Shown: one piece after another, positions 1 to 64,000 of the stretch
Numbering within the stretch: the stretch's first letter is position 1
Layout: each line of letters starts with the position of its first letter
Source of the DNA: a phage
Strand: one strand, 5' to 3'
Sequence record: PX104378.1
Length of the DNA stretch: 64,000 nt
Program-made: the position numbers and the translations under genes
The notes under the pieces: generated by a model
The model's input: the letters and a program-made list of their open reading frames with translations, nothing else
What the model was told of the DNA's origin: nothing
The model's database searches: none

Positions 1-401
1 ACAATTTCTGATATCTCGTCGGTCATGTCTTCTTCCCCTAAGAGAGCACCATTTACCCATTCGTATTGTTCAGACACATAATCACAGATTGCATTATATT
101 CTGCTGGGGTTATGTTGTTATGTTTGTAATATTTGAATACATTATCTCCAAAATCTTCGGAGTGTACTTCATACATCACATTAATGATTTTCTTGACAAA
201 TCCATAATCTTGTGTCTCGCGCTCAAGGAAGCGGATAATCTTCACATAATCATCAAAGTTAATCTGATCGCTGATCATCTCAGTGATCATGTAACCATTA
301 ATACCCTCAATGCCATATGTTTCGATGTAATTATCCATACGTTCCATCATTGATTCGCGTGAATCTTCTGAAAGACGAAAATCCTGTAATTGTTTGAACA
401 T
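1..401 (-). CDS. hypothetical acidic protein, 3' end beyond window edge
   Basis: ATG at 401 with GGGAGG SD 8 nt upstream; frame open to position 1 (MFKQLQDFRLSEDSRESMMERMDNY...). Confidence 0.5.
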   Translation of the reverse strand, partial: MFKQLQDFRLSEDSRESMMERMDNYIETYGIEGINGYMITEMISDQINFDDYVKIIRFLERETQDYGFVKKIINVMYEVHSEDFGDNVFKYYKHNNITPAEYNAICDYVSEQYEWVNGALLGEEDMTDEISEI

Positions 402-423
402 TTTAAACCTCCCATATAACAGA

Positions 424-455
424 AAACGGGGCTAGTATAAAACTAGTCCCCGTTT
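424..455 (-). terminator. rho-independent terminator after alt
   Basis: near-perfect hairpin AAACGGGGCTAGT/ACTAGTCCCCGTTT followed on minus strand by UUUCUGUU. Confidence 0.6.
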
Positions 456-479
456 GAGTCAACCATTATTTCTTAAAAA

Positions 480-2531
480 TTACATTTTAAATTTATCTGG
501 CATTGCGTCTACAGATACCAGATCAGCGATAAGCTGACGTAGAGTTGCCTTATCTGCTTTCTTACGTTCGGTTTTAGCTTCGGTAATAAAGCTGGAGAAA
601 GACAGGTCAGAAGCAGGTTTAACAACACCTTCACGGATGAATGCATCACCGTCCGCGATCATCTCGCCAGATTCTTGTAATGCTGCCAGTTCATTTTTGT
701 TCATAATATGTGCCTCAATGTAATAAGTTTCTTGTGAATCCGTCGATGCCGTAGCACGAGTTACCGTATCAAAGGATAACACAACACCGCGAGGAAGTAA
801 AATCTCGCATTCTTTGTAAGCAAATGCTTTGTTACCTACTGGCAATACGGGGATGTTTTCCGCGCCAGCAATGGAGAAAGCAACATTAGCGCCACCTTCA
901 CCGCGAGATCCAGCCATAGAATCTACACCAGCAACGGCACTAGCCACGTTTGCATTCCAGCCGCCAAAAATGTTAGGTGCAAGGGAAGTGCTCACATAGT
1001 TTTTAAAGTAAAACGCTTTTTGCTTACGTGCAGTTTCCCACATTTGCGACCGGAAGTCCATACCACGATACAGAATAGTACCAGGATCAAGTTTAACGCC
1101 ATAGTTGGAGAAGGCATTATCCAGTGCATCGCACATCTTGACCAATTCTTCTGGATCTGCGATGCCTTCAAACTCTTCCAGCTTACGGTCGGTTAGGAAG
1201 TTGTTCATATTGATGTATGCTGCATCGGCATATTCGCTCAACACAAAACCTTCCGCGCCCGGCAGATCAAGATCAATATCTGCCATCATTTCACCCATGT
1301 TGCTAGCAATTGCTTCAAACATACCGGAAGCAACATTACGTAGGGCATCGGTTTTAATCTGTGTGATGTGACTACGCAGCATTTCAGCTTTTACATCTGC
1401 TGGCATAGACTGGTCTACTCGATCCATTGCCAGGGCGGTGATCTTGTTTTCGAATACTTCCTCGCTCATGATTTCTTTTAAGCGTTTGATTGATGCTGCG
1501 ATAACTTCCGCAGACAACGGATCATATTGATCCTGAACTTTTACCAGTTCGCTTACTGCATATTTTGCATCGGCTTCGCTTTCAAAAATAGTACGCATGA
1601 AACCATAGCGAGTGATAATATCACTTGTCCAGTCATTCAGAGAACGAGCGGTTGAACGTTCTAAGGCTTGACGATCAATCAGAGTATTAAACTGTTTCTT
1701 AGGTTCGGCTTCGGTGATATCTTCTTCTGGTTTAAGATTAATTTTTTCTGGATGATTCACGTAGTCGCTGTTATATGTCGCTTGAGTTTTCAGCATTTCT
1801 TCTTTAGTCAAACGAGATTTAGCCGCTACGCGTTGTTCCGCTTCCGCGTTTCGTTCTTCTTCTGACACAAGACTAGCCGCATACGCCTCATCTTTAGTCA
1901 GAGATTCACCAGTAGCCTTAGATACCCAGCGATCACCTAAATCACTTTCTACTTTAGTGAACAAGGATTCATCAAGTTTAATCCCTTTAATCTTATCAAT
2001 CGCCATCCCGCGACGCTTGACAACAACTAAAGCGATCTTTTTGCTGGTCATTACTTCCTGCTGGAATACTTCAAACTTCGGTGTACGACGCACCAAACGC
2101 TCTATAACGCGCTTAACCAGTTCGGTCTTACCTTTCATGCGGGATACGTTAAAACGGAACATAACAGCGTCTAATTGCGCTTTACGGGCTGTTTCCATAA
2201 CCACATCAAAAGCACTTGCCATAACTGCAATCGGGTTATCGCCTAGACCATTTTTAAGCTGTACAATACGACCGCTTTTGTTCATTTCGCACAGTACAAC
2301 ATGTGCGGTCTTGTCACCCATACGAATGATTTTAGGTGTTTTGTTGGTGAAGTTACAAAGACGGACAATCACATCTTTATCGCGTGTCTGTACTGCAAAA
2401 AGCTGTTTAGGATTCTGCTTAGGCTTTAAGCACTGTACCGGAGCAATACTGCCAAAGTTTTCTTCCTCTTCCGTCAACAGCCATTTCTCGAAAGATTCAA
2501 TCATTAGATCGTCGATTTCTAAGTTAAACAT
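480..2531 (-). CDS. alt: Alt-like ADP-ribosyltransferase (virion protein)
   Basis: 683 aa (T4 Alt 682 aa); C-terminal R-S-ExE ART signature (YRGMD, STS, ECEILLPRG); GAGGA SD. Confidence 0.85.
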   Translation of the reverse strand: MFNLEIDDLMIESFEKWLLTEEEENFGSIAPVQCLKPKQNPKQLFAVQTRDKDVIVRLCNFTNKTPKIIRMGDKTAHVVLCEMNKSGRIVQLKNGLGDNPIAVMASAFDVVMETARKAQLDAVMFRFNVSRMKGKTELVKRVIERLVRRTPKFEVFQQEVMTSKKIALVVVKRRGMAIDKIKGIKLDESLFTKVESDLGDRWVSKATGESLTKDEAYAASLVSEEERNAEAEQRVAAKSRLTKEEMLKTQATYNSDYVNHPEKINLKPEEDITEAEPKKQFNTLIDRQALERSTARSLNDWTSDIITRYGFMRTIFESEADAKYAVSELVKVQDQYDPLSAEVIAASIKRLKEIMSEEVFENKITALAMDRVDQSMPADVKAEMLRSHITQIKTDALRNVASGMFEAIASNMGEMMADIDLDLPGAEGFVLSEYADAAYINMNNFLTDRKLEEFEGIADPEELVKMCDALDNAFSNYGVKLDPGTILYRGMDFRSQMWETARKQKAFYFKNYVSTSLAPNIFGGWNANVASAVAGVDSMAGSRGEGGANVAFSIAGAENIPVLPVGNKAFAYKECEILLPRGVVLSFDTVTRATASTDSQETYYIEAHIMNKNELAALQESGEMIADGDAFIREGVVKPASDLSFSSFITEAKTERKKADKATLRQLIADLVSVDAMPDKFKM

Positions 2532-2564
2532 TTTATATCCTCTAGTTGATAACCTATAAACCTA

Positions 2565-2572
2565 TATTTATG
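2565..2572 (-). promoter_or_regulatory. possible late promoter for alt
   Basis: CATAAATA on minus strand (7/8 match to T4 late TATAAATA) about 34 nt upstream of alt ATG. Confidence 0.3.
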
Positions 2573-2573
2573 A

Positions 2574-2596
2574 AAAAGGGGCTTTACGCCCCTTTT
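2574..2596 (-). terminator. GC hairpin terminator
   Basis: GGGGC-TTTAC-GCCCC stem flanked by A/T runs, directly after stop of 2598..2810. Confidence 0.5.
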
Positions 2597-2597
2597 A

Positions 2598-2810
2598 TTA
2601 TAATGCACCATCAAGCAATTGCTCTAAGGTGTATCCTGAATAGTCTTTTTCAATCAGGATATATTTTCCTACTCGTTTAATCCAGCCACGCATTTCAACG
2701 TATTCTGCGTAGTTGATGGTACGAGTTGTTCCATCTTCCAGTAATGCAGTACCGATTTCGTTGATGCGGTCATAAGTTACGTCGGTAATGATGATTTCGA
2801 TGTTAGCCAT
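2598..2810 (-). CDS. hypothetical early protein (70 aa)
   Basis: ORF starting MANIE, preceded by conserved leader and GGAG SD of a promoter cassette. Confidence 0.55.
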   Translation of the reverse strand: MANIEIIITDVTYDRINEIGTALLEDGTTRTINYAEYVEMRGWIKRVGKYILIEKDYSGYTLEQLLDGAL

Positions 2811-2846
2811 TTGATACTCCTTAGTAGTTCGTTTCGGTATGTGTGC

Positions 2847-2875
2847 ATTATAGGGGATCGATGATCCCCTGTCAA
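2847..2875 (-). promoter_or_regulatory. sigma70-type early promoter cassette
   Basis: minus strand TTGACA-GGGGATCATCGATCCCC(17)-TATAAT; palindromic spacer with two GATC. Confidence 0.6.
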
Positions 2876-2882
2876 CAACTTT

Positions 2883-3401
2883 TTAGTTATTTTTTAATTG
2901 CTCATCTTGCAATAAAGCAATCACATGCTGGCGATGTTCTTCCGATTGAGGCACACCGAAAAAGTTTGTTTTGTAGAAATACTCTAATCGGTCTTCTCGT
3001 GTGCTCTCTTCCATCATGATCGCGGGTAGTCCGAGATTTCGGAAACGTCGCTTTTCTGCTGGCGTAAAATCGCTGTAATACAGCATAGAATCATCATTAC
3101 CAGCAATGCTAAACTCATCCTTCATGAAGGAGAATATTGCGTTTAAACGCTGTTTACCGTCCACTATTTCGATTTCATAGCGAGAGCCATCATCAATCTT
3201 AGCCATTGCGATAGCACCAACCGGAAAATCATTAATCAGGTTTTCGATAAACATACGTTTGTTTTCGGTGTCCCATACCAAAGGACGCTGATAATCTGGG
3301 TTCATGTTGATATAGCCATCTTCTAACCACGCCTCATAAACAGAGATGACAAAGTTTTTAGTATTGGTATAGTAACGGCGTTTAGGAGTTAAACGGTTCA
3401 T
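2883..3401 (-). CDS. standalone DUF262 / ParB-like domain protein
   Basis: 172 aa; YQRPLVW and IVDGKQRLNAIF match the DUF262 QR..VW and DGQQR motifs; no DUF1524/HNH partner domain. Confidence 0.6.
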   Translation of the reverse strand: MNRLTPKRRYYTNTKNFVISVYEAWLEDGYINMNPDYQRPLVWDTENKRMFIENLINDFPVGAIAMAKIDDGSRYEIEIVDGKQRLNAIFSFMKDEFSIAGNDDSMLYYSDFTPAEKRRFRNLGLPAIMMEESTREDRLEYFYKTNFFGVPQSEEHRQHVIALLQDEQLKNN

Positions 3402-3577
3402 AGTGTGCTTACCTTTTCAATATATGCGTCCGCATACTGGCGAATGCTCATTTCTTCTCGTACTGCTGCTACAAATTCTTTCATGGATTCAAACCATTTG
3501 TAGGTGTCGCGATACATGACCAACTCTTCCCAAGTAAGATCGCAAATCTCTTTACCGTGTAGTTGTGGTGTTATCAT
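3398..3577 (-). CDS. small hypothetical protein (59 aa)
   Basis: ATGA start/stop overlaps with both neighbours (translational coupling); not in ORF track because under 60 aa. Confidence 0.4.
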   Translation of the reverse strand: MITPQLHGKEICDLTWEELVMYRDTYKWFESMKEFVAAVREEMSIRQYADAYIEKVSTL

Positions 3578-3912
3578 AATATAGTTCTCCTGAATGGATC
3601 ATCACGTAAATCAATATCTTTTAAGAACTCATCCCATGAATAGCGGATATTGTTCTTAATTCTCCAGATAAGCGCAGGGATTGAACGCTCTCCCATCTGG
3701 AAGTATGGATCGTATGATCCGTATGCCCAATATGCTACTACAATTCCACAATCAGCGCAATAGTATTCTATTTCACTTGCTGGCGACAAAAGTCCATCAA
3801 TATGATCAGTGATCTTGCTTTCGATGTTATGGCTATGACAATCAGGGCAACGGATGCAATGACCTTGTTTATCGTAATTTGACGTTAGCGAATACTTAAA
3901 CAATCTCATCAT
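3574..3912 (-). CDS. Cys/His-rich Zn-binding protein (112 aa)
   Basis: CIRCPDCHSH ... CADCG cysteine/histidine cluster; 4-nt overlaps with flanking genes. Confidence 0.5.
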   Translation of the reverse strand: MMRLFKYSLTSNYDKQGHCIRCPDCHSHNIESKITDHIDGLLSPASEIEYYCADCGIVVAYWAYGSYDPYFQMGERSIPALIWRIKNNIRYSWDEFLKDIDLRDDPFRRTIL

Positions 3913-4625
3913 AGATCCTTATTGGCTTCAAATACTGCCTTTGCGAATCCTCGCGGGGTAAGTGACCTGATAGTCTTTGTTCTGGTTCCTTTCCCGCCTA
4001 GCTTAGAATGCTGTTTACTGTACCCTTTCTCAATCGGCAACGGTTTCTTTTCTGGCATTATAAAGCCTTGTCCGGTCCATAAGCAAGTCTTTTTCGGGTA
4101 CATATCACGGGCGGCAATATACTCAGGAAACGTAGGATGTATATCATCTTCCGGCAAATAACCGCCATATTCCCACGGGTGGAACATGTAATCAGGCTTA
4201 CGCCACATGCTAGAGATAACGCTTACAGGATTCTCTATCATGTAGGGAACTCCTAGCCATTCACCCAAATAAGCGGTTATTTTAGCTGCCCGTACATCAT
4301 GAACTTGAATTAATGGTCCTTGCTCTCGTTTCTTTCGTTCAAAGTGTGCAGCGCCACTAACAGCTAAATTGGTACACGGTGGGAATGCAAAGATAATATC
4401 CGGTTTCCCCCATTCAAGGTCCATTGCTCTTTCCAGCCAATTCAAATCAATCCATGTGTTTACATAGGTAATGTTTGGATGTTCAAATCGGGTATTATAT
4501 TTTTTGTATGTACCGTGGTCGCCGTCGTCAGCATTGAAGCAGATCACCTTATGACCTGCTTTAGCCCATTCTAGCCCCATTATCCCCGATCCGTCAAAGT
4601 TGCAGAATATTAATTTTTGTTTCAT
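3909..4625 (-). CDS. truncated C5-cytosine methyltransferase-like protein
   Basis: 238 aa; FCNFDGSGIMG (motif I FxGxG), FPPCTNLAVSG (motif IV PC), YMIENP (motif VI ENV-like); no TRD or motifs IX-X. Confidence 0.5.
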   Translation of the reverse strand: MKQKLIFCNFDGSGIMGLEWAKAGHKVICFNADDGDHGTYKKYNTRFEHPNITYVNTWIDLNWLERAMDLEWGKPDIIFAFPPCTNLAVSGAAHFERKKREQGPLIQVHDVRAAKITAYLGEWLGVPYMIENPVSVISSMWRKPDYMFHPWEYGGYLPEDDIHPTFPEYIAARDMYPKKTCLWTGQGFIMPEKKPLPIEKGYSKQHSKLGGKGTRTKTIRSLTPRGFAKAVFEANKDL

Positions 4626-4867
4626 ATACGCCCCTTTAACCCAACACAGATTTTAGAAGGTTCTTTACCGTGCCACATTAAGTAAAGTCCGTTAGTGCGG
4701 CCTTGTTTTGTATATGATTCTTTTCTAATCTTCTTATAGTGTCGTGCTTCCTCAACCGATTGTTTAGAATACCAATCATAAAGGAAGATGAACAAAGGCC
4801 AACCATTAGCGGCCTTAATGCAGTTATTAAGAAATTCCTTATTGCGTTTAATTAATTTTCTTTTCAC
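4622..4867 (-). CDS. hypothetical basic protein (81 aa)
   Basis: ORF with 4-nt overlaps to both neighbours. Confidence 0.5.
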   Translation of the reverse strand: MKRKLIKRNKEFLNNCIKAANGWPLFIFLYDWYSKQSVEEARHYKKIRKESYTKQGRTNGLYLMWHGKEPSKICVGLKGRI

Positions 4868-5115
4868 GCTGCCCCCGTTGGTTTGATAGTAACAGAATCT
4901 AAAAGACCTTTGTTAGCCAGTTCGCGGCAAGTTTTCAGATCCGCAACTTCCCAGCCAGCCGCAATCAGGTTATCTATGAGGCTGTTAGCAACTTCCTCGC
5001 TCATGAAAGAGCACTGTTTGCCGATGGTGTAGCGTACACGCTGTAATTTCAGTTTACGGAAGCCTTTAACGTTCAGGTCTTTAGCGATTTTCTTTGCGGT
5101 TTCGATGTTAGCCAT
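4864..5115 (-). CDS. hypothetical protein (83 aa), first gene of coupled operon
   Basis: starts MANIE; conserved leader AGGAGAATCAAACAATG downstream of promoter cassette. Confidence 0.55.
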   Translation of the reverse strand: MANIETAKKIAKDLNVKGFRKLKLQRVRYTIGKQCSFMSEEVANSLIDNLIAAGWEVADLKTCRELANKGLLDSVTIKPTGAA

Positions 5116-5155
5116 TGTTTGATTCTCCTAAGTGGTATCTCGTCTTGATGGTTGT

Positions 5156-5184
5156 ATTGTAGGGGAGTTATCCTCCCCTGTCAA
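5156..5184 (-). promoter_or_regulatory. sigma70-type early promoter cassette
   Basis: TTGACA-GGGGAGGATAACTCCCC(17)-TACAAT on minus strand. Confidence 0.55.
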
Positions 5185-5198
5185 CACTTTTTATAAAA

Positions 5199-5366
5199 TT
5201 ATTTGTTAATTTCTGGTGCGTTGCTAGGATAGTAACCTTCTTTAACTCCGAGGTATTTCGCAACCATCCCTACAATCTTCTGTGCTACTACAATGTCAAA
5301 TTTCAGATAATCTTCGCCGTGGGTTTCAATGATATATGCTTCACATGCTGCTTTAGTCTCGAACAT
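5199..5366 (-). CDS. small hypothetical protein (55 aa), paralog of 8461..8628
   Basis: MFETKAACEAYIIETHGEDYLKFDIVVAQKIVGMVAKYLGVKEGYYPSNAPEINK; nearly identical to the 8461..8628 product. Confidence 0.5.
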   Translation of the reverse strand: MFETKAACEAYIIETHGEDYLKFDIVVAQKIVGMVAKYLGVKEGYYPSNAPEINK

Positions 5367-5399
5367 TTTGATTCTCCTATTTCGTTTCGGTATGTGTGT

Positions 5400-5428
5400 A
5401 TTATAGGGGATCTCCCGATCCCCGTCAA
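5400..5428 (-). promoter_or_regulatory. sigma70-type early promoter cassette
   Basis: TTGACG-GGGATCGGGAGATCCCC(17)-TATAAT on minus strand. Confidence 0.55.
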
Positions 5429-5442
5429 CAACTTTTTTAAAA

Positions 5443-5724
5443 TTATTCGTGATTAGTTTCGATGTTGTACATTTTGCACCAGTTCAGCCAATCGCCCAGA
5501 TCTTGATAGTTGATGCTTTTATCTGCGGCCATCGTTTTTGTCTTGATACCCATATGTGCGTTATGAGTAAGCATTTTTACAGTGAACTCAATTTTATCGC
5601 CTTTAGCTTTAACATCAACCAGTTTGGTCCACTGGCTACCAGCACCGCGAATGTTCATACCAACGATGTTTCCGATGTATGCTTCTTTGTTTTTCAGGAT
5701 TTCGGTTGCTTTGATGAATTTCAT
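5443..5724 (-). CDS. hypothetical protein (93 aa)
   Basis: ORF behind cassette leader GGAGAATCAAAAATG. Confidence 0.55.
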   Translation of the reverse strand: MKFIKATEILKNKEAYIGNIVGMNIRGAGSQWTKLVDVKAKGDKIEFTVKMLTHNAHMGIKTKTMAADKSINYQDLGDWLNWCKMYNIETNHE

Positions 5725-5757
5725 TTTTGATTCTCCAGTTCGTTTCGGTATGTGTGT

Positions 5758-5786
5758 ATTATGCTATGTTCTTACTTTGGTGTCAA
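5758..5786 (-). promoter_or_regulatory. sigma70-type early promoter cassette
   Basis: TTGACA-N17-CATAAT on minus strand. Confidence 0.55.
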
Positions 5787-5795
5787 CAACTTTTT

Positions 5796-6065
5796 TTAGA
5801 TATTTTCAGAAATAAATTTTAAAACTTGACGTAAATGTTTCTCATCTTTGATGGTAGCCGGAAGTTCTTCTTTTACTTCCTGTGCAAGATAGATATTTCC
5901 GTTCCAAGTGAAAGATCCGTCTTCGTTTACTCGATAGCTGAACATCCACTCGCAATCATTTTCGATTTCATATACACACAGAAGGGTGTAATCGTTAAAG
6001 CTATTGATTTCAAGGTCGAAGCCGTGACGTTTTGCAAAGTTGGTAGTGGTTTTAGTCAGTGCCAT
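5796..6065 (-). CDS. hypothetical protein (89 aa)
   Basis: ORF behind cassette leader AGGAGAATCAAACAATG. Confidence 0.55.
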   Translation of the reverse strand: MALTKTTTNFAKRHGFDLEINSFNDYTLLCVYEIENDCEWMFSYRVNEDGSFTWNGNIYLAQEVKEELPATIKDEKHLRQVLKFISENI

Positions 6066-6105
6066 TGTTTGATTCTCCTAAGTGGTATCTCGTTTCGATG
6101 TGTGT

Positions 6106-6134
6106 ATTATGCTATAGGCTAGACCAGGTGTCAA
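6106..6134 (-). promoter_or_regulatory. sigma70-type early promoter cassette
   Basis: TTGACA-N17-CATAAT on minus strand. Confidence 0.55.
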
Positions 6135-6160
6135 CAACTTTTTTTAATTTTTTTGGAAAT

Positions 6161-6185
6161 AAAAAAGCCGACGCTAAGGTCGGCT
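6161..6185 (-). terminator. rho-independent terminator
   Basis: AGCCGAC-GCTAAG-GTCGGCT hairpin followed on minus strand by UUUUUU. Confidence 0.6.
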
Positions 6186-6192
6186 AATAAAA

Positions 6193-6501
6193 TCATTTAG
6201 ACAAATAATCATTCTGTGCAATCCGGTCGGCGTATGCTGGTGTTACGTCAATCGCAATCACTTTAACGCGTGCTTTCTTGCGACCTGGGTTTTCTCGTAA
6301 CCAGTGCTCATGACCGTGAACATTTTTATACTGCGATGCTTCTTCGAAGGTACGGATCGGACCTGGGTAATCAGCGTAAAGGATCTCTAGATCTTCGGTG
6401 ATGTAAAAATATACATCGTAATTGCTGTTCTCTAGCTTAAGCAGAGACTTTCGGAACATTGGGAGATTTTCGCGGGTAAATTCAAAGATATTATCTTTCA
6501 T
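6193..6501 (-). CDS. HxHW-family small protein, copy 1 (102 aa)
   Basis: HGHEHW ... VKVIAIDV motif shared with five paralogs; GAGGA SD. Confidence 0.6.
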   Translation of the reverse strand: MKDNIFEFTRENLPMFRKSLLKLENSNYDVYFYITEDLEILYADYPGPIRTFEEASQYKNVHGHEHWLRENPGRKKARVKVIAIDVTPAYADRIAQNDYLSK

Positions 6502-6515
6502 AGTATTATCCTCAA

Positions 6516-6536
6516 TAGTTGGATGAAAAGGGGGCT
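6516..6536 (-). terminator. GC hairpin terminator
   Basis: GGGGGC-TTAAC-GCCCCC followed on minus strand by UUUU. Confidence 0.55.
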
Positions 6537-6551
6537 TAACGCCCCCATATA

Positions 6552-6839
6552 TTAAAACAGTCCTTCTTGTACGCCGTAGTAGAGTTCGTCGCTGATAATT
6601 TCATTAATGCGACGGTGTGCATATTCCTGATTTGCGAAGTTGTCAGCAAGTTCTACTTTAGTTTCGCCGTCATGAGTCCATTTAGTGATAACTTTACCAT
6701 CTGCAAATTTGAAGTTGAACTCTTTAGCTACTGCATCGCGTACCAGACGTGCAAACTTGTTGTTACGGATTGCATTATCGGTTTCGTGTGCAGCGTGAGC
6801 AAATTTGTTAACTTTCAGCGTGATAGTGATGTATGCCAT
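6552..6839 (-). CDS. hypothetical protein (95 aa)
   Basis: ORF behind cassette leader TAGGAGAATCAAATTATG. Confidence 0.55.
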   Translation of the reverse strand: MAYITITLKVNKFAHAAHETDNAIRNNKFARLVRDAVAKEFNFKFADGKVITKWTHDGETKVELADNFANQEYAHRRINEIISDELYYGVQEGLF

Positions 6840-6885
6840 AATTTGATTCTCCTAGTTAGAAAGTGTATCTCGTTTCGATGGGTGT

Positions 6886-6914
6886 ATTATGCTATACACC
6901 CGATCTTATGTCAA
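6886..6914 (-). promoter_or_regulatory. sigma70-type early promoter cassette
   Basis: TTGACA-N17-CATAAT on minus strand. Confidence 0.55.
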
Positions 6915-6920
6915 CACTTT

Positions 6921-7199
6921 TTATAAAATAATTTTTTGATATTTTTCTATGATGTTCGTGTAATCCACATCAACCGCTATCACCGTTGCTTCGAATCCAC
7001 CGTTTAGCCAATGGCTATGGTCATGATCGTGAAAGAAACCAAGACCAGTACGAAGACCTTCTTTATATTCGGCGCGTACATTTAGATCATCATCGATAAA
7101 CAGATAAAACCATGAATTTTTACTAGGATTGATGATACAACCTTTCAGATTAGGGAGAATATCACGACTAAGAATAAACTTATCACCTACTTTGAACAT
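6921..7199 (-). CDS. HxHW-family small protein, copy 2
   Basis: HDHDHSHW ... TVIAVDV; start moved to internal ATG (MFKVGDKF) that has a GAGGA SD. Confidence 0.55.
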   Translation of the reverse strand: MFKVGDKFILSRDILPNLKGCIINPSKNSWFYLFIDDDLNVRAEYKEGLRTGLGFFHDHDHSHWLNGGFEATVIAVDVDYTNIIEKYQKIIL

Positions 7200-7203
7200 A
7201 ATA

Positions 7204-7524
7204 TTAGTCCTCACTTATAAGGTCAAACCAATTGTTTTTCGCATAATGCTTAATGCGTGCTTGATCTGCTTCTGCTGGTGATAGATTCCATGCAACCACT
7301 ACAACTTCTGACGCATCGTCATCCGTTTCTGATACCCAATGATTATGATTCATACAATTGTTTGCTATCGCGTGAGCAAATGATTTCATCACTGGAGACG
7401 TATAATCATAGTAACGGATTTTCAGATTTTCATCAACGTACAAATAGATCGTATAAGGTTTATATTCAGTAACCAGTAACAGACAGTTACGCAATTCTGG
7501 GAAAATATTTTTAGTTAATTTCAT
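7204..7524 (-). CDS. HxHW-family small protein, copy 3 (106 aa)
   Basis: NHNHW ... VVVVAWN; GGAGAA SD. Confidence 0.55.
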   Translation of the reverse strand: MKLTKNIFPELRNCLLLVTEYKPYTIYLYVDENLKIRYYDYTSPVMKSFAHAIANNCMNHNHWVSETDDDASEVVVVAWNLSPAEADQARIKHYAKNNWFDLISED

Positions 7525-7739
7525 ATTCTAGTTCTCCGTAATACACGGTAATCCATTTTTTCTTCATACTTTGTATCTTTCCAACACACAATCCCGTTTA
7601 CTGTGCAATCTTTGGAATTGACGAATGATTCATATTGTTCTGCATCTTCCATCATTGCATGAGCGGTCTTTTCATCGAATATATCGCAGATCGCTTTATA
7701 TGCTCGATAATCTTTAAATTTGCTCATAATTAAGACCAC
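7521..7739 (-). CDS. hypothetical protein (72 aa), tandem paralog A
   Basis: MSKFKDYRAYK... shares N-terminus and C..W..T.Y pattern with 7730..7939. Confidence 0.5.
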   Translation of the reverse strand: MVLIMSKFKDYRAYKAICDIFDEKTAHAMMEDAEQYESFVNSKDCTVNGIVCWKDTKYEEKMDYRVLRRTRI

Positions 7740-7939
7740 TCAAGAGTTTTTGAAAACACATCTATCCATTGTTGAGTATATGCGGTTTCTTTCCATGATA
7801 CAATACCAGTCGAATAATGGTTTTTGTTTCCAGAAAAGGACGGGCATTTTGAGGCATCTTCCATCATCTTTTCGGCGAACTCTGGTTCGTATACTCGCAA
7901 GATCTGTTGATATGCTTTATAATCTTTAAATTTGCTCAT
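7730..7939 (-). CDS. hypothetical protein (69 aa), tandem paralog B
   Basis: MSKFKDYKAYQ... paralog of 7521..7739. Confidence 0.5.
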   Translation of the reverse strand: MSKFKDYKAYQQILRVYEPEFAEKMMEDASKCPSFSGNKNHYSTGIVSWKETAYTQQWIDVFSKTLEWS

Positions 7940-8204
7940 AATTGTTAACTACCTTATCAGCTTCTTTTATTGTTTTTACATCAACTGCGATAATCCGTAA
8001 AGGTTCGTCGAAGGTCCACCAATGATCGTGATTATCAGCTTGTGATTTATCACCAAAGGAATCACGAATATCATTTTTACATTTATAGCTAATGTGACCT
8101 TCATAGTCAACATAAAGGTAATTATCAAAAATCGGCGTTTTTAAGATCATACCGAAAAATCTTTCTTTGTGTGTCTTATCCAGCGTTGCAGTAATTCGCA
8201 TCAT
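7926..8204 (-). CDS. HxHW-family small protein, copy 4 (92 aa)
   Basis: DNHDHWW ... RIIAVDV; AGAGGA SD. Confidence 0.6.
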   Translation of the reverse strand: MMRITATLDKTHKERFFGMILKTPIFDNYLYVDYEGHISYKCKNDIRDSFGDKSQADNHDHWWTFDEPLRIIAVDVKTIKEADKVVNNYEQI

Positions 8205-8216
8205 AATATATTCCTC

Positions 8217-8396
8217 TTAGAAAGGGATGGTCATTTCTTGAGCTTGTACATTCTCGTTAGGATTAAACTTCATCCAACCGATATTGTCTACCAGCATATG
8301 CACATTTTTATCATATCCTACGTGAGTAGTCAATACTGTATGTGCTTTACCTTCAACGATGATTTCCATGTACTTCTGAACTTCGATAGCTTTCAT
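8217..8396 (-). CDS. small hypothetical protein (59 aa)
   Basis: MKAIEVQKYMEIIVEGKAHTVL...; cassette leader GGAGAATCAAAATG. Confidence 0.45.
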   Translation of the reverse strand: MKAIEVQKYMEIIVEGKAHTVLTTHVGYDKNVHMLVDNIGWMKFNPNENVQAQEMTIPF

Positions 8397-8428
8397 TTTG
8401 ATTCTCCGTTTGTTGTCTTGATGGGAGT

Positions 8429-8457
8429 ATCTTACTACTCCCTTTAATCATTGTCAA
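8429..8457 (-). promoter_or_regulatory. sigma70-type early promoter cassette
   Basis: TTGACA-N17-TAAGAT on minus strand. Confidence 0.5.
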
Positions 8458-8460
8458 CGA

Positions 8461-8628
8461 TTATTTGTTAATTTCCGGTGCGTTGCTTGGATAGTAACCT
8501 TCTTTAACACCCAGATATTTTGCAACCATTCCGGTGATCTTCTGTGCTACTACGATATCGAATTTCAGGTAGTCTTCACCGTGGTTTGCTACAATGTATG
8601 CTTCGCATTCTGCTTTAGTCTGGAACAT
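8461..8628 (-). CDS. small hypothetical protein (55 aa), paralog of 5199..5366
   Basis: MFQTKAECEAYIVANHGEDYLKFDIVVAQKITGMVAKYLGVKEGYYPSNAPEINK; start taken at internal ATG behind the cassette leader. Confidence 0.5.
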   Translation of the reverse strand: MFQTKAECEAYIVANHGEDYLKFDIVVAQKITGMVAKYLGVKEGYYPSNAPEINK

Positions 8629-8662
8629 TTTTGATTCTCCTATATCTCGTTGGTATGTGTGC

Positions 8663-8692
8663 ATTATAGGGGATCGGTGACCCCCCTGTCAA
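8663..8692 (-). promoter_or_regulatory. sigma70-type early promoter cassette
   Basis: TTGACA-GGGGGGTCACCGATCCCC(18)-TATAAT on minus strand. Confidence 0.55.
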
Positions 8693-8699
8693 CAACTTT

Positions 8700-9002
8700 T
8701 TATTCTTCGTCTTTATCTTTATATGCGTATTTCATAAATTTGTCTGCCACTTCGTCCGCGTTTTCAGGTTCTACGTCTGACGCTAGGACAACAGCTAGTT
8801 CGGTTTTGTCGTTTCCATCATACCAATGATTATGAGTGTCGTTTTCTTCGATATAAAACGAATCATTTGGATATGGGCGACAATATACGTCTAAATTCCC
8901 ATCGATATAAAAGATCCAATCCGAATACAAAATGATTGTTTTAGCCAGATTTTTATTGTCTCTTACAAAAGGTTCCGCGACAAATAGCTTAGTTTGTTCC
9001 AT
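8700..9002 (-). CDS. HxHW-family small protein, copy 5
   Basis: THNHW ... LAVVLASDV; start at internal ATG (MEQTKLF) with GAGGAG SD. Confidence 0.55.
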   Translation of the reverse strand: MEQTKLFVAEPFVRDNKNLAKTIILYSDWIFYIDGNLDVYCRPYPNDSFYIEENDTHNHWYDGNDKTELAVVLASDVEPENADEVADKFMKYAYKDKDEE

Positions 9003-9018
9003 AGTAATCTCCTCAAAA

Positions 9019-9210
9019 TTATACAACTTCGTAAACTTCCCAATGTCCAACACCGGAACGCTTAACGAAAAGGTTTTCTTTGATGTTATTCATAAACGTC
9101 TGGATGGATTTAATGCGGTTGGAAGGTTTCCAGTCTTCGTTGGCATTGCGGCGATACATAATAACATTACCAGTTCTCTTATATTCAGCAACCATTTTAA
9201 GACCACACAT
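9019..9210 (-). CDS. hypothetical protein (63 aa)
   Basis: ORF with GAGGA SD 9 nt upstream. Confidence 0.4.
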   Translation of the reverse strand: MCGLKMVAEYKRTGNVIMYRRNANEDWKPSNRIKSIQTFMNNIKENLFVKRSGVGHWEVYEVV

Positions 9211-9267
9211 AATATTATCCTCAATTTATGGGAGAGTATTACCCCTCCCAATGATTGTTATATTACA

Positions 9268-9588
9268 TCACACAAAATGGCGTTTCAATGCTTCTTTTGC
9301 GGTTCCGCTAAGACTTTCGATCTCGCCTGGCATAACATCAACTGCCAGAACTTCTACAACATCCTCTGACCCCAACCAGTGAGTATGACCTTTGTAGAAC
9401 TTGATAACCAGACTACCTTCCTCATCCCATTTAACGCTATCGCTAGCCCACCACACATCACCGTCGATAAAGTTGATGTAAAGCACACTACGCCACATTG
9501 AATTAATTACTTTCAATACTGCGCCTTTCATATCTTCCACGGTGTGGTCTTCCATTTTGAAGACCTCGCCTACCTGAACTTTTGCCAT
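9268..9588 (-). CDS. HxHW-family small protein, copy 6 (106 aa)
   Basis: GHTHW ... VLAVDV; GAGGTGA SD. Confidence 0.6.
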   Translation of the reverse strand: MAKVQVGEVFKMEDHTVEDMKGAVLKVINSMWRSVLYINFIDGDVWWASDSVKWDEEGSLVIKFYKGHTHWLGSEDVVEVLAVDVMPGEIESLSGTAKEALKRHFV

Positions 9589-9605
9589 TTAGTCACCTCT
9601 CTTTA

Positions 9606-9785
9606 TTACATAACAATCACGCCAGCCGTTGAAAGTTGATGTTTCAACTGAGCATTTTCTGCTACTGTCAAATCAATGATTTCTTGTGACGCTGCAATCA
9701 TATAACCATTGGTGATATTGTTTTGCATCAGTTCAATGGTTTCTTCGTTGTAGCGGATTTTAGCGATGATTTCGTTGAAGTTCAT
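9606..9785 (-). CDS. small hypothetical protein (59 aa)
   Basis: MNFNEIIAKIRYNEETIELMQ...; cassette leader TAGGAGAATCAAACATG. Confidence 0.45.
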   Translation of the reverse strand: MNFNEIIAKIRYNEETIELMQNNITNGYMIAASQEIIDLTVAENAQLKHQLSTAGVIVM

Positions 9786-9819
9786 GTTTGATTCTCCTAG
9801 TTCGTTTCGGTATGTGTGT

Positions 9820-9848
9820 AGTATAGGGGATCACCGATCCCCTGTCAA
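9820..9848 (-). promoter_or_regulatory. sigma70-type early promoter cassette
   Basis: TTGACA-GGGGATCGGTGATCCCC(17)-TATACT on minus strand. Confidence 0.55.
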
Positions 9849-9861
9849 CAACTTTTTTGAA

Positions 9862-10338
9862 TTATTTTTCTTGATGCTCGCGCTCGTACTTTTCGAAATA
9901 AAATTCTACTGGCTGGTCGTGGATTGACAGTAAGCCAAAGCGTTTAGCCGCTCGCAACCCCATATTGCGCTGAATGTACTTCTGGAAGTTCTCGCGTATA
10001 CACTTACGCCAGTATTCTAAGCCCATACAGCTTTTATAAAGATTGCATTGCACACACGCCGGATTCATGTTATCAAGTATATCATGCTCCGGTTTATGCA
10101 TTCCTACAACCTTATACTTCCACGATCCATCATCATTACGGGCAATTCGTCCATTTTCATCATAGACTACTTTTGAGCGTCGTAATACTGGTTTGATGTG
10201 GTCTGCGTGCCAGCGATCCCCTAGTTCCTCGCCACAATAGGCACAACGTCCACCATATTTCATTTTCAGGATCTGGCGTTGCTCTTTCTTTGACAATTTT
10301 TTAGGTTTAGGGGCTTTCGCCCCTTCATTATCACACAT
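9862..10338 (-). CDS. HNH endonuclease (homing-endonuclease-like)
   Basis: 158 aa; CAYCG ... WHADHIKP ... NMNPACVQCN (HNH with flanking Cys pairs); start overlaps ligase stop by 8 nt. Confidence 0.7.
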   Translation of the reverse strand: MCDNEGAKAPKPKKLSKKEQRQILKMKYGGRCAYCGEELGDRWHADHIKPVLRRSKVVYDENGRIARNDDGSWKYKVVGMHKPEHDILDNMNPACVQCNLYKSCMGLEYWRKCIRENFQKYIQRNMGLRAAKRFGLLSIHDQPVEFYFEKYEREHQEK

Positions 10339-11833
10339 CGAATACCTCTTTTACTGTATTTGCAGTGGTCTTGTCGTAGCGAATACGTTTGATGATCGGG
10401 AGAAATAAAGAGAACTCCGGTTCATCTTCTTTACGTGATTTGCTGCGGATATACCCGTTGCATGTCATCTCAATGACTTTTCCAATCAGGTTATGACGGT
10501 CAGCCCATAACATTTCTCGGTCAAGTTCATTTCGACGATCGAACGGAATTACACGTTCGATACCATCATCACCTTTTTCGGTTGTAGTGTCGGTTAATCC
10601 CGATCCGGTGTTAGTCATCATTCGTCCACACGCACTACGGACAGTAAAACCGCCTACCTTATTGGGGTCTTTACTATGCGGATATACATCAACAATTTCC
10701 GCGTCGAAGTCAATCACTTCTTTAAATTTAACCTGATCTTTACTACGGCGATCTTCAAATACACCATGCAGATTTTTAAGGATAATACCTTCTAAGCCCA
10801 TGTTTACATAGCGATGATATACTTCGCGAGCTTCATCGATATTGTTAACTACAGTATTTTCGATTATCTGAACACGAGGATCGTTAAGTTCTTCAACAAT
10901 CTGTTTTAGTTCTTCGAATCGATCTTTATATTGCTTCGTTGCTCTCTCGTTTCCGTAATACACATCACGGTCGATAACATCCCAGACAGTGTAAACAATA
11001 CATTGGGCTTCTTCTTTTGGAATAGTTCCTTTCAGTGATTTGTTGAGGATACCATTTCCGGTCTGACGATCCGCAACAACGGATTCTTTTACTGCTTCCG
11101 CTACTGGCGTTAATGGTATTTCCTCTTCTTCAAATATCCATGACAGAGTACCATCATAAACGCTCTCAACGAAGTTCTGCGCTGGTGTTTGCGAAAGGGT
11201 AGGCATATATACCAATTCGCCATCTAGAACAATTCCACGGCCTCGTAGACGCTCTAAAACAGAAAACAAATCATCCAGCCCCTGGTAGGTATTACCTGAA
11301 CGGGTATAGATTGCTAATGTTTCCCCGTCAATATCAGCCATACCACGAGCGCCATCACTTTTAAGCTGTGCATATGCCGGATATTTGATATTAGCAATAG
11401 CCTTATCAGAATATGACGATGCAAGGTGGCATGGTTGCTGGGGGATCAGTTTCTTCCATACCTTGTTTGCAGTGGTAGCGGAACAACCGCATTCCAGATC
11501 ACGATTCAGGACCATCATTGCAACTTTAGCATCATCTTCTGACAAGCAAGTCAGAGTATCGGTAACTAGCTGTAATGCTGCATTACCAGTTACTTGACGC
11601 GTGGCAAGTTTATTTTTAAAGACCTGCAATGCACCGGATAAAGACAATACAGACGAATAGCGCGATGGTTTATCGTATTTCTTTACGCCAAACGTAACCT
11701 GTTTGCAATATGCCAGATAAAAGCATTCTTTCAGCGTTTCATTGCTTGCAGATTCTTTCAGGATCTTTTCTTTCAGCGATGTTTTGTCGGTCGCTGCAAG
11801 CTGGTTAATGATATTAAGAATTGACATTTTCAC
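10331..11833 (-). CDS. 30: ATP-dependent DNA ligase
   Basis: 500 aa; KSDGARG adenylation motif (KxDG); N-terminal half aligns with recalled T4 gp30 (...TGNAA..., ...RDLECG..., LASSY). Confidence 0.9.
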   Translation of the reverse strand: MKMSILNIINQLAATDKTSLKEKILKESASNETLKECFYLAYCKQVTFGVKKYDKPSRYSSVLSLSGALQVFKNKLATRQVTGNAALQLVTDTLTCLSEDDAKVAMMVLNRDLECGCSATTANKVWKKLIPQQPCHLASSYSDKAIANIKYPAYAQLKSDGARGMADIDGETLAIYTRSGNTYQGLDDLFSVLERLRGRGIVLDGELVYMPTLSQTPAQNFVESVYDGTLSWIFEEEEIPLTPVAEAVKESVVADRQTGNGILNKSLKGTIPKEEAQCIVYTVWDVIDRDVYYGNERATKQYKDRFEELKQIVEELNDPRVQIIENTVVNNIDEAREVYHRYVNMGLEGIILKNLHGVFEDRRSKDQVKFKEVIDFDAEIVDVYPHSKDPNKVGGFTVRSACGRMMTNTGSGLTDTTTEKGDDGIERVIPFDRRNELDREMLWADRHNLIGKVIEMTCNGYIRSKSRKEDEPEFSLFLPIIKRIRYDKTTANTVKEVFDV

Positions 11834-12293
11834 CTCGTTTTGTTAAACGTTCACGAATATCATTGAGGATACTACAAAATTCCGATTCGGTCAATATGGT
11901 CTTTAACGGATCAGTTCCACCTATGCTATGACGCAATTTCTTATTTCCGGTAGCGAGTAATGCTTTACAAAATTCTGGGTTATTCCGTGCCATCGTAACA
12001 AATGCCAGATGTACCAGTCTGTAATAATGCTCACTCATTCTATGAATCGGGCGACCCTGAAAATATAGCATGTGATTCTCTATCTTTTCAGCCCTTCCGG
12101 TTCTTTTTGCTTTGCCACCGTGCATCAAAAAGATTTCTCTTTGTCTCTGAGGGTTCTTAAATCTTAGCCCCTGTAAAAATCCTTCTGTGCTGTTAATATC
12201 GCAACCAAATAGACGGAATGGTCTTTTATTGAAATTACTCAATTCACCCGATGGATAAGGTCCACCCGCATAGATATCAATTTCAGAAGTCAT
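11814..12293 (-). CDS. NADAR / YbiA-like (DUF1768) protein
   Basis: 159 aa; ELSNF ... STEGFLQGLRF ... ALLATGNKKLRH parallels E. coli YbiA FSNF ... TSEHYFQAQKF ... ALLLATAPAKLVEH. Confidence 0.55.
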   Translation of the reverse strand: MTSEIDIYAGGPYPSGELSNFNKRPFRLFGCDINSTEGFLQGLRFKNPQRQREIFLMHGGKAKRTGRAEKIENHMLYFQGRPIHRMSEHYYRLVHLAFVTMARNNPEFCKALLATGNKKLRHSIGGTDPLKTILTESEFCSILNDIRERLTKRGENVNS

Positions 12294-12447
12294 TGAAACT
12301 AATCTCGCTAATCATAGAGAACGGATCATAATCGTCATGAGGAATATCGATAGTAATCGAATGAGGATTTACCCATACACCAAACTGGTCTTCTTCGGTG
12401 AATACTTCGGTATGGATTTCGTGGATGTTTACATTCATAGTTTTCAT
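12283..12447 (-). CDS. small acidic hypothetical protein (54 aa)
   Basis: AAGGAA SD; stop overlaps start of NADAR-like gene. Confidence 0.4.
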   Translation of the reverse strand: MKTMNVNIHEIHTEVFTEEDQFGVWVNPHSITIDIPHDDYDPFSMISEISFNDF

Positions 12448-12499
12448 AATAAAATTCCTTAATAATCAATAACTTACAAAATCATATAGCCAAAATATA

Positions 12500-12518
12500 G
12501 GCGGGATTATTTCCCGCC
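12500..12518 (-). terminator. rho-independent terminator after gene 31
   Basis: GGCGGGA-TTATT-TCCCGCC hairpin directly after stop. Confidence 0.5.
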
Positions 12519-12529
12519 GTTTAAAATCA

Positions 12530-12853
12530 TTAACCGTAAACTACCACAATATTCTGTTTGTGCGTTACAGTCCATTTCAGGTCGATCTCTTCTTCCTTCT
12601 TAACGCCGTTAATAACGTCTGGATGAGGAACTTTATTCATCTTGCCATGTGGCAGTAGAACAATTTTACCCAGCAATTCTTTATCTACAGTTTCACCAAT
12701 ATCAATAATCTTACCTACCAGCGGAATCTCGCCCATAGTGCGCTTTTGCTCAATAATGATCCCCATAGAGCTTTTTACTTCGGTCCCTGCGCTTTCTGCT
12801 TTAGCTTCGATAATTACATAATCACCAAGTGCTTTAGGAGTTTTAACGGTCAT
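12530..12853 (-). CDS. 31: co-chaperonin GroES-like gp31
   Basis: 107 aa; GDYVII, SMGIII, KVPHPDV parallel T4 gp31 GEYVIL, SGLIIG, NVPHPFV. Confidence 0.8.
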   Translation of the reverse strand: MTVKTPKALGDYVIIEAKAESAGTEVKSSMGIIIEQKRTMGEIPLVGKIIDIGETVDKELLGKIVLLPHGKMNKVPHPDVINGVKKEEEIDLKWTVTHKQNIVVVYG

Positions 12854-12894
12854 AATTTTATTACCTCTTCAAATCAATACAGTTTAATGATGAA

Positions 12895-13215
12895 TTATTT
12901 ATAAATTTCGACGATCTGCGCTGGAGTCAGCCCGTCTACATTAATCAGACTATCAAGCCCAAAACTACGGAAACCTTCAACTGCAATTTCATATACTGGC
13001 AAAGATGTTTCTGATTCTTTACGCGGTTTTTCAACATTCGGAACTAACCACTTTTCGTATGTTTCAAACGGCATCAGTGCCGGATCTCTCGTAGCGATCA
13101 TCTCGCGGACAGTACCATCTTTCTTAGTAAACTGCAAAGAGTGAGTACCGACCGAAAACATTTTCTTTAGTGCTTCACGAAGTGCGATATTATCAATTTG
13201 TTCGGTCATTATCAA
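12895..13215 (-). CDS. hypothetical protein (106 aa)
   Basis: ORF overlapping the 3' end of cd by 23 nt. Confidence 0.5.
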   Translation of the reverse strand: MIMTEQIDNIALREALKKMFSVGTHSLQFTKKDGTVREMIATRDPALMPFETYEKWLVPNVEKPRKESETSLPVYEIAVEGFRSFGLDSLINVDGLTPAQIVEIYK

Positions 13216-13708
13216 TACCCTTCAAATCAGTCAATAATGCTTTTGGAATACGCGTGATCGTAATATCTGCATTATTAAGAATATCAGCCCAATCACGCCC
13301 ACCATTTCGATCATATGTGTCGCAATAGTATAGATGTTTAATTCCACTGTTTGCAATTGCTTTAGCGCAATCTGGACACGGTGAAGCAGTACACCACATA
13401 CTAGCACCTTCAATCGATACACCGCTACGGGCAGCAAACAAAATAGCATTTAATTCAGCATGGATCTCGTTTTTCTGTGACCATGCACTATGTTCTGGTC
13501 GTTTTTCTGGGATCATTTTGCCGTCATCATCCAGCCAACCGCTTTTATGTGCATGACAGCTACAATTTACTTGCCCTGCTGGAGTGCCGTTAAATCCAGT
13601 AGAAATGATTCGCCCGTCTTTTTCAATTAGTGCGCCTACCTTCCACGAAACGCATTTAGAGTTCTTTGCGATTAGATAGGCGATCTGCATGTAAGTTTGT
13701 GACAACAT
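13193..13708 (-). CDS. cd: dCMP deaminase
   Basis: 171 aa; HAELNAI and SPCPDCAKAI zinc-ligand motifs (HAE ... PCxxC). Confidence 0.9.
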   Translation of the reverse strand: MLSQTYMQIAYLIAKNSKCVSWKVGALIEKDGRIISTGFNGTPAGQVNCSCHAHKSGWLDDDGKMIPEKRPEHSAWSQKNEIHAELNAILFAARSGVSIEGASMWCTASPCPDCAKAIANSGIKHLYYCDTYDRNGGRDWADILNNADITITRIPKALLTDLKGIDNDRTN

Positions 13709-13729
13709 AATATAATCCTCACATATTAA

Positions 13730-13933
13730 TTAACCGTATACGCGAAAGTATTCTACTGATCCGTCGCTATACTGTTTTACATTGAATGTATTCACACCAT
13801 GATCATTGCTCATAATGACATATACACTACGACGCTCATCACCAAACGGGTTAACTGGTGCGGGTTCAATTTCAACATTAAAACCACGTTTAGCAAGTGC
13901 TTCGCCTAATTGCTTGAGTTTATCGGTAAACAT
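13730..13933 (-). CDS. hypothetical protein (67 aa)
   Basis: ORF; stop overlaps pseT start region. Confidence 0.5.
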   Translation of the reverse strand: MFTDKLKQLGEALAKRGFNVEIEPAPVNPFGDERRSVYVIMSNDHGVNTFNVKQYSDGSVEYFRVYG

Positions 13934-14832
13934 TAAAAGTCTCCGTAGTTAACCTGAAAACATTCTACACCAATTGATCGGTACATGTCAACCACTTGAT
14001 CACGGTCATCTACTGCCAACACAACATGATAACGCGGTGCAATTTCAGAGAAGAAAATCTCTTTCTTCACTTCATGATCAGGACGACGATCATTAGTTTC
14101 ACGTTGAAAGTGATCACTAGGTTCGATACCTTGTTCACGCAACCATTGCAGCGTATCTTCCTCGCAAACATCCTCACGTCCTGAGCACGTAATGATACGA
14201 TAGCCATTATCACGATACAGTTTAAGCATTTCGATCACTTGCGGACGCGGTTTATCTTCTTTGACCTTTGTCCAGTCAAACGGATGACGACCGCCCTTAT
14301 CCGCTAATGTTCCATCAATATCAAAGATCACTGCCTTCGGCAGCATGGTATTCGGTTTGTATACTTCTTGACCCATATATTCCTGCATCAGATAAAATTG
14401 GTTACGCAAATGAGAAAGTGGAATTGCTTTCTCGCCGCGATAGAAATTACGTTTCTTTAGTGTCTCAAATGATTCATTGAACACTTGTTCAGTATACACC
14501 GCGTTAAATTCTTTTGCAAGTTCTTTGTAGAATACACGATGTTTTTCTTTCAGGTTGGTATCGGAGATAATGATACTCAATCCGCGTGATAGAGTCTCAC
14601 GAGCAATCATTCTCTGAATAGACTCTACCAGCTTTTCTTTTTCCTTAGTATACTTGTATTTCAAAAGTGAGTCAACACCAAACAACATAAGACGAAGATC
14701 ATCGCGATTCACATTACGATAATTACTAAACCGTTTACATGTTTCCATAGCCCATGTAGTTTTACCGGACCCAGAACAACCAACGGTTAAAATCACTTCA
14801 CATTTCGGCATTATTTCTCCTTCGGTTTGCAC
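13933..14832 (-). CDS. pseT: polynucleotide 5'-kinase / 3'-phosphatase
   Basis: 299 aa; P-loop GCSGSGKTT; phosphatase DxDGT (VIFDIDGTLA); collinear with recalled T4 Pnk to the C-terminal QVNYGDF. Confidence 0.9.
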   Translation of the reverse strand: MQTEGEIMPKCEVILTVGCSGSGKTTWAMETCKRFSNYRNVNRDDLRLMLFGVDSLLKYKYTKEKEKLVESIQRMIARETLSRGLSIIISDTNLKEKHRVFYKELAKEFNAVYTEQVFNESFETLKKRNFYRGEKAIPLSHLRNQFYLMQEYMGQEVYKPNTMLPKAVIFDIDGTLADKGGRHPFDWTKVKEDKPRPQVIEMLKLYRDNGYRIITCSGREDVCEEDTLQWLREQGIEPSDHFQRETNDRRPDHEVKKEIFFSEIAPRYHVVLAVDDRDQVVDMYRSIGVECFQVNYGDF

Positions 14833-15263
14833 CGTTCCTCATTAAGTTCTTTGCGATAATAACACATGATCAACTTACTTTCAAGTGTATATCTCTTAAT
14901 ATCCGCAAGCCAGACTCTGAATTTTTGGGAGTCCTCCCACGACATAGAAACTCTAGGTTTACCGTCTATTGTATCCACTTTCAGGTTAATGTCAACTTTT
15001 TCTATTGGTGCTGGTAGTGGAGGATGTAATTTCGGTTCCTGTGAATAATGGTCCATTGTACACGAAGAAAGAGCAAATACAATAGGCACAGCGAAGACAT
15101 GGATTATGGCGGTCTGAAAATTCTTATGTGCTTTCTTAAACATCCAGTGTATCACGAAAATTGAAAACACCATAAGGATAATAATGCTTGCACCTATCCC
15201 CAGATAATCAACCAGATTAAAATTGCTTATCTGCTCTTGCGTAGGCAATATTTCTATGCTCAT
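14811..15263 (-). CDS. membrane protein, possible o-spanin-like component
   Basis: two hydrophobic segments; internal Met followed by a lipobox-like FALSSC and Pro-rich PPLPAPIEK; GGAGG SD at first ATG. Confidence 0.4.
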   Translation of the reverse strand: MSIEILPTQEQISNFNLVDYLGIGASIIILMVFSIFVIHWMFKKAHKNFQTAIIHVFAVPIVFALSSCTMDHYSQEPKLHPPLPAPIEKVDINLKVDTIDGKPRVSMSWEDSQKFRVWLADIKRYTLESKLIMCYYRKELNEERCKPKEK

Positions 15264-15583
15264 TTAGTAGCCTCCTTTAATTCTTCGGTAAACTCCTTAA
15301 ATGAATCATTAAGCTGTTTCTCTACCAACTTGGGTTTTTGTGCTACTACATAGCCTCGTGTAGCGTCTTTCATTGCTTTGTTTTGTTCTTCGGCAAACTT
15401 AGTTCTTATTCCGTACATCTCCTTTTGTAGTGAGTCTACGACCTTCATCTTTTCATCTGTCTTTTTCTTATACTCTGTAAATTCCTGATTCAGTCGATCT
15501 ACCTCCTTTTTATTTTCCCACCACATATTGCCACCTATCCCCAACAACACAGATATGATAACAATGTATATCAGCTTTGACAT
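15260..15583 (-). CDS. i-spanin-like protein (N-terminal TM plus coiled coil)
   Basis: start at internal ATG (MSKLIYIVIISVLLGIGG) downstream of terminator hairpin; the predicted Lys/Glu-rich helix is periplasmic. Confidence 0.45.
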   Translation of the reverse strand: MSKLIYIVIISVLLGIGGNMWWENKKEVDRLNQEFTEYKKKTDEKMKVVDSLQKEMYGIRTKFAEEQNKAMKDATRGYVVAQKPKLVEKQLNDSFKEFTEELKEATK

Positions 15584-15603
15584 ATTACCCCCAACGACAA
15601 AAG

Positions 15604-15621
15604 GCGGGGAACTAGCCCCGC
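15604..15621 (-). terminator. rho-independent terminator after rnlA
   Basis: GCGGGG-AACTAG-CCCCGC hairpin followed by UUUUGUCG. Confidence 0.55.
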
Positions 15622-15627
15622 TTATTA

Positions 15628-16797
15628 TTACCAATCAATCTTATCAGCCGGAATTAGTTTCTTATAATTCCGTAGATAGTAAGTTTTCATTGAAGCCAGA
15701 ATACGGTCATAATCAAGACCATCAAATGCAATCATCAGACACATGAAAATATATGCTTGTGCATCACCATGTTTACGTGATTCGATAGTCGCATTGGATG
15801 CATATGTCTTTCTGTCTTCTCCCGCGTGTGCGTTATAAAATTCTGTTGCTGTCGTAAAGGCATTGCGAAGAATGGACCTGAATGCTTCCTCGAATAGCTC
15901 GATTCGTTCCAGTGCTTCCGGTTCGCCTTCATATGCAGCACGCAAATCATCGGTTTCGCTTTCTACGACATAGTAGATCAGGTTATTAGGAAACATCGAT
16001 GTGTTTTTAATGTTATGCACACCAATATACCATTCACTCTTCACCTTGAACATTTGACCGTCTTTAGTGCGTGCAACAATTCCTTCGATACCTTCTGCGG
16101 TCCTAACTTCATCAAGAATATTGCTAAAACGCGCTGAATCAACCTGTAACGCATTTACCATATGAGGACGTAGGATTGCATCAGCAAATAGCATTTGATG
16201 CGGTACATACTCTCCTGTGACGTTATGGCGTACATTCAGAAGTGTCAGCGACGGTTCAGAATATTCTACAACAATTCGGTTGCTGGGTGCTGTATATTCA
16301 AAGTTGAAAGTATAATCAGACCCAATATCGGCGATCTTAGCGCGTAGATCCGCATACTTCTCTGAATACAGAAGACCGTTTGCTCTCTCTGCCTGGCTTG
16401 AGTACAAGGCCGCTTTAGACTTCAACTGAACATAGCCGTTATCAATGTATGTGCTTACTAGACTACCGTCCATTTTGTCCATGACCATTTCCACATCTTC
16501 CGGCTTAAAGCGAGCGCGATCATTCTCACCCAAATTAAAAAACTTCTCCATAGGACGAGATGCAATGCGGACCGGACGACCTTTATCGTCAATTTCAAAC
16601 ATGATCCCGCGACACTCTAACGCATCTGGTTTATTCCACATTTCCGGTTTGCTCAAGTACAGATAGCTAAAAATGCGCATACGGGTTTGCATCGCCGTAA
16701 TTTCATCTTTGTAATAGAACGTATCAGATCCGTCACATAGTGCCATCAGATTTTTGAACAATGCTAAAATTTTTTTGTTGTTTTCTTTTGTTGACAT
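15628..16797 (-). CDS. rnlA: RNA ligase 1
   Basis: 389 aa; DALECRGIMFE..VRIASRPMEKFFNLGEN and FEYTAPSNRIV match recalled T4 Rnl1 (gp63). Confidence 0.9.
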   Translation of the reverse strand: MSTKENNKKILALFKNLMALCDGSDTFYYKDEITAMQTRMRIFSYLYLSKPEMWNKPDALECRGIMFEIDDKGRPVRIASRPMEKFFNLGENDRARFKPEDVEMVMDKMDGSLVSTYIDNGYVQLKSKAALYSSQAERANGLLYSEKYADLRAKIADIGSDYTFNFEYTAPSNRIVVEYSEPSLTLLNVRHNVTGEYVPHQMLFADAILRPHMVNALQVDSARFSNILDEVRTAEGIEGIVARTKDGQMFKVKSEWYIGVHNIKNTSMFPNNLIYYVVESETDDLRAAYEGEPEALERIELFEEAFRSILRNAFTTATEFYNAHAGEDRKTYASNATIESRKHGDAQAYIFMCLMIAFDGLDYDRILASMKTYYLRNYKKLIPADKIDW

Positions 16798-17194
16798 AAT
16801 TTGTGTTCCATTCCGGTTTAAATTTGGTGATCAAAACAGGTTCTTCGATATCGGCAGTGCTTATAATATCTTTACCCGTTGGATTCTCTATGTACAACTC
16901 AAAGCACTGGCGGTAATAGAATGTTACTGTCTTCCCTTCCTCTAGCGCCTTATGAATATTCTTACTCTTGCGAGTATCCGCCGTTGGTGTCTGTCTGTTA
17001 ATGCTAGTCCGGTAATAGTTGATCCGCTTTCTGAGATTAACAGTCTGACCAATATATACCAGTTCATCATCAACCACAATAGCGTAAAGAACATTTAAAC
17101 GGTTCTTCTGAGGCGGTAGAATCACATCACCATCTTTACACTCTAAACATGAATATTTAACGAATCCATAGTTTTCTATTAGCTCATTAATCAT
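16733..17194 (-). CDS. denA: endonuclease II (GIY-YIG)
   Basis: VLYAIVVDDELVYIGQTVNLRKRINYYRTSINR nearly identical to recalled T4 DenA; 3' end overlaps rnlA start by 65 nt. Confidence 0.8.
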   Translation of the reverse strand: MINELIENYGFVKYSCLECKDGDVILPPQKNRLNVLYAIVVDDELVYIGQTVNLRKRINYYRTSINRQTPTADTRKSKNIHKALEEGKTVTFYYRQCFELYIENPTGKDIISTADIEEPVLITKFKPEWNTNYVNKRKQQKNFSIVQKSDGTM

Positions 17195-17218
17195 TATCCT
17201 TTCCTCACGTCACAACAA

Positions 17219-17238
17219 AGGCGGGATTTCTCCCGCCC
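17219..17238 (-). terminator. rho-independent terminator
   Basis: GGCGGGA-TTTC-TCCCGCC hairpin followed by UUUGUUGUG. Confidence 0.55.
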
Positions 17239-17244
17239 ACCTTA

Positions 17245-17643
17245 TTAACTTTCCAGAATATCGCGAGCTTCGTTACGCTCCTTGATGATTTTCAGGACAA
17301 ATTCCAGTTTTTCTTTGTTCAGTGTTCCGTTTTCCATTGCTTCTTTGACGGTAAACACTCCGCCACCTTGCCCGTATACAGTGACAGTGATTTCACCTAA
17401 CATCGTGGTATGAAAACCGCCAATTTTCGGTGATTCGAAAGAAACAATTACCTCGCGGACAGTATTACCGTCGTTGATTTCTGAGAGGGTAATGTCGTTT
17501 TTGTAGGCGGTTGCTTTAACCATACGGATCAGCATAGTCTGATCTGGGGAGATGGTCATTTTGTCCATTGCATGTTGCAATGCAGCGTAACCGAAAACTT
17601 TAACGAAATCCAGAACGTCTTTGCGAGTTTGAAATTTAATCAT
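17245..17643 (-). CDS. hypothetical protein (132 aa)
   Basis: ORF behind cassette leader TAAGGAGTATCAAGATG. Confidence 0.55.
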   Translation of the reverse strand: MIKFQTRKDVLDFVKVFGYAALQHAMDKMTISPDQTMLIRMVKATAYKNDITLSEINDGNTVREVIVSFESPKIGGFHTTMLGEITVTVYGQGGGVFTVKEAMENGTLNKEKLEFVLKIIKERNEARDILES

Positions 17644-17684
17644 CTTGATACTCCTTAGTAAGTTAGTTTCGTTTCGATGGGGGT

Positions 17685-17713
17685 ATATTACTACCCCCGT
17701 TCCATGCTGTCAA
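17685..17713 (-). promoter_or_regulatory. sigma70-type early promoter cassette
   Basis: TTGACA-N17-TAATAT with GGGGGTAGTAATATACCCCC stem-loop. Confidence 0.5.
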
Positions 17714-17932
17714 CTACTTTTTAATGACAAGTTCGAATTTTGCTACCTTGCGTCCTCTTTTATTGAAAGCAACCCACGGACGGTTTTCAATGTAGAACAA
17801 TTCTTCGCCAATAAAGAATACTGGCTGATTGTAAAGGCGACCCATCAGGTCACGCTGGCGAATGGTAGTAGATTCGTATACTTCTCCTACTACAAAGTGT
17901 TTGCTGATAGAGTCGGTGCAAGTAAATTTCAT
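17714..17932 (-). CDS. hypothetical protein (72 aa)
   Basis: ORF behind cassette leader AGGAGAATCAAAATG. Confidence 0.5.
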   Translation of the reverse strand: MKFTCTDSISKHFVVGEVYESTTIRQRDLMGRLYNQPVFFIGEELFYIENRPWVAFNKRGRKVAKFELVIKK

Positions 17933-17965
17933 TTTGATTCTCCTTTGTTTCTTTTCGATGGGGGT

Positions 17966-17994
17966 ATATTACTACCCCCGTTATTCAGTGTCAA
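17966..17994 (-). promoter_or_regulatory. sigma70-type early promoter cassette
   Basis: TTGACA-N17-TAATAT; near-duplicate of the cassette at 17685. Confidence 0.5.
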
Positions 17995-18001
17995 CTACTT
18001 T

Positions 18002-18220
18002 TTACTTGTTGTATTCATTCCACCATTGGGTGAGCTTATCAATTATTTTTGTGTTTCTATCCAACTTATCCCACCGTTTTCGAGGGTTTATCAACCGGAA
18101 TAGGTAAGGTGTACTTGTTAAGTGGACTCGGTCAATATAGTGATTGATGTACTGTTTTTCGATTCTAAGTTTCATCTTTTTACGATGAAAATATGCAATG
18201 ACTTGTTCTTCTGTTTCCAT
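18002..18220 (-). CDS. hypothetical protein (72 aa)
   Basis: ORF with GGAGGAA SD. Confidence 0.5.
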   Translation of the reverse strand: METEEQVIAYFHRKKMKLRIEKQYINHYIDRVHLTSTPYLFRLINPRKRWDKLDRNTKIIDKLTQWWNEYNK

Positions 18221-18244
18221 ATGTTCCTCCGTTTCGATGTGCGT

Positions 18245-18273
18245 ATTATGCTATGGCAAGATCCTATTGTCAA
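18245..18273 (-). promoter_or_regulatory. sigma70-type early promoter cassette
   Basis: TTGACA-N17-CATAAT on minus strand. Confidence 0.5.
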
Positions 18274-18320
18274 CACCCAATAACAAAAAAGTCGCCACTA
18301 TGGGCGACTTTGAACAAACA

Positions 18321-18797
18321 TTAATCATGACCGTGATTTGCAATATCCGCTCGCGTCGTATCTTTGTGATTTCCTACGTCAAAGACACGATAACCATTTT
18401 CACGCAAAACTTTAATCACTTCTGGGTTATCTTCGAATACTCCCACCACTTCATCTTTATCAAATGATTTAATTACTTCCAGTTTGATGTGATAGTCTTT
18501 ACGGGAATCGGTACGGCCTCTCATAAAGATTTTATCAAAACACACCCCGTTAGAAATTAACCAATCCAGTGTTTCCATGTAAGCATGTGAACTTCGTCCG
18601 GTGAGGATGTAAATCAAATGCCCGTTGTCGGAAAGAGCATTGATAACACGGATTACATCGTAAATGGGGGAATCTCCCCCACATGCCTTGTTATATTCGA
18701 TCCATGACTCGACTTTATCAAGATTTTCGGTTGGCATCTTTGCTAGTCGATGCGTTGGATCTGTGATCGTAAAATCTAAATCGACAAAATATATCAT
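18321..18797 (-). CDS. HAD-superfamily phosphatase-like protein
   Basis: 158 aa; N-terminal FVDLDFTIT (DxDxT), later LTGRS and DNPEV; resembles the Pnk phosphatase domain; 4-nt overlap with nrdB. Confidence 0.55.
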   Translation of the reverse strand: MIYFVDLDFTITDPTHRLAKMPTENLDKVESWIEYNKACGGDSPIYDVIRVINALSDNGHLIYILTGRSSHAYMETLDWLISNGVCFDKIFMRGRTDSRKDYHIKLEVIKSFDKDEVVGVFEDNPEVIKVLRENGYRVFDVGNHKDTTRADIANHGHD

Positions 18798-19954
18798 AGA
18801 TATTTCCCGAATCGGTTGTAGTCGTCGTCTGTTAAATCGGTATTAACCTGAGATACCAGATACATGATCTCTACTTCTTGCGCCGCGTTTTGAACTTCGT
18901 CAGAGTTTAACCACTTACGCATCCACGGTAAAGGATGACGACGAACACTAAACGGGCTTTTCAGTCCGGCAGCACGCATACGGGAATCTGCCAGGTATTC
19001 TACATAGGTTTTCAGAATTTCCGGTGACAGATTAGGAATTGCCCCCATTGCGAATAAGTGATCTACCCATTCTTTTTCTTGCTCGACAACATCCAGAAAG
19101 ATTTTCGTTGCTTCGTCTTCAAGTTCTTCCGCAATCTGTTTCCACTCATCACCATCAGCCCCCGTTTGCCATTGACGAATAATGTATTGTGTGCCTTTTA
19201 AGTGAAGTTGTTCATCACGCGCAATAAATTTCATGATCTTCGCGTTGCCTTCCAGTAAACCACGTTCGGCAAAGCTGAAAGTACACGCAAAGGACACATA
19301 AAAACGGATTGCTTCCAGTGCATTGACGCAGTGTGCACACAGATAAATCGAAGCCATCAGATCTCGTTTTGTATCTTCAAAAAATCTTCTTGCATCATCT
19401 AATGCTGTCGGGTCGTCTCGTTCTTCCCAATAGCGGAGATCTTCTTTTGCGTTCTCATACTTACGAATCCAATAGAGAACATCATCATAATATTGCCCGA
19501 TAGATTCTGCTCGCTTCATGATAGCCGGGTTATCGATGATCTGGTCGAACTCACTAGCCGGATCAATGAAACAGTTACGCATAATGTGAGTATAACTGCG
19601 GCTATGAATCGTTTCGCTGAATGTCCATGTTTGCAACCATGTATCAAGAGTCGGATCGGATACAATTGGACCAAATGCTGCGGACGGTGCGCGACCTTGA
19701 ATAGAATCAAGTAATGTCTGATACTTCAAGTTTTCTGTGAAGAAACGCTTTTCAACGTCACCCATATTAAGATATTGAATACGGTCGGTTGCAAGTGAAA
19801 TTTCTTCGGGACGCCAGAAAAATGACAGAGATTTTTCGATCAGTTCTTCAAATACTTGATGACGCTGAATATCATAGCGAGCGATACCCAACCCACTACC
19901 CAGAAACATCGGTTCGTTCATAATATCAACATGTTCGCGGTTAAATACGCTCAT
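18794..19954 (-). CDS. nrdB: ribonucleotide reductase beta subunit
   Basis: 386 aa; uninterrupted ORF, so no intron as in T4 nrdB; class Ia R2 size and sequence character. Confidence 0.85.
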   Translation of the reverse strand: MSVFNREHVDIMNEPMFLGSGLGIARYDIQRHQVFEELIEKSLSFFWRPEEISLATDRIQYLNMGDVEKRFFTENLKYQTLLDSIQGRAPSAAFGPIVSDPTLDTWLQTWTFSETIHSRSYTHIMRNCFIDPASEFDQIIDNPAIMKRAESIGQYYDDVLYWIRKYENAKEDLRYWEERDDPTALDDARRFFEDTKRDLMASIYLCAHCVNALEAIRFYVSFACTFSFAERGLLEGNAKIMKFIARDEQLHLKGTQYIIRQWQTGADGDEWKQIAEELEDEATKIFLDVVEQEKEWVDHLFAMGAIPNLSPEILKTYVEYLADSRMRAAGLKSPFSVRRHPLPWMRKWLNSDEVQNAAQEVEIMYLVSQVNTDLTDDDYNRFGKYL

Positions 19955-19969
19955 TAATTCACCTCACTA

Positions 19970-20137
19970 TCACTTTTTAACACAAAAGAACTTAGTATTT
20001 CTGTTTATTTCGTTATCCTGTTGCAATTCCTGCACGGCTTCAAAACAACTTTGATGTGATGAAAACTCCACGCTGGTAACAGTTCCTTTATTATATAAGC
20101 CTACGCTAACGGAAAGCAATAACCATATTGTGGCCAT
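19970..20137 (-). CDS. small protein with hydrophobic N-terminus (55 aa), paralog A
   Basis: MATIWLLLSVSVGLYNKG...; 1-nt stop/start overlap with paralog B. Confidence 0.4.
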   Translation of the reverse strand: MATIWLLLSVSVGLYNKGTVTSVEFSSHQSCFEAVQELQQDNEINRNTKFFCVKK

Positions 20138-20310
20138 TAGTTCACCTTCTGCTTTTCAACACAGTACAGATTCATAAAGCGTTTATTGTCTTCGCGGATA
20201 ATCTCGCGAGCTTTAACGCAATCCTGCTTTGTTGCAAATTCAATGCTTGACATATTTCCGTAATTATACATTGAATTGCTGATTGCAATCAATAACCATA
20301 CAGTAGCCAT
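20137..20310 (-). CDS. small protein with hydrophobic N-terminus (57 aa), paralog B
   Basis: MATVWLLIAISNSMYNYG...; shares MAT-WLL, S-EF and C..K pattern with paralog A. Confidence 0.4.
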   Translation of the reverse strand: MATVWLLIAISNSMYNYGNMSSIEFATKQDCVKAREIIREDNKRFMNLYCVEKQKVN

Positions 20311-20477
20311 TATTCGACAACCTCAAAGCATTTATCATCAGGAAGAATAGCCCATTCTACGCCGTATTCATCCTCAACGTAGTAGCAAGCCCCATCATGT
20401 CGAGCATCATATACATCACCGACAACAAAGCTATCGGCTAGTTCAAAATCTACAGCAACACATTTTAATTTGATCAT
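20310..20477 (-). CDS. small hypothetical protein (55 aa)
   Basis: start at internal ATG (MIKLKC) with GAGGA SD. Confidence 0.45.
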   Translation of the reverse strand: MIKLKCVAVDFELADSFVVGDVYDARHDGACYYVEDEYGVEWAILPDDKCFEVVE

Positions 20478-20508
20478 AATAAAATCCTCACTTGTTTTTG
20501 ATGGTTGA

Positions 20509-20537
20509 ATTATAGCGGGGATTTCTCCCCGCGTCAA
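20509..20537 (-). promoter_or_regulatory. sigma70-type early promoter cassette
   Basis: TTGACG-CGGGGAGAAATCCCCGC(17)-TATAAT immediately after nrdA stop. Confidence 0.55.
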
Positions 20538-20545
20538 CACTTATT

Positions 20546-22789
20546 TTACAGCTTGCAAGATGAACATTCGCTAGCGTCTTCCGTACCATCAGCACCATCA
20601 CGCACGTTAGCGTAATACAGTGTCTTGAGGCCGTAATATTGAGCAAACAACATATCATCTAATACATCAGCAATATCGACTTTACCAGTCTTATAAGTGC
20701 TTGGATCGTAGGATGTATTGGAACTAATCGCCTGATCTACAAACTTCTGCATGATCGCTGCCAGTGTCAGATAAGGCTTGTTACCTTTCTTGATCAGTGT
20801 CCAAAGCAGGTCAATAACATCAGCATTATTCTCTACGTTCGGAATAACCTGATTAAATTGCCCTTCTTTCGATCCTTTAACCGATACAATCCCGCGAGGC
20901 GGTTCAATACCGTTTGTACTGTTAGACACCTGAGAAGACGACTCACAAGGCATCAGCGCCGAAAGCGTACTGTTACGAATGCCATATTTTTTCAGGTCTT
21001 CGCGCAGTTCTTCCCAATCCATCTCATACACCGGGTCAACCAGTTCATCTACTGTCTTTTTGTACCAGTCGATAGGCAGTTCACCGCGTCCATAACGTGT
21101 TTCGTGTATCAGTTCGCAAGCACCTTTCTCTTTAGCCAGTTGCACACTAGCCTTAATCAGAGCATATTGCAAGCGTTCAAACGTTTTATGCGTAAACTCG
21201 TTAGCGTCTTCATATGTGAAGAAATTATCCGCCAGATATGATGCAAAGTTAGTCACACCAACACCCAGAGAGCGACGTTTTTTGGCTGTCAGAGCTTGTT
21301 CTACAGGATAATCCTGATAATCTAACAGGTTGTCAAGTGCACGCACCATAACCATAGCGATCCGCTCTACTTCTTCCATATTTTCGATATCGAAATTACC
21401 TAAAACATATGCTGCCAAAGTACATAGGCTGATCTCTGAATCATCACGACCCATCGGTTTTGTCGGCAGAGCAATTTCACAACACAGGTTAGATTGTTTA
21501 ATCGGTGCTACATTACGAATAAACGCCCCGTGATTGTTCATGTTGTCTGTGAACGCTGGATAGATTCGACCAGTGTTAAAACGTTCAATTGCCACCGCTA
21601 AAAACAGGTCTTCGGCTTTAACACGAGTTTTACGAACACTCGGATCTTTTTCCAGTTTTTCGTAAAGCTGGCGGAAACCTTCCTCATCTCGGAAGTACAG
21701 ATCCCACAACAAGCCACCCGCAACATCTGGACTAAACAGAGTAATGTAATCCCGTTTAAGGAATCGCTCTACCATCAGGTTATTAATCTGTACGCCGTAG
21801 TCAAGATGGCGAATGCGGTTATCTTCCACGCCCTTATTGTTCTTTAACACAATCAGACTTTCAAACTCTAAATGCCACATTGGGTAATAGAGTGTCGCTG
21901 CCCCGCCACGAATACCGCCTTGTGAGCATGACTTAACGGCAGTCTGAAAATGTTTCCAGAATGGGATAACGCCAGTATGACGAACTTCACCATGCCCGAT
22001 CTTAGATCCTTCCGCGCGAATCATACCAGCATTGATACCGATGCCAGCACGCTTGCTAATATACTTGATGATTGCATTTGCGGTTTCATTAATACCCTGC
22101 AATGAATCATCAGATTCGATCACCACACACGAACTAAATTGTCGTGTTGGAGTACGCACACCAGCCATAATCGGAGTAGGCAGAGAGATTTGCTTATTCG
22201 CAACAGCATTATAAAAATCAATCACATGTTCAAGTCGATTTTCTGTCTCTTCTTGATGCAAGCACATACCGATCAGCATATACGCAAATTGCGGTGTTTC
22301 GATGATTTTCTTAGTGCTGCGATCCTGAACAAGATACTTCTCTTTTAACTGCATTGCACCCGCATAGGTCATTTTAAAATCAAGTTTATGGTCGATGAAT
22401 TTCTCCAGATATTCCACTTCTTCACGGGAATATTTTTGCAGAATTTCGCGATCATATTTTCCGGTTGCAATATTACGCTCAATATGGCTATAAAAATCAA
22501 TAGGTTGGAATTGACCGTATACTGATTTACGAAGTGCGAACATTGCAAGGTTACTTGCTACATATTGATAATCAGGTGTTTCTACAGTAATGTTATCTGC
22601 GGCGACCTTAATCAATACTTTCTGGATATCATTGGTAGACATACCTTCTGTCAGAAGTGGTTCAACCATATCAAACAATTCATATGGATCAACGTTATGA
22701 CCTTCGGCTGCCGCTTCCAGAATTTTCATTACTTTTTCTTTTTCAAACGGAACAGTCAGACCGGAAGACTTAACAACATTTTTAATCAT
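20546..22789 (-). CDS. nrdA: ribonucleotide reductase alpha subunit
   Basis: 747 aa (T4 NrdA about 754); N-terminal ATP-cone; C-terminal Cys pair in SECSSCKL. Confidence 0.9.
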   Translation of the reverse strand: MIKNVVKSSGLTVPFEKEKVMKILEAAAEGHNVDPYELFDMVEPLLTEGMSTNDIQKVLIKVAADNITVETPDYQYVASNLAMFALRKSVYGQFQPIDFYSHIERNIATGKYDREILQKYSREEVEYLEKFIDHKLDFKMTYAGAMQLKEKYLVQDRSTKKIIETPQFAYMLIGMCLHQEETENRLEHVIDFYNAVANKQISLPTPIMAGVRTPTRQFSSCVVIESDDSLQGINETANAIIKYISKRAGIGINAGMIRAEGSKIGHGEVRHTGVIPFWKHFQTAVKSCSQGGIRGGAATLYYPMWHLEFESLIVLKNNKGVEDNRIRHLDYGVQINNLMVERFLKRDYITLFSPDVAGGLLWDLYFRDEEGFRQLYEKLEKDPSVRKTRVKAEDLFLAVAIERFNTGRIYPAFTDNMNNHGAFIRNVAPIKQSNLCCEIALPTKPMGRDDSEISLCTLAAYVLGNFDIENMEEVERIAMVMVRALDNLLDYQDYPVEQALTAKKRRSLGVGVTNFASYLADNFFTYEDANEFTHKTFERLQYALIKASVQLAKEKGACELIHETRYGRGELPIDWYKKTVDELVDPVYEMDWEELREDLKKYGIRNSTLSALMPCESSSQVSNSTNGIEPPRGIVSVKGSKEGQFNQVIPNVENNADVIDLLWTLIKKGNKPYLTLAAIMQKFVDQAISSNTSYDPSTYKTGKVDIADVLDDMLFAQYYGLKTLYYANVRDGADGTEDASECSSCKL

Positions 22790-22859
22790 ATTACCTCACT
22801 TCATATTTTAGCAGGAACAAGTTTATCCTCCATATTGGGGGGCTTTCGCCCCCTTTTGT

Positions 22860-24092
22860 TTATACTGCCATTTGAGCGGTGATTGCTGGATGGCTTTGAT
22901 AGTTGTGAATTTTAAAGTCTTTCGGAGTCTTTGTCAATACCTCATCTAAAGATTTAAATTCCGGCAACTCAATTGTTGGTTTATCAAACGGAACACGGCT
23001 TAACTGTTCAATAACTTGATCAAAATGGTTTTTGTAAATGTGAGTATCTCCACCAGAGAAAATCAGTTCTCCTACCTCAAGATCACACATTTTCGCTATG
23101 ATGTGAGTTAACAGCGCATAGCTGGCAACATTAAAGGGCAAGCCCAAAAAGCTGTCTACGCTTCGCTGAAACCACATACAAGACAGTTTACCTTCATTGA
23201 CATAGAATTGCACGAACGGATGACATACACCTAATACAGCATTATGTGTTCCTTGTACGTTCCATGAGTCAATAATGATCCGGCGATCCGTTGGATTGTT
23301 TTTAATTTGTTCAATCACGTTTTGTAATTGGTCTTCCCAAATCTTCGGGCGATAGACATATTCTTCATCGTCTTTAGTGCTCGATGTGTCTACGTCCATA
23401 CTAGCAAAAATCGTGGTATCTGGTGCTAAAATATCCCCACCCAGATAATCACTATCAAGTAGATAACCGAAATAACCATCATCTACCCATTCCTGGAATC
23501 CCCACAAGCAATATGCATCATTAACAAAATTAGATTGAGTCTTCCAGTGGTCTGCTACTAAGAATAGATTATATTCAGAATCAAACTCTTCATAACGCAT
23601 ACCACGCCAGATAGCACATAAACGGTCTTCTGTGTCGTTGGTTGGCGTAAAGTCTTCTACCCACGGGTGTTTAAATGTATGTGTATATTTGCTCTTAACG
23701 CGCTTAATTTTGATTTCACCGTGTGGGTGAATCGGTTTGCGTCGCCACGCCATACCATACATATTGCCGACATTATAACCATTGAATCGCAAAGGATTCT
23801 TTTCTTTCATATCAAGACAGTTGCCGCGCCAAATGTCGAAGGCTTCTTCGTCAAACTTACCGCGTGTAATTTCCTGTAAGCGACGGCGGTCAAGTGATCC
23901 CTCCATAAACCATATCAACTCGCCAATTACAGAGGCTGTAGCCATCTTTTTAGTGGTCAGTAAGGGGAAACCCTTTCTTAAATCAATTCGCATCTCTGCG
24001 CCGAATTTAGAGAGCGTACCTACCCCCGTGCGGTCTTCACGAGGCCAGCCATTATCAAGAACATCACGCAACAGTTTCAAATATTCTTTCAT
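22860..24092 (-). CDS. td: thymidylate synthase with large internal insertion
   Basis: 410 aa; TS motifs DRTGVGT, TTKK, DRRIIIDSWN, VCHPFVQFYV, GLPFNVASYALL; about 115 extra residues between the YG.AWRR and QLQNVIEQIK blocks. Confidence 0.8.
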   Translation of the reverse strand: MKEYLKLLRDVLDNGWPREDRTGVGTLSKFGAEMRIDLRKGFPLLTTKKMATASVIGELIWFMEGSLDRRRLQEITRGKFDEEAFDIWRGNCLDMKEKNPLRFNGYNVGNMYGMAWRRKPIHPHGEIKIKRVKSKYTHTFKHPWVEDFTPTNDTEDRLCAIWRGMRYEEFDSEYNLFLVADHWKTQSNFVNDAYCLWGFQEWVDDGYFGYLLDSDYLGGDILAPDTTIFASMDVDTSSTKDDEEYVYRPKIWEDQLQNVIEQIKNNPTDRRIIIDSWNVQGTHNAVLGVCHPFVQFYVNEGKLSCMWFQRSVDSFLGLPFNVASYALLTHIIAKMCDLEVGELIFSGGDTHIYKNHFDQVIEQLSRVPFDKPTIELPEFKSLDEVLTKTPKDFKIHNYQSHPAITAQMAV

Positions 24093-24333
24093 CCCACATC
24101 ACCTTTTTCTTATTGATTGCTTTCTTACGCAGTTTTGCGACTGTCTCGTCAATATCGATAAAGACAACGCCAGGATCGAATACAGTAACAGGTCTTGAAA
24201 TGTCGCTATTTTCCTGTACTGGAAGCCATGACGCTTTAGCTTCATCATAGAGATATTGTAACCCGTAATAATCTACGGCTACTGCGTAGTTTTCACTGGT
24301 AGCTGACCATAATTGAATAATGGTTATTTTCAT
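24064..24333 (-). CDS. hypothetical protein (89 aa)
   Basis: ORF overlapping td start by 29 nt; start taken at MKITIIQ. Confidence 0.4.
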   Translation of the reverse strand: MKITIIQLWSATSENYAVAVDYYGLQYLYDEAKASWLPVQENSDISRPVTVFDPGVVFIDIDETVAKLRKKAINKKKVMWDERIFETVA

Positions 24334-24425
24334 TATTGTTCCCGTCCACAATGTAAACACCGACTACCAGCAAACATCAAAGATTCACCACAATGTTTGC
24401 ACTCATAATCTGTCAGAATTTTCAT
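24333..24425 (-). CDS. tiny zinc-ribbon peptide (30 aa)
   Basis: MKILTDYECKHCGESLMFAGSRCLHCGREQ (two CxxC pairs); 1-nt overlaps with both neighbours; speculative. Confidence 0.3.
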   Translation of the reverse strand: MKILTDYECKHCGESLMFAGSRCLHCGREQ

Positions 24426-24426
24426 G

Positions 24427-24996
24427 TTACGCCTTCTTACGTTCCAAAATTTGCTCACTGATCAGGTAATTATCAAGGAAGTAATTATGTTCTTCTTTGG
24501 TTACAAAGTCAAAATATAATTCCTGAATCATTTCCTTAGAGATACCAACATCATATTCAAATGGATCGTTGATTCCTGAACGTTGAACATACGTTAACAC
24601 AATACGGTCCGAAAAGTCAACCGCTTTTTCAATCAGGGAAGGTCCACCGATAACACTTACCAAACCTTGCGTTTTCTCCAGGACTTTTAACAGATCCTTT
24701 AATTCAATTCCAGTATACACATCTGGTTGGTCGCCGTTTTTGGCTTTCGGTGTCGGCTTGCTGGCATCGGTACTAATAACCACATTCACACGACCTTCCA
24801 GTGCTTTAGGAAGACTTTCAAAGGTATTACGTCCCATTACAACCGCCGCAAGACCAACATCTCCCATAGTGCGCATTTTAAAGTTTTCCATATCTTTTTT
24901 GATTGGACGACCCCACGGTAAACCGCCTTTAAAACCAAACGCCCAATTTTCATCTGACATTTTAGTGTCACCAATCGCAAATACACATTGAATCAT
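24427..24996 (-). CDS. frd: dihydrofolate reductase
   Basis: 189 aa; GGLPWGRPIKKDMENFK, VVMGRNTFESLP, VIGGPSLIEKA (DHFR motifs). Confidence 0.85.
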   Translation of the reverse strand: MIQCVFAIGDTKMSDENWAFGFKGGLPWGRPIKKDMENFKMRTMGDVGLAAVVMGRNTFESLPKALEGRVNVVISTDASKPTPKAKNGDQPDVYTGIELKDLLKVLEKTQGLVSVIGGPSLIEKAVDFSDRIVLTYVQRSGINDPFEYDVGISKEMIQELYFDFVTKEEHNYFLDNYLISEQILERKKA

Positions 24997-25009
24997 AATA
25001 TATCTCCTA

Positions 25010-25339
25010 TCAGATCATTTTAAAGTAGTTTTCGTTAACGTTTTCTTCATTAATTTCTGATTTAAACACTGTGCCATCATCAGGACAGACATAATATCGT
25101 TCTGAATAGTCACGATACTTTTTCAGTAGGCTGACACCAACGTTAACACCATTTTCCCAGAAACGAAAGATAATTTTATCGGCAGTGTAACGATAATCAC
25201 TTTGAATCAGGCTACCATCACCGCGACGAGACTCATAAATTGTAATACAATTGCGGTTGGCTGTATTAAGACATTCCTCAATAGTACCACAAGACAGAAT
25301 TTCGATTGATCCGTTAACTTCTTGTTCTACAGTCCACAT
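25010..25339 (-). CDS. hypothetical protein (109 aa)
   Basis: ORF with GAGGA SD. Confidence 0.5.
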   Translation of the reverse strand: MWTVEQEVNGSIEILSCGTIEECLNTANRNCITIYESRRGDGSLIQSDYRYTADKIIFRFWENGVNVGVSLLKKYRDYSERYYVCPDDGTVFKSEINEENVNENYFKMI

Positions 25340-25361
25340 AATGTAATCCTCACTTTGTATT

Positions 25362-25691
25362 TCACTGTTTTTTGCTCATATTATATGCTTCTAGTGACAG
25401 GTCGTCAACCATCGAAGAAATCTCATTAAGAAAATCTTTTTCCATATATGCCATCAAAGAGTTTGATTCTTTGATATGTTGTATAGCAGTCTCACTTAGA
25501 ACTCCTTCCCCTAAAAATAATGCAACAAGAACACTATCTGGGATATGAATCTCATCATAATCATCGATTCCTTTCTGTACTCGAATAGTGGCTTTTGTTG
25601 TGTTGTGTGTCATGTCTAATTTTGAGAAAAGTTCTACGTTCGGATACTTGTTACTTTTCTTATGCAGTGTCGCGTTCAATAACATAGGCAA
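25362..25691 (-). CDS. hypothetical protein (109 aa)
   Basis: ORF with GGAGGAA SD behind promoter cassette. Confidence 0.5.
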   Translation of the reverse strand: MPMLLNATLHKKSNKYPNVELFSKLDMTHNTTKATIRVQKGIDDYDEIHIPDSVLVALFLGEGVLSETAIQHIKESNSLMAYMEKDFLNEISSMVDDLSLEAYNMSKKQ

Positions 25692-25715
25692 GTTCCTCCA
25701 TTGTTTCGATGTTTG

Positions 25716-25743
25716 TATTATACAATACTATGTTACTTTGTCA
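25716..25743 (-). promoter_or_regulatory. sigma70-type early promoter cassette
   Basis: TTGACA-N16-TATAAT on minus strand. Confidence 0.5.
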
Positions 25744-26362
25744 ACTCTTTTTCAAAAGATTTTACGATATACATGATAGTGCTCAATTCGGACGGTGCTA
25801 CTGTTTCTGTGTAGCCATCCGGCATATCTTTTTTTGAGATATAGGAAGTTTTACCTTTCATCGCTTCCTTGATCTTGTTCTCTAATTCTAAGATCTTTTG
25901 ACCGTCTTGTAAAGTCAATTCATAAAAGATCTCATGGTCGAATTTAGAAACACGAGATTGGTCTTTCATTCGTGCTTTAGTTGTTAAGTTAGTTATTCCA
26001 AATTTAACACCAACAAAATTATTATTGTTGATTAGTCTCTGGATATACAGAGTTCCAATTTTTAATGTATTGTATCCATAGTGGGCACATTTAGGGCAAC
26101 GTCTTCCTTTCTGAAACTCCATTATTGGTTGAGTGTATGTATGCCCTTCGCTACATGTCAAATTTAATTTTGTCTTATTACCTTTCCATTCTCCAATGAA
26201 TCCATTGAAGGTTATATTTTCTTTTTCAAAGACTGGTTTCAATCTTTCATAATATTCAATTGGCGATATAGAACGATTGCTTTTTCTTACCCATTCAATC
26301 TCATGTGCTTGACGTACTAACATAATTTTATCCTCCGTTGTTTCGATGAGTTCATTATACAT
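25733..26362 (-). CDS. Zn-finger protein, possibly nuclease-like (209 aa)
   Basis: CSEGH ... CPKCAH Cys/His cluster, then LYIQRL ... GVKFGIT block loosely resembling GIY-YIG. Confidence 0.45.
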   Translation of the reverse strand: MYNELIETTEDKIMLVRQAHEIEWVRKSNRSISPIEYYERLKPVFEKENITFNGFIGEWKGNKTKLNLTCSEGHTYTQPIMEFQKGRRCPKCAHYGYNTLKIGTLYIQRLINNNNFVGVKFGITNLTTKARMKDQSRVSKFDHEIFYELTLQDGQKILELENKIKEAMKGKTSYISKKDMPDGYTETVAPSELSTIMYIVKSFEKELTK

Positions 26363-26382
26363 TACCTCGCCAACATGTCAAC
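26355..26382 (-). promoter_or_regulatory. sigma70-type early promoter cassette
   Basis: TTGACA-N16-TATAAT on minus strand. Confidence 0.5.
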
Positions 26383-26405
26383 ACCTTTTTCATAAATTTT
26401 TAGGC

Positions 26406-26433
26406 AATAAAAAAGCCTCCCCGAAGGGAGGCT
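26406..26433 (-). terminator. rho-independent terminator after gene 32
   Basis: GCCTCCC-CGAA-GGGAGGC hairpin followed on minus strand by UUUUUUAUUG. Confidence 0.7.
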
Positions 26434-26443
26434 GTAAAATTCA

Positions 26444-27391
26444 TTACATCGCTAACAGAGAGTCCAGGTCATCCAGATCAGAAGCGGAGGAAGTACCGCC
26501 ACCCAGGTCCAGAGATGCCATCAGATCATCAGCGGAAGAATCGGATGTTGTGCTAGTTGCGGTAGTACCAGCGTCGAATGCATTCATCTGTGCATCGAAA
26601 TCGTCAAGCTGGTTGTTAATCGCTGCCGCAGCACCAGAAGCCGCAGCACCAGCTACCAGGCTTACACCTTTAACTTTCTTAAATTTAGCATCCAGTTCCT
26701 CGAAAGATTTAAACTGGTCTTTTGCTACGATAACATCAATATCTACCATGTTTTCGAACAGATATTTCTGGAATGCTTCATCTTCGATGTTCGGAATCGC
26801 TGATTGCTGCATGAAACGTGAATCATCGTAGTTCAGGAATTTATCTACTTTCTTAGCTTTCAGAAGGAAGTTAGCGCCTTCGAACGGACATACGATGTTT
26901 ACAGGTTTTTCGCCCAATTCCGTGTTTACGTTGCTCATTGCCAGAATCTTATCATAAATTTTCTTACCGAAGCGGTATTTAAATACTTTACCTTCGTTTT
27001 CCGGCGCTTTCGGATCTTTCATTACCAGAATGTTTGCGAAGTAAGAAGATTTACGCTTAACATCTTGATATTCTTTATTGTTGGTGTTGTACAGATCATT
27101 TTCGCTAATGTATTTGCACACAGGGCAAGAATCAAAATCACCGTGGGTGCTAGGGCAGTTTTCCCAATAATACTTACCATTTACTTTGAAAGAATGGTTT
27201 ACAAGGTTGATGATCGGTAAACCGTCTTCGGTGCGTGCTGGAAGAAAACGAATCACCGCTTCACCGTTACCCGCCGCGTCAGTTTTAATCTTCCACTCTT
27301 TCGGATCTTCTTTGGAGAAGCCGTTGCTACCTTTCAGTGCTGCCAGTTGAGCTTGCAGTTTGGAAGAATCTTGACGACGAAAAATGTTCAT
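26444..27391 (-). CDS. 32: ssDNA-binding protein gp32
   Basis: [35 protein letters not shown] and acidic C-terminal tail match recalled T4 gp32; start at MNIF with AGAGG SD. Confidence 0.9.
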
Positions 27392-27433
27392 AATTATACC
27401 TCTTTTATACATTAACTATTAATTTGCTAGACT

Positions 27434-27461
27434 ATTATACAGATTTAAATTTACTTGTCAA
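27434..27461 (-). promoter_or_regulatory. sigma70-type promoter upstream of gene 32
   Basis: TTGACA-N16-TATAAT overlapping the 3' end of gene 59. Confidence 0.5.
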
Positions 27462-28138
27462 CTATTTGTTTCGGCTTTTAATTGAGATATTTCTTTACAC
27501 TCTTTAACTACTTTAACAAATAATGCTCTTGCTTTTGCGGCGTCAATAACAAGTAGTTTCTTGTACGCCTTCATTTTAACACTATAAGTTTGCCAAATCA
27601 AGTCTTTGGCTACCTTGTCGTGTTCGTCGATTATATTTAGAAAGCTATCTAACAACATAAACGACTCAAACGATATAATCCGATTTTGCAGTAGTTTAAA
27701 GATACCGCTAGTTTCGGTTGCGGGATTGTATGTAATTAGCTCTTTAAGAGTAACCCCGCGTTTCTCTGAGAAGTATACCAGACTTTTAATGTCATCGTCA
27801 AATCGTGTTGCAGCATCAGTGATCTTACCGATATACTCCATGTAAAATCCGTATGCGTCAACATCGGTGATTTCACCTACCCATGCATCGGTATTAGCTA
27901 CCAGATTGCTTAGGAATAGGAAGTATAATTCTCTTAGATTGTACTTTTCCGCTAATTTTGCGAAATAATACTTATCTCTGCGTTTATTGAATGCGGCATC
28001 AGACAACCGCATCCTCCAATTGTATTTTACGCAATCATAACGCCCGTTCATATGAGCTTTCATCATGCAATATAACATATACACAGATTTAGCATTAATT
28101 CGCATATCTGGATCTGGAGGAAGACGGTTTCTGATCAT
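27458..28138 (-). CDS. 59: helicase loader gp59
   Basis: 226 aa; KSVYMLYCMMKAHMNGRYDCVKYNW, FLSNLVANTDAWVG, SFESFMLLDSFLNIIDEHD match recalled T4 gp59. Confidence 0.85.
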   Translation of the reverse strand: MIRNRLPPDPDMRINAKSVYMLYCMMKAHMNGRYDCVKYNWRMRLSDAAFNKRRDKYYFAKLAEKYNLRELYFLFLSNLVANTDAWVGEITDVDAYGFYMEYIGKITDAATRFDDDIKSLVYFSEKRGVTLKELITYNPATETSGIFKLLQNRIISFESFMLLDSFLNIIDEHDKVAKDLIWQTYSVKMKAYKKLLVIDAAKARALFVKVVKECKEISQLKAETNS

Positions 28139-28147
28139 ACATACCCC

Positions 28148-28417
28148 TTAAATATCGAGAGTGTTGGTCGGTTCGTCGATCACTCCCTTCCTGAGCGTTC
28201 TATTCACTATACATTCTTGTGTGATCTTGTCAATAATGGACACCGGAATATACTTCTGATAGTGACCATATTCTATAGAGTTTTCCTCTACAAACTGAGT
28301 TGTCGCTTCAAGATAAGTCAATCCCTCTTCAACAACCAGTTTTTCGATTGCAAGACCGTTTGCTGTTTTATTCGCGGCTTTTACCGCATGTTCATTAAGC
28401 ATTGAACACCCGATCAT
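28148..28417 (-). CDS. 33: late transcription co-activator gp33
   Basis: YLEATTQFVEENSI and C-terminal PTNTLDI match recalled T4 gp33; N-terminus shorter than T4. Confidence 0.65.
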   Translation of the reverse strand: MIGCSMLNEHAVKAANKTANGLAIEKLVVEEGLTYLEATTQFVEENSIEYGHYQKYIPVSIIDKITQECIVNRTLRKGVIDEPTNTLDI

Positions 28418-28670
28418 AGAGTTCTACCGCTTCATCGCGTTCTGCTTCGAAGGTTTCTCGCTGTTGCTGGTGATACAGTTTAAACAGAATGCCCCACATT
28501 TTACCATCTACGCCTAATTCTTCTTTAGCACGCTGTTTGATCTCTTTGATCTTATCGCCATATGCTTCTTGAATGGTTTTCTGATCGCTGGCTTCTTTAA
28601 TCAGTTGTGCCAGGGTATTTCCGTGCACTGCTTCGTCAAATACTACTTTTTCTTTTTTCTGTTCAGTCAT
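28395..28670 (-). CDS. dsbA: dsDNA-binding protein DsbA-like
   Basis: 91 aa, position between 33 and rnh, helical charged protein; assignment mainly by synteny. Confidence 0.55.
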   Translation of the reverse strand: MTEQKKEKVVFDEAVHGNTLAQLIKEASDQKTIQEAYGDKIKEIKQRAKEELGVDGKMWGILFKLYHQQQRETFEAERDEAVELYDRVFNA

Positions 28671-28674
28671 AATA

Positions 28675-29274
28675 TTAACCCTCTTTAGTCATTAATTGAA
28701 AACCACGTTCAGCTTTTGAGATTTCGCTAGGACTTAAATCGTCACCCACATATTCTAGCATCATTTCTCGGATAATGTCAAGTGCTTTTTCATCACCTGA
28801 TTTTAACTCGAACTCAAGTTCATAATGAGCAGTGTCGCCCAATCCTTCGCCTACTTTGCCATAATAGAAAGTGTCTTTGCACATTTCCACTATACCGCAA
28901 CCCATATCTAGAGTCAATGACTTGCGATATGTCATTACTTGCATTATTGTAGTGATATAGTCGGAGTTTACCCCTAGACTATCAATAAAATGGACGAACT
29001 CATCCCAATTTGAAAATGTCATTTCCTCGCGGTTGAATAGTCCAGATTCATTATCACCCATTTTGACCATGATCTCTGATTTTCGACAGTCAAGTCGTGC
29101 ATAAATTCCTTTTTGACGTAGCGCATGATCTTCGGTATCATAATAAAATTCGTGTTTTAGAATGTTATCACGGTCTACGAGATTGTACCCGTCATACATT
29201 GCTACCCACAAATCACAGATGGTTTCGACGCCAATTTGTGAGTGTGCATAGTATTTTAATTCAAGTTCTTTCAT
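28675..29274 (-). CDS. CYTH-domain (triphosphate tunnel metalloenzyme) protein
   Basis: 199 aa; N-terminal ELELKYY (CYTH EIExK-type motif) and later YELEFELK acidic strand. Confidence 0.5.
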   Translation of the reverse strand: MKELELKYYAHSQIGVETICDLWVAMYDGYNLVDRDNILKHEFYYDTEDHALRQKGIYARLDCRKSEIMVKMGDNESGLFNREEMTFSNWDEFVHFIDSLGVNSDYITTIMQVMTYRKSLTLDMGCGIVEMCKDTFYYGKVGEGLGDTAHYELEFELKSGDEKALDIIREMMLEYVGDDLSPSEISKAERGFQLMTKEG

Positions 29275-29284
29275 GTGTCAACCC

Positions 29285-30232
29285 TTAGAACTCACCAATT
29301 TTCTGCAACATTTTAACTAACGCATTTGTTACAAAATAGTTATAAATTTTACCGCGTGGTGCTGGTTTAGATTTTTCCCATGACTCCAGAATCTGATTCT
29401 GAATATTGTCTGGGATGTAATCGAAATCAATAAGTTCGCGGTTTTCATCAAATCGACGTGCTTCTTCCTCTGTCATCAAAGACTTTGGATCTTCGGCATC
29501 GAAGATTTGCTCTAACCATTTGGTCGCAACTGGTTTAGCTCGTTCACCTTCCAATCGAGAGATAATAAAATCACTACGGCACTTGACAGAAGCTACACCG
29601 TCTTTTGCGTCACCCTTAACACATTTTACCATAAGGTCTTTGTACGGGCTACCGTATTTGCATTTCTTCCATGCTTTTTGTACTGGTGCCCACTGCTTCA
29701 CATTTTTGTATTTGTGCAACTGTGTGTAGTCACCATCGCCGGAGTTGATCAGCACCTGACGACCTTCTACAGAAAACTTTTTAGTTAGCACAGCGATTAT
29801 ATCATCCGCTTCAACTTTGTCAACCTTAATAACGTGATAAGGCATGTTCTCTTTAAACTCTTCGGTGATCTTATTGATCGCAGCAAAGATCATCTCCCAA
29901 TCACGCGGATCTGCGTCTCGTTTTTCCTTACGGTTGCGTTTATAGTAAGGGGCGATATCACGTCGCCAGTAACCTTTGCTTGAATCAAAAGCAAGTACCG
30001 TAATAGGGTATTGCTCTTTGAATTTTGTCATATTATAACGCATGGTGTCAAGAATAAGATGACGGATCATGCCTTCACTAATAGGATCTTCCGGTTTAAA
30101 GGTATGCGAGATAGTAGCAATCATAAGCTGCGACATATCAATCAAATGCACACCTTCCGGTAGTTTATCTTCTGGGTCATCGAAGAAATCATTAAGTGTA
30201 GCGGTAGTTTTTGTAAACGGGTTATACGTCAT
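29285..30232 (-). CDS. rnh: RNase H (5'-3' exonuclease / flap endonuclease)
   Basis: 315 aa; GYWRRD, YYKRNR, VEADDIIAVL, NSGDGDYTQLHKY.NVKQW, IDFDYIPDNI match recalled T4 RNase H. Confidence 0.9.
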   Translation of the reverse strand: MTYNPFTKTTATLNDFFDDPEDKLPEGVHLIDMSQLMIATISHTFKPEDPISEGMIRHLILDTMRYNMTKFKEQYPITVLAFDSSKGYWRRDIAPYYKRNRKEKRDADPRDWEMIFAAINKITEEFKENMPYHVIKVDKVEADDIIAVLTKKFSVEGRQVLINSGDGDYTQLHKYKNVKQWAPVQKAWKKCKYGSPYKDLMVKCVKGDAKDGVASVKCRSDFIISRLEGERAKPVATKWLEQIFDAEDPKSLMTEEEARRFDENRELIDFDYIPDNIQNQILESWEKSKPAPRGKIYNYFVTNALVKMLQKIGEF

Positions 30233-30234
30233 AA

Positions 30235-30420
30235 TTAAGTTCTCTCCACTCTCACAACAACATATTCGCCAAACGAGTTAGATACTTCACGATCATAACC
30301 GTACTTCTCCATAACTCGCAGAATTGCATTGTTTAATTCGGCACGGAAATAATTGTAATCCTTATCTGGGATTCTGTCAACTATCCATTTTGCACCGTCT
30401 GACAAATCAACTTTAACCAT
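30235..30420 (-). CDS. small hypothetical protein (61 aa)
   Basis: ORF directly downstream of rnh. Confidence 0.4.
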   Translation of the reverse strand: MVKVDLSDGAKWIVDRIPDKDYNYFRAELNNAILRVMEKYGYDREVSNSFGEYVVVRVERT

Positions 30421-30458
30421 AATATATCATCCTCTTTTGTTTCTATCAAGCCTTATTT

Positions 30459-30466
30459 TATAAATA
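30459..30466 (+). promoter_or_regulatory. T4-type late promoter
   Basis: exact TATAAATA about 29 nt upstream of gp34 ATG; AAGGAG SD at 30481. Confidence 0.7.
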
Positions 30467-30494
30467 TGAACATACTATAAAAGGAGACCCAATA

Positions 30495-33400
30495 ATGGCA
30501 GATTTTTCTCAACATTTCAAGGCCACATTTGGCTTTGACGCTGGTAATGAAAAGGTCGTCAATGTAGCATTGGCTGATAAGAATGTCAACACCGATGCGG
30601 TCAACGTTGAATTTTTCAATTACCATAATGGTATTACTCAGTATGACACAACTCGCGGTTATGATCAATACGGAACTACAATCTATCAAAACCGTCCGTA
30701 TTATGCAAAAGAAGATATCACAAAGCCAGCAGGTGATTTTGACCCGACTAAATGGCAAGCACTGCGCACCGATCCACGTTGGGATTATATTGCAGCAACT
30801 TCCGGTGATACTCCTTTAAAGTCTGGTGATTATATCGCAGCAGATGGTCAATTTGCAAACTTGACTTTCTCCATGCCAAACAAACCAGCAGAGGGAGACA
30901 CTATAACAGTAAAAGATATCGGTGGCAAGTGTGGTGTTAATGAATTATCGTTCTTGAGTTCAGGTCATGAGTTTTATCATAACGGTAATGTGTATAACCG
31001 CAAATGGTATTGCACTACCCCGTATGCAATGAACTATTTCATCTTTGTTCGTAATCGTTGGCATGTTTATCAGACAGGAACAGAGCCACGCGGTGTGTAC
31101 GCACAGCCAGCGATTGATGCTATTCAAATGCAGAATGGTGATCAGGTATTTCGTCGTAGTTCGTTGGGTAATATTACCTTAGTGCTTCCTAAGTTTGCCA
31201 ACAATGGCGACATGATCCAGACCACAGACCTTGACGGGTTAACCGCAACCAACCACGTTACGGTTAAAGTTCATGAGCACGCAGAAGAACAATCAATTGG
31301 CACGTTCGGATTAAAAGAGATTATCGGTAAGCGTAGCGGTCATGGTGTATTCATCTTTGATAAGCCTGAAAACTTATGGCGTGTGTGGGATGGTGATCAG
31401 TCTGTTCGTCTTAAACCGATCATCGATGACACTCGCTTGCAACCTAATAGTTATGTTGCTGTATTTGGTGATCATGATGTTACTCTGACGCTACCGACCA
31501 ATGTCGAGCCGGGTGATCGTATTCAAGTTTCTATGCAGTATATGCACGGAAACCAGAATTGCCGTATTATCACCGCCGCAGAGGATACAAAAATCCTTAT
31601 GCAGAAAAATATGGTTCAGTTTCCTAAGCGTAGCGAGTACCCATTCAACGGGACCGAGACATGGAAGGAAGTGTCTGAATTGTCGTTCAATGCGGCTAGT
31701 GATTATGTACCTTATCTGGAGTTCTCTTATTCAGAAGGTGATGATGGTAAAAAACACTGGTTGGTAGCACATGCTCACCCGATTGTAGAACGAGTAGATC
31801 CGACTCGTAAAGCGCGTGTTGGTGTAATTGCACTGGCTACCCAGACTGAAACGAATAAAAACCATGAAGAGAATCCTAGCGACGAAGTTGCAGTAACACC
31901 AAAAATGCTGGCTAATAAAACCGCCAACGAAACTCGACGCGGTATTGCTCGCATTGCGACTCAGGAGGAAACGCATCAAGATACTGGTTCCAGCTTCCTG
32001 GATGATGTTATCGTTACGCCTAAAAAGTTAAATGATTGTGTTGCTACCGAAGCCCGTCGTGGTGTGATGGAAATTGCAACTCAACATGAAACCAACGAAG
32101 GTTTAGACGATACTCGCGCAATAACTCCTAAGAAGTTAGAAGAACGTCGCGCGTCCGAGGATCTTGCTGGTATTGCTGAAATTGTTCAGGTAGGCGGTAA
32201 TGCTGCCGCTCGAAGGGGTGAAGCTGGCACGGGGATCTATAACATAAACGACCACGCTAAAATCGTTACTCCGCAAAACATCAACGAAGTCAAGGCGACA
32301 GAAACTTCCCGTGGTGTTGGCTATCTGGCAACTGACGCGGAAGTGCAAGGGGCTACAGAATCAACCCCGCAAGATGCTTTACTAATCACGACTCGCACGC
32401 TAACGAAACGTACTGCTACAGAATCGCGTACTGGTATCGCTGAAATTGCAACTCAGGAAGAAACAAACTTAGGTCAGAGTGATAACCATATCATCACGCC
32501 TAAAAAGCTGCATACTCGCCGCGCAACGGAAACTTTACATGGTTTAGCAGAAATTGCAACTCAGCCGGAATTTGACGCAGGTCGTGACGATGCTCGCATT
32601 TCTACCCCATTGAAGATTAAAACCTTCTTTGAGAATGCACAGCGTTTGAAAGTAGATCCGACTCAGGGGCTTAACCTTACTGGTGATTTGTGGCAAGGTA
32701 TCATGATCAGCGGTCTGGATGCAACCGAAGACACAAAAGGTGTCGCTAAAGTTGCTACTACTCAGCTTACGGATGCTGGTCAAGATGATACTACAATCAT
32801 TACTCCTAAAAAGCTGCAAGGCAAAAAGGCCACCGAAGGTAAAGAAGGTATTATCCGAGTTGGTACTCAAGCCGAAACCGTGGCTGGTGTACTGGCTAAT
32901 GTAGCAATTTCTCCGAAGAACTTCAAATATGTTGTTCAGACAGAGGATACATGGAAAGCAACCGAAGCGCGTCGTGGTTTCTTGAAAGTTGCTACTCAGG
33001 AAAACTGTTTTGTTGGTGATAATCTGCAAGGTTCTACTCAAGAACTAGGAAACTACCAGCATGACGGAATTGCTGTTACCCCGAAAGGATTAAACTACGC
33101 ACTTGCTAATTTCTTACCTAAGATGGCAACCGCTCAGAATAGTTTGAAATTGGGTAACGTAGAGGCCGCTAAATGGGCGCGTAGAGACATTGACCAGACC
33201 ATTGAGAGCAATTACACGTTTAATAAAAACGTTAACGTGAAGGGCGATTTAGAGTGCTTAAAATCTGGTTCCTTTGAAACTCTGTTTGTGACTAAGAACT
33301 CGACTGATGATCCGAGTAATGGTCATCTGGTGTTGGGTGAGCGTGGAGTTGACGGTCACACCGGAATTACTCTGCACGGCACAACCGCATCGGAAGGTAT

Positions 33401-34235
33401 GGAAAACTCATGGTCTATTATCGTTGGTGGTACTGGAACAGCGCAAGTTGTTGATAGTGACGCTATCGCTTTCGGTAAAATCAATGATGGTGGATTCGTC
33501 GAGCATTACGCCTTTGCTATGGAACACAATGGCGACGCGGCAGCATATAGAGACTTTATTGCAGGTCGTAACCTGTATGCGAAACAAGGCGGTTTATACA
33601 TTGTTGACCAGTCTAATCCGGCAATGACTCGTTCCCCAGATGGTATGCTGAATATCGGTCACGGTGGAAGTGTTAATATCAAGGCAGGTTATCAAACGTT
33701 AACTACAGAGATCGCCGGACAGAAATATCAGATCGTACACGCAGGAAACGCAGACGAAGTTCTTAACCGTCAGTTTGTTAAGAATGCTGGCGATACAATG
33801 GTCGGTAAGCTGATTATGGATAATGCGCCTATTGTTTCTGTTAAGCATGAAGCTAGCGCGGCAACCGCTCCGGCAATCGGTAACATCGGTTTCTGGAATA
33901 TGCGCGTTACTACCCAGAACATCAAAGAAACTTATCCAGAGAAGAAAAACGGTACTCTGATGCAATGGGGTACTGACGAGGACGGGCTTACCCAGCTTTG
34001 GTCCCCTGATGGTACTCATAAACATTATATCCGTTCCGGTACTGGTGGTCAATGGACCGCATGGGGTGAAATTTACACCAAACAGAATAAGCCTACCGCT
34101 CAGGAAATCGGGGCAGTAGTTGCAGAAGGTGGTTTAATGAACTCTATGACGGTTCGTGATTGGATCAAAGTTGGTAATGTTAAAATCATCGCCAATAATC
34201 TGACTCGTACCGTAGACTTTATCTGGGAAGACTAA
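30495..34235 (+). CDS. 34: long tail fibre proximal subunit gp34
   Basis: 1246 aa; N-terminus ...DAGNEKVVNVALADKNVNTDAVNVE...YDTTRGY matches recalled T4 gp34; internal GIAEIATQ...TPKKL repeats. Confidence 0.85.
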   Translation: MADFSQHFKATFGFDAGNEKVVNVALADKNVNTDAVNVEFFNYHNGITQYDTTRGYDQYGTTIYQNRPYYAKEDITKPAGDFDPTKWQALRTDPRWDYIAATSGDTPLKSGDYIAADGQFANLTFSMPNKPAEGDTITVKDIGGKCGVNELSFLSSGHEFYHNGNVYNRKWYCTTPYAMNYFIFVRNRWHVYQTGTEPRGVYAQPAIDAIQMQNGDQVFRRSSLGNITLVLPKFANNGDMIQTTDLDGLTATNHVTVKVHEHAEEQSIGTFGLKEIIGKRSGHGVFIFDKPENLWRVWDGDQSVRLKPIIDDTRLQPNSYVAVFGDHDVTLTLPTNVEPGDRIQVSMQYMHGNQNCRIITAAEDTKILMQKNMVQFPKRSEYPFNGTETWKEVSELSFNAASDYVPYLEFSYSEGDDGKKHWLVAHAHPIVERVDPTRKARVGVIALATQTETNKNHEENPSDEVAVTPKMLANKTANETRRGIARIATQEETHQDTGSSFLDDVIVTPKKLNDCVATEARRGVMEIATQHETNEGLDDTRAITPKKLEERRASEDLAGIAEIVQVGGNAAARRGEAGTGIYNINDHAKIVTPQNINEVKATETSRGVGYLATDAEVQGATESTPQDALLITTRTLTKRTATESRTGIAEIATQEETNLGQSDNHIITPKKLHTRRATETLHGLAEIATQPEFDAGRDDARISTPLKIKTFFENAQRLKVDPTQGLNLTGDLWQGIMISGLDATEDTKGVAKVATTQLTDAGQDDTTIITPKKLQGKKATEGKEGIIRVGTQAETVAGVLANVAISPKNFKYVVQTEDTWKATEARRGFLKVATQENCFVGDNLQGSTQELGNYQHDGIAVTPKGLNYALANFLPKMATAQNSLKLGNVEAAKWARRDIDQTIESNYTFNKNVNVKGDLECLKSGSFETLFVTKNSTDDPSNGHLVLGERGVDGHTGITLHGTTASEGMENSWSIIVGGTGTAQVVDSDAIAFGKINDGGFVEHYAFAMEHNGDAAAYRDFIAGRNLYAKQGGLYIVDQSNPAMTRSPDGMLNIGHGGSVNIKAGYQTLTTEIAGQKYQIVHAGNADEVLNRQFVKNAGDTMVGKLIMDNAPIVSVKHEASAATAPAIGNIGFWNMRVTTQNIKETYPEKKNGTLMQWGTDEDGLTQLWSPDGTHKHYIRSGTGGQWTAWGEIYTKQNKPTAQEIGAVVAEGGLMNSMTVRDWIKVGNVKIIANNLTRTVDFIWED

Positions 34236-34269
34236 TTAAAGGGGGGCGAAAGCCCCCTATGGGGTTATT

Positions 34270-35409
34270 ATGACACAAGAGATAGAATTACGCAATACTG
34301 GAATTAAGTTTGCGCATTTCGACGAAGACTCTGCGACATTTACCAGCATTTCAGAAAATAACTCTGTAATGTATAAACTTGAGGTTAGAGGATCTAATGC
34401 GGATTCTACCAAACCAGCAAGGATTAGATTTAATGGAGTGGAGATCGTTGGCACTGGCTATGAAAATGGCCTAAATTTTAAAGTTCTTACTCCAACTGGA
34501 CAATTACACGAAGAAAAGGTATTCTATGGTCGCGGTGCTGTTTTGGCAATGCGTGATTATCTTTCTTTGCTGAAAGGTGATTATATCATTGCGATGGCAA
34601 CGCATGGAGAATTGTTTGCAGATCCGGTAAGTGATGATGTATTCTCTAAGCTGGGATCTGTATCATTCCCGAATCACATTTTGTTACAGCAAATGCCTCG
34701 TGTATCATATGCAGCAATTTATTCTACGAAAATGGGTAAAATTGTTTGTGAGGGTATGCAAGCGACCCACGGGGAAGGGCAAGATTCATCTATACAAATT
34801 GAGAAAGTCTATGATACTATAGATGATCTTGCTATAACAGGAACACCACAACGATTTTTAGATTATCCGGTTGAGTATGTTAGCGAAGATGCCGAACATT
34901 TCGAGCTAATACAATGGCCTCATGATGAGATCAGCGCACCACTTGAAGATTTTAACATAAAGACAGGTGACAAACTATCAATATCTTTTGAATTGTTCCG
35001 TGATAGTGCCGCAGCCGCAGCCAACGTAACAGCGCGTTTCTATCACAACTACTTCACCGATGGACAATATAAAACTGGTGTTCGATACAATGCCAGCAAA
35101 AAAGATCAATGGGAAAAGTTTGAAGCCGTCTATACCGTACCGGAAGGAGTTGATAGTGTTACCACTGGTTGCGTTAGATATCCAACCAACTCAAATGAAG
35201 GTATTGTTAAAGTTAGAAACATACTAATAACGCCGATCAGTGGAGTTGTCAAAACGACTGGTCCTACTTCCTTTGGTGTTAACGGTGTTAGAACAACTCA
35301 CATTCAGGATAACGGTGATTTTACTAACCCTGTAATGAGTCTTCTTAAACTACCCAGAGACAATAAACATATCACATCCAACAACTTTAAAGAGTTCGAT
35401 GTTGATTAA
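34270..35409 (+). CDS. 35: long tail fibre hinge protein gp35
   Basis: 379 aa (T4 gp35 372 aa); position between 34 and 36. Confidence 0.6.
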   Translation: MTQEIELRNTGIKFAHFDEDSATFTSISENNSVMYKLEVRGSNADSTKPARIRFNGVEIVGTGYENGLNFKVLTPTGQLHEEKVFYGRGAVLAMRDYLSLLKGDYIIAMATHGELFADPVSDDVFSKLGSVSFPNHILLQQMPRVSYAAIYSTKMGKIVCEGMQATHGEGQDSSIQIEKVYDTIDDLAITGTPQRFLDYPVEYVSEDAEHFELIQWPHDEISAPLEDFNIKTGDKLSISFELFRDSAAAAANVTARFYHNYFTDGQYKTGVRYNASKKDQWEKFEAVYTVPEGVDSVTTGCVRYPTNSNEGIVKVRNILITPISGVVKTTGPTSFGVNGVRTTHIQDNGDFTNPVMSLLKLPRDNKHITSNNFKEFDVD

Positions 35410-35420
35410 CATTTTTAACA

Positions 35421-35450
35421 AGCCGATCCATGTGGTCGGCTTTATTTTTA
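35421..35450 (+). terminator. rho-independent terminator after gp35
   Basis: AGCCGA...TCGGCT hairpin followed by TTTATTTTTA. Confidence 0.5.
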
Positions 35451-35569
35451 TACAGTTGGTTAAAATGTAACCAAAACGAAGAAAGATCTTTAGAATATAG
35501 AAAATTTGTTTCGGTTAAAAATTAGTCAGTGCCTCCGGCACGTCGCGAAGCGATATTTTGTTAACATTC

Positions 35570-35577
35570 TATAAATA
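35570..35577 (+). promoter_or_regulatory. T4-type late promoter
   Basis: exact TATAAATA 34 nt upstream of gp36 ATG. Confidence 0.7.
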
Positions 35578-35610
35578 CTCGGAACTATAACTAATTTTTG
35601 AGGTTACTTT

Positions 35611-37101
35611 ATGGCAGATTTGAAACATGGATCTACTGTAGGTGGATCTCCCATTTGGACGCAAGGAAACTTGACGATCCAGCCAGCGGGGGACCAGCTT
35701 TTCTACAAAGGTCATAAAATCTATACCGCTTTTGATAGACCTTCGGCTACCGATTTTGATGCTGTTAGTGCATCCGAAGGTGGCACATTTCAAAAGCAAG
35801 TTCATTTCGAGGAAGGTTTAAGCGTAGGTAGCGCATCGGCTGGAGAAACCAAAAAGAACGGTATCTTTAAAGGCCAGAGCGATGCCGCTAATTTTGACGG
35901 CGTAAGCTGGGGTTTGCATTCATGGAAGTCAATCGGCTTTGTTAATGCCCGTGATGGCGTTATAATGGCGTATATTGACACCACAACGGGCGAATTTAAG
36001 TCTAAAGGGACTATCGAAGGGACAACCATTAAAGACACTGGTCAACGCGTCTATAGCCCTGTTAATAAACCAACGAATAATGATTTGGATTTAGTTTCCC
36101 GTCGCGGTGATACTCTCACAGGAACATATAATTTAAACACTGTCACTGTTAAACTATCGGTTGATTCGAAATTAATTGCAAGGGAACGTGATTTAATTAA
36201 TTTTGATGCGACTAAGATCTATTATGGTAACGTTCTTGACACGTTGGTCTTCCGAAGTAAAGATGAGCCTACCATTTTTGTTAATGGCAAAGAAGGTCGT
36301 TTTTATCACACCAACAATAAACCAACTAAAGCCGATGTTGGACTAGGCAATGTCACCAATGATGCACAGGTTAAACGTGCTGGTGATATTATGGAAGGTA
36401 ACTTGCAAGCGCCTAGAATGTTGGCGACAAACGATCCTGCTGGTCCTAATGAATTGGTTCGTTTGAGCTACTTTGAGAAAAAATCAATGGTAGCAAATCC
36501 AACAATCATTGGAAACGTTGATTGGAACACTCTTATTAATCGCGGTATCTATCGTGTGGAAAATGCTGGATCAGGTACTAATAAACCGTCTGATAGCTAT
36601 TATAACGGCGTTTTGATGGTATATCGCCCAGAAGATGCGGTCGGTACTCGTCGAATTGTTCAGGTTTATTATCCTGAATCTATTGACCATCCGATGTGCT
36701 GGCGTTCGTGTTCTAATGAATCATGGACTGCATGGAACTATGTAGATCACCGTAAATTAGCCGATATTCGCTATGTTAACGTAACTGGCGATACCATGAC
36801 AGGACCGTTAACTGTTCCTGCTGCAAATGGCGTTAGAACAGCTAAAACTAACTATAACGGGGATAACTGTTATGCGGCGTTAAGCGGTGCTGATGGCACT
36901 GCTATGATTCACCGCATTAGTGATATTAAAGGGACCGAAAAGCTGGGGATCACCCACGACTCAAAGGTCGTGTTTTTCCGTTCTAGAAACAATACTCAAA
37001 CCGTGGACCGCTATCAGCTTTATCATGAAGGCAATAAACCTACTCCGGCTGATGTTGGAGCAGTTCCACTTAATGCGGTGATTGATTTTGGTACTTTCTA
37101 A
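35611..37101 (+). CDS. 36: long tail fibre distal connector gp36 (enlarged)
   Basis: 496 aa; N-terminus MADLKHGSTVGGSPIWTQGN matches T4 gp36 MADLKVGSTTGGSVIWHQGN; more than twice T4 length. Confidence 0.75.
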   Translation: MADLKHGSTVGGSPIWTQGNLTIQPAGDQLFYKGHKIYTAFDRPSATDFDAVSASEGGTFQKQVHFEEGLSVGSASAGETKKNGIFKGQSDAANFDGVSWGLHSWKSIGFVNARDGVIMAYIDTTTGEFKSKGTIEGTTIKDTGQRVYSPVNKPTNNDLDLVSRRGDTLTGTYNLNTVTVKLSVDSKLIARERDLINFDATKIYYGNVLDTLVFRSKDEPTIFVNGKEGRFYHTNNKPTKADVGLGNVTNDAQVKRAGDIMEGNLQAPRMLATNDPAGPNELVRLSYFEKKSMVANPTIIGNVDWNTLINRGIYRVENAGSGTNKPSDSYYNGVLMVYRPEDAVGTRRIVQVYYPESIDHPMCWRSCSNESWTAWNYVDHRKLADIRYVNVTGDTMTGPLTVPAANGVRTAKTNYNGDNCYAALSGADGTAMIHRISDIKGTEKLGITHDSKVVFFRSRNNTQTVDRYQLYHEGNKPTPADVGAVPLNAVIDFGTF

Positions 37102-37105
37102 TTTT

Positions 37106-37129
37106 AGCGGGGATTATCTCCCCGCTTTT
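37106..37129 (+). terminator. hairpin after gp36 (attenuator or terminator)
   Basis: AGCGGGGA-TTATC-TCCCCGCT followed by TTTTC. Confidence 0.5.
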
Positions 37130-37171
37130 CTAAATAATATTATTCTAATAACCGTTTAAGGATTTTATAAA

Positions 37172-39940
37172 ATGGCAGATTTAAGCAGAATCCAATTTAA
37201 ACGCACTAGCACTAAAGGTCGTCGACCTGATGCTGGTACGATGAATCCGGGTGAGTTGGCGATCAACTTAGCCGACCAATATTTGCTTACTAAAAACGAC
37301 TCAGGTGCTATTATCAATTTAAGTTGTCCTCCGGTGTATGACCGCGATGTTACAATGGCTGGTAAAGTTAAAGGTAATAATTATATCTTAAGTAAAACCG
37401 CTAACTATCTGGAAGATCAGACAGCGCGAGATCTTAACTACTTTGGTGCTTTCCGTACCAATGGTCTTGATGGTTTTCTAGAACTAACGCTAAACGTTCC
37501 TCATTCTTCTGGTGTTCAGCATGGTCGAGGATTTACTTTCCAGTATGGTCACACTGGATCGCGAGTAGAAACCTATGGCTATAATAGAGAAGGTCAAAAA
37601 GCATTCAGCTATAAAATGTATCACGAAGGTGATAAACCAACTCCAGGAGAATTGAACGTTTATAGCAAACAAGAAGTAGATAGAATGTTTGTTAAGAACG
37701 TTAAACTTGCTACAGTTCCTGGTGATACAGTTGAAGGCTATTTTAAATTAGCAACTGCAATGATTCCACAAAATGGTCGTAGTGTATTTTTCCGTATTCA
37801 TGGTGGTAACGGATATAACGTTACTGCATACGATCAAGTTGATATTGTAGAAATTGTTATTCGCAGTGGAAATAATCGCCCTAAAGGTGTTAACGTTATT
37901 GCATATCGCCGAAATACAAACAAATCATTTGATGTTTTGGCTGTTAATACTTCTGGTGATAACTATGATATCTATGTGAAATATCAGCGTTACACTGATA
38001 ACGTTATTGTTGAATTTGGTAAAAGTGTTGATGTTAATCTGGTAGTTCATGACGTTCCAGATTTTGTTGCTGAACGTCCTGCTGGTGATAATGTTATTGG
38101 CGGTCGCGCGGTAACTCTTTTCAACACCGAAAATAAACGTGGTGTGTTGAGTTTTGACGATAACACACAAAATAGCTATGATATTGTTCACTTGAGTAAT
38201 GATAAAGGTACTGGACGAAAATATATTCGTAAATTCCGTAGCAACTATAATGAAATGATCTGGCATGAGACTGTTCAAGGTTCCAGTTATCGTCTGGCTA
38301 CTGGTAGCACTGATGCTCAGGAAATTATGACTATTGAATCTAGTAGCTCAATTGCTGGAACTCATAAAGGTAATATTATTTCTGGTCGTATGCTGTTAAA
38401 TGGCGGATCTAATGCCATTACACTACGCCGACCTGCTGGTCAATCTAATCATATTGCGTTTCAAGATAATCGTACTGGAGATATTACCCGTCAAGGATGG
38501 ATCGGTTATGCAAACGCCGATACTGACGTTTTTGAATGGTATAGTGATGTAGGTGGCAGTTCTATTCGTCAACATATCGACGGACAGATCGAATTTCAGA
38601 CAGGTAACATGAAGCGAGTTTATACCAACGGTCAATTCATTTCTTTATATGCTGATGGCTTCCGTACTGTATATGGTAACTATGGATCATGGTGGCGAAA
38701 TGACGGTAGTAACGTTTATCTGATGAGCACAAAATCAGGCGACGCTATGGGTCCGTGGAATACCTTTAGGCCGTTCATATACAGTCTCGCCAATGGAAAC
38801 GTTACTCTAGGTGGTAGCGATGCTGGCAATCATTTAATGCGTCTCAATAATGAAAATCGTCAAGTAGAAATAAATGCAACAACACATTTAGGGTCTCGAT
38901 TATATTGGGAACGTAGCGAAGGATCGGCATCTAGATTTTTTATTAAGAATTGGGGTAATGGAACTTCTCGCGCTCAAGTGTGGGAACTTGCTGACGAGAC
39001 AGGTTATCATGTATATTCTCAGCGAAACGACGCGGGTGTTCTTCAATTCCGTACTGCTGGTAATTTTGAGACTGGTGGTGATGCTCAAGTAAACGGGACT
39101 TTACGTGTCACCAATGTTCTTCGAACAGATAACCAAATTCAGATTTATCGCGATAACAACAAAGAACTCTGGTTTAAGGATGCTAATGGTACTAACCGTG
39201 GTGTTATCTGGGGTGATAGCACAGGTCAAATGCGCATTCGAAACTATAACAGCGGAGAATTTGACCATGTTTTCCAGACTGGTATGATTCGCTTAGAACG
39301 TGGGTATGCAAACGGTAGCGACCGTGGTTTGATTCGCGGAGAAGTACAAGGTGGTGCTTGGTCAGAATGGAAAACTCGCGCTGCTGGCTTATTGGTTGAC
39401 TGTCCAGCTGCTCAAACTTCCGCATATAACGTATGGAAAGCGACCAAATGGGGTTTAGACCACATCGCGGCAATGGGCGTTCATGTTCCTAGTGGTGTTA
39501 TTACTAATGCTATGGCACGTCTTCATATTCATACCACAAACTTTGACTTTAACGCATCTGGTGATTTCCAAGCTGGTCGCAATGGTAACTTTAACGATGT
39601 TTACATTCGCTCTGATGCTCGCCTGAAAATCAATAAGGAAGAGTATAAGGAGAATGCCACCGATAAAGTTAATCGCTTGACGGTATACACCTATGACAAG
39701 GTTAAATCTTTAACCGACCGTACTGTCATTGCTCATGAAGTCGGTATTATTGCTCAGGATCTTGAAAAAGAATTGCCGGAAGCAGTAACAACTTCTAAGG
39801 TCGGCGATCCTGATAAGCCAGAAGAGATCTTAACAATTTCTAACTCTGCTGTCAACGCTCTTTTAATTAAGGCGTTTCAGGAAATGAGCGAAGAATTGAA
39901 AGTCGTTAAAGCTGAACTAGCGGAACTTAAAAAGAATTAA
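37172..39940 (+). CDS. 37: long tail fibre distal subunit gp37 with C-terminal intramolecular chaperone domain
   Basis: 922 aa; N-terminus QFKRTS..GRRPDAG...GELAINL matches T4 gp37; C-terminal SDARLKINKEE...GIIAQDLEKELPEAV resembles peptidase S74 domain. Confidence 0.8.
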   Translation: MADLSRIQFKRTSTKGRRPDAGTMNPGELAINLADQYLLTKNDSGAIINLSCPPVYDRDVTMAGKVKGNNYILSKTANYLEDQTARDLNYFGAFRTNGLDGFLELTLNVPHSSGVQHGRGFTFQYGHTGSRVETYGYNREGQKAFSYKMYHEGDKPTPGELNVYSKQEVDRMFVKNVKLATVPGDTVEGYFKLATAMIPQNGRSVFFRIHGGNGYNVTAYDQVDIVEIVIRSGNNRPKGVNVIAYRRNTNKSFDVLAVNTSGDNYDIYVKYQRYTDNVIVEFGKSVDVNLVVHDVPDFVAERPAGDNVIGGRAVTLFNTENKRGVLSFDDNTQNSYDIVHLSNDKGTGRKYIRKFRSNYNEMIWHETVQGSSYRLATGSTDAQEIMTIESSSSIAGTHKGNIISGRMLLNGGSNAITLRRPAGQSNHIAFQDNRTGDITRQGWIGYANADTDVFEWYSDVGGSSIRQHIDGQIEFQTGNMKRVYTNGQFISLYADGFRTVYGNYGSWWRNDGSNVYLMSTKSGDAMGPWNTFRPFIYSLANGNVTLGGSDAGNHLMRLNNENRQVEINATTHLGSRLYWERSEGSASRFFIKNWGNGTSRAQVWELADETGYHVYSQRNDAGVLQFRTAGNFETGGDAQVNGTLRVTNVLRTDNQIQIYRDNNKELWFKDANGTNRGVIWGDSTGQMRIRNYNSGEFDHVFQTGMIRLERGYANGSDRGLIRGEVQGGAWSEWKTRAAGLLVDCPAAQTSAYNVWKATKWGLDHIAAMGVHVPSGVITNAMARLHIHTTNFDFNASGDFQAGRNGNFNDVYIRSDARLKINKEEYKENATDKVNRLTVYTYDKVKSLTDRTVIAHEVGIIAQDLEKELPEAVTTSKVGDPDKPEEILTISNSAVNALLIKAFQEMSEELKVVKAELAELKKN

Positions 39941-39982
39941 GGAAAACTCCCAGGGAAGGGAAACTACTAAGGAGAAACGGCT

Positions 39983-40222
39983 ATGGTCTATAATATCGTC
40001 ATTGGTGCTTTGTCTAATTTCGGAATGAAACTATTGTCAAAGTTAATTAGTGAAAAGATGCTCACTAAAATTTTCTTCTACTGCGCTCGTCGTCTTGCGG
40101 CTTATACCAATACGCCAATTGATGATCGTTTCGTGGAAGAACTTTATAAGGAGTTTAATAAAGATCAGTCAGAAGATAGTAACGAGCAAGATAAACCTAG
40201 TGATAGTCAAGTACCTAAATAA
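39983..40222 (+). CDS. hypothetical protein with hydrophobic N-terminus (79 aa)
   Basis: AAGGAG SD; sits where T4 has gene 38. Confidence 0.45.
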   Translation: MVYNIVIGALSNFGMKLLSKLISEKMLTKIFFYCARRLAAYTNTPIDDRFVEELYKEFNKDQSEDSNEQDKPSDSQVPK

Positions 40223-40255
40223 GAGTACACTGTCATAGTTATCTTAGGGCATTAT

Positions 40256-40912
40256 ATGCAAGTTTCTGAAAAAGAGAAAGACTTTGCTATCTCAAATGTC
40301 CTGCGCGCTATTTTCACAACTAAAAGCACGGAGTTGCTCGTACTTCGTGTTTTTGCTGCCGTCGTGTTGTCCATATTAGCATTTGTCGTTTATAGTAAAA
40401 ACGAGTTATTTGCGCTTTATAAAGAGACTCGTTATGAGACTTATGCTCACGTTCTCCAGGTAGAGAAAGACCGCAATTTTGATAATGCAGCACAGGAGCA
40501 GTTACAGATAGTTCATGTGTCGGCTGATGCCGATTTTTCTGCTGTTTTTAGTTTTCGTCCGAAAAACCTAAACTATTTTGTTGATTTGGTGGCATATGAA
40601 GGAAAGCTACCGCATACAATTGACGAAAAGAATTTAGGCGGATTCCCTATCAATAAAACGAGTGAAGAATATCGTAGGCATCTTTTAGGTAAATCCTATT
40701 TTACTGATAAAGATTTCCAGTATATTCCATCGAGGGAGAAAAAATTAGAGAATATCGATATAGGGTTTATGTATTCTTGTCCTATATTCAATCTCGATAA
40801 TGTCTATTCTGGTAGTATCGCCATTGCATGGAGGAATAAACCAGATATTGACATTGAGAATTTAGATACTCTTTGCAATCAATCTGCCAGAATCCTCGGA
40901 AGGATCAGATAA
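40256..40912 (+). CDS. t: holin
   Basis: 218 aa (same as T4 T); one TM segment; EQLQIVH.S..ADFSAV.SFRPKNLNYFVD..AYEGKLP and ARILGR match recalled T4 holin. Confidence 0.85.
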   Translation: MQVSEKEKDFAISNVLRAIFTTKSTELLVLRVFAAVVLSILAFVVYSKNELFALYKETRYETYAHVLQVEKDRNFDNAAQEQLQIVHVSADADFSAVFSFRPKNLNYFVDLVAYEGKLPHTIDEKNLGGFPINKTSEEYRRHLLGKSYFTDKDFQYIPSREKKLENIDIGFMYSCPIFNLDNVYSGSIAIAWRNKPDIDIENLDTLCNQSARILGRIR

Positions 40913-40916
40913 CTTA

Positions 40917-40950
40917 AAGGGGAAGCCTTTCGGCCTCCCCTTCTTTTTTA
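40917..40950 (+). terminator. bidirectional rho-independent terminator
   Basis: AAGGGGAAGCC-TTTC-GGCCTCCCCTT hairpin followed by TCTTTTTTATT, between convergent genes. Confidence 0.7.
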
Positions 40951-41196
40951 TTGGCGCATAGAAGCCCCTGAATCACATTTTGACGCTGTATGATGAAAAC
41001 ATGTAGCGTACCAGTCATCGGCTTGCTTGTCTTCGTCAGAGAACGCGTAATTTCGTTGTATACCGTTTTCTACTTTGACCAGTGCAATAGCTGTTTCTGG
41101 AAGATCAATCAATCGGACAAAATCACCATCTTCCCATTCTACACGAGCAATATCATAACCCATCTCAAAATAAACAATCGCTTGCTCTAATCTCAT
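40948..41196 (-). CDS. hypothetical protein (82 aa)
   Basis: ORF; last gene of minus-strand block converging on t. Confidence 0.45.
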   Translation of the reverse strand: MRLEQAIVYFEMGYDIARVEWEDGDFVRLIDLPETAIALVKVENGIQRNYAFSDEDKQADDWYATCFHHTASKCDSGASMRQ

Positions 41197-41525
41197 TCTG
41201 GAAACTTCCCGTAAATGTTCTCTGCCAACATACGCGCATCGCTAATGATATCTTTCATGCTATGACCGTAGTGTTCAGCCATTGAGTTGACACAATCAAC
41301 AAAGAAATTATAACGGCGACGGTTTAAGATTTCTTCTCTGCTATAGTTTTCATATTTGACGGTCGAGTGTGCTTTCTCGATTGCCTTTATCGCTATATTG
41401 ACTTCATTGATAATGGTTTTAGCATTGTATGCACCACGACGGATCAGGATATTTGTCAATTCTCTTGCAATATCTTGCAATTCTTCATATTCATGTTCAA
41501 ACATAATCAACCTCTCAAAATACAA
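41193..41525 (-). CDS. hypothetical protein (110 aa)
   Basis: ORF with 4-nt overlap to downstream gene. Confidence 0.5.
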   Translation of the reverse strand: MYFERLIMFEHEYEELQDIARELTNILIRRGAYNAKTIINEVNIAIKAIEKAHSTVKYENYSREEILNRRRYNFFVDCVNSMAEHYGHSMKDIISDARMLAENIYGKFPE

Positions 41526-41529
41526 TCCC

Positions 41530-41862
41530 TTACAGATGAAAACCTGTTACGATCACCGCATCGATCGTACCGCTAGGAATAAACGGTTCGCCCTCTTTTA
41601 TTTCAACTTTGAATTGATGCCATTTCGCTAATACTTCTTCCGGTACACCCAGCGATTCGGCGTCTGCTTTAGTTTCATCCATAATCCAACTAGGCTGCAT
41701 GAGAGCATAGTTTACATAGTCCATTTCTGGTGTCATGTCATCAATGTTAATATATTTGCAGTTGACGCGTTTCAGAATTTCAAATTCTTTATTGTCAACC
41801 TGTACCATGTATAATTCAGTAGTTTCTGGAATCAGTTCCCACACAATCAGTACATTTTTCAT
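41530..41862 (-). CDS. hypothetical protein (110 aa)
   Basis: ORF. Confidence 0.5.
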   Translation of the reverse strand: MKNVLIVWELIPETTELYMVQVDNKEFEILKRVNCKYINIDDMTPEMDYVNYALMQPSWIMDETKADAESLGVPEEVLAKWHQFKVEIKEGEPFIPSGTIDAVIVTGFHL

Positions 41863-41870
41863 AGTTCACC

Positions 41871-42239
41871 TCACTTAACAAAGATTTTCTTTAATGCTTT
41901 CAGGATCGTTGCTTCCGGCGCTTCTTCCGGTGGAGGAAGCAATTCTACCACTTCCTCTTCCAACTCGATATAGTCTACCAGATATTCTACATAGAATGCA
42001 AGTGCTTCCATGAAATTAGATGCTACATCCGATTCACCACAAGCTCCTACATGCATTGTATAAACATCACTGCGATCAAGTTTGTGGATGCTTCCCAGAT
42101 AGTTTCGGTTATACCAGACTTCCCACACTTTCAGCTTTCCGGTTTTGGTTGCTGTTTTATAATCGGTTTCGTAATGATGCAATTGACGTTGCAAATCATT
42201 GATAATAACACATTTTTCGTAATTGCTTTGAATTTCCAT
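41871..42239 (-). CDS. hypothetical protein (122 aa)
   Basis: ORF. Confidence 0.5.
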   Translation of the reverse strand: MEIQSNYEKCVIINDLQRQLHHYETDYKTATKTGKLKVWEVWYNRNYLGSIHKLDRSDVYTMHVGACGESDVASNFMEALAFYVEYLVDYIELEEEVVELLPPPEEAPEATILKALKKIFVK

Positions 42240-42249
42240 GATGTAATCC

Positions 42250-42441
42250 TCACTTATCGTTAAGAAGTTCTAAAACTTTCTGTCGTACTTTGTCAATATT
42301 AGTTGATTCAAAAACTGTACGGTATCCCCAGCGTTGACCGTATGAGCGCGAGCAATCCCCATATCCCCATTGTTCAACCTGATAGTATTCAAGGAATGGG
42401 TGTTGCCGAACTATGATACCATCACGGTTAAAAATTACCAT
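42250..42441 (-). CDS. hypothetical protein (63 aa)
   Basis: ORF. Confidence 0.4.
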   Translation of the reverse strand: MVIFNRDGIIVRQHPFLEYYQVEQWGYGDCSRSYGQRWGYRTVFESTNIDKVRQKVLELLNDK

Positions 42442-42464
42442 AATATAATCCTCATGTCAACAAC

Positions 42465-42764
42465 TTATTTTCGGTTGTGGTCACGATATGTTTTAAAATA
42501 TCCCTCGTACCACGGTAAAACATCTGGATTTTTACCACTATACAGACCTTTAACCATCATGTCAATAAGACCGTCCGGTGTTTGATAATTACCAGCTTTT
42601 ATAAGCTCTCTGATTAAAATTTCCTTGTATATGTCTTTCGGATCTTCGTAATCAACTTGTATTGTGGTTGTTGTCCCGCTTAATTTGGTTTCTGGAGTAT
42701 CTTGCATCGCCTTCCACCAATCTTTTGTAATCTTCATGCTGTTGAATTTCATAATTATCTGCAC
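42465..42764 (-). CDS. hypothetical protein (99 aa)
   Basis: ORF overlapping the 3' end of 42755..43522. Confidence 0.45.
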   Translation of the reverse strand: MQIIMKFNSMKITKDWWKAMQDTPETKLSGTTTTIQVDYEDPKDIYKEILIRELIKAGNYQTPDGLIDMMVKGLYSGKNPDVLPWYEGYFKTYRDHNRK

Positions 42765-43522
42765 CCGTACTGGTCAACATAGGTTTTAGAGTGTCCTTGT
42801 TCGCGGACTTCTAAGCGAATGATATCGCTATCCTGTTCACGCCACACATAATACTTTTTATTTTCTTTCCAGCCGCTAAAAACGATCATTCCGTTGTCAT
42901 CAACTACTCGTTTTGTGTTTGCCTTATGAACATCATTATTGTCGATGTATGTAAAATGGATAATCTGACCATCTTTTACTTTCAGAGTCAATTCACCTGG
43001 ATTGTATTCTTTATAAAAAGGCTGTTCTTTCGGCTTAGTGTTTGCTCCGTCGATATTTTTCCATTTAAAGTGAGATTCACATTGCAAGGTAAACTCGCTG
43101 GTTTGTGGTTTCTTTTCTTTCTTCGGTTGCTCTACCACTTTTTCTTCCTGTTTCGGTTGTTCTTCTTCAACCTTCGCAGAAGTCTCTGAATCGCTTTCTG
43201 ACGCTGTTTCTTCTTTAGGTAATACATTCATCAAGTTTTGGATTTGAGCGTTATATACAGCCTCCAGTGGCTGAATCTGCCCGATATTGATCATTGTATC
43301 ACGAACGGTTTTATTCCAGTTGCGTTGCTCTTGTTTCAGAGACGGATCAATCTTAACAGCCTTAACATATACTTCATGGAGTTTAGAATCCAGTGCGGAG
43401 ATTGACTCATTAGCACAAATAAACTTCTCTGATTTGGTAGTGGCTTTAGCGCAATCGAAGGACGCAGCATTAGCACCGAATGCAGTAGCAGAAAGAACGA
43501 TAGCAGCGATAATGTTTTTCAT
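42755..43522 (-). CDS. secreted protein with DUF1311 (LprI-like) N-terminal domain
   Basis: signal peptide MKNIIAAIVLSATAFGANA; then FDCAKATT.SEKFICANESISALDSKLHEVY ... EQRNW typical of DUF1311. Confidence 0.55.
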   Translation of the reverse strand: MKNIIAAIVLSATAFGANAASFDCAKATTKSEKFICANESISALDSKLHEVYVKAVKIDPSLKQEQRNWNKTVRDTMINIGQIQPLEAVYNAQIQNLMNVLPKEETASESDSETSAKVEEEQPKQEEKVVEQPKKEKKPQTSEFTLQCESHFKWKNIDGANTKPKEQPFYKEYNPGELTLKVKDGQIIHFTYIDNNDVHKANTKRVVDDNGMIVFSGWKENKKYYVWREQDSDIIRLEVREQGHSKTYVDQYGCR

Positions 43523-43556
43523 AATATATTCCTCAGTGTTTTGTCTTGATGTGAGT

Positions 43557-43585
43557 ATCTTACTACTCCCTTAATCCGGTGTCAA
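43557..43585 (-). promoter_or_regulatory. sigma70-type early promoter cassette
   Basis: TTGACA-N17-TAAGAT on minus strand. Confidence 0.5.
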
Positions 43586-43592
43586 CTACTTT

Positions 43593-43748
43593 TTAAATTT
43601 CTTCTACAGTAAAGTCTTCAATGTTGTTGTGCTCGGCGAACGTTGCCAGACCAGCATTCCATGCATCATCCTCAGAGAAGAATACACCGTAACGTTCATA
43701 TCCCTTAGCGCCTTCAAATTTAACCAGTAATTTGTGAGTATGTTTCAT
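43593..43748 (-). CDS. small hypothetical protein (51 aa)
   Basis: start at MKHTHKL behind cassette leader GAAGGAGAATCAAAATG. Confidence 0.4.
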   Translation of the reverse strand: MKHTHKLLVKFEGAKGYERYGVFFSEDDAWNAGLATFAEHNNIEDFTVEEI

Positions 43749-43779
43749 TTTGATTCTCCTTCGTTGTCTTGATGAGTTC

Positions 43780-43808
43780 ATTGTAGGGGATCGCCGATCC
43801 CCTGTCAA
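43780..43808 (-). promoter_or_regulatory. sigma70-type early promoter cassette
   Basis: TTGACA-GGGGATCGGCGATCCCC(17)-TACAAT on minus strand. Confidence 0.55.
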
Positions 43809-43818
43809 CAACTATTTT

Positions 43819-44031
43819 TTAATTTTTACCCGCTCGTGCATTAATACGCATTTTCTGAATAGCCATGATCTGGCTTACTGCTTCTTCTTTACGTTCTTGC
43901 GTGATAACGTGACCAGATTCCGCAAACTCTCCCGCAACTTCTTCTACGATCTCGCGAACTTGAGAACATCCAAAGATGCGGTTTCCTTCGTAGCTCATAA
44001 ATTCAGTCACTACTTGCTCAATAGATTTCAT
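43819..44031 (-). CDS. hypothetical protein (70 aa)
   Basis: ORF behind cassette leader GAAGGAGAATCACATG. Confidence 0.5.
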   Translation of the reverse strand: MKSIEQVVTEFMSYEGNRIFGCSQVREIVEEVAGEFAESGHVITQERKEEAVSQIMAIQKMRINARAGKN

Positions 44032-44064
44032 GTGATTCTCCTTCTTTCGTTTCGGTATGGGAGT

Positions 44065-44093
44065 ATATTACTACTCCCGTTTCTTTACGTCAA
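44065..44093 (-). promoter_or_regulatory. sigma70-type early promoter cassette
   Basis: TTGACG-N17-TAATAT on minus strand. Confidence 0.5.
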
Positions 44094-44100
44094 CTGGTTT

Positions 44101-44343
44101 TTAGAAATTTTTCGCTTCTTCTTCGGTCATCATAACCGCGCATTCGTGCATAACTTTGAAAACCGGATCAATCATGTCAAATGCTTCACGGGACAGTTTA
44201 CGAGAAGCGATTTTGATTGCTTCTACGTCTTCTACTACAGGAACAAAAACAGTTTTCAGTTCGTCGAGGACGGCAGCTTCTTTTTCATTCAGGAAGATCC
44301 CAGCGTCGTACAGTGCAACTTCGATAACATTAACTTTAACCAT
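44101..44343 (-). CDS. hypothetical protein (80 aa)
   Basis: start at MVKVNVIEV with GGAGGAA SD. Confidence 0.5.
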   Translation of the reverse strand: MVKVNVIEVALYDAGIFLNEKEAAVLDELKTVFVPVVEDVEAIKIASRKLSREAFDMIDPVFKVMHECAVMMTEEEAKNF

Positions 44344-44377
44344 TTTTATTTCCTCCAGTTCGTTTCGGTATGGGAGT

Positions 44378-44406
44378 ATAATACTACCGATGACCTTTGG
44401 CGTCAA
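44378..44406 (-). promoter_or_regulatory. sigma70-type early promoter cassette
   Basis: TTGACG-N17-TATTAT on minus strand. Confidence 0.45.
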
Positions 44407-44608
44407 CTGCTTTTTTATTATTTTCGTGAAAATTTTTCGTCGCCTCATGTGCTTTTCGCTGGGCTTCTTGTTGTGCTTGCTGGCGTGCTGCCTCTTGCGA
44501 TGCCATAACGGAAGCATTTGCGGCAGTTACAGCCGCTACCATCGCTGCGGTATTGGCATTTACAGTACATGCGCTCGCCAACAAAGCAATTGCAATCATT
44601 TTCTTCAT
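44384..44608 (-). CDS. small secreted protein (74 aa)
   Basis: N-terminal signal-like MKKMIAIALLASACTVNA; AGGGGA SD; 3' end overlaps next promoter cassette. Confidence 0.45.
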   Translation of the reverse strand: MKKMIAIALLASACTVNANTAAMVAAVTAANASVMASQEAARQQAQQEAQRKAHEATKNFHENNKKAVDAKGHR

Positions 44609-44775
44609 AATTTCCCCTTTAGGTTATCTTCGACCTTCATCCATTCCGCATATTCTTGCGCGGCTACTTTCGGAATTAGGCCGTCTTCGTACATTGCCTC
44701 AAGTAATTCTTCGTCGGTGGGCTTATACCCCAGATAAGCCGCAACCTGATTTTTCCAAATCTTATACCAGTTCAT
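44605..44775 (-). CDS. hypothetical protein (56 aa)
   Basis: start taken at MNWYKIW; weak SD. Confidence 0.35.
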   Translation of the reverse strand: MNWYKIWKNQVAAYLGYKPTDEELLEAMYEDGLIPKVAAQEYAEWMKVEDNLKGKL

Positions 44776-44779
44776 ATTA

Positions 44780-45052
44780 TCACCAATCAAGAGCGCGTGT
44801 CTCTGCGTCTTCCCATGCTTGATCCATAACAGCCTTGAAAACATATTCTAAGGTATCATCTTTCGAGAATCCGAAGATCTTAGACGGAATATCTTCAATT
44901 GCTACTCCAGCAACTTCCGCATTACGTGCCTGGCAATAATGCAACTCTAAGTTATCGAGATAACGACCGCCTAATTTCTCCATATCGTCCCAGCATTTCC
45001 AGTAACCTACTTTATCGGCAATTGCTAACACTTTGCTGTTTTTGTTGCTCAT
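44780..45052 (-). CDS. hypothetical protein (90 aa)
   Basis: start at MSNKNSK behind cassette leader AAAGGAGAATCAAAGATG. Confidence 0.5.
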   Translation of the reverse strand: MSNKNSKVLAIADKVGYWKCWDDMEKLGGRYLDNLELHYCQARNAEVAGVAIEDIPSKIFGFSKDDTLEYVFKAVMDQAWEDAETRALDW

Positions 45053-45083
45053 CTTTGATTCTCCTTTTGTTTGGTATGTGTGT

Positions 45084-45112
45084 ATTATGCAATGTTTGAT
45101 TATGGAAGTCAA
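45084..45112 (-). promoter_or_regulatory. sigma70-type early promoter cassette
   Basis: TTGACT-N17-CATAAT on minus strand. Confidence 0.5.
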
Positions 45113-45125
45113 CAACTTTTCAAAT

Positions 45126-45151
45126 AAAAAAGCCGACCACAAGGATCGGCT
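45126..45151 (-). terminator. rho-independent terminator
   Basis: AGCCGA...TCGGCT hairpin followed on minus strand by UUUUUUAUUUG. Confidence 0.5.
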
Positions 45152-45161
45152 TAATAATCAG

Positions 45162-45554
45162 TTACTTACTAAATTTCTTTTTGGCTTCGTCTACTGCATG
45201 AGATGCCAGTACCGCCGCCGCATGTGCGCTTTTATCTGTGTTACAGAGAACACCCAAATAAACATCACGCCAAAGTTTAATCATCTCATAGATCATATCA
45301 ATATCATTTTCTTGTTTGTTGGCGATGCTACTTGTCGTTATCTGGTAAGGCAACGGTTTAATCTGTACTGGATCTGCCATTGGGCTAATCGGTTTCGGTT
45401 CGGTCATAATAGGTGCTGTTGGTGATGTTTTCCATACGCTATCATGCCACGGTTTAATCGTTGTATCGTACAGTTTGTAAGGATTTTTATCTGGATTAAC
45501 CATCCATGCATGATGATTACCCAAACCATTTGAAGTGATGCGTCGTTCAGTCAT
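45162..45554 (-). CDS. hypothetical protein (130 aa)
   Basis: ORF. Confidence 0.5.
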   Translation of the reverse strand: MTERRITSNGLGNHHAWMVNPDKNPYKLYDTTIKPWHDSVWKTSPTAPIMTEPKPISPMADPVQIKPLPYQITTSSIANKQENDIDMIYEMIKLWRDVYLGVLCNTDKSAHAAAVLASHAVDEAKKKFSK

Positions 45555-45557
45555 AAT

Positions 45558-45761
45558 TTATTTCCTCTCTGAAAACTCTTTCATCAAGTTGTCGATCTTT
45601 GCTCTGTGATCTGGCGTGTTTGTCATCTCTGCTAATTTGCTCAGAGATTCACTGGTGATCCGGTTGGATTCTTCCAGTGTTTCAACGACCATTGGCACAA
45701 TCTTTTTATTTTTGTACACAAATGCAATATAACCGCCTTCTGGATATTCTTTCATAATCAA
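45558..45761 (-). CDS. hypothetical protein (67 aa)
   Basis: ORF with 4-nt overlap to gene 52. Confidence 0.5.
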   Translation of the reverse strand: MIMKEYPEGGYIAFVYKNKKIVPMVVETLEESNRITSESLSKLAEMTNTPDHRAKIDNLMKEFSERK

Positions 45762-47119
45762 CCCTTCTTAAGTTCTTTAAGATCTTTCTTATATTCTTTC
45801 ATTGCGGTCGTCTTTGTCCAATACTCATATTCACTATGATGTTTATCGGCATCTTTGACCAGTCGATCATACTCTTCTTGAGTAACGCTATACAATGGCA
45901 TAGAAACGAGCTTATCGGCGTATGGACGCAGTTTTTCATGTCCATTGATGGATTGCATTACCTCGGCCTTTTTCTTGCCCTGTATCGCGATTTCGCCCTT
46001 AATTACGCGGTCGATAAATTCGGCTTTAGCCATTGCATAATTGTATGCTTCCAGTGTTTCCGCTTGCATCAATTCAATGCGTTTATCAACATACCCTAAG
46101 CGGATTTCGACGAATCGGCGAATCAGGTCGCTAGCTTTCTCGAATACTTCTACTAAACCACGTTCGTTAACTACTACGATATTCTGGGCTACTAACTGCG
46201 TTAGTTTAAAATCCTTCATGATTTGCTCATGTCGAGCGGATTCATCTTCGCTTTTGAAATAATCACGTTTCAGTGTTACCTCAAATCTGAATCCGTCCTT
46301 AGAGCAACGGTCATTATACGATACAATCAGATCTTTTTCTTCCAGTGCATCCAGTACCGCTACATATTCTTCACGGTCGAACTTATAAGGAACTTCTGAT
46401 ATTGTCAGTTTAGTCTTGCCGTTTAGTTCATATGTACCCTCAAGAATCACACCATCGCGATCATCTCGCGGGATAACTTTACCCGTGAATTTCGGGAATT
46501 GAACACTAGGTTCTTTATCCAGTTTTCCGGCAAGTGCTAGCTCTGTGCATTCAATAAGGCTTTCCAGTGAATGCGGTAAAATGTCAGTTTTATACCCTGT
46601 AGCAATACCACTAATACCATTAGCCAATACCATTGGCACAACTGGCAAGTAGAACGCTGGCGGGATGTGTTCCAGATCTTCGTGCTTAGGTGCGCAATTC
46701 ATATCTTTATAGATTTTAAAGAAGTTTTCATGCACACGAGCAAAGATATAACGTGCCGCACCTGCTTTCTGGACTAAACGCGATCCGAAGTTACCTTGAC
46801 CGTCAAGCAGTGGAGTATTATTGCTCCATGTATTTGCCATGAGTGATCCGGCTTCTACGGCATTAGTTTCCCCGTGGTGATACCCCAACTCAGCGACACC
46901 AGATCCAATATCTGCCATCTTACGGAATTTCTTACGGTCGCCTTTACTCTTTTGCAAAGCACATTCCATAACAAAGCGTTGCACTGGTTTAAGACCATCC
47001 ACTAATTGAGGAATCCCGCGTTCCTCGGCAGAATAGATCGCATATTCCTTAGCTTCATTATGTACAATGCTTTCAAGGCTACGGTAAGTAACTGATTTAT
47101 TCATCTTCACCTCATACAC
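45758..47119 (-). CDS. 52: DNA topoisomerase II medium subunit (GyrA-like)
   Basis: 453 aa; KPVQRFV, GELGYHHGE, LLDGQGNFGSR, RYIFAR, IPPAFYLP match recalled T4 gp52. Confidence 0.9.
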   Translation of the reverse strand: MYEVKMNKSVTYRSLESIVHNEAKEYAIYSAEERGIPQLVDGLKPVQRFVMECALQKSKGDRKKFRKMADIGSGVAELGYHHGETNAVEAGSLMANTWSNNTPLLDGQGNFGSRLVQKAGAARYIFARVHENFFKIYKDMNCAPKHEDLEHIPPAFYLPVVPMVLANGISGIATGYKTDILPHSLESLIECTELALAGKLDKEPSVQFPKFTGKVIPRDDRDGVILEGTYELNGKTKLTISEVPYKFDREEYVAVLDALEEKDLIVSYNDRCSKDGFRFEVTLKRDYFKSEDESARHEQIMKDFKLTQLVAQNIVVVNERGLVEVFEKASDLIRRFVEIRLGYVDKRIELMQAETLEAYNYAMAKAEFIDRVIKGEIAIQGKKKAEVMQSINGHEKLRPYADKLVSMPLYSVTQEEYDRLVKDADKHHSEYEYWTKTTAMKEYKKDLKELKKG

Positions 47120-47474
47120 GCTTACAAATCACATTCTTTACTTTATCAGATTTATCAGCCCAATCCAATAGCCATTTTAACGGAAGGATTGAAACAATAA
47201 ACGGGGCAGCAATCAAAGCAAACATGATACACCTGATAATCAGGAAAACGCAAGTGACAAAACTAGCGATAGTGATCCCGACAAAACAAAATACCATAGA
47301 AAACAGAGTAATGATATAGAAAGGCCAGAATACCCACTCCCGCATCTTAACGCCTTTGTATTCTCTGAATTGCTTAAAATCTACAAACAACTCTCGGATA
47401 GACGCGTACAGGACTGAAAAATCATCTTTCATTGCTCTGAATGAGCAATCTTCTATTTTAGAATGACCTAGCAT
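47112..47474 (-). CDS. membrane protein (120 aa)
   Basis: two to three hydrophobic segments (FWPFYIITLFSMVFCFVGITIASFVTCVFLII...). Confidence 0.5.
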   Translation of the reverse strand: MLGHSKIEDCSFRAMKDDFSVLYASIRELFVDFKQFREYKGVKMREWVFWPFYIITLFSMVFCFVGITIASFVTCVFLIIRCIMFALIAAPFIVSILPLKWLLDWADKSDKVKNVICKRV

Positions 47475-47476
47475 TA

Positions 47477-47770
47477 TTAACCGCCTTTAACCATTGATAC
47501 CGGAATTGTTTTCTGATTTGTGTATAACTGGCCTACTTCAATTTTTTCTTGAATCACCACGACGTTACAATATCCACTGTCTTTAAGTTTTCTGATAATG
47601 ACTCGCTTTTGTTCGTCGGTGATAGGATTGACTGTTCTCACCAATTCACCACAAATAATAGCACCATCTTTACAATTACCAGTAACTTTCATGCTACGAC
47701 CGTGAACAACAACCACGTCACCGTAAATCACATTTTCGTCGTCGTATTTGGTAATAATCGTGACCGTCAT
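47477..47770 (-). CDS. hypothetical protein (97 aa)
   Basis: ORF. Confidence 0.5.
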   Translation of the reverse strand: MTVTIITKYDDENVIYGDVVVVHGRSMKVTGNCKDGAIICGELVRTVNPITDEQKRVIIRKLKDSGYCNVVVIQEKIEVGQLYTNQKTIPVSMVKGG

Positions 47771-47785
47771 AATGTTATTCCCTCT

Positions 47786-47809
47786 AAGAAAGGCCGCGCA
47801 AAGCGGCCT
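47786..47809 (-). terminator. hairpin terminator
   Basis: AGGCCGC-GCAAA-GCGGCCT hairpin after stop of 47817..48143. Confidence 0.45.
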
Positions 47810-47816
47810 ATGTTTA

Positions 47817-48143
47817 TTATTGTTCTACAGTATAGCCGTTGTTTTCAAGCCATGCAATAACAATCTTTTCGCCAATTTCATCGAGCATTTCATCAGCGCC
47901 ATATTCTTTAATGAAAGTCGATGGATCATTATTGCTTACTACGTGCTGGATCACAACATGTTCAGGAATTGCGTCTAGCAGTTCACTATGATCATACTCA
48001 TTAACGATATCTTCAACACTAACATTATTAACCAAATCAACATCATCCATAGTCACAGTAACGCGACCGGACGGACGCAATGAATATTGGCTACTTTCAA
48101 CTTCAACATGTGCACTTTCGCAAGTAACTTTAATATCAATCAT
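47817..48143 (-). CDS. hypothetical acidic protein (108 aa)
   Basis: ORF. Confidence 0.5.
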   Translation of the reverse strand: MIDIKVTCESAHVEVESSQYSLRPSGRVTVTMDDVDLVNNVSVEDIVNEYDHSELLDAIPEHVVIQHVVSNNDPSTFIKEYGADEMLDEIGEKIVIAWLENNGYTVEQ

Positions 48144-48157
48144 AATTAATTCCTCTA

Positions 48158-49159
48158 TTAGTAATGGCTAAAACCTTCGGTTACATCTTCAACCACATAG
48201 TAACGATGACAGCGCATTTTGGCATTCGCATAATCTTTCGGGATACTTACAACGTGACGCGGATCAACTTTGCATTTAATGATTCGGCCTCGCCCACCGC
48301 CATAGTGCGGAATATAGTGTTTCGCTGCAACGTGGAGGCCATTAGAGCAAGTGCGATCATCATCTGGGTCCACGTCTTTACGTTTCATTTTAACCGTGCG
48401 CCCTGGGCTATTATCAAACGTATGCGTAAAGAAATCTTTATAATCAACATCAACACGTTTCCATGCATAGAAACAACCATCTTCCCCGATCTCAATGTCG
48501 TTGTGCTCTAAGAAGTCAAACAGACGATCTACCGCCTTACGGCTAGGATTCTTCTTGCACTTCTCAAAGAAGTTCAGATAGTGCGTATATGGCTTATTCT
48601 CTTTAATCGACTCCACAACTCGACGAGTCAGATTATTATCAAGAACAATATTATGATAATACACAATGCCATTTTCGATACGGAAAGCGCCGTGATAATA
48701 TACTTCAACCGCTTTCTTAATGTCAATCAGCGTAATAGCTTTGATGAAATCATTCTGTTTAATCGCTTCCAGTGCTTCATTAAAGTTAACATGTGATGGA
48801 TCAGCAGTATAAACAATGTCACCACATGTAATAGTAATGAATTTAGATGAGGCTATTGCTACGATTTTTGAGGAAGTAGTTACGGGCTTTTTTGCGCGTT
48901 CACCGCCTTTTCCTTTACTGGTTTTACGGCGTGCTTTACGTTTTTCTAGTGCCTTGCGACCTTCCGCTACTGCGTCTTTCTGAATCAGTAATACACGGGA
49001 GGCAGTGCGACGAGATACACCAAATGCTGCCGCAAGTGCTTCGCGGGTAGTAAACTTACCTTCACCCCACTGTTTAGCCAGTTTGATTTGTTTTGCAGAG
49101 TCCAGACATTGAACGTTACGGTCAGAGACGGTGATTTTTGCTTTAGTCATATTATTCAT
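48158..49159 (-). CDS. rIIB: rIIB-like membrane-associated protein
   Basis: 333 aa; AVDRLFDFLEHNDIEIGEDGCFYAWK, TFDNSPGRTVKM, SIPKDYANAKMRCHRYYVVEDVTE match recalled T4 rIIB. Confidence 0.7.
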   Translation of the reverse strand: MNNMTKAKITVSDRNVQCLDSAKQIKLAKQWGEGKFTTREALAAAFGVSRRTASRVLLIQKDAVAEGRKALEKRKARRKTSKGKGGERAKKPVTTSSKIVAIASSKFITITCGDIVYTADPSHVNFNEALEAIKQNDFIKAITLIDIKKAVEVYYHGAFRIENGIVYYHNIVLDNNLTRRVVESIKENKPYTHYLNFFEKCKKNPSRKAVDRLFDFLEHNDIEIGEDGCFYAWKRVDVDYKDFFTHTFDNSPGRTVKMKRKDVDPDDDRTCSNGLHVAAKHYIPHYGGGRGRIIKCKVDPRHVVSIPKDYANAKMRCHRYYVVEDVTEGFSHY

Positions 49160-49212
49160 TCCTCTATTAGTTGGGCGACTCTCGCCGCCCGATTCACATC
49201 ATTATACCAGAA

Positions 49213-49344
49213 TTATTTTGCTTCTACAACCTTGCGGATTGTGCGGTCTGATACATTATAGATTCGTGCCAGTTCGCCTTTAGTCAAGCCGCGAGCGTAT
49301 TGTTTACGGATGGTTTCTTTCTGGATAGCGGTCAGTTTAGTCAT
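49213..49344 (-). CDS. small helix-turn-helix protein (43 aa)
   Basis: MTKLTAIQKETIRKQYARGLTKGELARIYNVSDRTIRKVVEAK; HTH-like; between rIIA and rIIB. Confidence 0.4.
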   Translation of the reverse strand: MTKLTAIQKETIRKQYARGLTKGELARIYNVSDRTIRKVVEAK

Positions 49345-49355
49345 AATATCACCTC

Positions 49356-51464
49356 TTAAAATTTAACATTCTTAACCAGTTTCATAAAGTCTTGTGCGCG
49401 TTTGTCGTTATGCAGAATACGATACCAGTTATCTACAATATCATACAGTAACGGGCTATTCTCTTTAAACTTCGCACAAACTGCTTTAATTCGTTCGTTT
49501 GCTGCCGTGAATTTTTCATCACAAATCTTTTTAGTTTCTTCGTCCATAATCCAACGAGTACGAAGGAGTAACTTGGAAACCTCTTTATTATAATGACGAC
49601 CGTACAGTCTGTCAATAAATTCTGGAATACAGCGTTCTAATTCATCGTCATGAAACAACATAGTGATCACACCCAGATATTCGCCATACCCCAGATGATT
49701 GGTCTTAACCTTCTTAGCCAGACCAGCCAGCTTACCGCGAACAAATTCTAGCGCACATTCCAATTGTTCGTCAACGAGATATTTTTGTGTCTCATTACGG
49801 GTAATAATATACTTTGTTACCCCGAAGTAGTCAAGCGCTGTGTGTAATGTATTTTCACTATAGATCGATTGACGGCTACGGCTTTCGAATGCATCACCCA
49901 CGCGGAACATGTGCAAGCCTGATAACTCGCGAATCTCTGCCGCTTTCATGTGATGGCTGGTTTTATGCCAACTGTCACCAATCTTTTCCATGATATACAC
50001 GTTAGGCAGCTTAGGAGTAGCTTCACGCTGTACACGTTCGGCCTTCTCCGGCTTAACTGCTTTAGCACGCAGATCATCGGCCTCGGACACTTTAATCACG
50101 GTCATTTCCGATTCATCATAATACTGTTTGATGTACTCGAAAGTCTCCATATGTTTTTCGTTTCTCTGACGGAACACCAGTACCTTTTTATTGATGCCGT
50201 ATTCTTGGACCATGCCGTTAAGAGTCAGTGCACGTAGTTTCGGTTTATCGGTATCATCAATTACACACAGAATATCTTCTTTATGCATCCATACAAAATG
50301 CGTAATGTTGTATTGACTGCTAACGAAAGCAGGGCGCAATTTACTGATTGTGTGACGAGTACGATACAGAGTATACACCTGTCCTTCTACGTCATTTGGC
50401 GAATCTTTACCCGCATTCACAAACTTATTATAGATTGCTACCGGATCATCCCACTGTCCGATCTTACCCATTTTGCTAATAATATTGCGTTGAGTCGATG
50501 AATACTCGCTCATAAATTGCGCAAGTTTACGCTCTGTTTCAATGCTGGCGATCTTTTCTTTAACCTTTTCCAACATCATTTCATTGATTTCTGCAATGCG
50601 TTTTTCGATGTTCGCTTTAGTCTCAATTGACAAGTGAACTTCTTCACGCGATGGCATCAGGTCCAGATCACCTAACTCGAAATTGATGTAAATGGTCTGG
50701 TGCTGGCGGTTTACAGCTTCTAACCATGTTCCGCGAACATATTCATACGGGATCGGATACTGGATCTTACCCATGATTGCATATACCACATAGGAATCGT
50801 TATCACGTCCATTACACACATAATAATTATCAAAGCTAGGGAAATAATTAATTTCGATGGCATTGATATTAGGTTTGTGTTCCCCAAAATGACGCAGTAC
50901 AAATTGTGCTTCTCGATGCCATGTCTGAATATCTTTTTCCTTCACCGGAATAGTGATTTTCAGACCGTTGTCTTCATAGGTCGGTTCGTCGAAAATCTGC
51001 ACCATTTTCGGCATAGAGTTTTGCACGAATGCAGTAAAGCCATAAGCGCGACCATTGTAGTAGTTTACGATTGTAAAGGTGTCGGTGTAGCTATAAGCAG
51101 ATTTCGCACCTAAACCAAAAGATCCGATATAATCATTAGTCTGGTCTTTGGTTGATTCAAAGTAAACAGTAAACAGTTGTTCTAATTCTTTCTTAGACGG
51201 AATACCCGTACCATAATCACGCACAGAGAAATACGGTTCGATTGCAGTCGGTAAATGAATATCAAACGGACGATCTAAGGTTCCGGCTTCTTTGTGAGTG
51301 TCGGTAGCATTACATGAATACTCACGGACGCAAGCACGCTCACAATATTGATAAGTGTTCTTAGAAAGCACCATAAAAGCCTTGCTACTTGCTTTCAGAG
51401 AAAAATCAACCGCACCGCTCAGGTCACTACCAAATACTTCTTCATTATCAATATGCATTTTCAT
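49356..51464 (-). CDS. rIIA: rIIA-like protein (GHKL ATPase-like N-terminus)
   Basis: 702 aa (T4 rIIA 725); DYGTGI and GSFGLGAKS GHKL-type motifs; adjacent to rIIB. Confidence 0.75.
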   Translation of the reverse strand: MKMHIDNEEVFGSDLSGAVDFSLKASSKAFMVLSKNTYQYCERACVREYSCNATDTHKEAGTLDRPFDIHLPTAIEPYFSVRDYGTGIPSKKELEQLFTVYFESTKDQTNDYIGSFGLGAKSAYSYTDTFTIVNYYNGRAYGFTAFVQNSMPKMVQIFDEPTYEDNGLKITIPVKEKDIQTWHREAQFVLRHFGEHKPNINAIEINYFPSFDNYYVCNGRDNDSYVVYAIMGKIQYPIPYEYVRGTWLEAVNRQHQTIYINFELGDLDLMPSREEVHLSIETKANIEKRIAEINEMMLEKVKEKIASIETERKLAQFMSEYSSTQRNIISKMGKIGQWDDPVAIYNKFVNAGKDSPNDVEGQVYTLYRTRHTISKLRPAFVSSQYNITHFVWMHKEDILCVIDDTDKPKLRALTLNGMVQEYGINKKVLVFRQRNEKHMETFEYIKQYYDESEMTVIKVSEADDLRAKAVKPEKAERVQREATPKLPNVYIMEKIGDSWHKTSHHMKAAEIRELSGLHMFRVGDAFESRSRQSIYSENTLHTALDYFGVTKYIITRNETQKYLVDEQLECALEFVRGKLAGLAKKVKTNHLGYGEYLGVITMLFHDDELERCIPEFIDRLYGRHYNKEVSKLLLRTRWIMDEETKKICDEKFTAANERIKAVCAKFKENSPLLYDIVDNWYRILHNDKRAQDFMKLVKNVKF

Positions 51465-51478
51465 AATATAATCCTCAC

Positions 51479-51736
51479 TTAATTAAAATCTTCTTTGTCC
51501 ATCTCTGCGTAGATTACATCCCACGCCCATAAATCAATAAACGCATTATATGTCACGGTGCAATCGTTGTCAATCACTTCTTTCGCATATTTCTTGATGT
51601 TTTCGTAGGAAACTTGCGGATCAATTTTGTTCTTCCGAAGGTGCGCATATTCATACCTCAAACATTTCATAAACAGGTCCATCGATTTCTTTTCTCGATG
51701 ACACTTGGCGAACATAAAATCAAAACTTCGACTCAT
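51479..51736 (-). CDS. hypothetical protein (85 aa)
   Basis: ORF. Confidence 0.45.
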   Translation of the reverse strand: MSRSFDFMFAKCHREKKSMDLFMKCLRYEYAHLRKNKIDPQVSYENIKKYAKEVIDNDCTVTYNAFIDLWAWDVIYAEMDKEDFN

Positions 51737-51746
51737 TTTCTACTCC

Positions 51747-51941
51747 TTACACATTTTCAATCACCCATTGCAGATGGGCTTCTGCGTCAACCAGTTCAGC
51801 GCGGCTTTTCTCTAAGCACTTGCTGTATTCTTTACGTTCCCAATCAGCAATTTCGTTTTTCAGGACTTCTTCATAGTAAGCAATTACGCCTTTCAGATCG
51901 GAAACTCTACGGCTTGCCAGTTCGATGTAATGGTTACGCAT
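51747..51941 (-). CDS. hypothetical protein (64 aa)
   Basis: ORF. Confidence 0.4.
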   Translation of the reverse strand: MRNHYIELASRRVSDLKGVIAYYEEVLKNEIADWERKEYSKCLEKSRAELVDAEAHLQWVIENV

Positions 51942-52182
51942 TTTGATTCTCCTTTGTTACTAGATAACGAATTTGGTCTTGCATTGCGATCAGTTCCCAG
52001 CGTGCTACTTTCATCATGGAAACTGACTCTTTGAACATAATATTAGCTTTTTCCTTTTCCCCTGTCAAGTAGATTTCTGAAATTTTTTCACAAAATTTTT
52101 GAGTTTCTTCATTCTTAAACGGTTTCATATAAGTCAACCTTTTGTTTTCGATGGGGATATTATGATATATCCCCGATCTCAT
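51934..52182 (-). CDS. hypothetical protein (82 aa)
   Basis: ORF. Confidence 0.45.
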   Translation of the reverse strand: MRSGIYHNIPIENKRLTYMKPFKNEETQKFCEKISEIYLTGEKEKANIMFKESVSMMKVARWELIAMQDQIRYLVTKENQNA

Positions 52183-52194
52183 GTCAACAACTTT

Positions 52195-52494
52195 TTAATC
52201 TTTTTTCAGTGCATCCATTACTCGCGCTGCGATCAGTTCTCGTAAGCACTGATAACCATGATATTTGATGGCAATGTCACGCAGATCATTAACCAGTTCC
52301 CGTACTTCATGGTCTTTCAAATCGTCTCTGTATTTCGATTTAACCGTGTCTTTAGGTGGATTGCGGATAACCTGAAAACCTTGTTCTGCAATCACTGCGG
52401 CTTCGCGCTGGCGTTCATGTTGTACTGTATTTTTGATCAGGTCTGCTTCCATGAACTTTGCCATACTCATCATCATGTTATTCTTTTTGCTCAT
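52195..52494 (-). CDS. hypothetical protein (99 aa)
   Basis: start at MSKKNNMMM with GAGGA SD downstream of promoter cassette. Confidence 0.45.
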   Translation of the reverse strand: MSKKNNMMMSMAKFMEADLIKNTVQHERQREAAVIAEQGFQVIRNPPKDTVKSKYRDDLKDHEVRELVNDLRDIAIKYHGYQCLRELIAARVMDALKKD

Positions 52495-52528
52495 CGTTAA
52501 ATCCTCATAAAAGAAAAGGGAGACTCCC

Positions 52529-52556
52529 ATTATAGAGAATCTCCCTTGTATGTCAA
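52529..52556 (-). promoter_or_regulatory. sigma70-type early promoter cassette
   Basis: TTGACA-N16-TATAAT directly after gp39 stop. Confidence 0.5.
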
Positions 52557-52559
52557 GTG

Positions 52560-54383
52560 TTATGATTGCATCCAAATTTTGCGTTGATCTGCATCTTCAC
52601 TATAGAGCAAATCGAATAGCTCTTTATAGTTTTCCGGCAACGTGATGATCTCCATTACAGGATCGTTGATCACGCGATGATAGTCTGATTCTGTGAGCGA
52701 TGCTAAACCTTTGATATATCGAATGTTGTAACCTTTGATATTATCGCGATCGTTCTCAAAATCTTCTAGGTCATAATACCATCGAACATCATCACCTTTC
52801 TTTGGTTCCGCAATGATAATAGGTGTTTTGATAAACCGGATTCGACCATCTTCGAACAATTCAGGCCAACGTGCAAAGAAAGAGATCAGACTAGGCTTAA
52901 TAGACCCGATCCCGTCAGTATCAGCGTCTGTCATAATCGCAATATTTTTGTATTGCATAACTTCCAATGCATCAACACCAAATTGCAGACCAGTGATCGC
53001 CATGATGTTAAAAATTTCGGCGTTCTTAACGATCTTTGCCTCCGGTTGTTCCCACGTTGTAAGAGTTTTGCCTCGCAACGGGAAACCGCCATGTAAATCT
53101 TGATCACGTACAGAGATCAGATAGTTGATCGCGGAATCACCTTCCGTCAAAAACAGGGTAGTTTCTGCGTCAGTTCCAATAAGGTTAGCTTTAACGTGTT
53201 TTGCTACCTTAGCCCGTTTCGCTGCCTTTGCTGCCTTAGTCGCTGCCGCTTTATCTGCTGCCTCTTTGCGTGCCAGGACTACAGCAATAATAGGCATGAT
53301 AATGTTTTCTTTCTTCGCAATGACTTTAGCCAGTTTTTTAAAATCCAGATCAATGTGTCGCTTGATATCACCAGTTGGATTAGTCAAGCGTTCTTTTGTC
53401 TGTGAATCAAAACGAAGATTAGGCAATTCACGAACAATAAGAATACAGGTCAATCCAGACTTAACCGCAGCTTTAGTAACATCAACCTTATATTCTTTCT
53501 TGATTCGTTTTACAATCTCTTCACAAAGATCATCTGTCACGTAGTCTACGTGCGTTCCCCCGTTTTTGGTAAACAGACCATTAGCAAAGGATACTGATTT
53601 AAAACCTTCTCCCTCGACCGCAGGAACTAGGGCAAGTGAAAAGTTTTTATCTTCAATGACAAACGGATCATCATTGTATAGTTTAGCATAATCCTTGAAC
53701 TTACTAACAATACGTTTACCATTAAACTTAAACGTGATCTTAGGAAAGATTACGCTCAATGATTGCAGACGATCATGAACAATATCTAAAACAGAGTTGT
53801 CCATCATATAACCTTCGAAGTGGTCGAAGTCTGGGCAAAATGTAACCTTCGTTCCCTTCAATTTTGATGGTTTCGACGACCATGTGATATTTTCAGCACC
53901 GTTTGTGCATTGAACGGTCATTTCTGTTTCACCGTCACAGGTCACACCAGTAAACCAATCGCTAAAGAAGTTTGACAACGACGATCCTACGCCGTTCATC
54001 CCTTGCGTTAGTCGATTTGTATCATCAAAGTTAGACCCTGCTTTTGTTCGTGTCCATGCGGCTACAGGTTGCGGAATCTGCGTACCCTCTGGGGTAGTAA
54101 CCATATGTTGAGGAATACCGCGACCATTGTCTGTTACCGTAACAATATTGTTTTGGATATCGACGCTAATCACATTGGCAAATTCAAAGTTAGTGCGGAT
54201 CGCCTCGTCTACAGAGTTGTCGATGATCTCATCAATGATTTTAACCAGTCCAGGAACGTATGAAATTTTTGTCCATTTACCGAACAGGAAACGTTGATGT
54301 TCTTCGTAAGTTGTTGATCCTATATACATTCCTGCACGCTTAAGGACATGTTCACGATCAGATAAAATGCGGAACTCACTCAT
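52560..54383 (-). CDS. 39: DNA topoisomerase II large subunit, fused 39/60 form (GyrB-like)
   Basis: 607 aa; GHKL ATPase motifs (EIIDNSVDEA, DNGRGIP, GLTQGMNGVGSSL) plus TOPRIM region in one ORF. Confidence 0.9.
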   Translation of the reverse strand: MSEFRILSDREHVLKRAGMYIGSTTYEEHQRFLFGKWTKISYVPGLVKIIDEIIDNSVDEAIRTNFEFANVISVDIQNNIVTVTDNGRGIPQHMVTTPEGTQIPQPVAAWTRTKAGSNFDDTNRLTQGMNGVGSSLSNFFSDWFTGVTCDGETEMTVQCTNGAENITWSSKPSKLKGTKVTFCPDFDHFEGYMMDNSVLDIVHDRLQSLSVIFPKITFKFNGKRIVSKFKDYAKLYNDDPFVIEDKNFSLALVPAVEGEGFKSVSFANGLFTKNGGTHVDYVTDDLCEEIVKRIKKEYKVDVTKAAVKSGLTCILIVRELPNLRFDSQTKERLTNPTGDIKRHIDLDFKKLAKVIAKKENIIMPIIAVVLARKEAADKAAATKAAKAAKRAKVAKHVKANLIGTDAETTLFLTEGDSAINYLISVRDQDLHGGFPLRGKTLTTWEQPEAKIVKNAEIFNIMAITGLQFGVDALEVMQYKNIAIMTDADTDGIGSIKPSLISFFARWPELFEDGRIRFIKTPIIIAEPKKGDDVRWYYDLEDFENDRDNIKGYNIRYIKGLASLTESDYHRVINDPVMEIITLPENYKELFDLLYSEDADQRKIWMQS

Positions 54384-54482
54384 TATTAAACCTCTTCATA
54401 ACATAACCATAACTTACTGCAACCGCCACAAAGACGGCTGCAACAATCATATTAAAAATTGAGTGATTGTCAAGTATATGAC

Positions 54483-54656
54483 TCATGACACGCGCACATT
54501 TTTATCGTAATACCCGCCATTAATCCCGCGCGGGGCAGTCAATCCCTGTTTGCATTCTTTACCACATTCAGGGCATTCTGCCTTTTCACGCTCGGAAATT
54601 TTGCGGATTTTCTGAAATTGACCGTGTTCTTCACAAGAATAATCATATAATGGCAT
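54483..54656 (-). CDS. FmdB-type zinc-ribbon protein (57 aa)
   Basis: MPLYDYSCEEHGQF ... CPECGK (CxxH ... CxxC); GGGGA SD. Confidence 0.5.
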   Translation of the reverse strand: MPLYDYSCEEHGQFQKIRKISEREKAECPECGKECKQGLTAPRGINGGYYDKNVRVS

Positions 54657-54657
54657 A

Positions 54658-55326
54658 TTATCCCCTTTGTTTCTTAACTGAATTTGGATCTGGATTTTCT
54701 GGTAGGTCTTCCAGACCCATAGCATAACGTTGTGCATAGATTAGCATAAGAATATCGCGAGCGCAATCATGAATTGCATCATGCGCGATAAATCCGTCTA
54801 GCGTACCCATTGGTAACGGACACTCACACATCCCGCGATGCATCAATGTACGCTCAATGGCGGTGCGAACATCTCGGATGTTCCAGAATCGCACAGGTTC
54901 AAGGCTGAACGTCTCTCGTGTATTGTGTGCACGGCGGATCATATCAACTAGTAACGGAATATCAAACGCATTACCGCGTGACCACATTACTGATTTAACC
55001 GGATCTACTCCTACAGATTCACAGAATGCGTTAAAACGCGCTAAACCTTCTTTAGTTGATACTTCCGTACCATTTGTAATTAATTGCTTTCTCATGCCTT
55101 CTGAGGCGGTATTCTTCCACCATTCAACCACACCATGATCAAAGATCCTTACACCTTTCTGGGAAGGAATATCAAATTTTACCAGAAAGGAATTGTCAAC
55201 CAGTTCTTTAAAAGTCGGTGGATTATGTGGGTCTTCTTTAAATCCGATTGCCGCCATATTGATCACCGCCCCATCAGGCGGATAACCTAAACTTTCAAAG
55301 TCAATCATTAAATCCATTGGAAGCAT
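54658..55326 (-). CDS. dexA: exonuclease A (DnaQ-like 3'-5' exonuclease)
   Basis: MIDFESLG (Exo I DxE), EWWKN, FDIPLLVD, TLDGFIAHDAIHDCARDI, RYAMGLED; position between 39 and dda. Confidence 0.75.
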   Translation of the reverse strand: MLPMDLMIDFESLGYPPDGAVINMAAIGFKEDPHNPPTFKELVDNSFLVKFDIPSQKGVRIFDHGVVEWWKNTASEGMRKQLITNGTEVSTKEGLARFNAFCESVGVDPVKSVMWSRGNAFDIPLLVDMIRRAHNTRETFSLEPVRFWNIRDVRTAIERTLMHRGMCECPLPMGTLDGFIAHDAIHDCARDILMLIYAQRYAMGLEDLPENPDPNSVKKQRG

Positions 55327-55327
55327 T

Positions 55328-55570
55328 TTAAATATCCTCCGCGATGTGTCGGAATAACTCCAGATCGTTTTTATCCAGAATGAAACCGCTACAATCAATA
55401 ATTCCTTTACCGTAATTATCGGTTAATAGTCGGTCCGTTGCCATGTATGCGCGTACCTTGTGGTTAAAATTCATTACATGTTGTGTATAGTCACAATGAA
55501 TCTTTTGACGGTTCCACGCGACAATTGATTCAAGATGAATTACCTTAGAGATATCGTTAATAACAACCAT
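55328..55570 (-). CDS. hypothetical protein (80 aa)
   Basis: ORF between dda and dexA. Confidence 0.45.
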   Translation of the reverse strand: MVVINDISKVIHLESIVAWNRQKIHCDYTQHVMNFNHKVRAYMATDRLLTDNYGKGIIDCSGFILDKNDLELFRHIAEDI

Positions 55571-55571
55571 A

Positions 55572-55739
55572 TCAAAAACCTCGCTTAGTGAAATGTTCGA
55601 TCATTTTATTGATACATGCAGCTTCACTATCGCCGGACACGTTCCAGCCGTACAGACCCCATCTAAAGCACATGGTAACAGTTCCATTGTGACGGCTTAC
55701 CGTCACATCATTAAATTCTGGGATACTTCGCATAATCAT
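55572..55739 (-). CDS. small hypothetical protein (55 aa)
   Basis: MIMRSIPEFNDVTVSRHNG...; GAGGAAA SD. Confidence 0.35.
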   Translation of the reverse strand: MIMRSIPEFNDVTVSRHNGTVTMCFRWGLYGWNVSGDSEAACINKMIEHFTKRGF

Positions 55740-55749
55740 AATAATTTCC

Positions 55750-57141
55750 TCAAATATAGTCTACTCGATACCGCGCACGGGTAACACCCACATATAATAA
55801 CTGCATTGCCAATTCAAAGTCAACATTGTCTGTACACATGCAAGGAGTATACAGGAACACGCGGTCTACGCTGATCCCTTGTGACTTATGAATGGTGCAA
55901 GCTGGTAATGCTTTTACATTCAAGAACATACGTTTCATCGTCCAGAAGGAATCCCAATCTGGTTTAAATTTTGGATTCTCTTTCTTCATTTCGCGATATT
56001 GTCCGGCGACCGTATTCAGATAGATAGAGAAAATGTTCTTCTGACGTTGTTCTGTCAGAATGTTGATTTCTACTAAATCCGGTTTATCTGTAGTGATTCC
56101 GACTGCATCTAAACCGACTTTCTGATTTAGGATTTCTTTGTCTTCGTCATCATCGACGCTTTCCACTTTCAGAGTATAGCCTAAAACTGGTTGCGGATCT
56201 ACCCCCGTGCAACGTAATGTAAATTCACGCGGGATGACCTCTTTAACTCGGATCATCTCACCATTGTTAAAAATAACATTGGGAATCTTCTTCCCGCGTT
56301 CATCTCGCATATATTCGATCAACGGTTCCTGAGTAACCAGAATTTCATCTACAATCACTGGTTCATCGGTGTTATAAACGCGCTTACGTACAATTTCATT
56401 TAGTTTTTCGACGCTCTTGTTAGTGTAAGCCAGAATACGGTTTTCTAGAAGGTCTTCCGGCGTTTTAACGGTTTCGAAATAATGCTTCATAAACTCCGGC
56501 AGAGTTGAGCTATGGAATACACCCTCGTTACCGCACTGCTTTTCGAATACCCATTTACCGTTACGGACAGCGGTCGCCACATCAATTATTGGCGCATTAG
56601 ATCGTTTAATCTCTGTAAGTTCTACATTCTGGAATCTTTCATCTGTGAAGAAAGGAGAGATCGACGTTGCACCGCTCGGATCAACTGGTCGTAACTGGTA
56701 CAGATCACCCACGGCAATAATAACAATTCGACCGTTGATACTCTTCATGAGAATATCAAATAGTTTCTTATCGACCATACTCGCTTCATCAACAATGATG
56801 ATCTGAACATCATCTAGTTTAGGAGTATCCTTTTGCTCAAATACTTGAGTATCTTCATAGTTGGTCGGGTTTAGTCGCAGTAGTGCATGTAAAGTAAATG
56901 CTTGACGACCTACCGCCTTACTCAAAACTTTTTTAGCCTGGTGGGTAGGCGTTGCCAAAACCACACCAGTTACACCACGGCGGACCATTTCCTGGACAAT
57001 GAATTTCATCATTGCGGTTTTACCAGTACCCGCCGCACCACGGACAGTTGTATGCTTCTTTTGTTCAATGCGTTTCATTAGAACATCAAAAGCATGTTTT
57101 TGTCCGTCTGTCAACATATCGAAAGTTAATACTCTGCTCAT
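55750..57141 (-). CDS. dda: Dda DNA helicase (SF1B)
   Basis: 463 aa; Walker A GAAGTGKT, DEASMVD, KRSNAPIIDVATAVRNGKW, LYVGVTRARY match recalled T4 Dda. Confidence 0.9.
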   Translation of the reverse strand: MSRVLTFDMLTDGQKHAFDVLMKRIEQKKHTTVRGAAGTGKTAMMKFIVQEMVRRGVTGVVLATPTHQAKKVLSKAVGRQAFTLHALLRLNPTNYEDTQVFEQKDTPKLDDVQIIIVDEASMVDKKLFDILMKSINGRIVIIAVGDLYQLRPVDPSGATSISPFFTDERFQNVELTEIKRSNAPIIDVATAVRNGKWVFEKQCGNEGVFHSSTLPEFMKHYFETVKTPEDLLENRILAYTNKSVEKLNEIVRKRVYNTDEPVIVDEILVTQEPLIEYMRDERGKKIPNVIFNNGEMIRVKEVIPREFTLRCTGVDPQPVLGYTLKVESVDDDEDKEILNQKVGLDAVGITTDKPDLVEINILTEQRQKNIFSIYLNTVAGQYREMKKENPKFKPDWDSFWTMKRMFLNVKALPACTIHKSQGISVDRVFLYTPCMCTDNVDFELAMQLLYVGVTRARYRVDYI

Positions 57142-57455
57142 TATCCTAAAATCCTCACCTTGCGAACACAGATAGTATTGAGTTCTCGCCGTACCCGTTC
57201 TTTTTCATATTCAGGAATTTTGTATTCTATACCATCCCGAACAATTTCAGAAGACCGGATTATACCAAATTTTCGTTTAGGCACAACCTTGTATTTCGGT
57301 TCACCTGCCAATAGACTCTCACAATAATCTATCTGATCACACATTGACGCTAACGCAGCATCATGAGTTTCGCAAGTTAGGACGCGACCTTTCGCGTCCA
57401 CTGAGTATTGAAAGAATCCGTCTTTATCACGATAACATACAGCAAATACATGCAT
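57141..57455 (-). CDS. hypothetical protein (104 aa)
   Basis: ORF; start/stop abut neighbours. Confidence 0.5.
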   Translation of the reverse strand: MHVFAVCYRDKDGFFQYSVDAKGRVLTCETHDAALASMCDQIDYCESLLAGEPKYKVVPKRKFGIIRSSEIVRDGIEYKIPEYEKERVRRELNTICVRKVRILG

Positions 57456-58210
57456 TATAAACCTACCTTCGCTTTCATCAATTCAATCCACGACGCATCA
57501 ATCGGAAGCCCGTATTTCACGCGTTCTTTTTGTGCTGGCGTTAAGTTCTCATACTTAGAAAGAGATTCAATCAAAACGCTGGTATATTTTAGCACGATTT
57601 CGGTATTGTTTGCAATAGCCTTGAGTTTTTCCTCTTTCTTGTTGATTTCGCTAAGGGCTTGCTTGAGATCTGCAATTTTCTGATAACGTTCTTCCATACG
57701 GAAGAGAGTATTTTTAATCGCTCGCTCGGCTGCCTCTGCTTTCTCCGGTTCGTTGTGCTTTTTGTGGCGCTCGATTGCTAATTTCTTTTCTTCGATTGCC
57801 ATTTCCTGATTTTTGATGCGATTCTCGTTAAGTTCGATCCACTCGATGTACTTTGCACGTAGGGCGATCTCATCATCAGAAAGTTTACCGTTAGTTCCTA
57901 GTTCCTGGATCTCTTTAAGAGATTCGATAGTGTGATTGCCACGGAAAGAATTGTATTTCAGTTTAACCGGAATTACATTGCCATCAACATATCCCAGATT
58001 GCAATCAATGCGCTCTAAGGAGAGTCCGTCATCACCTTCACCGAAAGCCTCACCTGAATATGCGCAATGAGTCTGACGGTAAATGTTACGCACAGTGACT
58101 AAGCTCATAGAGAAGTCTTTGTTGCGACGTGAAGCGCCAGCCATGATAGAGTTCAGACGGAAAACAACCAGCGCCAATTCTTCGTTAGATTTAAAAGCAA
58201 ACAGTTTCAT
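57455..58210 (-). CDS. hypothetical coiled-coil protein (251 aa), srd-position
   Basis: Cys-containing N-terminal domain, Lys/Glu-rich central helix; sits where T4 carries srd; not recognised. Confidence 0.5.
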   Translation of the reverse strand: MKLFAFKSNEELALVVFRLNSIMAGASRRNKDFSMSLVTVRNIYRQTHCAYSGEAFGEGDDGLSLERIDCNLGYVDGNVIPVKLKYNSFRGNHTIESLKEIQELGTNGKLSDDEIALRAKYIEWIELNENRIKNQEMAIEEKKLAIERHKKHNEPEKAEAAERAIKNTLFRMEERYQKIADLKQALSEINKKEEKLKAIANNTEIVLKYTSVLIESLSKYENLTPAQKERVKYGLPIDASWIELMKAKVGL

Positions 58211-58271
58211 AATTGATTCTCCTTAGTTGGTATGTGTGTATTATTGTCTATCTGGTTTGTGCTGTCAACAC

Positions 58272-58775
58272 TTAAATTAAAGAAAATTTGTAAATCTCTA
58301 TCAGGTCGCCGTTACATGCGTAAACTTCCTCGATCTCATCAAGGATCATGGTCGTCCCTGTCTTGTATATGCACTCGCGCTCATCCGCCAACATAGCATA
58401 CAAAGACAGTCGAGTAGTCGGATTGTCATACTCTTTAGACACCACTCGATCAATAGCATGTTCGTAATAATTCATGCAAGGCTTGGTAGGTTTTATTGCA
58501 ATAATCTTTCCTGTTGCATAAACATCGGTTGCAAAGTCCTCTGCTGTTGATTGCAGTGGCGTAAAGCTCATAGGACGCTCTACAACGAAAGAATCGCCTA
58601 CAATTAAGGTATCCAGCTTACGGCCTTCTCTTTTGCTCACACCGCGATACAAGGCTTCATGATGCACTAACCGTTCAGTCTTTTCAATCAATCCATTAAG
58701 GATCGACATATCGATATTTTCTTTAGAGTTCATCACTTCATCAATGATGTTAAGTTCTTCTGGTGTAAATTGCAT
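58272..58775 (-). CDS. modA: ModA/ModB-like ADP-ribosyltransferase
   Basis: R-S-ExE pattern (LYRGV ... PLQSTAED ... ADERECIY); between dda and 56 as in T4; start at MQFTPEE with GGAGG SD. Confidence 0.6.
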   Translation of the reverse strand: MQFTPEELNIIDEVMNSKENIDMSILNGLIEKTERLVHHEALYRGVSKREGRKLDTLIVGDSFVVERPMSFTPLQSTAEDFATDVYATGKIIAIKPTKPCMNYYEHAIDRVVSKEYDNPTTRLSLYAMLADERECIYKTGTTMILDEIEEVYACNGDLIEIYKFSLI

Positions 58776-58808
58776 AATAAAAAGCCTCCAATCTTTCGAC
58801 GGGAGGCA

Positions 58809-58836
58809 TAATAAAACCATTATAGAGTAGTGTCAA
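58809..58836 (-). promoter_or_regulatory. sigma70-type early promoter
   Basis: TTGACA-N16-TATTAT on minus strand. Confidence 0.4.
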
Positions 58837-58843
58837 CTAATTT

Positions 58844-59368
58844 TTAGTAGCCGCGTTCTTGACGGGCGAAGTTTTCAGCATTTTTCAGATAGTACAGCTT
58901 GAAGATATCCTTAGCGGTTAAACCTAAGCCCAGCATTTTAATCAGCACAAAATGCCAGATATCGATCAATTCCATCGCAATTTCGGTTTTATCGTCATCT
59001 GACAGATCAGCAAATTTACGCGCTCGTGCTTCGCCGTGGTTCTTCTTCCACACTTTAGTAATTGCGCTTGCATCTTTGCCATTTGACATGCCACCCAGGG
59101 CAACATAAAGTTCTCGTGTCTCGTCGTCGATTGCGTCATCCCATAGCTTCATCCAATCAAGGATCTCCCCGCAAGTTTCCAGCTTATCAGGATGCGGCAC
59201 CCACTCAAATTTATCAGCTAGTGCGACCTGTAAGCCTTTTTGCATATCTAACATTACTTGCAGCGGATCTTTGCCGCTAGTGATTGCCTCGGAATACGCA
59301 ATACCAGCTTTAGACATAGTTTCGTCGCTAACCAGACCAGCACAAGAATTAAATTCTGACATATTCAC
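58844..59368 (-). CDS. 56: dCTP pyrophosphatase (dCTPase)
   Basis: 174 aa; DPLQVMLDMQ, HPDKLET, IFKLYYLKNAENFARQERGY nearly identical to recalled T4 gp56. Confidence 0.9.
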   Translation of the reverse strand: MNMSEFNSCAGLVSDETMSKAGIAYSEAITSGKDPLQVMLDMQKGLQVALADKFEWVPHPDKLETCGEILDWMKLWDDAIDDETRELYVALGGMSNGKDASAITKVWKKNHGEARARKFADLSDDDKTEIAMELIDIWHFVLIKMLGLGLTAKDIFKLYYLKNAENFARQERGY

Positions 59369-59376
59369 CTCATTAA

Positions 59377-60405
59377 TTAAAATTTACAATATTTCATAAA
59401 CCGCATTTTAGCCATCAGACCTTGTACGGTGTTCTCTTTGATATATTCCATGATCTGGTCGCGTGTAGCGCCCTCGTCCTGAATCATGGCGTTAACGTCT
59501 TTAGAATGCCACGGACAACGATCCCACAAAACAATCTTTTCCCCTGCATTGATAAACTTTTCCAGTCGGTGCATTGTATCGGCTGACCGTGGTTCCGCAT
59601 CAAGTACAAACACTCGCTGGTCTGGGAAAGGGATTTCATCTAATCCCAAAGTACCGCCAGTAATTGCACACCCGTTATCAATAAACAATGAATCGATCGG
59701 ACCTTCTAAGAAATACACTGGCTTGCTCGGATCGGCGCGTTCAAGACCATAGACCTTACTCGCTAACTCGTGAGTTTTAATCGTCATATATTTGGTCTTT
59801 CCGTAATCCTTTCTCAATGCTCGCCCCTGAATGGATTCTATCTTGTTCTCACGGTTAAAGATAGGAATCACTAAACGCGGTTCAGGTTGCGGATTCTTAA
59901 AAGTATCAGCCTTAATGTGATTTGCTACCTTTTGCCATTCTCTCGTGAAATACAGAAGATCCCATTTATCGTGGGGAATGCAACGATCACTGACATACTT
60001 TATTATAGGATGATTAGCCGGAAGAGTATCTAATCTCTCGCAGAAAGGCAATGTTTGCACTTTCTTAATCTCCGGCTTTTCTACCTTTTTCAGTGGCTTG
60101 ACCGTGGTGTTCTTGTGGTCGCCTTGTTCCTTCCGTCTCTCCATAAGCCATTCCCTGAATAGGTCCGGCTTATACTGTTTGAGAAATTCACCTAACGGCT
60201 GATTGTAGTTACAGTTGAAACATCCGGCTCGCAAACTATCTTTATAGGTATAGATACGGAATCGCGCTTGAGTATGATTTTTCTTTGAGTCACCGCAGAT
60301 CGGACAACTACAGACCAGCGTAAATGAGCTAGTATGCAACCGTTTAAAATTTCGTTCGCCGTATATGGCTTTTTCCGCTATTTCATAATCTGCGTAGTAA
60401 ATCAT
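59377..60405 (-). CDS. 61: DNA primase
   Basis: 342 aa (same as T4 gp61); zinc ribbon CPICGDSK ... CFNCNY; EPRLVIPI, LEGPIDSLFI, QGLMAKMR. Confidence 0.9.
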   Translation of the reverse strand: MIYYADYEIAEKAIYGERNFKRLHTSSFTLVCSCPICGDSKKNHTQARFRIYTYKDSLRAGCFNCNYNQPLGEFLKQYKPDLFREWLMERRKEQGDHKNTTVKPLKKVEKPEIKKVQTLPFCERLDTLPANHPIIKYVSDRCIPHDKWDLLYFTREWQKVANHIKADTFKNPQPEPRLVIPIFNRENKIESIQGRALRKDYGKTKYMTIKTHELASKVYGLERADPSKPVYFLEGPIDSLFIDNGCAITGGTLGLDEIPFPDQRVFVLDAEPRSADTMHRLEKFINAGEKIVLWDRCPWHSKDVNAMIQDEGATRDQIMEYIKENTVQGLMAKMRFMKYCKF

Positions 60406-60414
60406 ATTAACCTC

Positions 60415-60618
60415 TTATAGCTCAAATTTCATGAAAGTTCCCACACTTTCATTTTCATTCTCTCCGTTTTCATCTAAGCCAAATTTATAGACACTACCAT
60501 CTGGCGATGTGTAAGAGAATACACGAAAACGGCCTACCGGATCAAGTTCTGTAAATTCATATTCTTTTCCGGCTTCAAAAAGTGCATATGTGCTTTTAAG
60601 ACATTTCATCGTAATCAT
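60415..60618 (-). CDS. hypothetical protein (67 aa)
   Basis: ORF. Confidence 0.45.
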   Translation of the reverse strand: MITMKCLKSTYALFEAGKEYEFTELDPVGRFRVFSYTSPDGSVYKFGLDENGENENESVGTFMKFEL

Positions 60619-60806
60619 TTAAGCGCCACCGACAACAGAATGAGAACTACACCAACATACATTGTGATCTCGGATAACTTTTCTGTTTTTGTTTTGTGTC
60701 CAGATAATCCGAAAACAACAACACCGATAATAGCGGACAGCAAGCCAACGATAAACATGATGATACTAAGCACCGTCTTTCTCCTTCTTGCGTTTTTCTT
60801 TACCAA
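60615..60806 (-). CDS. small membrane protein, two TM segments (63 aa)
   Basis: LSIIMFIVGLLSAIIGVVVFGL and ITMYVGVVLILLSVAL hydrophobic helices. Confidence 0.5.
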   Translation of the reverse strand: MVKKNARRRKTVLSIIMFIVGLLSAIIGVVVFGLSGHKTKTEKLSEITMYVGVVLILLSVALK

Positions 60807-60938
60807 CTATACTAGGTCCACGATTGGTAATAGATCCGCTCGTTTCCCCTGCTGCGATCTTCTCAGGATTGCCGCCAGCATCGCCAGCGGTCATATCTTC
60901 TTTGAGTTTATTTTCTTCAACAAACTGTTTAAAGCCAA

Positions 60939-61313
60939 TCATAGAATAATCTCTTTTAGTAAGTCAACAATCTGGTCTTTCGTCAGTTTATCCTGATTCT
61001 CTACAATCTTGATAACACAAGCGTTAACATCTTTGCGAGTCACGCGGGAGATCGTTTTAATACGATGAAACGGTTCGTAGAAATATACTGCTTCATTATA
61101 GAGCGCAGCAATTTTTCGACGCATTTGATCTTTATCAGCCAGAAAAACAATTGCAGTTTTCGGATCTACACCAGCCACATCATAAAGTTCGGCGACTCCC
61201 CAGCGTCCTTCCGGTTCAACCATACCAGCATGTTTACCGTTAATAAAGATAAGAATGTCTCCGTTATTTGCGGTTTTAAATGCTACATCTTCCGGTGTAA
61301 TCATATTTTTCAT
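60939..61313 (-). CDS. hypothetical protein (124 aa)
   Basis: ORF. Confidence 0.5.
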   Translation of the reverse strand: MKNMITPEDVAFKTANNGDILIFINGKHAGMVEPEGRWGVAELYDVAGVDPKTAIVFLADKDQMRRKIAALYNEAVYFYEPFHRIKTISRVTRKDVNACVIKIVENQDKLTKDQIVDLLKEIIL

Positions 61314-61332
61314 AATATAGTCTCCTTATAGG

Positions 61333-61968
61333 TCAAGCGAACGTAGAAAGCAAATGTTTTGTTTCTTTCAGTTGTCGTTCAAGATCTTTGCGTTTCTCTT
61401 TAAGTTGCATTTTAGCATTGTTTCGCTGTTTTTCAACATCTTTATCGATGTGCTTAGTCCAATTATCAATATCAGAATAAGTTGGCATACCCAATTCTAA
61501 ACCTAATGCGGTTGGATACAGGGTAACAGTCCATAAACCGCTAATCTTCTTAAATAGGTCATGGTGTAGTGTACTACCTACATCTTCCGGTGTCAACTCT
61601 TTTTCTTCTTTCAGTGGTGGGATCTCGTCATATGGTTCCAGTGCATTTACTTTAATATCAGATACCTCATCAAAGAATCCGCGTACATCCGCAGGAAATA
61701 CACAAGCAATTTCCCAACCGTGATCACGCAGAGAAGTAATATTTTTCACTCCCCCACCATGTGTGATGATTGATGTGACATTGCCATCAAGGTCCACCGA
61801 ATTTACGAGAAATGGCTTATCGTCTGTCAGATCATTATAAAACTGTGCTTCGGCTGTAGTCATCTCCAGAAACAGATCTCGGATCGGACGACCATCAGGT
61901 GCGTTACCTTCCTTGAGAGTATAAAAGCGACTTACGATCCATTTTGGCGGTAAAGCATTAGCGATCAT
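61333..61968 (-). CDS. hypothetical protein (211 aa)
   Basis: ORF with basic coiled-coil C-terminus. Confidence 0.5.
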   Translation of the reverse strand: MIANALPPKWIVSRFYTLKEGNAPDGRPIRDLFLEMTTAEAQFYNDLTDDKPFLVNSVDLDGNVTSIITHGGGVKNITSLRDHGWEIACVFPADVRGFFDEVSDIKVNALEPYDEIPPLKEEKELTPEDVGSTLHHDLFKKISGLWTVTLYPTALGLELGMPTYSDIDNWTKHIDKDVEKQRNNAKMQLKEKRKDLERQLKETKHLLSTFA

Positions 61969-62018
61969 GTTATATCTCCTATCAAATCATTCACCAGCGC
62001 CCCGTAGGGCGCATTTTA

Positions 62019-63431
62019 TTAGAAAGTCATGTTATTTGCTAGCTCGTCGAGTTTTTCGCGTTTCTCGGCTTGCTGTGCGCTTTGTGGTTTAACTTGTGCA
62101 TTCTCCTGATCGGCGATCTGGTTTGGAACTTCATACCAACGCTGATTTCCTTTTTTCACACCAACATTAAACCGTGAATAGTAGTTCTTATCACCGTAAC
62201 GAGATTTAATCTGCTTGAGTAGTTGAACACCCATTTTTGCAAGGTCTTCGGTTTCAATTACACCCAACATAAAATCGGCTGTAGCCGGAAGACCTGCTGA
62301 TTCAGCGGTATCACTCATGTTAAGGTCGGAAGCATCCCAACCAGCACGGGTAGTCTGTGCCGCAGTCCAACCAACAACATCCCACTTAACAAAAAATCCT
62401 CGCAGTTCTTCCGCAATCGCCTTAACTAGTGTGTAACTATTTTCAGAGTATACACGCAAGCGAGACGATGCGCAAATCCCCAGATAGTCAACAATCACAA
62501 CATCAGGTTTAAACTGTTTCTTGAGTCGCAATTCATTCATTAACGCCTCAAAGTGATTGGAGTTCGCGCCACCAGTCGGATACTGCTTGATCATCAATTT
62601 TCCAACCGGACGATCTCCGATCTTCTTATTCTTAACACGCTTCATACGTGCGGAATATTCCGCAAAAGAAACATTACCATTATCCAATTCATCTAATGTA
62701 AGGTCAAGCAAGTTTGCGTCAATACGTTTGGCTACGACATGCTCTGCCATCTCCATTGAGATATACAATACATCATAACCACATTCCATATAATCCGCAG
62801 CAAGAGAACACAATCCAAGCGATTTACCAACGTTTACACCAGCAAGCAACACATTTAGCGTTTTTCTTTCCGCCCCTCCTTTCGTGATTTTGTTCAACAT
62901 CGGCAGTTTAAACGGGATCTTATTCGCTTTAGTCTGATATAGCAAGAATCGTTTTTCGAAGTCATTAAACCAGTCATGACCTACATCAGAATCAAACGTA
63001 ATGGATAGTGCTTCCTGCATGATCTCAGGAATAGCTCCCTCGCCAGGCAATTTCTTATTCTGTTTCTCTTTTGGTAGTTGTGCGTTCGCTTGAATCTCTA
63101 GCGCCCGTGACATTGCATTATACATGGCACGGTCACGAATAAATTTTTCGGTTTCCTTCATTAACCAATCAAGGTCTTCCGGTGTATTCTCAAGCGAATC
63201 AAGAAGAGTTTTAGCCCCTTCATATGTTGTCTGATTGCCTCTCTCCTTGTCTAAAGCAATCTGTAATGCAGTTGGCGTAGGAATATTGGAATATTCGTCT
63301 ACGTGCTTTTTAATCAGCTTATAAATCAGTTTTTCTTCGTCTTCGGTGAAGTAGTCCGCTTTAAGGTGAGGCCATACATTCGTAAAGAATGCGCCATTGT
63401 AAATCAACTGTGAAAAGATAGTTTTAATCAT
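62019..63431 (-). CDS. 41: replicative DNA helicase (DnaB-like)
   Basis: 470 aa; Walker A GVNVGKS, YISMEMAE, KQYPTGGA, VVIVDYLGIC, SAGLPATADFMLGVIETE match recalled T4 gp41. Confidence 0.9.
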   Translation of the reverse strand: MIKTIFSQLIYNGAFFTNVWPHLKADYFTEDEEKLIYKLIKKHVDEYSNIPTPTALQIALDKERGNQTTYEGAKTLLDSLENTPEDLDWLMKETEKFIRDRAMYNAMSRALEIQANAQLPKEKQNKKLPGEGAIPEIMQEALSITFDSDVGHDWFNDFEKRFLLYQTKANKIPFKLPMLNKITKGGAERKTLNVLLAGVNVGKSLGLCSLAADYMECGYDVLYISMEMAEHVVAKRIDANLLDLTLDELDNGNVSFAEYSARMKRVKNKKIGDRPVGKLMIKQYPTGGANSNHFEALMNELRLKKQFKPDVVIVDYLGICASSRLRVYSENSYTLVKAIAEELRGFFVKWDVVGWTAAQTTRAGWDASDLNMSDTAESAGLPATADFMLGVIETEDLAKMGVQLLKQIKSRYGDKNYYSRFNVGVKKGNQRWYEVPNQIADQENAQVKPQSAQQAEKREKLDELANNMTF

Positions 63432-63745
63432 ACATAGCCCCCAACTACACGCATAACAAAGGTCTTGAGTTTATACCAGAAAGTTTCTTTTTTCAACTTT
63501 TCTTCTGCTTCTTTGATCTGCGCTGTTAACGCCTTAATGACGTGAGGATATACCACATCACGATCTGACGGCGTGGAGTAGTCGACCACAATACCTTTAG
63601 TGTCTGGATCGTATTCAACATTATGAATATAGACAATATGATGCTCTCCCTCTTCATCAACAATTATCAGTTCCTGAATAACTGTCTTCATTGCTTCTTG
63701 AATCAAGCCGTGTGCTTCTTCTAAACTTGTTGGTTTCTTATCCAT
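63428..63745 (-). CDS. hypothetical protein (105 aa), gene-40 position
   Basis: between 41 and putative uvsX as T4 gene 40; sequence not recognised. Confidence 0.45.
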   Translation of the reverse strand: MDKKPTSLEEAHGLIQEAMKTVIQELIIVDEEGEHHIVYIHNVEYDPDTKGIVVDYSTPSDRDVVYPHVIKALTAQIKEAEEKLKKETFWYKLKTFVMRVVGGYV

Positions 63746-63800
63746 AATATAATCCTCTCTAGATATGAAAAAGGGGCACGTAGCCCCTTTACTACCATTG

Positions 63801-64000
63801 TTATGCTAACATATCTTCGATTTCTTTGTCAACTGCTTCGTCGCTGATCACTTGCCCCAGCTTATAATGATCGTTGATTGCTTCGTTAAACTTATCGTTT
63901 GTCAGAAGTGGTTTCCAGAACTCAATGCTATTGGTTTCTTTAGCACGGAACTTGCGTTCTTCGGTTTCCATCTCTCCGGTCTCAGTATTCAGGATTGAAC
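63801..64000 (-). CDS. uvsX: C-terminal fragment of an ORF, probably uvsX recombinase
   Basis: frame open to window edge; ...KFRAKETNSIEFWKPLLTNDKFNEAINDHYKLGQVISDEAVDKEIEDMLA*; called by synteny only. Confidence 0.45.
   Translation of the reverse strand, partial: SILNTETGEMETEERKFRAKETNSIEFWKPLLTNDKFNEAINDHYKLGQVISDEAVDKEIEDMLA

Follow-up and report, generated by a model that had tools for sequence, protein, structure and literature searches.

In the 64,000-nucleotide stretch of phage DNA analysed here (record PX104378.1; hereafter the window), the gene at positions 28675..29274 on the minus strand encodes a protein that, judging by its sequence and its modelled structure, belongs to the YgiF lineage within the CYTH superfamily and is a stand-alone triphosphate tunnel metalloenzyme. 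One lineage of T4-like phages carries the gene as an accessory and, by analogy with YgiF, its product likely serves in this accessory capacity as a metal-dependent triphosphate hydrolase. Its added interest lies in an active-site lining that is fixed across the phage clade, in the coexistence of a conserved tunnel with an exchanged exterior, and in a complete loss of DNA similarity to phage Skers that is otherwise seen, within the window, only in the tail-fibre genes. On balance, and with modest confidence, we favour a joint reading of these features, according to which a hydrolase of the YgiF lineage would have had its substrate retuned, would be carried as an accessory gene and would have its surface swapped under selection by host factors.

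The open reading frame scan gives 199 codons plus a stop, and the start is fixed at M1 by an in-frame TGA two codons upstream. The source phage belongs to Krischvirus (the RB49/Phi1 group), and the gene is the orthologue of RB49ORF244c. Its upstream neighbour is rnh (29285..30232, minus strand), the T4 RNase H or 5'-3' exonuclease gene, recognised by PF09293 and PF02739, and its downstream neighbour is dsbA (28395..28670, minus strand), which codes for the double-stranded DNA-binding protein of late transcription (PF11126, E=5e-22); they show 51% identity to T4 rnh and 59% to T4 DsbA. Only 10 nt separate the gene from rnh and 4 nt from dsbA, and the replication gene block around it also has 59 and 32. 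An earlier reading of the sequence alone had placed a CYTH-domain protein between dsbA and rnh, which is confirmed by the coordinates of the reading frame, the Pfam matches of both neighbours and the CYTH profile match; its remark that T4 lacks a gene at this site is likewise correct, as T4 dsbA adjoins rnh across an 8-bp gap with nothing in between. Two opposite-strand reading frames in the region (56 and 63 aa) were rejected, being without support and antisense to a conserved gene.

The assignment to the family relies on several searches, and their matches lie well outside what chance would give. The protein matches the Pfam CYTH model PF01928 over residues 33-191 with 28.8 bits (gathering cutoff 23.2 bits; E=1.3e-6) and PHROG 14893 at E=7e-134. 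A profile of the phage family recovers the structure of Escherichia coli YgiF (5a60) at E=2.8e-13 over residues 2-196, that is, over the whole tunnel domain; in a single-sequence structure search YgiF appeared only at E=1.1, and the match became strong once the family profile was used. In that single-sequence search the TriTu immunity protein 7zhm also came up (E=0.055, residues 21-100), which we attribute to chance, given that no motif supports it. The AlphaFold2 model of the protein (pLDDT 93.7) comprises nine strands plus a C-terminal helix, and its best match among solved folds is again YgiF 5a60, with a TM score of 0.78, E=3.6e-12 and 22% identity, so that this structure is the top match by both profile and fold search. 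The model matches 58 solved structures at E<=0.001, and the top-ranked ones are nearly all tunnel-fold proteins, in agreement with the eight-stranded beta-barrel tunnel that marks the superfamily. No family model of NCBIfam matches the protein even at E<=10, nor does any PADLOC model at E<=10, and there is no match to a CHAD domain, the protein stopping at residue 199 directly after the plug helix.

The residues that define the catalytic tunnel can be followed one by one. Codons 3-7 (29254..29268, minus strand) encode E-L-E-L-K, the ExExK motif, aligned to E4/E6/K8 of YgiF; codons 58-62 (29089..29103, minus strand) encode Y-A-R-L-D, in which R60 corresponds to YgiF R56 and D62 to YgiF R58; codons 152-156 (28807..28821, minus strand) encode E-L-E-F-E, aligned to E158/E160/E162; and codons 186-195 (28690..28719, minus strand) encode SKAERGFQLM, which forms the plug helix at the C terminus (residues 187-195 are helical in the model; SKAARGYHLA in YgiF). 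The two acidic stretches from which the CYTH assignment was originally made, ELELKYY and YELEFELK, are residues 3-9 and 151-158 of the translated reading frame. Eleven residues do not vary in any of the 43 phage cluster representatives, namely E3, E5, K7, R60, K71, R82, E84, R117, E152, E154 and E156; their YgiF counterparts are, in the same order, E4, E6, K8, R56, K69, R81, E83, R126, E158, E160 and E162, the K71 column showing a hairpin offset of one residue relative to the cellular sequences. The ExExK residues E3/E5/K7 are also invariant in all aligned cellular relatives, and S186, K187, R190 and G191 of the plug helix are conserved in phage and cellular proteins alike. Absence of the tunnel Glu, Lys and Arg residues, which the sequence-only reading had regarded as fatal to its proposal, was checked for in this alignment: they are invariant (43/43), with the second Arg of the RxR pair, replaced by D62, as the sole exception. 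Residues shown to be needed in YgiF, namely E4, E6, E160, E162, R56 and K69 (Martinez 2015), are all invariant here. The Arg that is replaced in the phage clade corresponds to R54 of AtTTM3, whose change to Ala does not strongly inhibit catalysis (Martinez 2015).

The phage copies thus keep the plug helix, the catalytic Arg and every one of the four Glu residues that bind metal, and since the ExExK/ExExE ligands and the catalytic Arg are those of YgiF, the same two-metal hydrolytic mechanism is to be expected. With metal-site and phosphate-binding roles assigned after Martinez 2015, and by analogy with YgiF and AtTTM3, E154 would hold the Mg2+- or Mn2+-triphosphate complex inside the tunnel (metal site 1), and E3, E5 and E156 would hold a second metal (site 2) that activates water to attack the terminal phosphate. 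R60 would contact the oxygen that bridges the beta and gamma phosphates; phosphate binding would fall to K7, K71, R82, R117 and K187, and the C-terminal helix would plug one end of the tunnel. The products of such a reaction would be orthophosphate and the diphosphate form of the substrate.

The lining of the tunnel, in contrast, sets the phage proteins apart from the cellular ones. Position 62 is Asp in 43 of 43 phage sequences and Arg in 97% of 147 cellular relatives, and two further fixed replacements of the phage clade line the tunnel, E42 (Asn in cells) and K40 (Leu in cells). K40, E/D42 and D/N62 are kept even in phages at only 31-36% identity. Because the lining is altered in every phage copy (D62, E42, K40), this signature suggests a preferred substrate other than plain inorganic triphosphate, and to judge from the residues an organic or otherwise different triphosphate is more likely, for example an NTP or dNTP, or a nucleotide that bears a triphosphate. 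Asp and Glu in place of Arg and Asn could, however, also mean reduced activity rather than changed specificity. A fourth position is more ambiguous: residue 58 is Tyr in 42 of 43 phage sequences versus Ala, Gly or Ser in 88% of cellular relatives, and it occupies the place of the Trp of thiamine triphosphatase (motif meaning after Vogt 2021). A stacking of the substrate by Y58, as in thiamine triphosphatase, was nevertheless down-weighted, since Y58 is absent in the two most divergent phages (L041 and L042) and may be a packing swap, matched as it is by the loss of Phe at position 115 (Thr in the phages, Phe in the cellular relatives). We found no earlier report of the D62/E42/K40 clade signature.

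Among phages the gene is both regular in its position and fast in its evolution. It occupies the rnh-dsbA position in 59 of 59 phage records with a Krischvirus-type rnh, with an unbroken full-length match in 58 of them, and three more divergent T4-like phages carry a CYTH gene at the same junction, P0045 and P0058 sharing synteny. Across phages the protein retains 31-48% identity, compared with 70-82% for dsbA and gp33. We found 3,302 cellular relatives, many of them stand-alone proteins of ~200 aa and many of ~500 aa; only 3 of 1.8 billion representative sequences match the phage profile at better than 1e-30, which makes the phage clade an isolated one. The isolate G2494 carries a frameshift in the gene and the isolate FL20 the substitution R117L, both likely damaging, and the gene is therefore dispensable, at least in the laboratory.

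Within Krischvirus, the gene contains a hypervariable allelic cassette that spans codons 10-150 (28825..29247, minus strand) and is delimited by nucleotide diversity, by per-codon boundaries and by identity to the relatives Skers and L006. Among 17 Krischvirus copies, nucleotide diversity reaches 0.18-0.27 in the cassette as against 0.01-0.06 in most flanking bins, and the per-codon comparison places the edges exactly at codons 10 and 150. The 3' part that follows, codons 151-199 (28675..28824, minus strand), is constant, with 97-100% nucleotide identity to all Krischvirus copies and practically no differences in codons 151-168. The cassette is 49-63% identical to that of Skers and L006, as against 94-98% for rnh and dsbA, and across the 64-kb window it is only in the cassette and in the tail-fibre genes that all DNA similarity to Skers is lost. 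Invariant cassette positions are found at 19 of 35 tunnel-facing sites versus 1 of 37 outward-facing ones (p=2e-5), where tunnel-facing was deduced from strand parity and from homology to YgiF and thiamine triphosphatase rather than from measured geometry. The protein varies outside its tunnel, between phages near-identical in other respects, about as much as their tail fibres do. We found no earlier report of this cassette.

The origin of the cassette is best understood from its synonymous sites. Alleles D and E differ from allele A by a dN of about 0.52-0.56 with saturated dS (rnh dN is about 0.01), a divergence equal to that from allele F, which belongs to another genus. Synonymous sites are saturated in the cassette, and dS in the flanks is about 0.1-0.4, which points to an exchange of old alleles and led us to reject positive selection in situ as the main origin of the cassette. 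Cassette omega is 0.22-0.52, that is, below 1, and gene-wide positive selection is accordingly not demonstrated. Alleles were taken singly from GenBank phages, and a scan of IMG/VR with the family alignment gave 3 loci. Relaxed constraint combined with recombination could account for much of the cassette pattern. In our preferred reading, recombination of old alleles that have diverged deeply would swap the exterior wholesale among genomes near-identical in other respects, with crossovers falling in the two invariant motif-coding segments, and selection on the protein surface would come from a host factor that varies, whether a defence sensor or a target, with catalysis preserved. The combination of conserved tunnel, altered lining and exchanged exterior fits a protein that is engaged with variable host factors, and we infer from it an arms-race role for the gene. 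A stronger version, which we consider rather unlikely, holds that the enzyme acts in counter-defence or is itself sensed by defence: the retuned tunnel would destroy a nucleotide that carries a triphosphate and serves host immunity or stress signalling, and the exterior would be exchanged among deeply diverged alleles because it is recognised or inhibited by host factors. Examples of such substrates would be linear ppp-oligonucleotides, non-canonical dNTPs and alarmones. If true, an enzyme locus would be exposed to arms-race pressure of the kind that acts on the tips of tail fibres; we found no paper in the searched literature that links a CYTH protein to phage counter-defence.

Several expression signals lie around the gene. 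A ribosome-binding site of the Shine-Dalgarno type, AAGGG (29282..29286, minus strand), overlaps the TAA stop of rnh (29285-29287). Inside rnh lies a perfect sigma-70-like site (29796..29823, minus strand; 12/12), consisting of TTGACA, a spacer of 16 nt and TATAAT with a TG element, which its sequence marks as a candidate early promoter for transcription into the CYTH gene. A further sigma-70-like site (28781-28752, minus strand; 11/12) is predicted upstream of dsbA, inside the constant 3' part. Such sites are enriched (27 versus 12.3 expected) and are mostly found on the strand of the CYTH gene, and no late promoter of the form TATAAATA serves it. The gene is probably transcribed together with rnh and dsbA from early promoters of the sigma-70 type.

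Several other functions have to be weighed against the retuned hydrolase that we favour. The most conservative of them takes the product to be a plain inorganic triphosphatase or short-chain polyphosphatase that does the job of YgiF, a metabolic helper removing PPPi or polyphosphate during infection, with neither a special substrate nor a link to defence, and takes its variability to be neutral mosaicism. The closest relative, by solved structure and by sequence, is indeed YgiF, which acts as a relatively specific PPPase dependent on Mg2+; the catalytic set is kept in full, the nearest bacterial stand-alone relative (P0044) adjoins the phosphate genes PhoU and PHO4, and some GenBank records already bear the label 'inorganic triphosphatase'. 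PPPi is released by dNTPases (PMC6511015), and dGTPases can be anti-phage (10.1101/2021.04.26.441389); the PPPi to be removed would come, for example, from host dNTP triphosphohydrolases. This reading nevertheless strikes us as doubtful. In 43 of 43 phage copies an Asp stands in for a phosphate-binding Arg, with an extra Glu opposite, and together they reduce the positive charge that the highly anionic PPPi needs. Bulk PPPase activity in E. coli is due to inorganic pyrophosphatase and the share of YgiF is insignificant (Kohn 2012), which speaks against a simple PPPi-clearing role, and cells contain PPPi at a barely detectable level. Neutral mosaicism, moreover, fails to explain why similarity to Skers is lost just in the cassette and the tail fibres. 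Far less probable still is a class IV (CyaB-type) cyclase that would produce cAMP or another cyclic nucleotide for host reprogramming or interference with signalling. Class IV adenylate cyclases do belong to the CYTH superfamily, weak cyclase side activity occurs in some plant tunnel enzymes, and several GenBank records of the gene are labelled 'adenylate cyclase'. In these cyclases, however, ExExK has to be preceded, at a distance of four residues, by an HF motif (Vogt 2021), and HFxxxxExExK cannot exist here, since just M-K stands ahead of ExExK and the in-frame TGA lies two codons upstream; the existing cyclase labels are therefore wrong. In addition, the central Arg is kept as R60 where cyclases have a small neutral residue, the cyclase structures 3n10 and 2fjt rank only 27th to 44th (TM 0.48-0.50), and YgiF is without detectable cyclase activity (Kohn 2012). 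The alternative 'triphosphatase or cyclase' of the sequence-only reading is consequently narrowed: profile, fold and residues uphold the family of CYTH and triphosphate tunnel enzymes, and the missing HF motif and a TM score of 0.48 remove the cyclase. The targets which that reading proposed, second messengers and triphosphorylated RNA ends, are speculative.

Two further proposals also appear improbable, though less so than the cyclase. The product might be an RNA 5'-triphosphatase, taking the gamma phosphate off lagging-strand primers processed by the adjacent RNase H, or off transcripts of host and phage in order to alter their decay. The gene lies directly downstream of rnh across a 10-nt gap, with its ribosome-binding site over the rnh stop, in the replication gene block that contains 59 and 32; RNA triphosphatases of the Cet1 type and those of viral capping are tunnel enzymes too and turn up as distant fold matches, and the lower positive charge at one tunnel end could perhaps suit a nucleic acid chain. 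Yet the protein belongs to the CYTH/YgiF branch and not to that of Cet1, capping enzymes reach a TM score of only about 0.45-0.5, and the plug helix at the C terminus, by which one end of the tunnel is closed, is conserved. Core primer processing does not include the gene, since T4 and most T4-like phages replicate in its absence. We give a comparably low weight to an inactive protein, be it a sponge or decoy that binds triphosphates or nucleotides or the product of a gene drifting towards loss, as might be read from the lost substrate-binding Arg, from the frameshift or R117L in two isolates and from an evolution much faster than that of the neighbours (31-48% versus 70-82% identity). Inactivity is hard to reconcile with four metal ligands and a catalytic Arg that stay invariant across alleles only 31-58% identical, with tunnel-facing residues far more conserved than the exterior and with a full-length unbroken match in 58 of 59 records, and a sponge would have no need of a water-activating metal site.

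The gene itself has been noticed before. RB49ORF244c was flagged in RB49 already in 2003 and was listed as CYTH in a paper of 2006, and its GenBank record carries the note 'similar to ygiF', citing HI1598; because of this listing and this note, the novelty that the sequence-only reading implied was overstated. Searches of the literature (phage CYTH enzyme; ygiF with phage; Krischvirus with triphosphatase) yielded no functional study. Naming the product a YgiF-type hydrolase instead of an adenylate cyclase is a useful correction, if otherwise an ordinary annotation point. Should a phage copy turn out to have a phenotype, it could help with the question of the physiological substrate of YgiF-type enzymes (Kohn 2012).

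Among known systems, the N-terminal tunnel domain of YgiF (5a60/5a61; cluster 1 of the CYTH sequence similarity network, SSN, Vogt 2021) shares the fold of the phage protein, and the two have in common the ExExK/ExExE ligands, the catalytic Arg, the Lys, the YxD strand and the SKAxRG plug helix. They differ in size and domain content, the phage protein having 199 aa and no CHAD domain and YgiF 433 aa, and in the lining, where Arg58, Asn38 and Leu36 of YgiF are replaced by Asp, Glu and Lys and phage position 58 has Tyr instead of a small residue. Unlike YgiF, the protein is encoded by a phage, within a block for replication and late transcription, and shows extreme allelic variation of its exterior. 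The stand-alone gammaproteobacterial CYTH proteins (the HI1598 type of Haemophilus influenzae, those of Photobacterium, and P0044) are single-domain proteins of ~200 aa with ~30% identity to the phage protein and share motifs with it that include ELKSGD and SKAERGY. They keep, however, RxR plus Asn/Leu on the neighbouring strand, which the phage protein does not, and their genes are chromosomal and lie beside the phosphate-transport genes PhoU and PHO4.

More distant members of the superfamily resemble the phage protein in single aspects. The mammalian 25-kDa thiamine triphosphatase (5a64, 3bhd) has the same tunnel fold and plug helix and likewise has an aromatic residue two places ahead of the catalytic Arg, W53 as compared with Y58 in the phage; in thiamine triphosphatase this residue stacks the substrate's organic part. 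The enzyme is a weaker match (TM 0.57-0.64, 15-17% identity), and its WxRxR contrasts with the YxRxD of the phage, with Tyr for Trp and Asp for the last Arg. Class IV adenylate cyclases (CyaB of Aeromonas, YpAC-IV; 2fjt, 3n10) are of the same superfamily and share ExExK and acidic strand motifs. Tunnel folds also occur in other viruses, such as uncultured Caudovirales, the Aeromonas phages 65.2 and D3, and the giant viruses with their mRNA 5'-triphosphatases, and CYTH triphosphatases are scattered in jumbo phages, where a degradation of NTPs has been suggested (Iyer et al. 2021). These other viral CYTH and tunnel enzymes reach a TM score of at most 0.54 and an identity of at most 16%, occur in other contexts and lie outside the clade found at the rnh-dsbA junction.

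The CYTH gene of the window, whose source phage is a Krischvirus of the RB49/Phi1 group, is a 199-codon open reading frame (ORF) on the minus strand (28675..29274), separated by 10 nt from the 315-codon ORF upstream of it, which encodes a T4-type RNase H (rnh; PF09293 and PF02739), and by 4 nt from the 91-codon dsbA on its downstream side (PF11126), past which Pfam and PHROG matches place gp33, gp59 and gp32. It has an AAGGG ribosome-binding site that shares bases with the rnh stop codon, and an in-frame TGA two codons 5' of the ATG fixes the N-terminus. The ORF listing and the Pfam neighbours agree in every particular with the sequence-only reading, which had placed this ORF between dsbA and rnh and had stated, correctly, that T4 has no gene at the site: T4 has only 8 bp between dsbA and rnh. 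A 61-aa ORF directly upstream of rnh (30235-30420, minus strand) is kept in all compared Krischviruses; it has no Pfam match and matches PHROG 3594 (E=1e-30).

Across the 2.5-kb region, 59 phage records are 90-97% identical and all 59 carry the CYTH gene; among 50,697 phage records, it was found in 59 Krischviruses only. Three more divergent T4-like phages from metagenomic contigs (L005, L041 and L042) also have it, in each case at the rnh-dsbA junction; their DsbA and gp33 share 70-82% identity with those of the window, their CYTH protein only 31-48%. Since most T4-like phages are without it, the CYTH gene is an accessory gene. The surrounding region has further variable points. The DNA of gp32 (26444-27412) is 81-83% identical to that of all compared Krischviruses, with 77% identity to Skers in the bin 26701-27000, and genes 59, 33 and dsbA are 96-99% identical. 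An HNH homing-endonuclease gene lies between genes 59 and 32 in Skers (L001 5802-6398), FL20 (L017), G2494 (L018) and Makalu_002 (L021), the same place that segG occupies in T4; the intergenic region of the window (27413-27457) holds no HNH gene, only a perfect sigma-70-like promoter match at 27461-27434.

No T4-type late promoter serving the CYTH gene was found in the region, the sole nearby TATAAATA being located at 30459-30466 on the plus strand, ahead of gene 34. Sigma-70-like matches between 26300 and 30600 number 27, compared with a shuffled expectation of 12.3; 22 of them lie on the minus strand, that of the CYTH gene, and three are perfect 12/12 sites, one of which is inside rnh (29823-29796). 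Early co-transcription of the CYTH gene with rnh is likely from the sequence. RB49-type genomes carry many annotated early promoters, with which the enrichment is consistent. Two putative 11/12 sites occur in nucleotide-invariant segments of the CYTH gene, one overlapping the start codon and codons 1-8 (29253-29281) and the other in the constant tail, some 80 nt before dsbA (28752-28781).

By sequence and predicted structure, four lines of evidence assign the protein to the CYTH/triphosphate-tunnel superfamily, bearing out the proposed CYTH domain. The Pfam CYTH model scores 28.8 bits, above its gathering score of 23.2; a profile built from 17 members of the family aligns end to end with the tunnel domain of the E. 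coli inorganic triphosphatase YgiF (PDB 5a60; E=2.8e-13); the AlphaFold2 model (mean pLDDT 93.7) consists of nine strands and a C-terminal helix; and its best solved-structure match is YgiF (TM 0.78, E=3.6e-12), with other tunnel metalloenzymes ranking next. The phage protein lacks the CHAD domain of YgiF, matches no NCBIfam model and is not orthologous to YgiF. Among 1.8 billion representative proteins, just three match the phage profile at better than 1e-30. In cells, its closest counterparts are stand-alone CYTH proteins from Gammaproteobacteria, around 200 aa long; the nearest bacterial one is the 196-aa P0044, and the group includes Photobacterium proteins 35-40% identical to P0044. The gene for P0044, the one relative whose genomic context was examined (L003 2858-4187), is a divergent neighbour of a PhoU-like gene and a PHO4 phosphate-transporter gene, a hint that stand-alone enzymes of the YgiF-like type have a link to phosphate handling.

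The Glu, Lys and Arg tunnel residues whose absence would have refuted the sequence-only reading are present. With numbering verified against the residues named by Martinez et al. (2015), phage E3, E5 and E156 correspond to the metal 2 ligands E4, E6 and E162 of YgiF, and E154 to E160 at metal 1; R60 matches the catalytic, invariant R56, K7 the phosphate-binding K8 and K71 the substrate-binding K69, while R82 and R117 align with R81 and R126, for which no role is given. The plug and linker helix of YgiF is matched by the phage helix SKAERGFQLM. None of these tunnel and helix residues varies among the 43 phage cluster representatives, and across 147 cellular relatives they are all but invariant. 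Two-metal hydrolytic chemistry is a prediction well grounded by homology, in which the terminal phosphate would be removed from a triphosphate substrate sitting in the tunnel.

Which triphosphate chemistry applies can be weighed by published motifs. Class IV adenylate cyclases carry HFxxxxExExK and have lost the central Arg (Vogt et al., 2021); in the phage protein only M-K precedes ExExK, an N-terminal extension is impossible, R60 is kept, and cyclase structures reach a TM of only 0.48 against the model. These features argue against a class IV cyclase, the other activity that had been proposed. Thiamine triphosphatases have a WxRxR motif (Vogt et al., 2021), whereas the phage protein has YxRxD. 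YgiF itself is a fairly specific PPPase, activated by Mg2+, inhibited by Ca2+ and devoid of cyclase activity (Kohn, 2012). On the motif discriminators and YgiF biochemistry, the "adenylate cyclase" label of several GenBank records is unsupported; at the family level, the protein is correctly described as a "YgiF-like triphosphatase".

A clade-specific signature emerged when the positions conserved among the phage proteins were set against those that cellular relatives conserve. Position 62 is Asp in 43 of 43 phage representatives and Arg in 97% of cellular relatives; the phage proteins further have Glu for Asn at 42, Lys for Leu at 40, Tyr for a small residue at 58, Phe for His at 80, Thr for Phe at 115 and His for Ile at 150. 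Judged by strand parity, all seven face the tunnel interior. D62 occupies the site of the second Arg in the RxR strand (YgiF R58, AtTTM3 R54); as replacement of AtTTM3 R54 by Ala does not strongly inhibit catalysis (Martinez et al., 2015), the phage protein would be expected to stay active, but with a changed substrate pocket. In the phage homologues that diverge most (31-36% identity), position 40 is still Lys, 42 acidic and 62 D or N; Y58 is absent there and may just offset the F115T change. We infer a substrate other than PPPi, supported indirectly by the fact that inorganic pyrophosphatase already performs most PPPi hydrolysis in E. coli (Kohn, 2012).

Unexpectedly, the gene also contains a hypervariable cassette, codons 10-150 (28825..29247). 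Nucleotide diversity across 17 Krischvirus copies runs at 0.18-0.27 in the cassette, against 0.01-0.06 in most of rnh, dsbA, gp33 and the last 49 CYTH codons; the edges are exact, codons 1-9 and 151-168 being essentially free of nucleotide differences and all codon blocks between them varying. An isolated 60-nt diversity peak of 0.18 also occurs in the otherwise conserved rnh (3' part, 29370-29430). Cassette DNA is 49-63% identical to that of Skers and the metagenomic L006, against 94-98% for rnh and dsbA. At least five allele classes exist: A (window, Phi1, ECD7), B (RB49, JSE), C (ELT3, Brandy, JK32), D (Skers) and E (metagenomic L006 and L008), plus an A/B mosaic in GEC-3S. Over the whole window (median identity to Skers 97%), all detectable DNA similarity is lost only in the cassette and the tail-fibre genes (~37.8-39.3 kb). 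The tail-fibre region 37200-39900, with no or low blastn similarity to Skers (37801-39300 uncovered; the rest ~97%), is the sole other region as divergent as the cassette.

Among closer alleles, omega is 0.22-0.52 in the cassette and 0.02-0.10 in rnh. Between A and D or E, cassette dN is about 0.52-0.56 with saturated dS, and an allele of a different genus gives the same dN (0.56), while rnh dN is about 0.01 and 0.15, respectively. Saturation of synonymous sites in the cassette, while flank dS is 0.1-0.4, favours recombinational exchange of old alleles over rapid change in place. Both edges coincide with DNA coding the invariant ExExK and ExExE motifs, which would give the longest identical runs between diverged alleles and so probably serve as crossover points. 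Invariant cassette strand positions are 19/35 among tunnel-facing and 1/37 among outward-facing residues (Mann-Whitney p=2e-5), a distribution indicating strong purifying selection on the enzyme core and an exterior free, or driven, to change.

The family identification is right without being new: RB49ORF244c was listed with a CYTH match by Nolan et al. (2006), the RB49 GenBank note reads "similar to ... ygiF", and some other records read "inorganic triphosphatase", so that the novelty implied earlier was overstated. In the literature searched, we found no functional study of the phage CYTH protein, and the Asp62/Glu42/Lys40 signature and allelic cassette are unreported; these make the gene more than a routine annotation, though not a new category. 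The gene is kept in every sequenced Krischvirus. In G2494 (L018 2001-2596) a frameshift near codon 59 splits it into two ORFs, and in FL20 (L017) the Arg at 117, invariant elsewhere, is Leu; each change reflects either a sequencing error or a loss of function in the isolate, and barring error, the gene is dispensable in culture.

No PADLOC model matches the CYTH protein and no paper in the literature searched ties it to defence. Candidate enterobacterial contexts are dNTP triphosphohydrolase defences, which release PPPi, and the Clover system with its triphosphate-bearing signal p3diT, although this analysis found no tie of either to the phage protein. The combination of a conserved core with a swapped exterior resembles loci of host-phage conflict.

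Follow-up and report, generated by a model that had tools for sequence, protein, structure and literature searches.

Gene organization of the distal tail fiber locus

In the window (the whole 64-kb stretch of phage DNA that was analyzed), the genes for gp36, gp37, a 79-aa protein (Dc5), and holin t follow one another on the plus strand, and the following features were assigned.

35420..35442, plus strand: terminator-like hairpin just past the gp35 stop codon (consensus scan, 9-bp stem then a T-run; a pattern match only)
35570..35577, plus strand: T4-type late promoter box TATAAATA (exact match, 34 nt upstream of gp36)
35611..37101, plus strand: gp36, 496 aa (PHROG 16472 matched end to end)
36496..36750, plus strand: knob-like globular domain in gp36, about aa 296-380 (AF2 pLDDT about 69-85, the sole confident part of the model)
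37172..39940, plus strand: gp37, long tail fiber distal subunit precursor, 922 aa (PHROG 1699, E 1.6e-180)
38309..39571, plus strand: mosaic variable distal shaft of gp37, about aa 380-800 (28-68% identity to RB49-type TB34 gp37)
38471..38782, plus strand: Gp34_trimer-type domain of gp37, aa 434-537 (Pfam PF21446, E 5.3e-22)
39596..39610, plus strand: DVYIR, C-terminal pentapeptide of predicted mature gp37 and predicted gp38 docking tip (translation)
39611..39937, plus strand: Peptidase_S74 intramolecular chaperone, aa 814-922, catalytic Ser814 and Lys819 (Pfam, E 1e-11)
39983..40222, plus strand: Dc5, 79-aa ORF in place of g38 (PHROG 402, E 5e-20)
40256..40912, plus strand: holin t (Pfam Phage_holin_T, E 1.7e-61)

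Across the whole 4.6-kb locus, the DNA is 97.2% identical to that of Shigella phage JK32 (Krischvirus), the highest identity in the phage collection for the gp36-Dc5 stretch, and positions 1-14660 of RB49 align to window positions 49356-64000 at 96.6%. Judged by these alignments, the window is DNA of an RB49-like (Krischvirus) T4-type coliphage. The region very likely encodes the distal half of a long tail fiber that follows the plan of T2 and S16, not that of T4. The original prediction that this module differs from its T4 counterpart holds. The box at 35570 is one of only three exact matches to TATAAATA in the window, another of which lies at 30459, upstream of gp34; by analogy with T4 late promoters, it would function as a late promoter.

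The predicted enlargement of gp36 was confirmed (496 aa compared with 221 aa, or 666 nt, in T4). This joint protein, located at the near end of the distal half-fiber, matched PHROG 1425 ("hinge connector of long tail fiber distal connector," E 5.8e-55), its counterparts in JK32 and RB49 are annotated as gp36, and its gene position is syntenic. Against the Pfam family Phage_T4_gp36 (PF03903), it scored 21.4 bits with a cut-off of 26, and precomputed PF03903 matches are present in close gp36 homologs. A search of gp36 against PDB sequences gave no usable match, and an NCBIfam search of gp36, gp37, and Dc5 returned nothing. Because the full AF2 model of gp36 was poor (mean pLDDT 50), only the segment from 296 to 380 is interpreted, and this cautiously. 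In Foldseek, the knob segment gave local matches to the R-type pyocin fibers 6CT8 and 6CL5 (probability 1.0, 19-22% identity) and to the C-terminal region of T4 gp34, and distant sequence matches of gp36 carry the name "pyocin knob domain-containing." These matches hint that this segment may be a pyocin-knob-like domain.

The chaperone domain and shaft of gp37

The original prediction placed a self-cleaving, endosialidase-type chaperone domain at the C terminus of gp37, and the profile, the catalytic dyad, and the fold all agree with this assignment. With 45.4 bits, well over the gathering score of 22 and far more than chance would give, PF13884 (Peptidase S74) matched gp37 residues 814-873 over the entire profile (positions 1-58 of 58). 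The start given originally, about 39600, also agrees with the sequence, since DVYIR-SDARLKINKEE begins at 39596 and the Ser814 codon at 39611. Residues S814, D815, R817, L818, and K819 are invariant (28 homologs), and Ser814 and Lys819 are also kept in the gp37 proteins of T2, Mosigvirus, and Krischvirus phages. The Ser...Lys(i+5) catalytic spacing in gp37 (S814-D-A-R-L-K819) equals that of Ser1264/Lys1269 in T5. The S16 gp37 chain 6F45_A was matched across SDxRxK (E 1.7e-4), a match that surfaced only when the C-terminal 293 aa of gp37 served as the sole query; full-length gp37 matched only gp34-type domains among PDB sequences.

In the AF2 monomer model, residues 814-922 have pLDDT values of 75-94 and match the chaperone-domain fold (helix, beta-hairpin "tentacle," and C-terminal coiled-coil helix). 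The best Foldseek matches of this domain were the auto-processing chaperone domain of MyRF (7DC3, E 1.5e-5, TM 0.65-0.69 on the target) and the chaperones of endosialidase (3GW6) and GA-1 (3GUD).

The original placement of the cleavage at the Ser-Asp site has to be corrected, as members of the S74 family are cut on the N-terminal side of the catalytic Ser, and cleavage of gp37 is thus predicted between Arg813 and Ser814. T5 pb1 is cut at Thr1263|Ser1264, with Lys1269 as the partner residue (PMC4690869), and the cut is at DLNVS^SDRRIKK in S16 and at DVYIR^SDGRLKI in the fPS phages (PMC7917993). For RB49, gp37 is described as having a self-cleaving chaperone, after which gp38 attaches (PMC9569957); no processing experiments on a Krischvirus gp37 were found in the literature searched.

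The DVYIR-type motif has been described as the gp38 docking strand ahead of the cleavage site (PMC7917993). VYIR is invariant in the window, JK32, TB34, Bas46, and T2, and the residue before it is Asp, but Asn in T2. The gp37 stretch ahead of DVYIR has no detectable sequence similarity to S16 gp37, so that the docking geometry is extrapolated.

Over its full length, gp37 is 98% identical to its JK32 counterpart, and over its C-terminal ∼250-290 aa, identity is 58% with the gp37 of Mosigvirus and 34% with that of T2. The Gp34_trimer-type domain, which matched the T4 gp34 structures 4UXE and 5NXF by sequence, occurs in the gp37 of T2 and Mosigvirus as well. When gp37 is compared with that of TB34, residues 81-360 and 801-922 are 88-100% (mostly 95-100%) identical. 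The distal shaft (aa 380-800) is the most variable part of gp37 among Krischvirus phages, and that of the window is of the GEC-3S/JK32 type, not of the RB49/TB34 type.

Predicted location of g38 and candidate receptor-binding parts

The gene that follows g37 after a 42-bp spacer is not g38: as originally predicted, it is a 79-aa ORF, which matched PHROG 402 and no gp38 family. When gp38 of RB49, JK32, and T4 was compared with the whole 64-kb window by tblastn, the best E value was 0.76, and a glycine-motif scan of all window ORFs of ≥150 aa found no gp38. In relatives, g38 is present at a distance. RB49 encodes a 258-aa, polyglycine-rich gp38 at 45367-46143 of its record, and JK32 gp38 matches the Pfam families GP38 (E 3.7e-73) and Gp38_N (6e-18). 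One gp38 each was found in at least 19 different Krischvirus phages, including 5/5 of those that match the whole gp36-gp37-Dc5 stretch of the window. In 8/8 records checked for both coordinates, g38 lies 54-56 kb from g37, and relatives with g37-Dc5-t and g38 ∼55 kb downstream of g37 include JK32, GEC-3S, JEP8, Makalu_002, and at least 15 other Krischvirus phages. The right end of the window corresponds to RB49 coordinate 14660, ∼31 kb before the displaced g38 locus. If g38 of this phage has moved as in these relatives, it would be located ∼55 kb downstream of g37 and thus ∼31 kb past the right end of the window. No TATAAATA late promoter was found near upstream of the displaced g38 of JK32 when up to 1 mismatch was allowed.

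Displacement of g38 in RB49-type phages is already published (Trojet et al. 2011; Efimov et al. 2022), with RB49 g38 reported as "displaced to a distant locus" and a small ORF in its place (PMC3157838). In phage FL20, the order is g37-g38-Dc5-t, with g38 in its canonical place and the displaced site empty, so that each genome examined has exactly one copy of gp38. The FL20-type g38 sits in a Mosigvirus-like cassette. The position of g38 is polymorphic within the genus, a neat illustration of how adhesin cassettes can move.

It had been concluded from the lack of gp38 that gp37 itself is the receptor-binding tip. This conclusion is not supported, as a gp38 homolog is encoded elsewhere in the genomes of relatives and the window ends before that locus; the original prediction had itself named a gp38 homolog elsewhere in the genome as telling against it. 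A phage without gp38, in which the gp37 tip left by chaperone self-cleavage binds the receptor as in the L-shaped fiber protein pb1 of T5, is very improbable. It would fit with the failure to find either type of gp38 in the 64-kb window, with direct receptor binding by S74-bearing fibers such as T5 pb1 (PMC4690869), and with the variability of the distal shaft of gp37, but gp38 is present in every relative examined, the window stops ahead of the displaced locus, and DVYIR is the conserved gp38 docking strand common to gp38-bearing T2-type phages. In addition, the RB49 mutations that alter host range (E230K and Y231S) lie in gp38 (PMC9569957), and the use of Tsx or OmpA is set by Krischvirus Gp38 variants (PMC12032242). 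T2 and Mosigvirus have both, an S74 domain in gp37 and a gp38 adhesin encoded downstream, and such a chaperone does not stand in for gp38. Together, the gp37 chaperone and the gp38 adhesin are the common T2/S16 design and no exception to it.

The presence of a gp38 adhesin at the tip is compatible with further binding along the fiber. In such a dual-recognition fiber, the gp37 shaft (aa 380-800) and/or the gp36 knob would bind structures such as LPS or O antigen laterally and add to the host range. We consider this unlikely. The shaft is 28-68% identical between two Krischvirus types and is flanked by a conserved N-terminal part and the chaperone, the gp36 domain resembles R-pyocin fiber knobs, and RB49-like phages use several O antigens plus OmpA (PMC9569957). 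On the other hand, shaft mosaicism is common in T-even phages without any shown binding role (PMC3157838), the O antigen-related host-range mutations of RB49 are in gp38 and not in gp37 (PMC9569957), and the gp36 model has low confidence overall (mean pLDDT 50). More doubtful still is the speculative proposal that either the gp37 shaft and/or the gp36 knob form the extra lateral receptor sites of a multi-site adhesin or the phage lacks gp38 and uses a bare gp37 tip. If true, a multi-site adhesin might help explain how RB49-like phages cope with many O-antigen types.

The 79-aa ORF is annotated as Dc5 in RB49 and JK32, and the function of its family, PHROG 402, is listed as unknown. Dc5 comes immediately after g37 and is transcribed the same way, and its distant homologs end the tail fiber operon in Felixounavirus and Kolesnikvirus, as might be expected of a fiber assembly or attachment factor that replaces or assists gp38. 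A relationship to T4 gp38, or a relic of it, was suggested by a 19-aa tblastn match that includes a 7-residue identity, EELYKEF. This match has an E value of 1.2, is not conserved in the Dc5 family, and was taken as chance. Scans with Pfam and PHROG (E up to 10) found no family shared by Dc5 with T4 gp38, lambda Tfa, or T2 gp38, and thus no similarity at the profile level. Moreover, gp38 and Dc5 occur side by side in FL20, the family adjoins lysis genes elsewhere (endolysin in a Vibrio phage, holin t here), and the conserved N-terminal half of Dc5 is hydrophobic, which suggests a membrane protein. A role of Dc5 in the fiber is therefore very improbable.

Proposed assembly and relation to known fibers

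Based on the above comparisons, a chaperone-bearing gp37 capped by a gp38 whose gene is displaced is the best explanation of this locus, with a probability of about 0.9. In this model, the late promoter at 35570 would drive gp36, gp37, and probably Dc5, and the distal rod would consist of gp36 (496 aa) and gp37. The last 109 residues of gp37, the S74 chaperone, are predicted to nucleate trimerization of a triple beta-helix. After correct folding of the tip, the Arg813-Ser814 bond would be cut by the Ser814/Lys819 dyad and the chaperone would leave, exposing a flat trimeric gp37 tip that ends in DVYIR. One monomeric gp38 would then dock on this tip via its N-terminal helical bundle, and its polyglycine-sandwich loops would bind the receptor (OmpA, Tsx, or certain O antigens in relatives). 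In this lineage, g38 would have moved to a site ∼55 kb downstream of g37 that is surrounded by small ORFs of the early region, and Dc5 would occupy its old place ahead of holin t.

The long tail fiber module is thus an ordinary, already described RB49-like type that leaves current understanding unchanged, and the value of the analysis is mostly cautionary, as a reading limited to one window can take a relocated gene for a missing one. When a T-even gp37 bears an S74 chaperone, this points to the common gp38-capped fiber, not to a gp38-free one. Receptor specificity is not predictable from this locus alone, as the deciding adhesin (which recognizes OmpA, Tsx, or O antigen in relatives) is probably encoded elsewhere in the genome.

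Among known systems, the RB49/Krischvirus locus (JK32, GEC-3S, Phi1, and JSE) has the same order, 34-35-36-37-Dc5-t, and the same S74 chaperone on gp37 as the window, and the JK32 proteins are of equal length (496 aa for gp36 and 922 aa for gp37). In these Krischvirus genomes, g38 is ∼55 kb from g37, whereas the window itself ends before that position. The shaft of gp37 (aa 380-800) differs from the RB49/TB34 type (28-68% identity).

Fibers of the T2/T6/S16 type (PDB 6F45) have a gp37 with a C-terminal intramolecular chaperone and are capped by a gp38 polyglycine adhesin. The window shares with them the SDxRxK dyad of the S74 chaperone, the DVYIR/NVYIR strand before the cut, and the Gp34_trimer domain, and in its relatives, gp38 carries the Pfam domains GP38 and Gp38_N and shows 59% identity to T2 gp38. 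In contrast to this type, g38 does not adjoin g37, gp36 has more than double the length, predicted mature gp37 is shorter (813 aa compared with ∼1242 in T2), and the third docking Trp of T2 and Mosigvirus gp38 is Tyr in Krischvirus gp38.

The T4 distal fiber resembles that of the window in its overall locus order, in the late promoters before genes 34 and 36, and in the summed length of gp36 and mature gp37 (1309 aa here and 1247 aa in T4). T4 gp37, however, lacks S74, binds its receptor directly with its terminal Collar and needle domains, and depends on gp38 and gp57A as separate chaperones; Pfam found Collar and Phage_fiber domains in T4 gp37 but neither of them in the window gp37, and no T4-type gp38 (PHROG 105) was found in the window.

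The chaperones of endosialidase K1F, T5 pb1, and the GA-1 appendage (MEROPS/Pfam S74; 3GW6, 4UW8, and 3GUD) belong to the same domain family and have the same fold as that of gp37, with which they share the Ser...Lys(i+5) dyad and a C-terminal position after a trimeric beta-helix. In these proteins, enzyme activity or receptor binding resides in the matured tip itself, whereas the tip of the window gp37 is predicted to be a socket for a separate adhesin.

The late-gene block and its relatives

The tail-fibre genes and their neighbours, from gp34 to holin t, each identified in Pfam and PHROG scans, form a block of late genes on the plus strand.

Features of the late-gene block (window positions)
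30459, T4-type late promoter box TATAAATA, upstream of gp34
30495-34235, plus strand, gp34 (1246 aa; Pfam/PHROG scans)
34270-35409, plus strand, gp35 (379 aa; Pfam/PHROG scans)
3' of gp35, terminator-like hairpin
35570, T4-type late promoter box TATAAATA, upstream of gp36
35611-37101, plus strand, gp36 (496 aa; Pfam/PHROG scans)
37172-39940, plus strand, gp37 (922 aa; Pfam/PHROG scans)
39983-40222, plus strand, 79-aa ORF (PHROG 402; annotated Dc5 in JK32 and RB49)
40256-40912, plus strand, holin t (Pfam/PHROG scans)

Over the 4.6 kb from gp36 to the small ORF, identity reaches 97.2% with Shigella phage JK32 and 96.5% with GEC-3S, and RB49, Phi1, and JSE show 90-94% identity over most of this region. 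Based on these identities, the phage can be assigned to Krischvirus, the genus of RB49-like "pseudo-T-even" phages.

Within 30001-40000, GC and AT skew flip sign between the plus-strand tail-fibre block and the flanking minus-strand early/middle genes, consistent with a transcription-linked strand bias. The centre of gp34 (about aa 440-840, 31800-33000) contains many copies of a ∼40-aa repeat, G-I/V-A-x-I-A-T-Q-x-E ... I-T-P-K-K-L, and four stretches of this region match PHROG 910, a whisker-like profile named "tail collar fiber protein".

The chaperone domain of gp37 and its predicted cleavage

The original prediction was borne out in all its factual statements about the sequence, and the endosialidase-type chaperone that it assigned to the C terminus of gp37 is a correct call with strong support. 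A profile search matched Pfam Peptidase_S74 ("chaperone of endosialidase") to gp37 residues 814-873 with 45.4 bits (E 1e-11; gathering score 22), and the dyad residues and the fold agree. Residues V810, R813, S814, D815, R817, L818, K819, and N821 do not vary in an alignment of 28 database homologues. AlphaFold2 modelling of residues 701-922 gave a pLDDT of 75-94 across the chaperone part, and the model most closely resembles the auto-processing chaperone domain of MyRF (7DC3, E 1.5e-5) and the chaperones of the K1F endosialidase (3GW6) and the GA-1 appendage (3GUD). In addition, the C-terminal 293 aa match the S16 gp37 chain of the gp37-gp38 crystal structure 6F45 (E 1.7e-4), in an alignment spanning SDxRxK. 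Because T4 gp37 lacks S74 and contains a Collar and a Phage_fiber domain, the module differs from that of T4, as had been proposed.

In T5 pb1, the scissile bond is Thr1263-Ser1264, and the serine is activated by Lys1269 (PMC4690869). By analogy, we predict that gp37 is cut between Arg813 and Ser814 and not, as first suggested, at Ser-Asp; the segment DVYIR-SDARLKINKEE begins at 39596, with the Ser814 codon at 39611. In S16, the last 113 residues of gp37 reportedly form a chaperone that, once the protein has trimerised, cuts itself off at DLNVS^SDRRIKK and uncovers the surface on which gp38 docks; in related phages the aligned site is DVYIR^SDGRLKI, with DVYIR proposed as the docking tip (PMC7917993). 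The corresponding stretch in the window is exactly DVYIR^SDARLKI; VYIR is unchanged in all five aligned gp37 sequences, preceded by Asp in four of them and by Asn in T2. After such a cut, the mature gp37 would have 813 residues and the freed chaperone 109.

The gp36 protein was correctly described as larger than its T4 counterpart (496 aa versus 221 aa). Because gp36 and the predicted mature gp37 together comprise 1309 aa, versus 1247 aa in T4, where gp37 has 1026 aa, the bigger gp36 mostly compensates for a shorter gp37 and does not indicate a longer rod. Its full-length relatives (492-508 aa) form a small family. The AlphaFold2 model of gp36 is of poor quality overall (mean pLDDT 50), with residues 296-380 at about 69-85; the resemblance of this segment to R-type pyocin fibre knob domains and to the T4 gp34 C-terminal region hints that a globular domain may be inserted here.

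Comparison with gp37 of the RB49-type phage TB34 shows 88-100% (mostly 95-100%) identity in residues 81-360 and 801-922 and only 28-68% in residues 380-800. The N-terminal part and the chaperone therefore frame an exchangeable distal shaft, and the variant in the window is of the GEC-3S/JK32 type.

The position of gene 38

The absence of gp38, with gp37 itself as the receptor-binding tip, had been the biological conclusion drawn from this module, and it is not supported, as a gp38 encoded elsewhere in the genome is the known state in the Krischvirus lineage (RB49, JK32, and others). No gp38 match was found in the whole 64-kb window by tblastn with RB49, JK32, or T4 gp38. In RB49, gene 38 (g38; 45367-46143, minus strand) encodes a 258-aa product with typical polyglycine motifs, of which tblastn found full-length copies in JK32, GEC-3S, JEP8, Makalu_002, ELT4, and at least 14 other different Krischvirus phages. 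The JK32 copy (47040-47816; 3001-3777 of locus L003, the JK32 stretch around it) is annotated "tail fiber adhesin" and matches Pfam GP38 (E 3.7e-73) and Gp38_N (E 6e-18). The g37-g38 spacing was 54-56 kb in the eight records in which the two positions were compared. As the right end of the window corresponds to RB49 coordinate 14660, the expected g38 locus lies ∼31 kb past it, where a 259-aa ORF would be flanked by counterparts of RB49 ORF078c and ORF080c at about 94.7-95.5 kb in window numbering; on this comparison, the "missing" gene is probably a window-edge effect, and the phage's own genome is predicted to carry g38.

At its displaced site g38, a virion gene, is surrounded by small ORFs of the early region. 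Upstream of the JK32 copy (L003 2880-3010), there is a ribosome-binding site and a terminator-like hairpin, and no TATAAATA late promoter was found there with up to one mismatch allowed. Of three docking Trp residues described for S16-type gp38, the JK32 and RB49 proteins (the latter encoded at 45370-46143 of locus L002, the RB49 record) retain two (W7 and W20); the third position is Tyr (PAYMS), versus Trp in T2 and Mosigvirus (PGWMS, PCWMS).

Not all members of the genus have g38 in the same place. In Escherichia phage FL20 (PP400781), also a Krischvirus, the gene order is g37-g38-Dc5-t (L012 1-1531), and the gp37 C terminus and gp38 N terminus resemble those of Mosigvirus; at the RB49-type displaced site (L013 5837-6410), the flanking small ORFs abut and g38 is absent. 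FL20 and the RB49-type genomes examined therefore have one gp38 each, at either site, and the canonical FL20 cassette with its empty displaced site suggests exchange with Tevenvirinae. Because only a 42-bp spacer separates g37 from Dc5, the window is of the RB49 type (g37-Dc5-t), for which a displaced g38 is predicted.

Dc5 was rightly judged not to be gp38, as it belongs to PHROG 402 and had no match related to either gp38 kind in Pfam/PHROG scans. This widespread family consists of small proteins whose hydrophobic N-terminal half is conserved and which carry the motif T-x-T-x-x-D-D-x-F; distant homologues occur in Felixounavirus, Kolesnikvirus, Moazamivirus, and Vibrio phages (loci L007 4998-5183, L008 4004-4210, L009 4001-4189, and L010 3992-4198). 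Family members either close a tail-fibre operon or adjoin a lysis gene: in Vibrio phage 1.061.O an endolysin gene lies upstream, and in the window holin t lies downstream. Dc5 may be a membrane protein or one linked to lysis. The exact seven-residue string EELYKEF is common to Dc5 (40100-40156) and T4 gp38 (tblastn E 1.2), a striking find in the former g38 slot; this is probably chance, because it has no profile support and is not conserved across the Dc5 family.

Comparison with T2- and S16-type fibres

The displaced g38 of the RB49 lineage was reported by Trojet et al. (PMC3157838), and the arrangement, including the small ORF in its slot, is already known from papers of 2002-2011 and from renewed study in 2022-2025. 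Chaperone cleavage followed by gp38 attachment has been described for RB49, as have the host-range mutations E230K and Y231S in gp38 (Efimov et al. 2022, PMC9569957), and Krischvirus Gp38 variants set the use of Tsx versus OmpA (PMC12032242). The sole available genetic evidence on host recognition points to gp38. This adhesin is a monomeric cap with an N-terminal helical bundle and receptor-binding polyglycine-sandwich loops (PMC6851490).

For the window phage, we infer cleavage and docking by analogy with these systems. In the best overall explanation, at a probability of about 90%, the gp37 chaperone would autocleave after trimerisation, baring the docking surface, and a gp38 monomer encoded at the displaced site would then cap the trimer via its N-terminal helical bundle, with the polyglycine-sandwich loops binding the receptor. 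The genes for T2 gp37 (S74 at 1243-1300) and Mosigvirus Bas46 gp37 (S74 at 957-1015) each have a gp38 adhesin gene downstream, and the C-terminal region of the window gp37 is 58% identical to Mosigvirus and 34% identical to T2. The commonest T-even design pairs an S74-bearing gp37 with gp38; such a gp37 is no substitute for gp38.

Follow-up and report, generated by a model that had tools for sequence, protein, structure and literature searches.

A Krischvirus t-to-52 interval without MotA and AsiA homologues and with sigma70-type early promoters

The interval between the holin gene t and the topoisomerase gene 52 of T4-type phages houses asiA and motA, and a phage in which this interval holds a run of small reading frames raises the question of whether the MotA/AsiA middle mode is missing from it, has moved elsewhere in the genome or has been replaced. 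AsiA is a protein of ~90 aa, and MotA, of 211 aa, consists of an N-terminal activation domain and a C-terminal double-wing DNA-binding domain. The premise of the initial annotation, that the T4-type interval carries both genes, was borne out, in the order t-asiA-...-motA-52, in the five T4-type phages HP3, JS09, Bp7, Klebsiella phage 17-11 and Acinetobacter phage ZZ1. The window (the whole stretch of 64,000 nucleotides analysed here, from record PX104378.1) belongs to a Krischvirus, an RB49-like T4-type ("pseudo-T-even") coliphage with ~96% identity to known isolates. Nucleotide identity to Krischvirus records, RB49 included, is 95–97%, the best database match to the source phage is ~97% identical, and the comparison with RB49 is collinear, with 95–97% identity across 96–98% of 24 kb. 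The direct search covered the 64-kb window, and the remainder was represented by the complete RB49 genome (~96–97% identical over shared regions). Pfam placed t and gene 52 where the initial annotation had them, and its count of 15 small ORFs between the two also held:

40256–40912, plus strand: t holin, left border (Pfam Phage_holin_T, 1.7e-61)
40913–40945: G+C-rich hairpin between the convergent t and ORF1 (fold -23.2 kcal/mol, z -4.8)
40948–41196, minus strand: ORF1, 82 aa, Tad2-like/DUF2829 domain (Pfam PF11195, 27.1 bits, cut-off 25)
41193–41504, minus strand: ORF2, 103 aa, four predicted helices (PHROG 9457)
41530–41862, minus strand: ORF3, 110 aa, no assigned function (PHROG 4658; 99% identity to RB49)
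41871–42239, minus strand: ORF4, 122 aa, homologue of T4-type arn.4 (tblastn; RB49p259 note)
42250–42441, minus strand: ORF5, 63 aa (PHROG 6957)
42465–42743, minus strand: ORF6, 92 aa (PHROG 15915)
42755–43522, minus strand: ORF7, 255 aa (Pfam LprI, 26 bits, cut-off 22; PHROG 14799)
43593–43748, minus strand: ORF8, 51 aa (PHROG 19699)
43819–44031, minus strand: ORF9, 70 aa (PHROG 14966)
44101–44343, minus strand: ORF10, 80 aa (no PHROG match; absent from RB49)
44384–44608, minus strand: ORF11, 74 aa (no PHROG match; absent from RB49)
44605–44775, minus strand: ORF12, 56 aa (PHROG 8655)
44780–45052, minus strand: ORF13, 90 aa (PHROG 7287)
45162–45554, minus strand: ORF14, 130 aa (PHROG 15644)
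45558–45755, minus strand: ORF15, 65 aa (PHROG 15105)
45758–47119, minus strand: gene 52, topoisomerase II medium subunit, right border (Pfam DNA_topoisoIV, 1.1e-68)

The 15 minus-strand ORFs (51–255 aa, within 40948–45761) follow the same t-52 gene order as RB49p255–p268, with ORF-by-ORF correspondence apart from the allelic differences below, and 13 of them fall into PHROG families, every one of unknown function, and are conserved in relatives. RB49 and the window show only allelic differences in this interval; ORF2, ORF6 and ORF7 are divergent alleles (ORF6 has just 41% identity to the Makalu_003 allele), ORF10 and ORF11 are shared with Makalu_003, and nothing close to RB49p256.1 or RB49p257 occurs in the window. 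The hairpin at the left end carries a terminator annotation on both strands in Makalu_003 and is probably a bidirectional terminator, and at the right end ORF15 abuts gene 52 and is therefore probably co-transcribed with it. ORF4 is the sole interval ORF with a tblastn match in the compared T4-type asiA-motA intervals (5e-6 to Bp7 arn.4 and 1e-5 to HP3). The N-terminus of ORF11, judged by eye, is hydrophobic and signal-peptide-like.

Three ORFs bear comparison with the missing proteins by position, fold or size. ORF1 (PHROG 1048 match, 1.3e-18) fills the t-adjacent position held by asiA in T4, and its hhalign probability as AsiA is just 0.1%. ORF2 was rejected as a hidden AsiA, since hhalign gave 0.6% and its AF2 model (pLDDT 75), searched with Foldseek against the PDB, returned only generic helical-bundle matches, all above E 0.5; AsiA does not appear among the 50 that were listed. 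ORF7 is comparable in size to MotA (255 vs 211 aa), but it is a signal-peptide protein: an N-terminal signal-peptide-like segment is followed by an LprI/DUF1311 domain, an E/K/P-rich linker and a C-terminal domain. The statement that no ORF has the size or the sequence of MotA is correct for sequence and loose for size.

Searches of wider scope gave the same picture. Pfam at E≤1 found no AsiA or MotA in the 15 interval ORFs or their neighbours, a Pfam search of the window's remaining 72 small ORFs detected neither family, and hhalign probabilities against the interval ORFs were at most 1.9%. HMMs built from seven AsiA and five MotA sequences, run with --max on all six-frame ORFs of at least 25 aa from the window and RB49, reached a best E of 0.023 for AsiA, inside gp43, and 1.5 for MotA, and positive controls scored 1e-14 to 1e-107. 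Across 649 RB49 ORFs the hhalign maximum was 13%, for an ORF of 50 aa antisense to an annotated gene (MotA maximum 7.2%); the best tblastn E-values were 0.032 for MotA and 0.089 for AsiA; neither motA nor asiA is annotated in the RB49 RefSeq record; and the holin-topoisomerase gap of the 25 Krischvirus records listed holds hypothetical proteins only. The profile search proposed in the initial annotation thus yielded neither protein in the window or the complete RB49 genome. A relocation of motA and asiA to a site outside the window might be entertained, as 64 kb of the source genome was searched directly and hyperplastic regions of T4-type phages shuffle genes (PMC2839356), but it is highly improbable given the negative result for the complete RB49 genome by HMM, hhalign, tblastn and annotation and the likewise negative published RB49 searches. 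RB49 is reported to lack both a motA orthologue and a consensus for middle promoters (Nolan 2006, PMC1524935, citing Desplats 2002), and asiA orthologues are listed solely for phages other than RB49 (PMC1524935).

Promoter signatures were compared with shuffled sequence. Mot boxes, defined as (a/t)3TGCTTnA at -30 with a -10 and without a -35, had no strict match in the window, against an expectation of 0.2, and none on the early strand of RB49, against 0.8, compared with 5 in 50 kb of the T4-like control HP3 (0.3 expected), and the core pattern stood at chance level (3 vs 3.5 expected); the search for Mot boxes at -30 suggested in the initial annotation therefore found them at chance level here and enriched in the control. 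The sigma70 pattern TTGACA-N16-18-TANNNT, with its expectation taken from shuffles, occurs 34 times on the minus (early-gene) strand of the window vs 1.4±0.9 in shuffles (~25-fold) and once on the plus strand, and 66 such promoters lie on the RB49 early strand (4.3 expected), with none beyond expectation on the opposite strand of either the window or RB49. Counting sites that match 11 or 12 of the 12 hexamer positions gives 33 in the window vs 1.3 expected. The abundance of consensus -35 elements noted at the outset is therefore far beyond chance. T4 early promoters carry a GTTTAC variant in contrast to the canonical TTGACA of the window, and counts of GTTTAC-type vs TTGACA-type sites are 8 vs 3 in HP3 and 0 vs 34 in the window.

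The idea that A+T-rich sequence produced the ORFs and promoter-like motifs by chance draws on lax criteria, under which the interval by itself is unenriched (16 sites vs 17.5 expected), and on an 11/12 promoter-like site at 42565–42537 inside the ORF6 coding sequence, which is possibly a chance occurrence. It is scarcely credible and is refuted by the shuffling controls: the stringent sites exceed expectation ~25-fold and occur on the coding strand only. These sites also share extended flanks (an A-rich tract, TGTTGACA and, downstream of the -10 hexamer, a CAT motif), and 13 of the 15 ORFs have PHROG membership and conservation in relatives.

Sigma70-consensus promoters were also found upstream of genes 32, 59, rIIA and 39, which in T4 are driven from middle promoters. 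The hexamers and spacer of the gene 32 promoter are identical to those annotated as 'early RB49 promoter' in NC_005066:

27434–27461, minus strand: gene 32 early promoter (TTGACA-N16-TATAAT)

A more serious alternative is a non-homologous analogue of AsiA and/or MotA among the ~150 orphan ORFs, in the interval or elsewhere, which would create a cryptic delayed-early or middle class marked by another promoter signature, or at the minimum shut off -35-dependent promoters as AsiA does. KVP40 and Aeh1 retain AsiA without a recognisable MotA (PMC2988021; PMC1524935), and the system can thus be rewired; T4 synteny is kept in the interval through the arn.4 homologue, some interval proteins, ORF2 for instance, are helical and similar in size to AsiA, and the window encodes an HTH ORF of 43 aa (49216–49344) and a homologue of Srd. 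Such an analogue nevertheless appears unlikely, as HMM, hhalign and Pfam searches gave no remote similarity, the ORF2 model has no AsiA among its listed Foldseek matches and Mot-box-like sites are not enriched. Replication genes stand behind canonical -35 promoters, which an AsiA-like inhibitor would silence, and the 2002 work of Desplats reportedly sorted RB49 promoters into early and late classes only.

The preferred reading is that this is very probably a hyperplastic t-52 interval of a Krischvirus without MotA, AsiA or a Mot-box class, in a phage with early and late promoter classes; the initial proposal of an absent MotA/AsiA middle mode is upheld by the lack of homologues, the chance level of Mot boxes and the sigma70 promoters in their place. 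The absence of detectable homologues and of Mot boxes, the sigma70 enrichment with its strand bias and the cassette anatomy described below are direct observations, and promoter activity and expression timing are inferred or taken from the literature. The interval would consist of consecutive small early genes, most of them orphans, lying on the early-gene strand, and prereplicative genes, including those with middle promoters in T4, would be expressed from strong host-type sigma70 promoters. Late genes would use the conserved gp55/gp33/gp45 system; with sigma70 early promoters and no middle class, this would make two promoter classes vs three in T4. The early/late-only layout was published for RB49/phi1 between 2002 and 2010, so the finding is ordinary: the observation is real, was mainly read correctly and is already known.

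The host polymerase and E. coli sigma70 are the same as those of T4, and the window shares with T4 the t ... 52 neighbourhood, the retained arn.4 homologue and homologues of Alt, ModA/B, Srd, gp33 and DsbA, but differs from the T4 middle mode in having no AsiA, MotA or Mot box at -30. RB49 is likewise without motA, asiA and Mot boxes. KVP40 and Aeh1 also have no recognisable MotA or middle promoter consensus (PMC1524935; PMC2988021), but they keep an AsiA orthologue, in contrast to the window phage and RB49, which have neither protein. Genes for polymerase-modifying proteins in the window are as follows:

480–2531, minus strand: Alt-like RNA polymerase ADP-ribosyltransferase (PHROG 802, 8.5e-180; Pfam ADPrib_exo_Tox, 2.3e-9)
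57455–58210, minus strand: Srd homologue ('Srd anti-sigma factor' in PHROGs; PHROG 1400, 6.4e-74)
58272–58820, minus strand: ModA/B-like RNA polymerase ADP-ribosylase (PHROG 832, 5.2e-21; annotated modB in RB49)

The window also encodes part of a second ADP-ribosyltransferase, and gp55 and RpbA are found in RB49. Because Alt, a ModA/B-like ADP-ribosylase and Srd are encoded, the polymerase is probably modified, though not by AsiA; it would probably be ADP-ribosylated, with sigma70 region 4 not remodelled. The initial description of an unmodified host sigma70 holoenzyme driving the early genes is therefore sound as to canonical sigma70 promoters and fails on the word unmodified.

Promoter cassettes were claimed for each of the small ORFs, a claim that proved too broad, as promoter/stem-loop cassettes occupy only five junctions, for five of the 15 ORFs:

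43523–43592, minus strand: PeSL-type cassette upstream of ORF7, -35 TTGACA (43585–43580), -10 TAAGAT (43562–43557), with an A-rich tract, weak stem and Shine-Dalgarno
43749–43818, minus strand: PeSL-type cassette upstream of ORF8, -35 TTGACA (43808–43803), -10 TACAAT (43785–43780), 11/12 match, with a GGGGATC-ggc-GATCCCC stem between the hexamers (-16.3 kcal/mol, z -2.9)
44032–44100, minus strand: PeSL-type cassette upstream of ORF9, -35 TTGACG (44093–44088), -10 TAATAT (44070–44065), with a GGGAGTA...TACTCCC stem over the -10 (-11.9 kcal/mol, z -3.2)
44344–44430, minus strand: PeSL-type cassette upstream of ORF10 that reaches into the 3' end of ORF11, -35 TTGACG (44406–44401), -10 TATTAT (44383–44378)
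45053–45161, minus strand: PeSL-type cassette upstream of ORF13, -35 TTGACT (45112–45107), -10 CATAAT (45089–45084), with a terminator hairpin and T-run (45152–45130; -12.7 kcal/mol, z -3.3)

The five promoters match 9–11 of 12 consensus positions at 16–18 nt spacing, all have an AAAAAG-type tract upstream and 32–38 nt from the end of the -10 to the ORF start, and the stem-loop is clear in three and weak or degenerate in two (z -1.05 and -0.5). The remaining junctions are overlaps or gaps of 3–25 nt, too short for a promoter; with a cassette in only about one third of ORFs, the others must be co-transcribed. An orphan GTTGTTGACA -35-like element, read directly, lies at 42454–42463 just upstream of ORF5. 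Each cassette comprises an A-rich tract, the sigma70 -35 and -10, usually a G+C stem-loop as a possible attenuator or terminator, and a Shine-Dalgarno; ORFs that have no cassette would be transcribed together with their neighbours.

PeSLs have been described in RB49, which has 51 of them (Arbiol 2010, PMC2839356), and the RB49/phi1 elements have the identical anatomy, with a G/C stem that lies between the hexamers or covers them. In vivo, lacZ fusions of other RB49/phi1 PeSLs gave promoter activity of ~13,000 Miller units as well as terminator activity (PMC2839356). By their promoter, stem-loop, position and indel association, as judged from sequence, the five interval cassettes are PeSL-type. 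Lambdoid morons are similar in being small accessory genes with their own promoter and terminator, but their flanks are unconserved, whereas PeSLs are conserved repeats thought to be recombination sites themselves (Arbiol 2010, PMC2839356). The indel pattern of the interval, with the ORF10/ORF11 segment missing from RB49, fits PeSL-mediated shuffling as in RB49/phi1; near-identical copies of the cassette stand on both sides of ORF10, with 29-nt repeats that are 97% identical.

In the T4-type phages compared (HP3, JS09 (RB69-like), Bp7, Klebsiella phage 17-11, and Acinetobacter phage ZZ1), asiA and motA sit between t and gene 52 in the order 52 - ... - motA - (arn genes) - asiA - t. The same interval of the window (40948-45761) was described in the initial annotation as holding 15 small ORFs and no MotA or AsiA homologue, and it does contain 15 minus-strand ORFs of 51-255 aa (ORF1 to ORF15, numbered from the t side), with starts adjusted by the Makalu_003 and RB49 annotations. 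It is flanked by the following genes:

40256-40912, plus strand, t (holin), Phage_holin_T match at 1.7e-61
45758-47119, minus strand, gene 52, DNA_topoisoIV match at 1e-68

PHROG families cover 13 of the 15 ORFs, all with the label "unknown function", and for most, identity to an RB49 or Makalu_003 protein is 88-100%. At the sequence level, this interval and the T4-type asiA-motA interval are homologous: ORF4 (41871-42239) matches T4-type arn.4 as a ~30%-identical homologue (tblastn, 5e-6), with which the RB49p259 note agrees. In megablast searches, 40000-47200 matched 63 phage records and 40000-64000 matched 82, with Krischvirus genomes (RB49, Skers, ELT4, Makalu, kaaroe, and others) taking all the top places at 95-97% identity and 92-98% query coverage; since the closest record is only ~97% identical, the source phage is a further RB49-like isolate. 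The RB49 gene order is kept, running in the first half from alt by way of 30 to 32, 59, 33, and dsbA and then through tail-fibre genes 34-37 on the plus strand to t, and in the second half from t across the small ORFs to 52 and on through rIIB, rIIA, 39, dexA, dda, srd, modB, 56, and 61 to 41. The window gave no match in Rfam and tRNA scans.

The absence of both genes from the interval is borne out by Pfam at E ≤ 1, which gave neither family for the 15 ORFs and their neighbours or for a further 72 small ORFs in the window (a strand-aware set scanned as concatenated chunks), and by hhalign of AsiA and MotA profiles against the interval ORFs, with probabilities of at most 1.9%. HMMs built from seven AsiA and five MotA sequences out of the control phage loci were run on all six-frame ORFs with 25 aa or more from both the window and the complete RB49 genome (the 96-97% identical reference); the best AsiA match, within DNA polymerase, reached only E 0.023 and the best MotA match only E 1.5, versus 1e-14 to 1e-107 for the control loci under the same HMMs. 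Tblastn with all 12 proteins gave no match below E 0.03, hhalign against 649 RB49 ORFs stayed at or below 13% (the top being a 16-column match in a 50-aa ORF antisense to an annotated gene), and motA and asiA are unlisted in the curated RB49 record. The result that would have refuted the initial reading, a motA or asiA gene at another place in the genome, was therefore not obtained in the window or in RB49, to the extent that a reference of 96-97% identity can stand in for the source phage.

These searches detect homologues only, not analogues, and an unrelated early protein binding sigma70 or RNA polymerase may replace AsiA/MotA in Krischviruses, giving a hidden third kinetic class or early shut-off, an arrangement that we regard as very improbable. 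A conserved orphan ORF of the interval, Srd, or a 43-aa helix-turn-helix ORF between rIIA and rIIB might be such a replacement; searches by sequence and fold, covering a few ORFs, gave no support for an AsiA or MotA analogue in the syntenic position. ORF2 (41193-41504, minus strand; a helical protein of 103 aa, second gene from t) was rejected as a hidden AsiA on its homologues (six, all close Krischvirus-type relatives), its AF2 model (four helices, pLDDT 75), and a Foldseek search of that model against the PDB, where only generic or designed helical bundles at E > 0.5, and no AsiA, were among the matches listed. ORF1, which adjoins t in the T4 asiA position, was rejected as Tad2-like/DUF2829, and ORF7, which at 255 aa is of MotA size, was rejected on its signal-peptide-like N-terminus, LprI domain, and MotA hhalign probability of 0.2%.

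Several of these ORFs have features of their own. ORF1 (40948-41196, minus strand, 82 aa) matches the Pfam Tad2-like family (Thoeris anti-defence 2-like, formerly DUF2829; 27.1 bits against a cut-off of 25) and PHROG 1048 (1e-18), with no sequence match in the PDB, and is a possible anti-Thoeris sponge in a Krischvirus. ORF7 (42755-43522, minus strand) joins its signal-peptide-like N-terminus and LprI/DUF1311 (lysozyme-inhibitor family) domain by an E/K/P-rich linker to a C-terminal domain, the RB49 and Makalu_003 alleles being only 67-68% identical to it; as a speculation, its role could resemble that of T4 Spackle, as a lysozyme inhibitor in the periplasm. ORF2 alleles are strongly divergent (phage Brandy 99%, Makalu_003 83%, and RB49p256 53% identical), and RB49 also has a distant paralogue, RB49p257 (32% identity, 3e-6), the RB49 coordinates given for these being 156231-155911 and 156639-156349. 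The 43-aa ORF (49216-49344, minus strand; RB49p274) is essentially a bare helix-turn-helix, with a CENP-B_N match (3e-4, 20.8 bits) slightly below the 21.2 cut-off and PHROG matches to DNA-binding and transcription-regulator families (1e-5 to 7e-4).

The strict T4 middle-promoter pattern ([AT]3TGCTTNA-N11-13-TANNNT) is absent from the window (0.2 expected) and from the early strand of RB49 (0.8 expected), and is found five times in 50 kb of HP3 (early strand), a T4-like phage used as promoter control (0.3 expected); a looser core Mot pattern is at chance level in the window (3 versus 3.5 expected) and enriched in HP3 (17 versus 5.9). The abundance of consensus -35 TTGACA elements noted initially is confirmed, as TTGACA-N16-18-TANNNT occurs 34 times on the minus strand of the window versus 1.4 ± 0.9 in dinucleotide shuffles, once on the plus strand, and 66 times in RB49 (4.3 expected), whereas HP3 has three such sites (2.0 expected) and uses GTTTAC instead (8 versus 0.9). 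Promoter sites with at least 11 of the 12 hexamer positions number 33, versus 1.3 expected, and the flanks common to these sigma70 sites are an A-rich upstream region, TGTTGACA, and a conserved CAT motif 3' of the -10. Promoters of this type precede genes 32, 59, rIIA, 39, and srd; in T4, 32, rIIA, and 39 have middle promoters. The gene 32 promoter (27461-27434) has the hexamers and spacer of the "early RB49 promoter" annotated in NC_005066. The leader 3' of it (27400-27440, minus strand) differs from that of RB49, with ~15 nt missing, including the RB49 GGA Shine-Dalgarno region, and first codons of ATGTATAAAAGAG versus ATGTTTAAAC in RB49; the true start of gene 32 in the window may lie elsewhere.

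The main point of the initial interpretation, the lack of a MotA/AsiA middle mode and a reliance on canonical sigma70 promoters, stands, but the description of the holoenzyme as unmodified is not supported, since Alt, a second Alt-like ADP-ribosyltransferase, a ModA/B-like RNA polymerase ADP-ribosylase (PHROG 832, 5e-21), and Srd (PHROG 1400, 6e-74) are all encoded in the window. The first two are adjacent:

3-401, minus strand, Alt-like ADP-ribosyltransferase paralogue (PHROG 15144, 2.6e-87), cut by the window edge
480-2531, minus strand, full-length Alt (PHROG 802, 8.5e-180; ADP-ribosyltransferase domain, 2e-9)

This pair is also present in RB49 (as RB49p183 and RB49p184); gp33 and DsbA are also encoded in the window, and rpbA and gene 55 are present in RB49. 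The missing piece is specifically the AsiA remodelling of sigma70 region 4. By inference, the replication genes of the phage, which depend on canonical -35 promoters, would be silenced if an AsiA-type inhibitor blocked recognition of the -35, and the absence of AsiA fits with this. Near alt, a GmrSD_N/DUF262 domain match (2886-3577, minus strand, 3e-19) extends over neighbouring ORFs of 172 and 59 aa, which are either a split or frameshifted gene or a short version with the N-terminal domain only.

Desplats is said to have found, in 2002, that the temporally controlled promoters of RB49 form only two classes instead of three. Citing that work, Nolan et al. state that RB49 has neither a motA orthologue nor a consensus for middle promoters. 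AsiA orthologues have been listed for RB69, 44RR, Aeh1, and KVP40, with RB49 not among them, and RB49 early promoters favour G at -33 (TTGACA-like), in agreement with 5'-end mapping (Nolan et al., 2006, PMC1524935). A later review lists phages that carry both genes and phages that carry only asiA, and RB49 appears in neither list (Hinton, 2010, PMC2988021). A literature search for papers on Krischvirus transcriptomes or asiA returned nothing relevant. The whole picture is a property of the RB49 group already in print between 2002 and 2010, to which the window contributes only one more isolate of known layout: the T4 three-stage programme is not universal in T4-type coliphages, and one entire genus uses host-type sigma70 promoters with a late gp55 system and shuffles accessory genes as promoter/terminator cassettes.

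Within the t-52 interval, the initial observation was real except for its detail of one promoter cassette per ORF, as only five junctions have a promoter:

45161-45053, minus strand, cassette 5' of ORF13
44430-44344, minus strand, cassette 5' of ORF10
44100-44032, minus strand, cassette 5' of ORF9
43818-43749, minus strand, cassette 5' of ORF8
43592-43523, minus strand, cassette 5' of ORF7

At the ten remaining junctions the ORFs overlap or are separated by 3-25 nt and must therefore be co-transcribed. On the 5' side of ORF5, 13 nt from its start, is an orphan GTTGTTGACA without a usable -10, and an 11/12 promoter-like site within ORF6 may be due to chance (~1.3 expected window-wide); the default criteria, which are lax, show no enrichment in the interval (16 promoter-like sites versus 17.5 expected). 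When aligned, the five cassettes share an AAAAAG tract, GTTGAC(A/G/T), a stem-loop of varying position, a -10, a CATACC/CATCAA leader, and a GGAG Shine-Dalgarno. The stem-loop is a terminator hairpin with a T-run before the -35 at 45152-45130 (-12.7 kcal/mol), a GGGGATC/GATCCCC stem between the hexamers in one cassette (-16.3 kcal/mol), and a GGGAGTA/TACTCCC stem across the -10 in another (-11.9 kcal/mol), and it is degenerate in two of the five. This anatomy matches that of the promoter-early stem-loops (PeSLs), of which RB49 has ~51, concentrated in hyperplastic regions 5' of orphan ORFs; in lacZ fusions PeSLs acted as strong promoters and terminators, and they were proposed to mediate modular shuffling and mini-circle formation (Arbiol et al., 2010, PMC2839356). 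The segment with ORF10 and ORF11 (~44095-44617) is missing in RB49 and found in Makalu_003, and 29-nt cassette repeats (44046-44074 and 44359-44387), 97% identical and 313 nt apart, lie on either side of ORF10; this indel and these repeats are consistent with the proposed PeSL-mediated shuffling, and the repeats look like a ready substrate for mini-circle excision (Arbiol et al., 2010).
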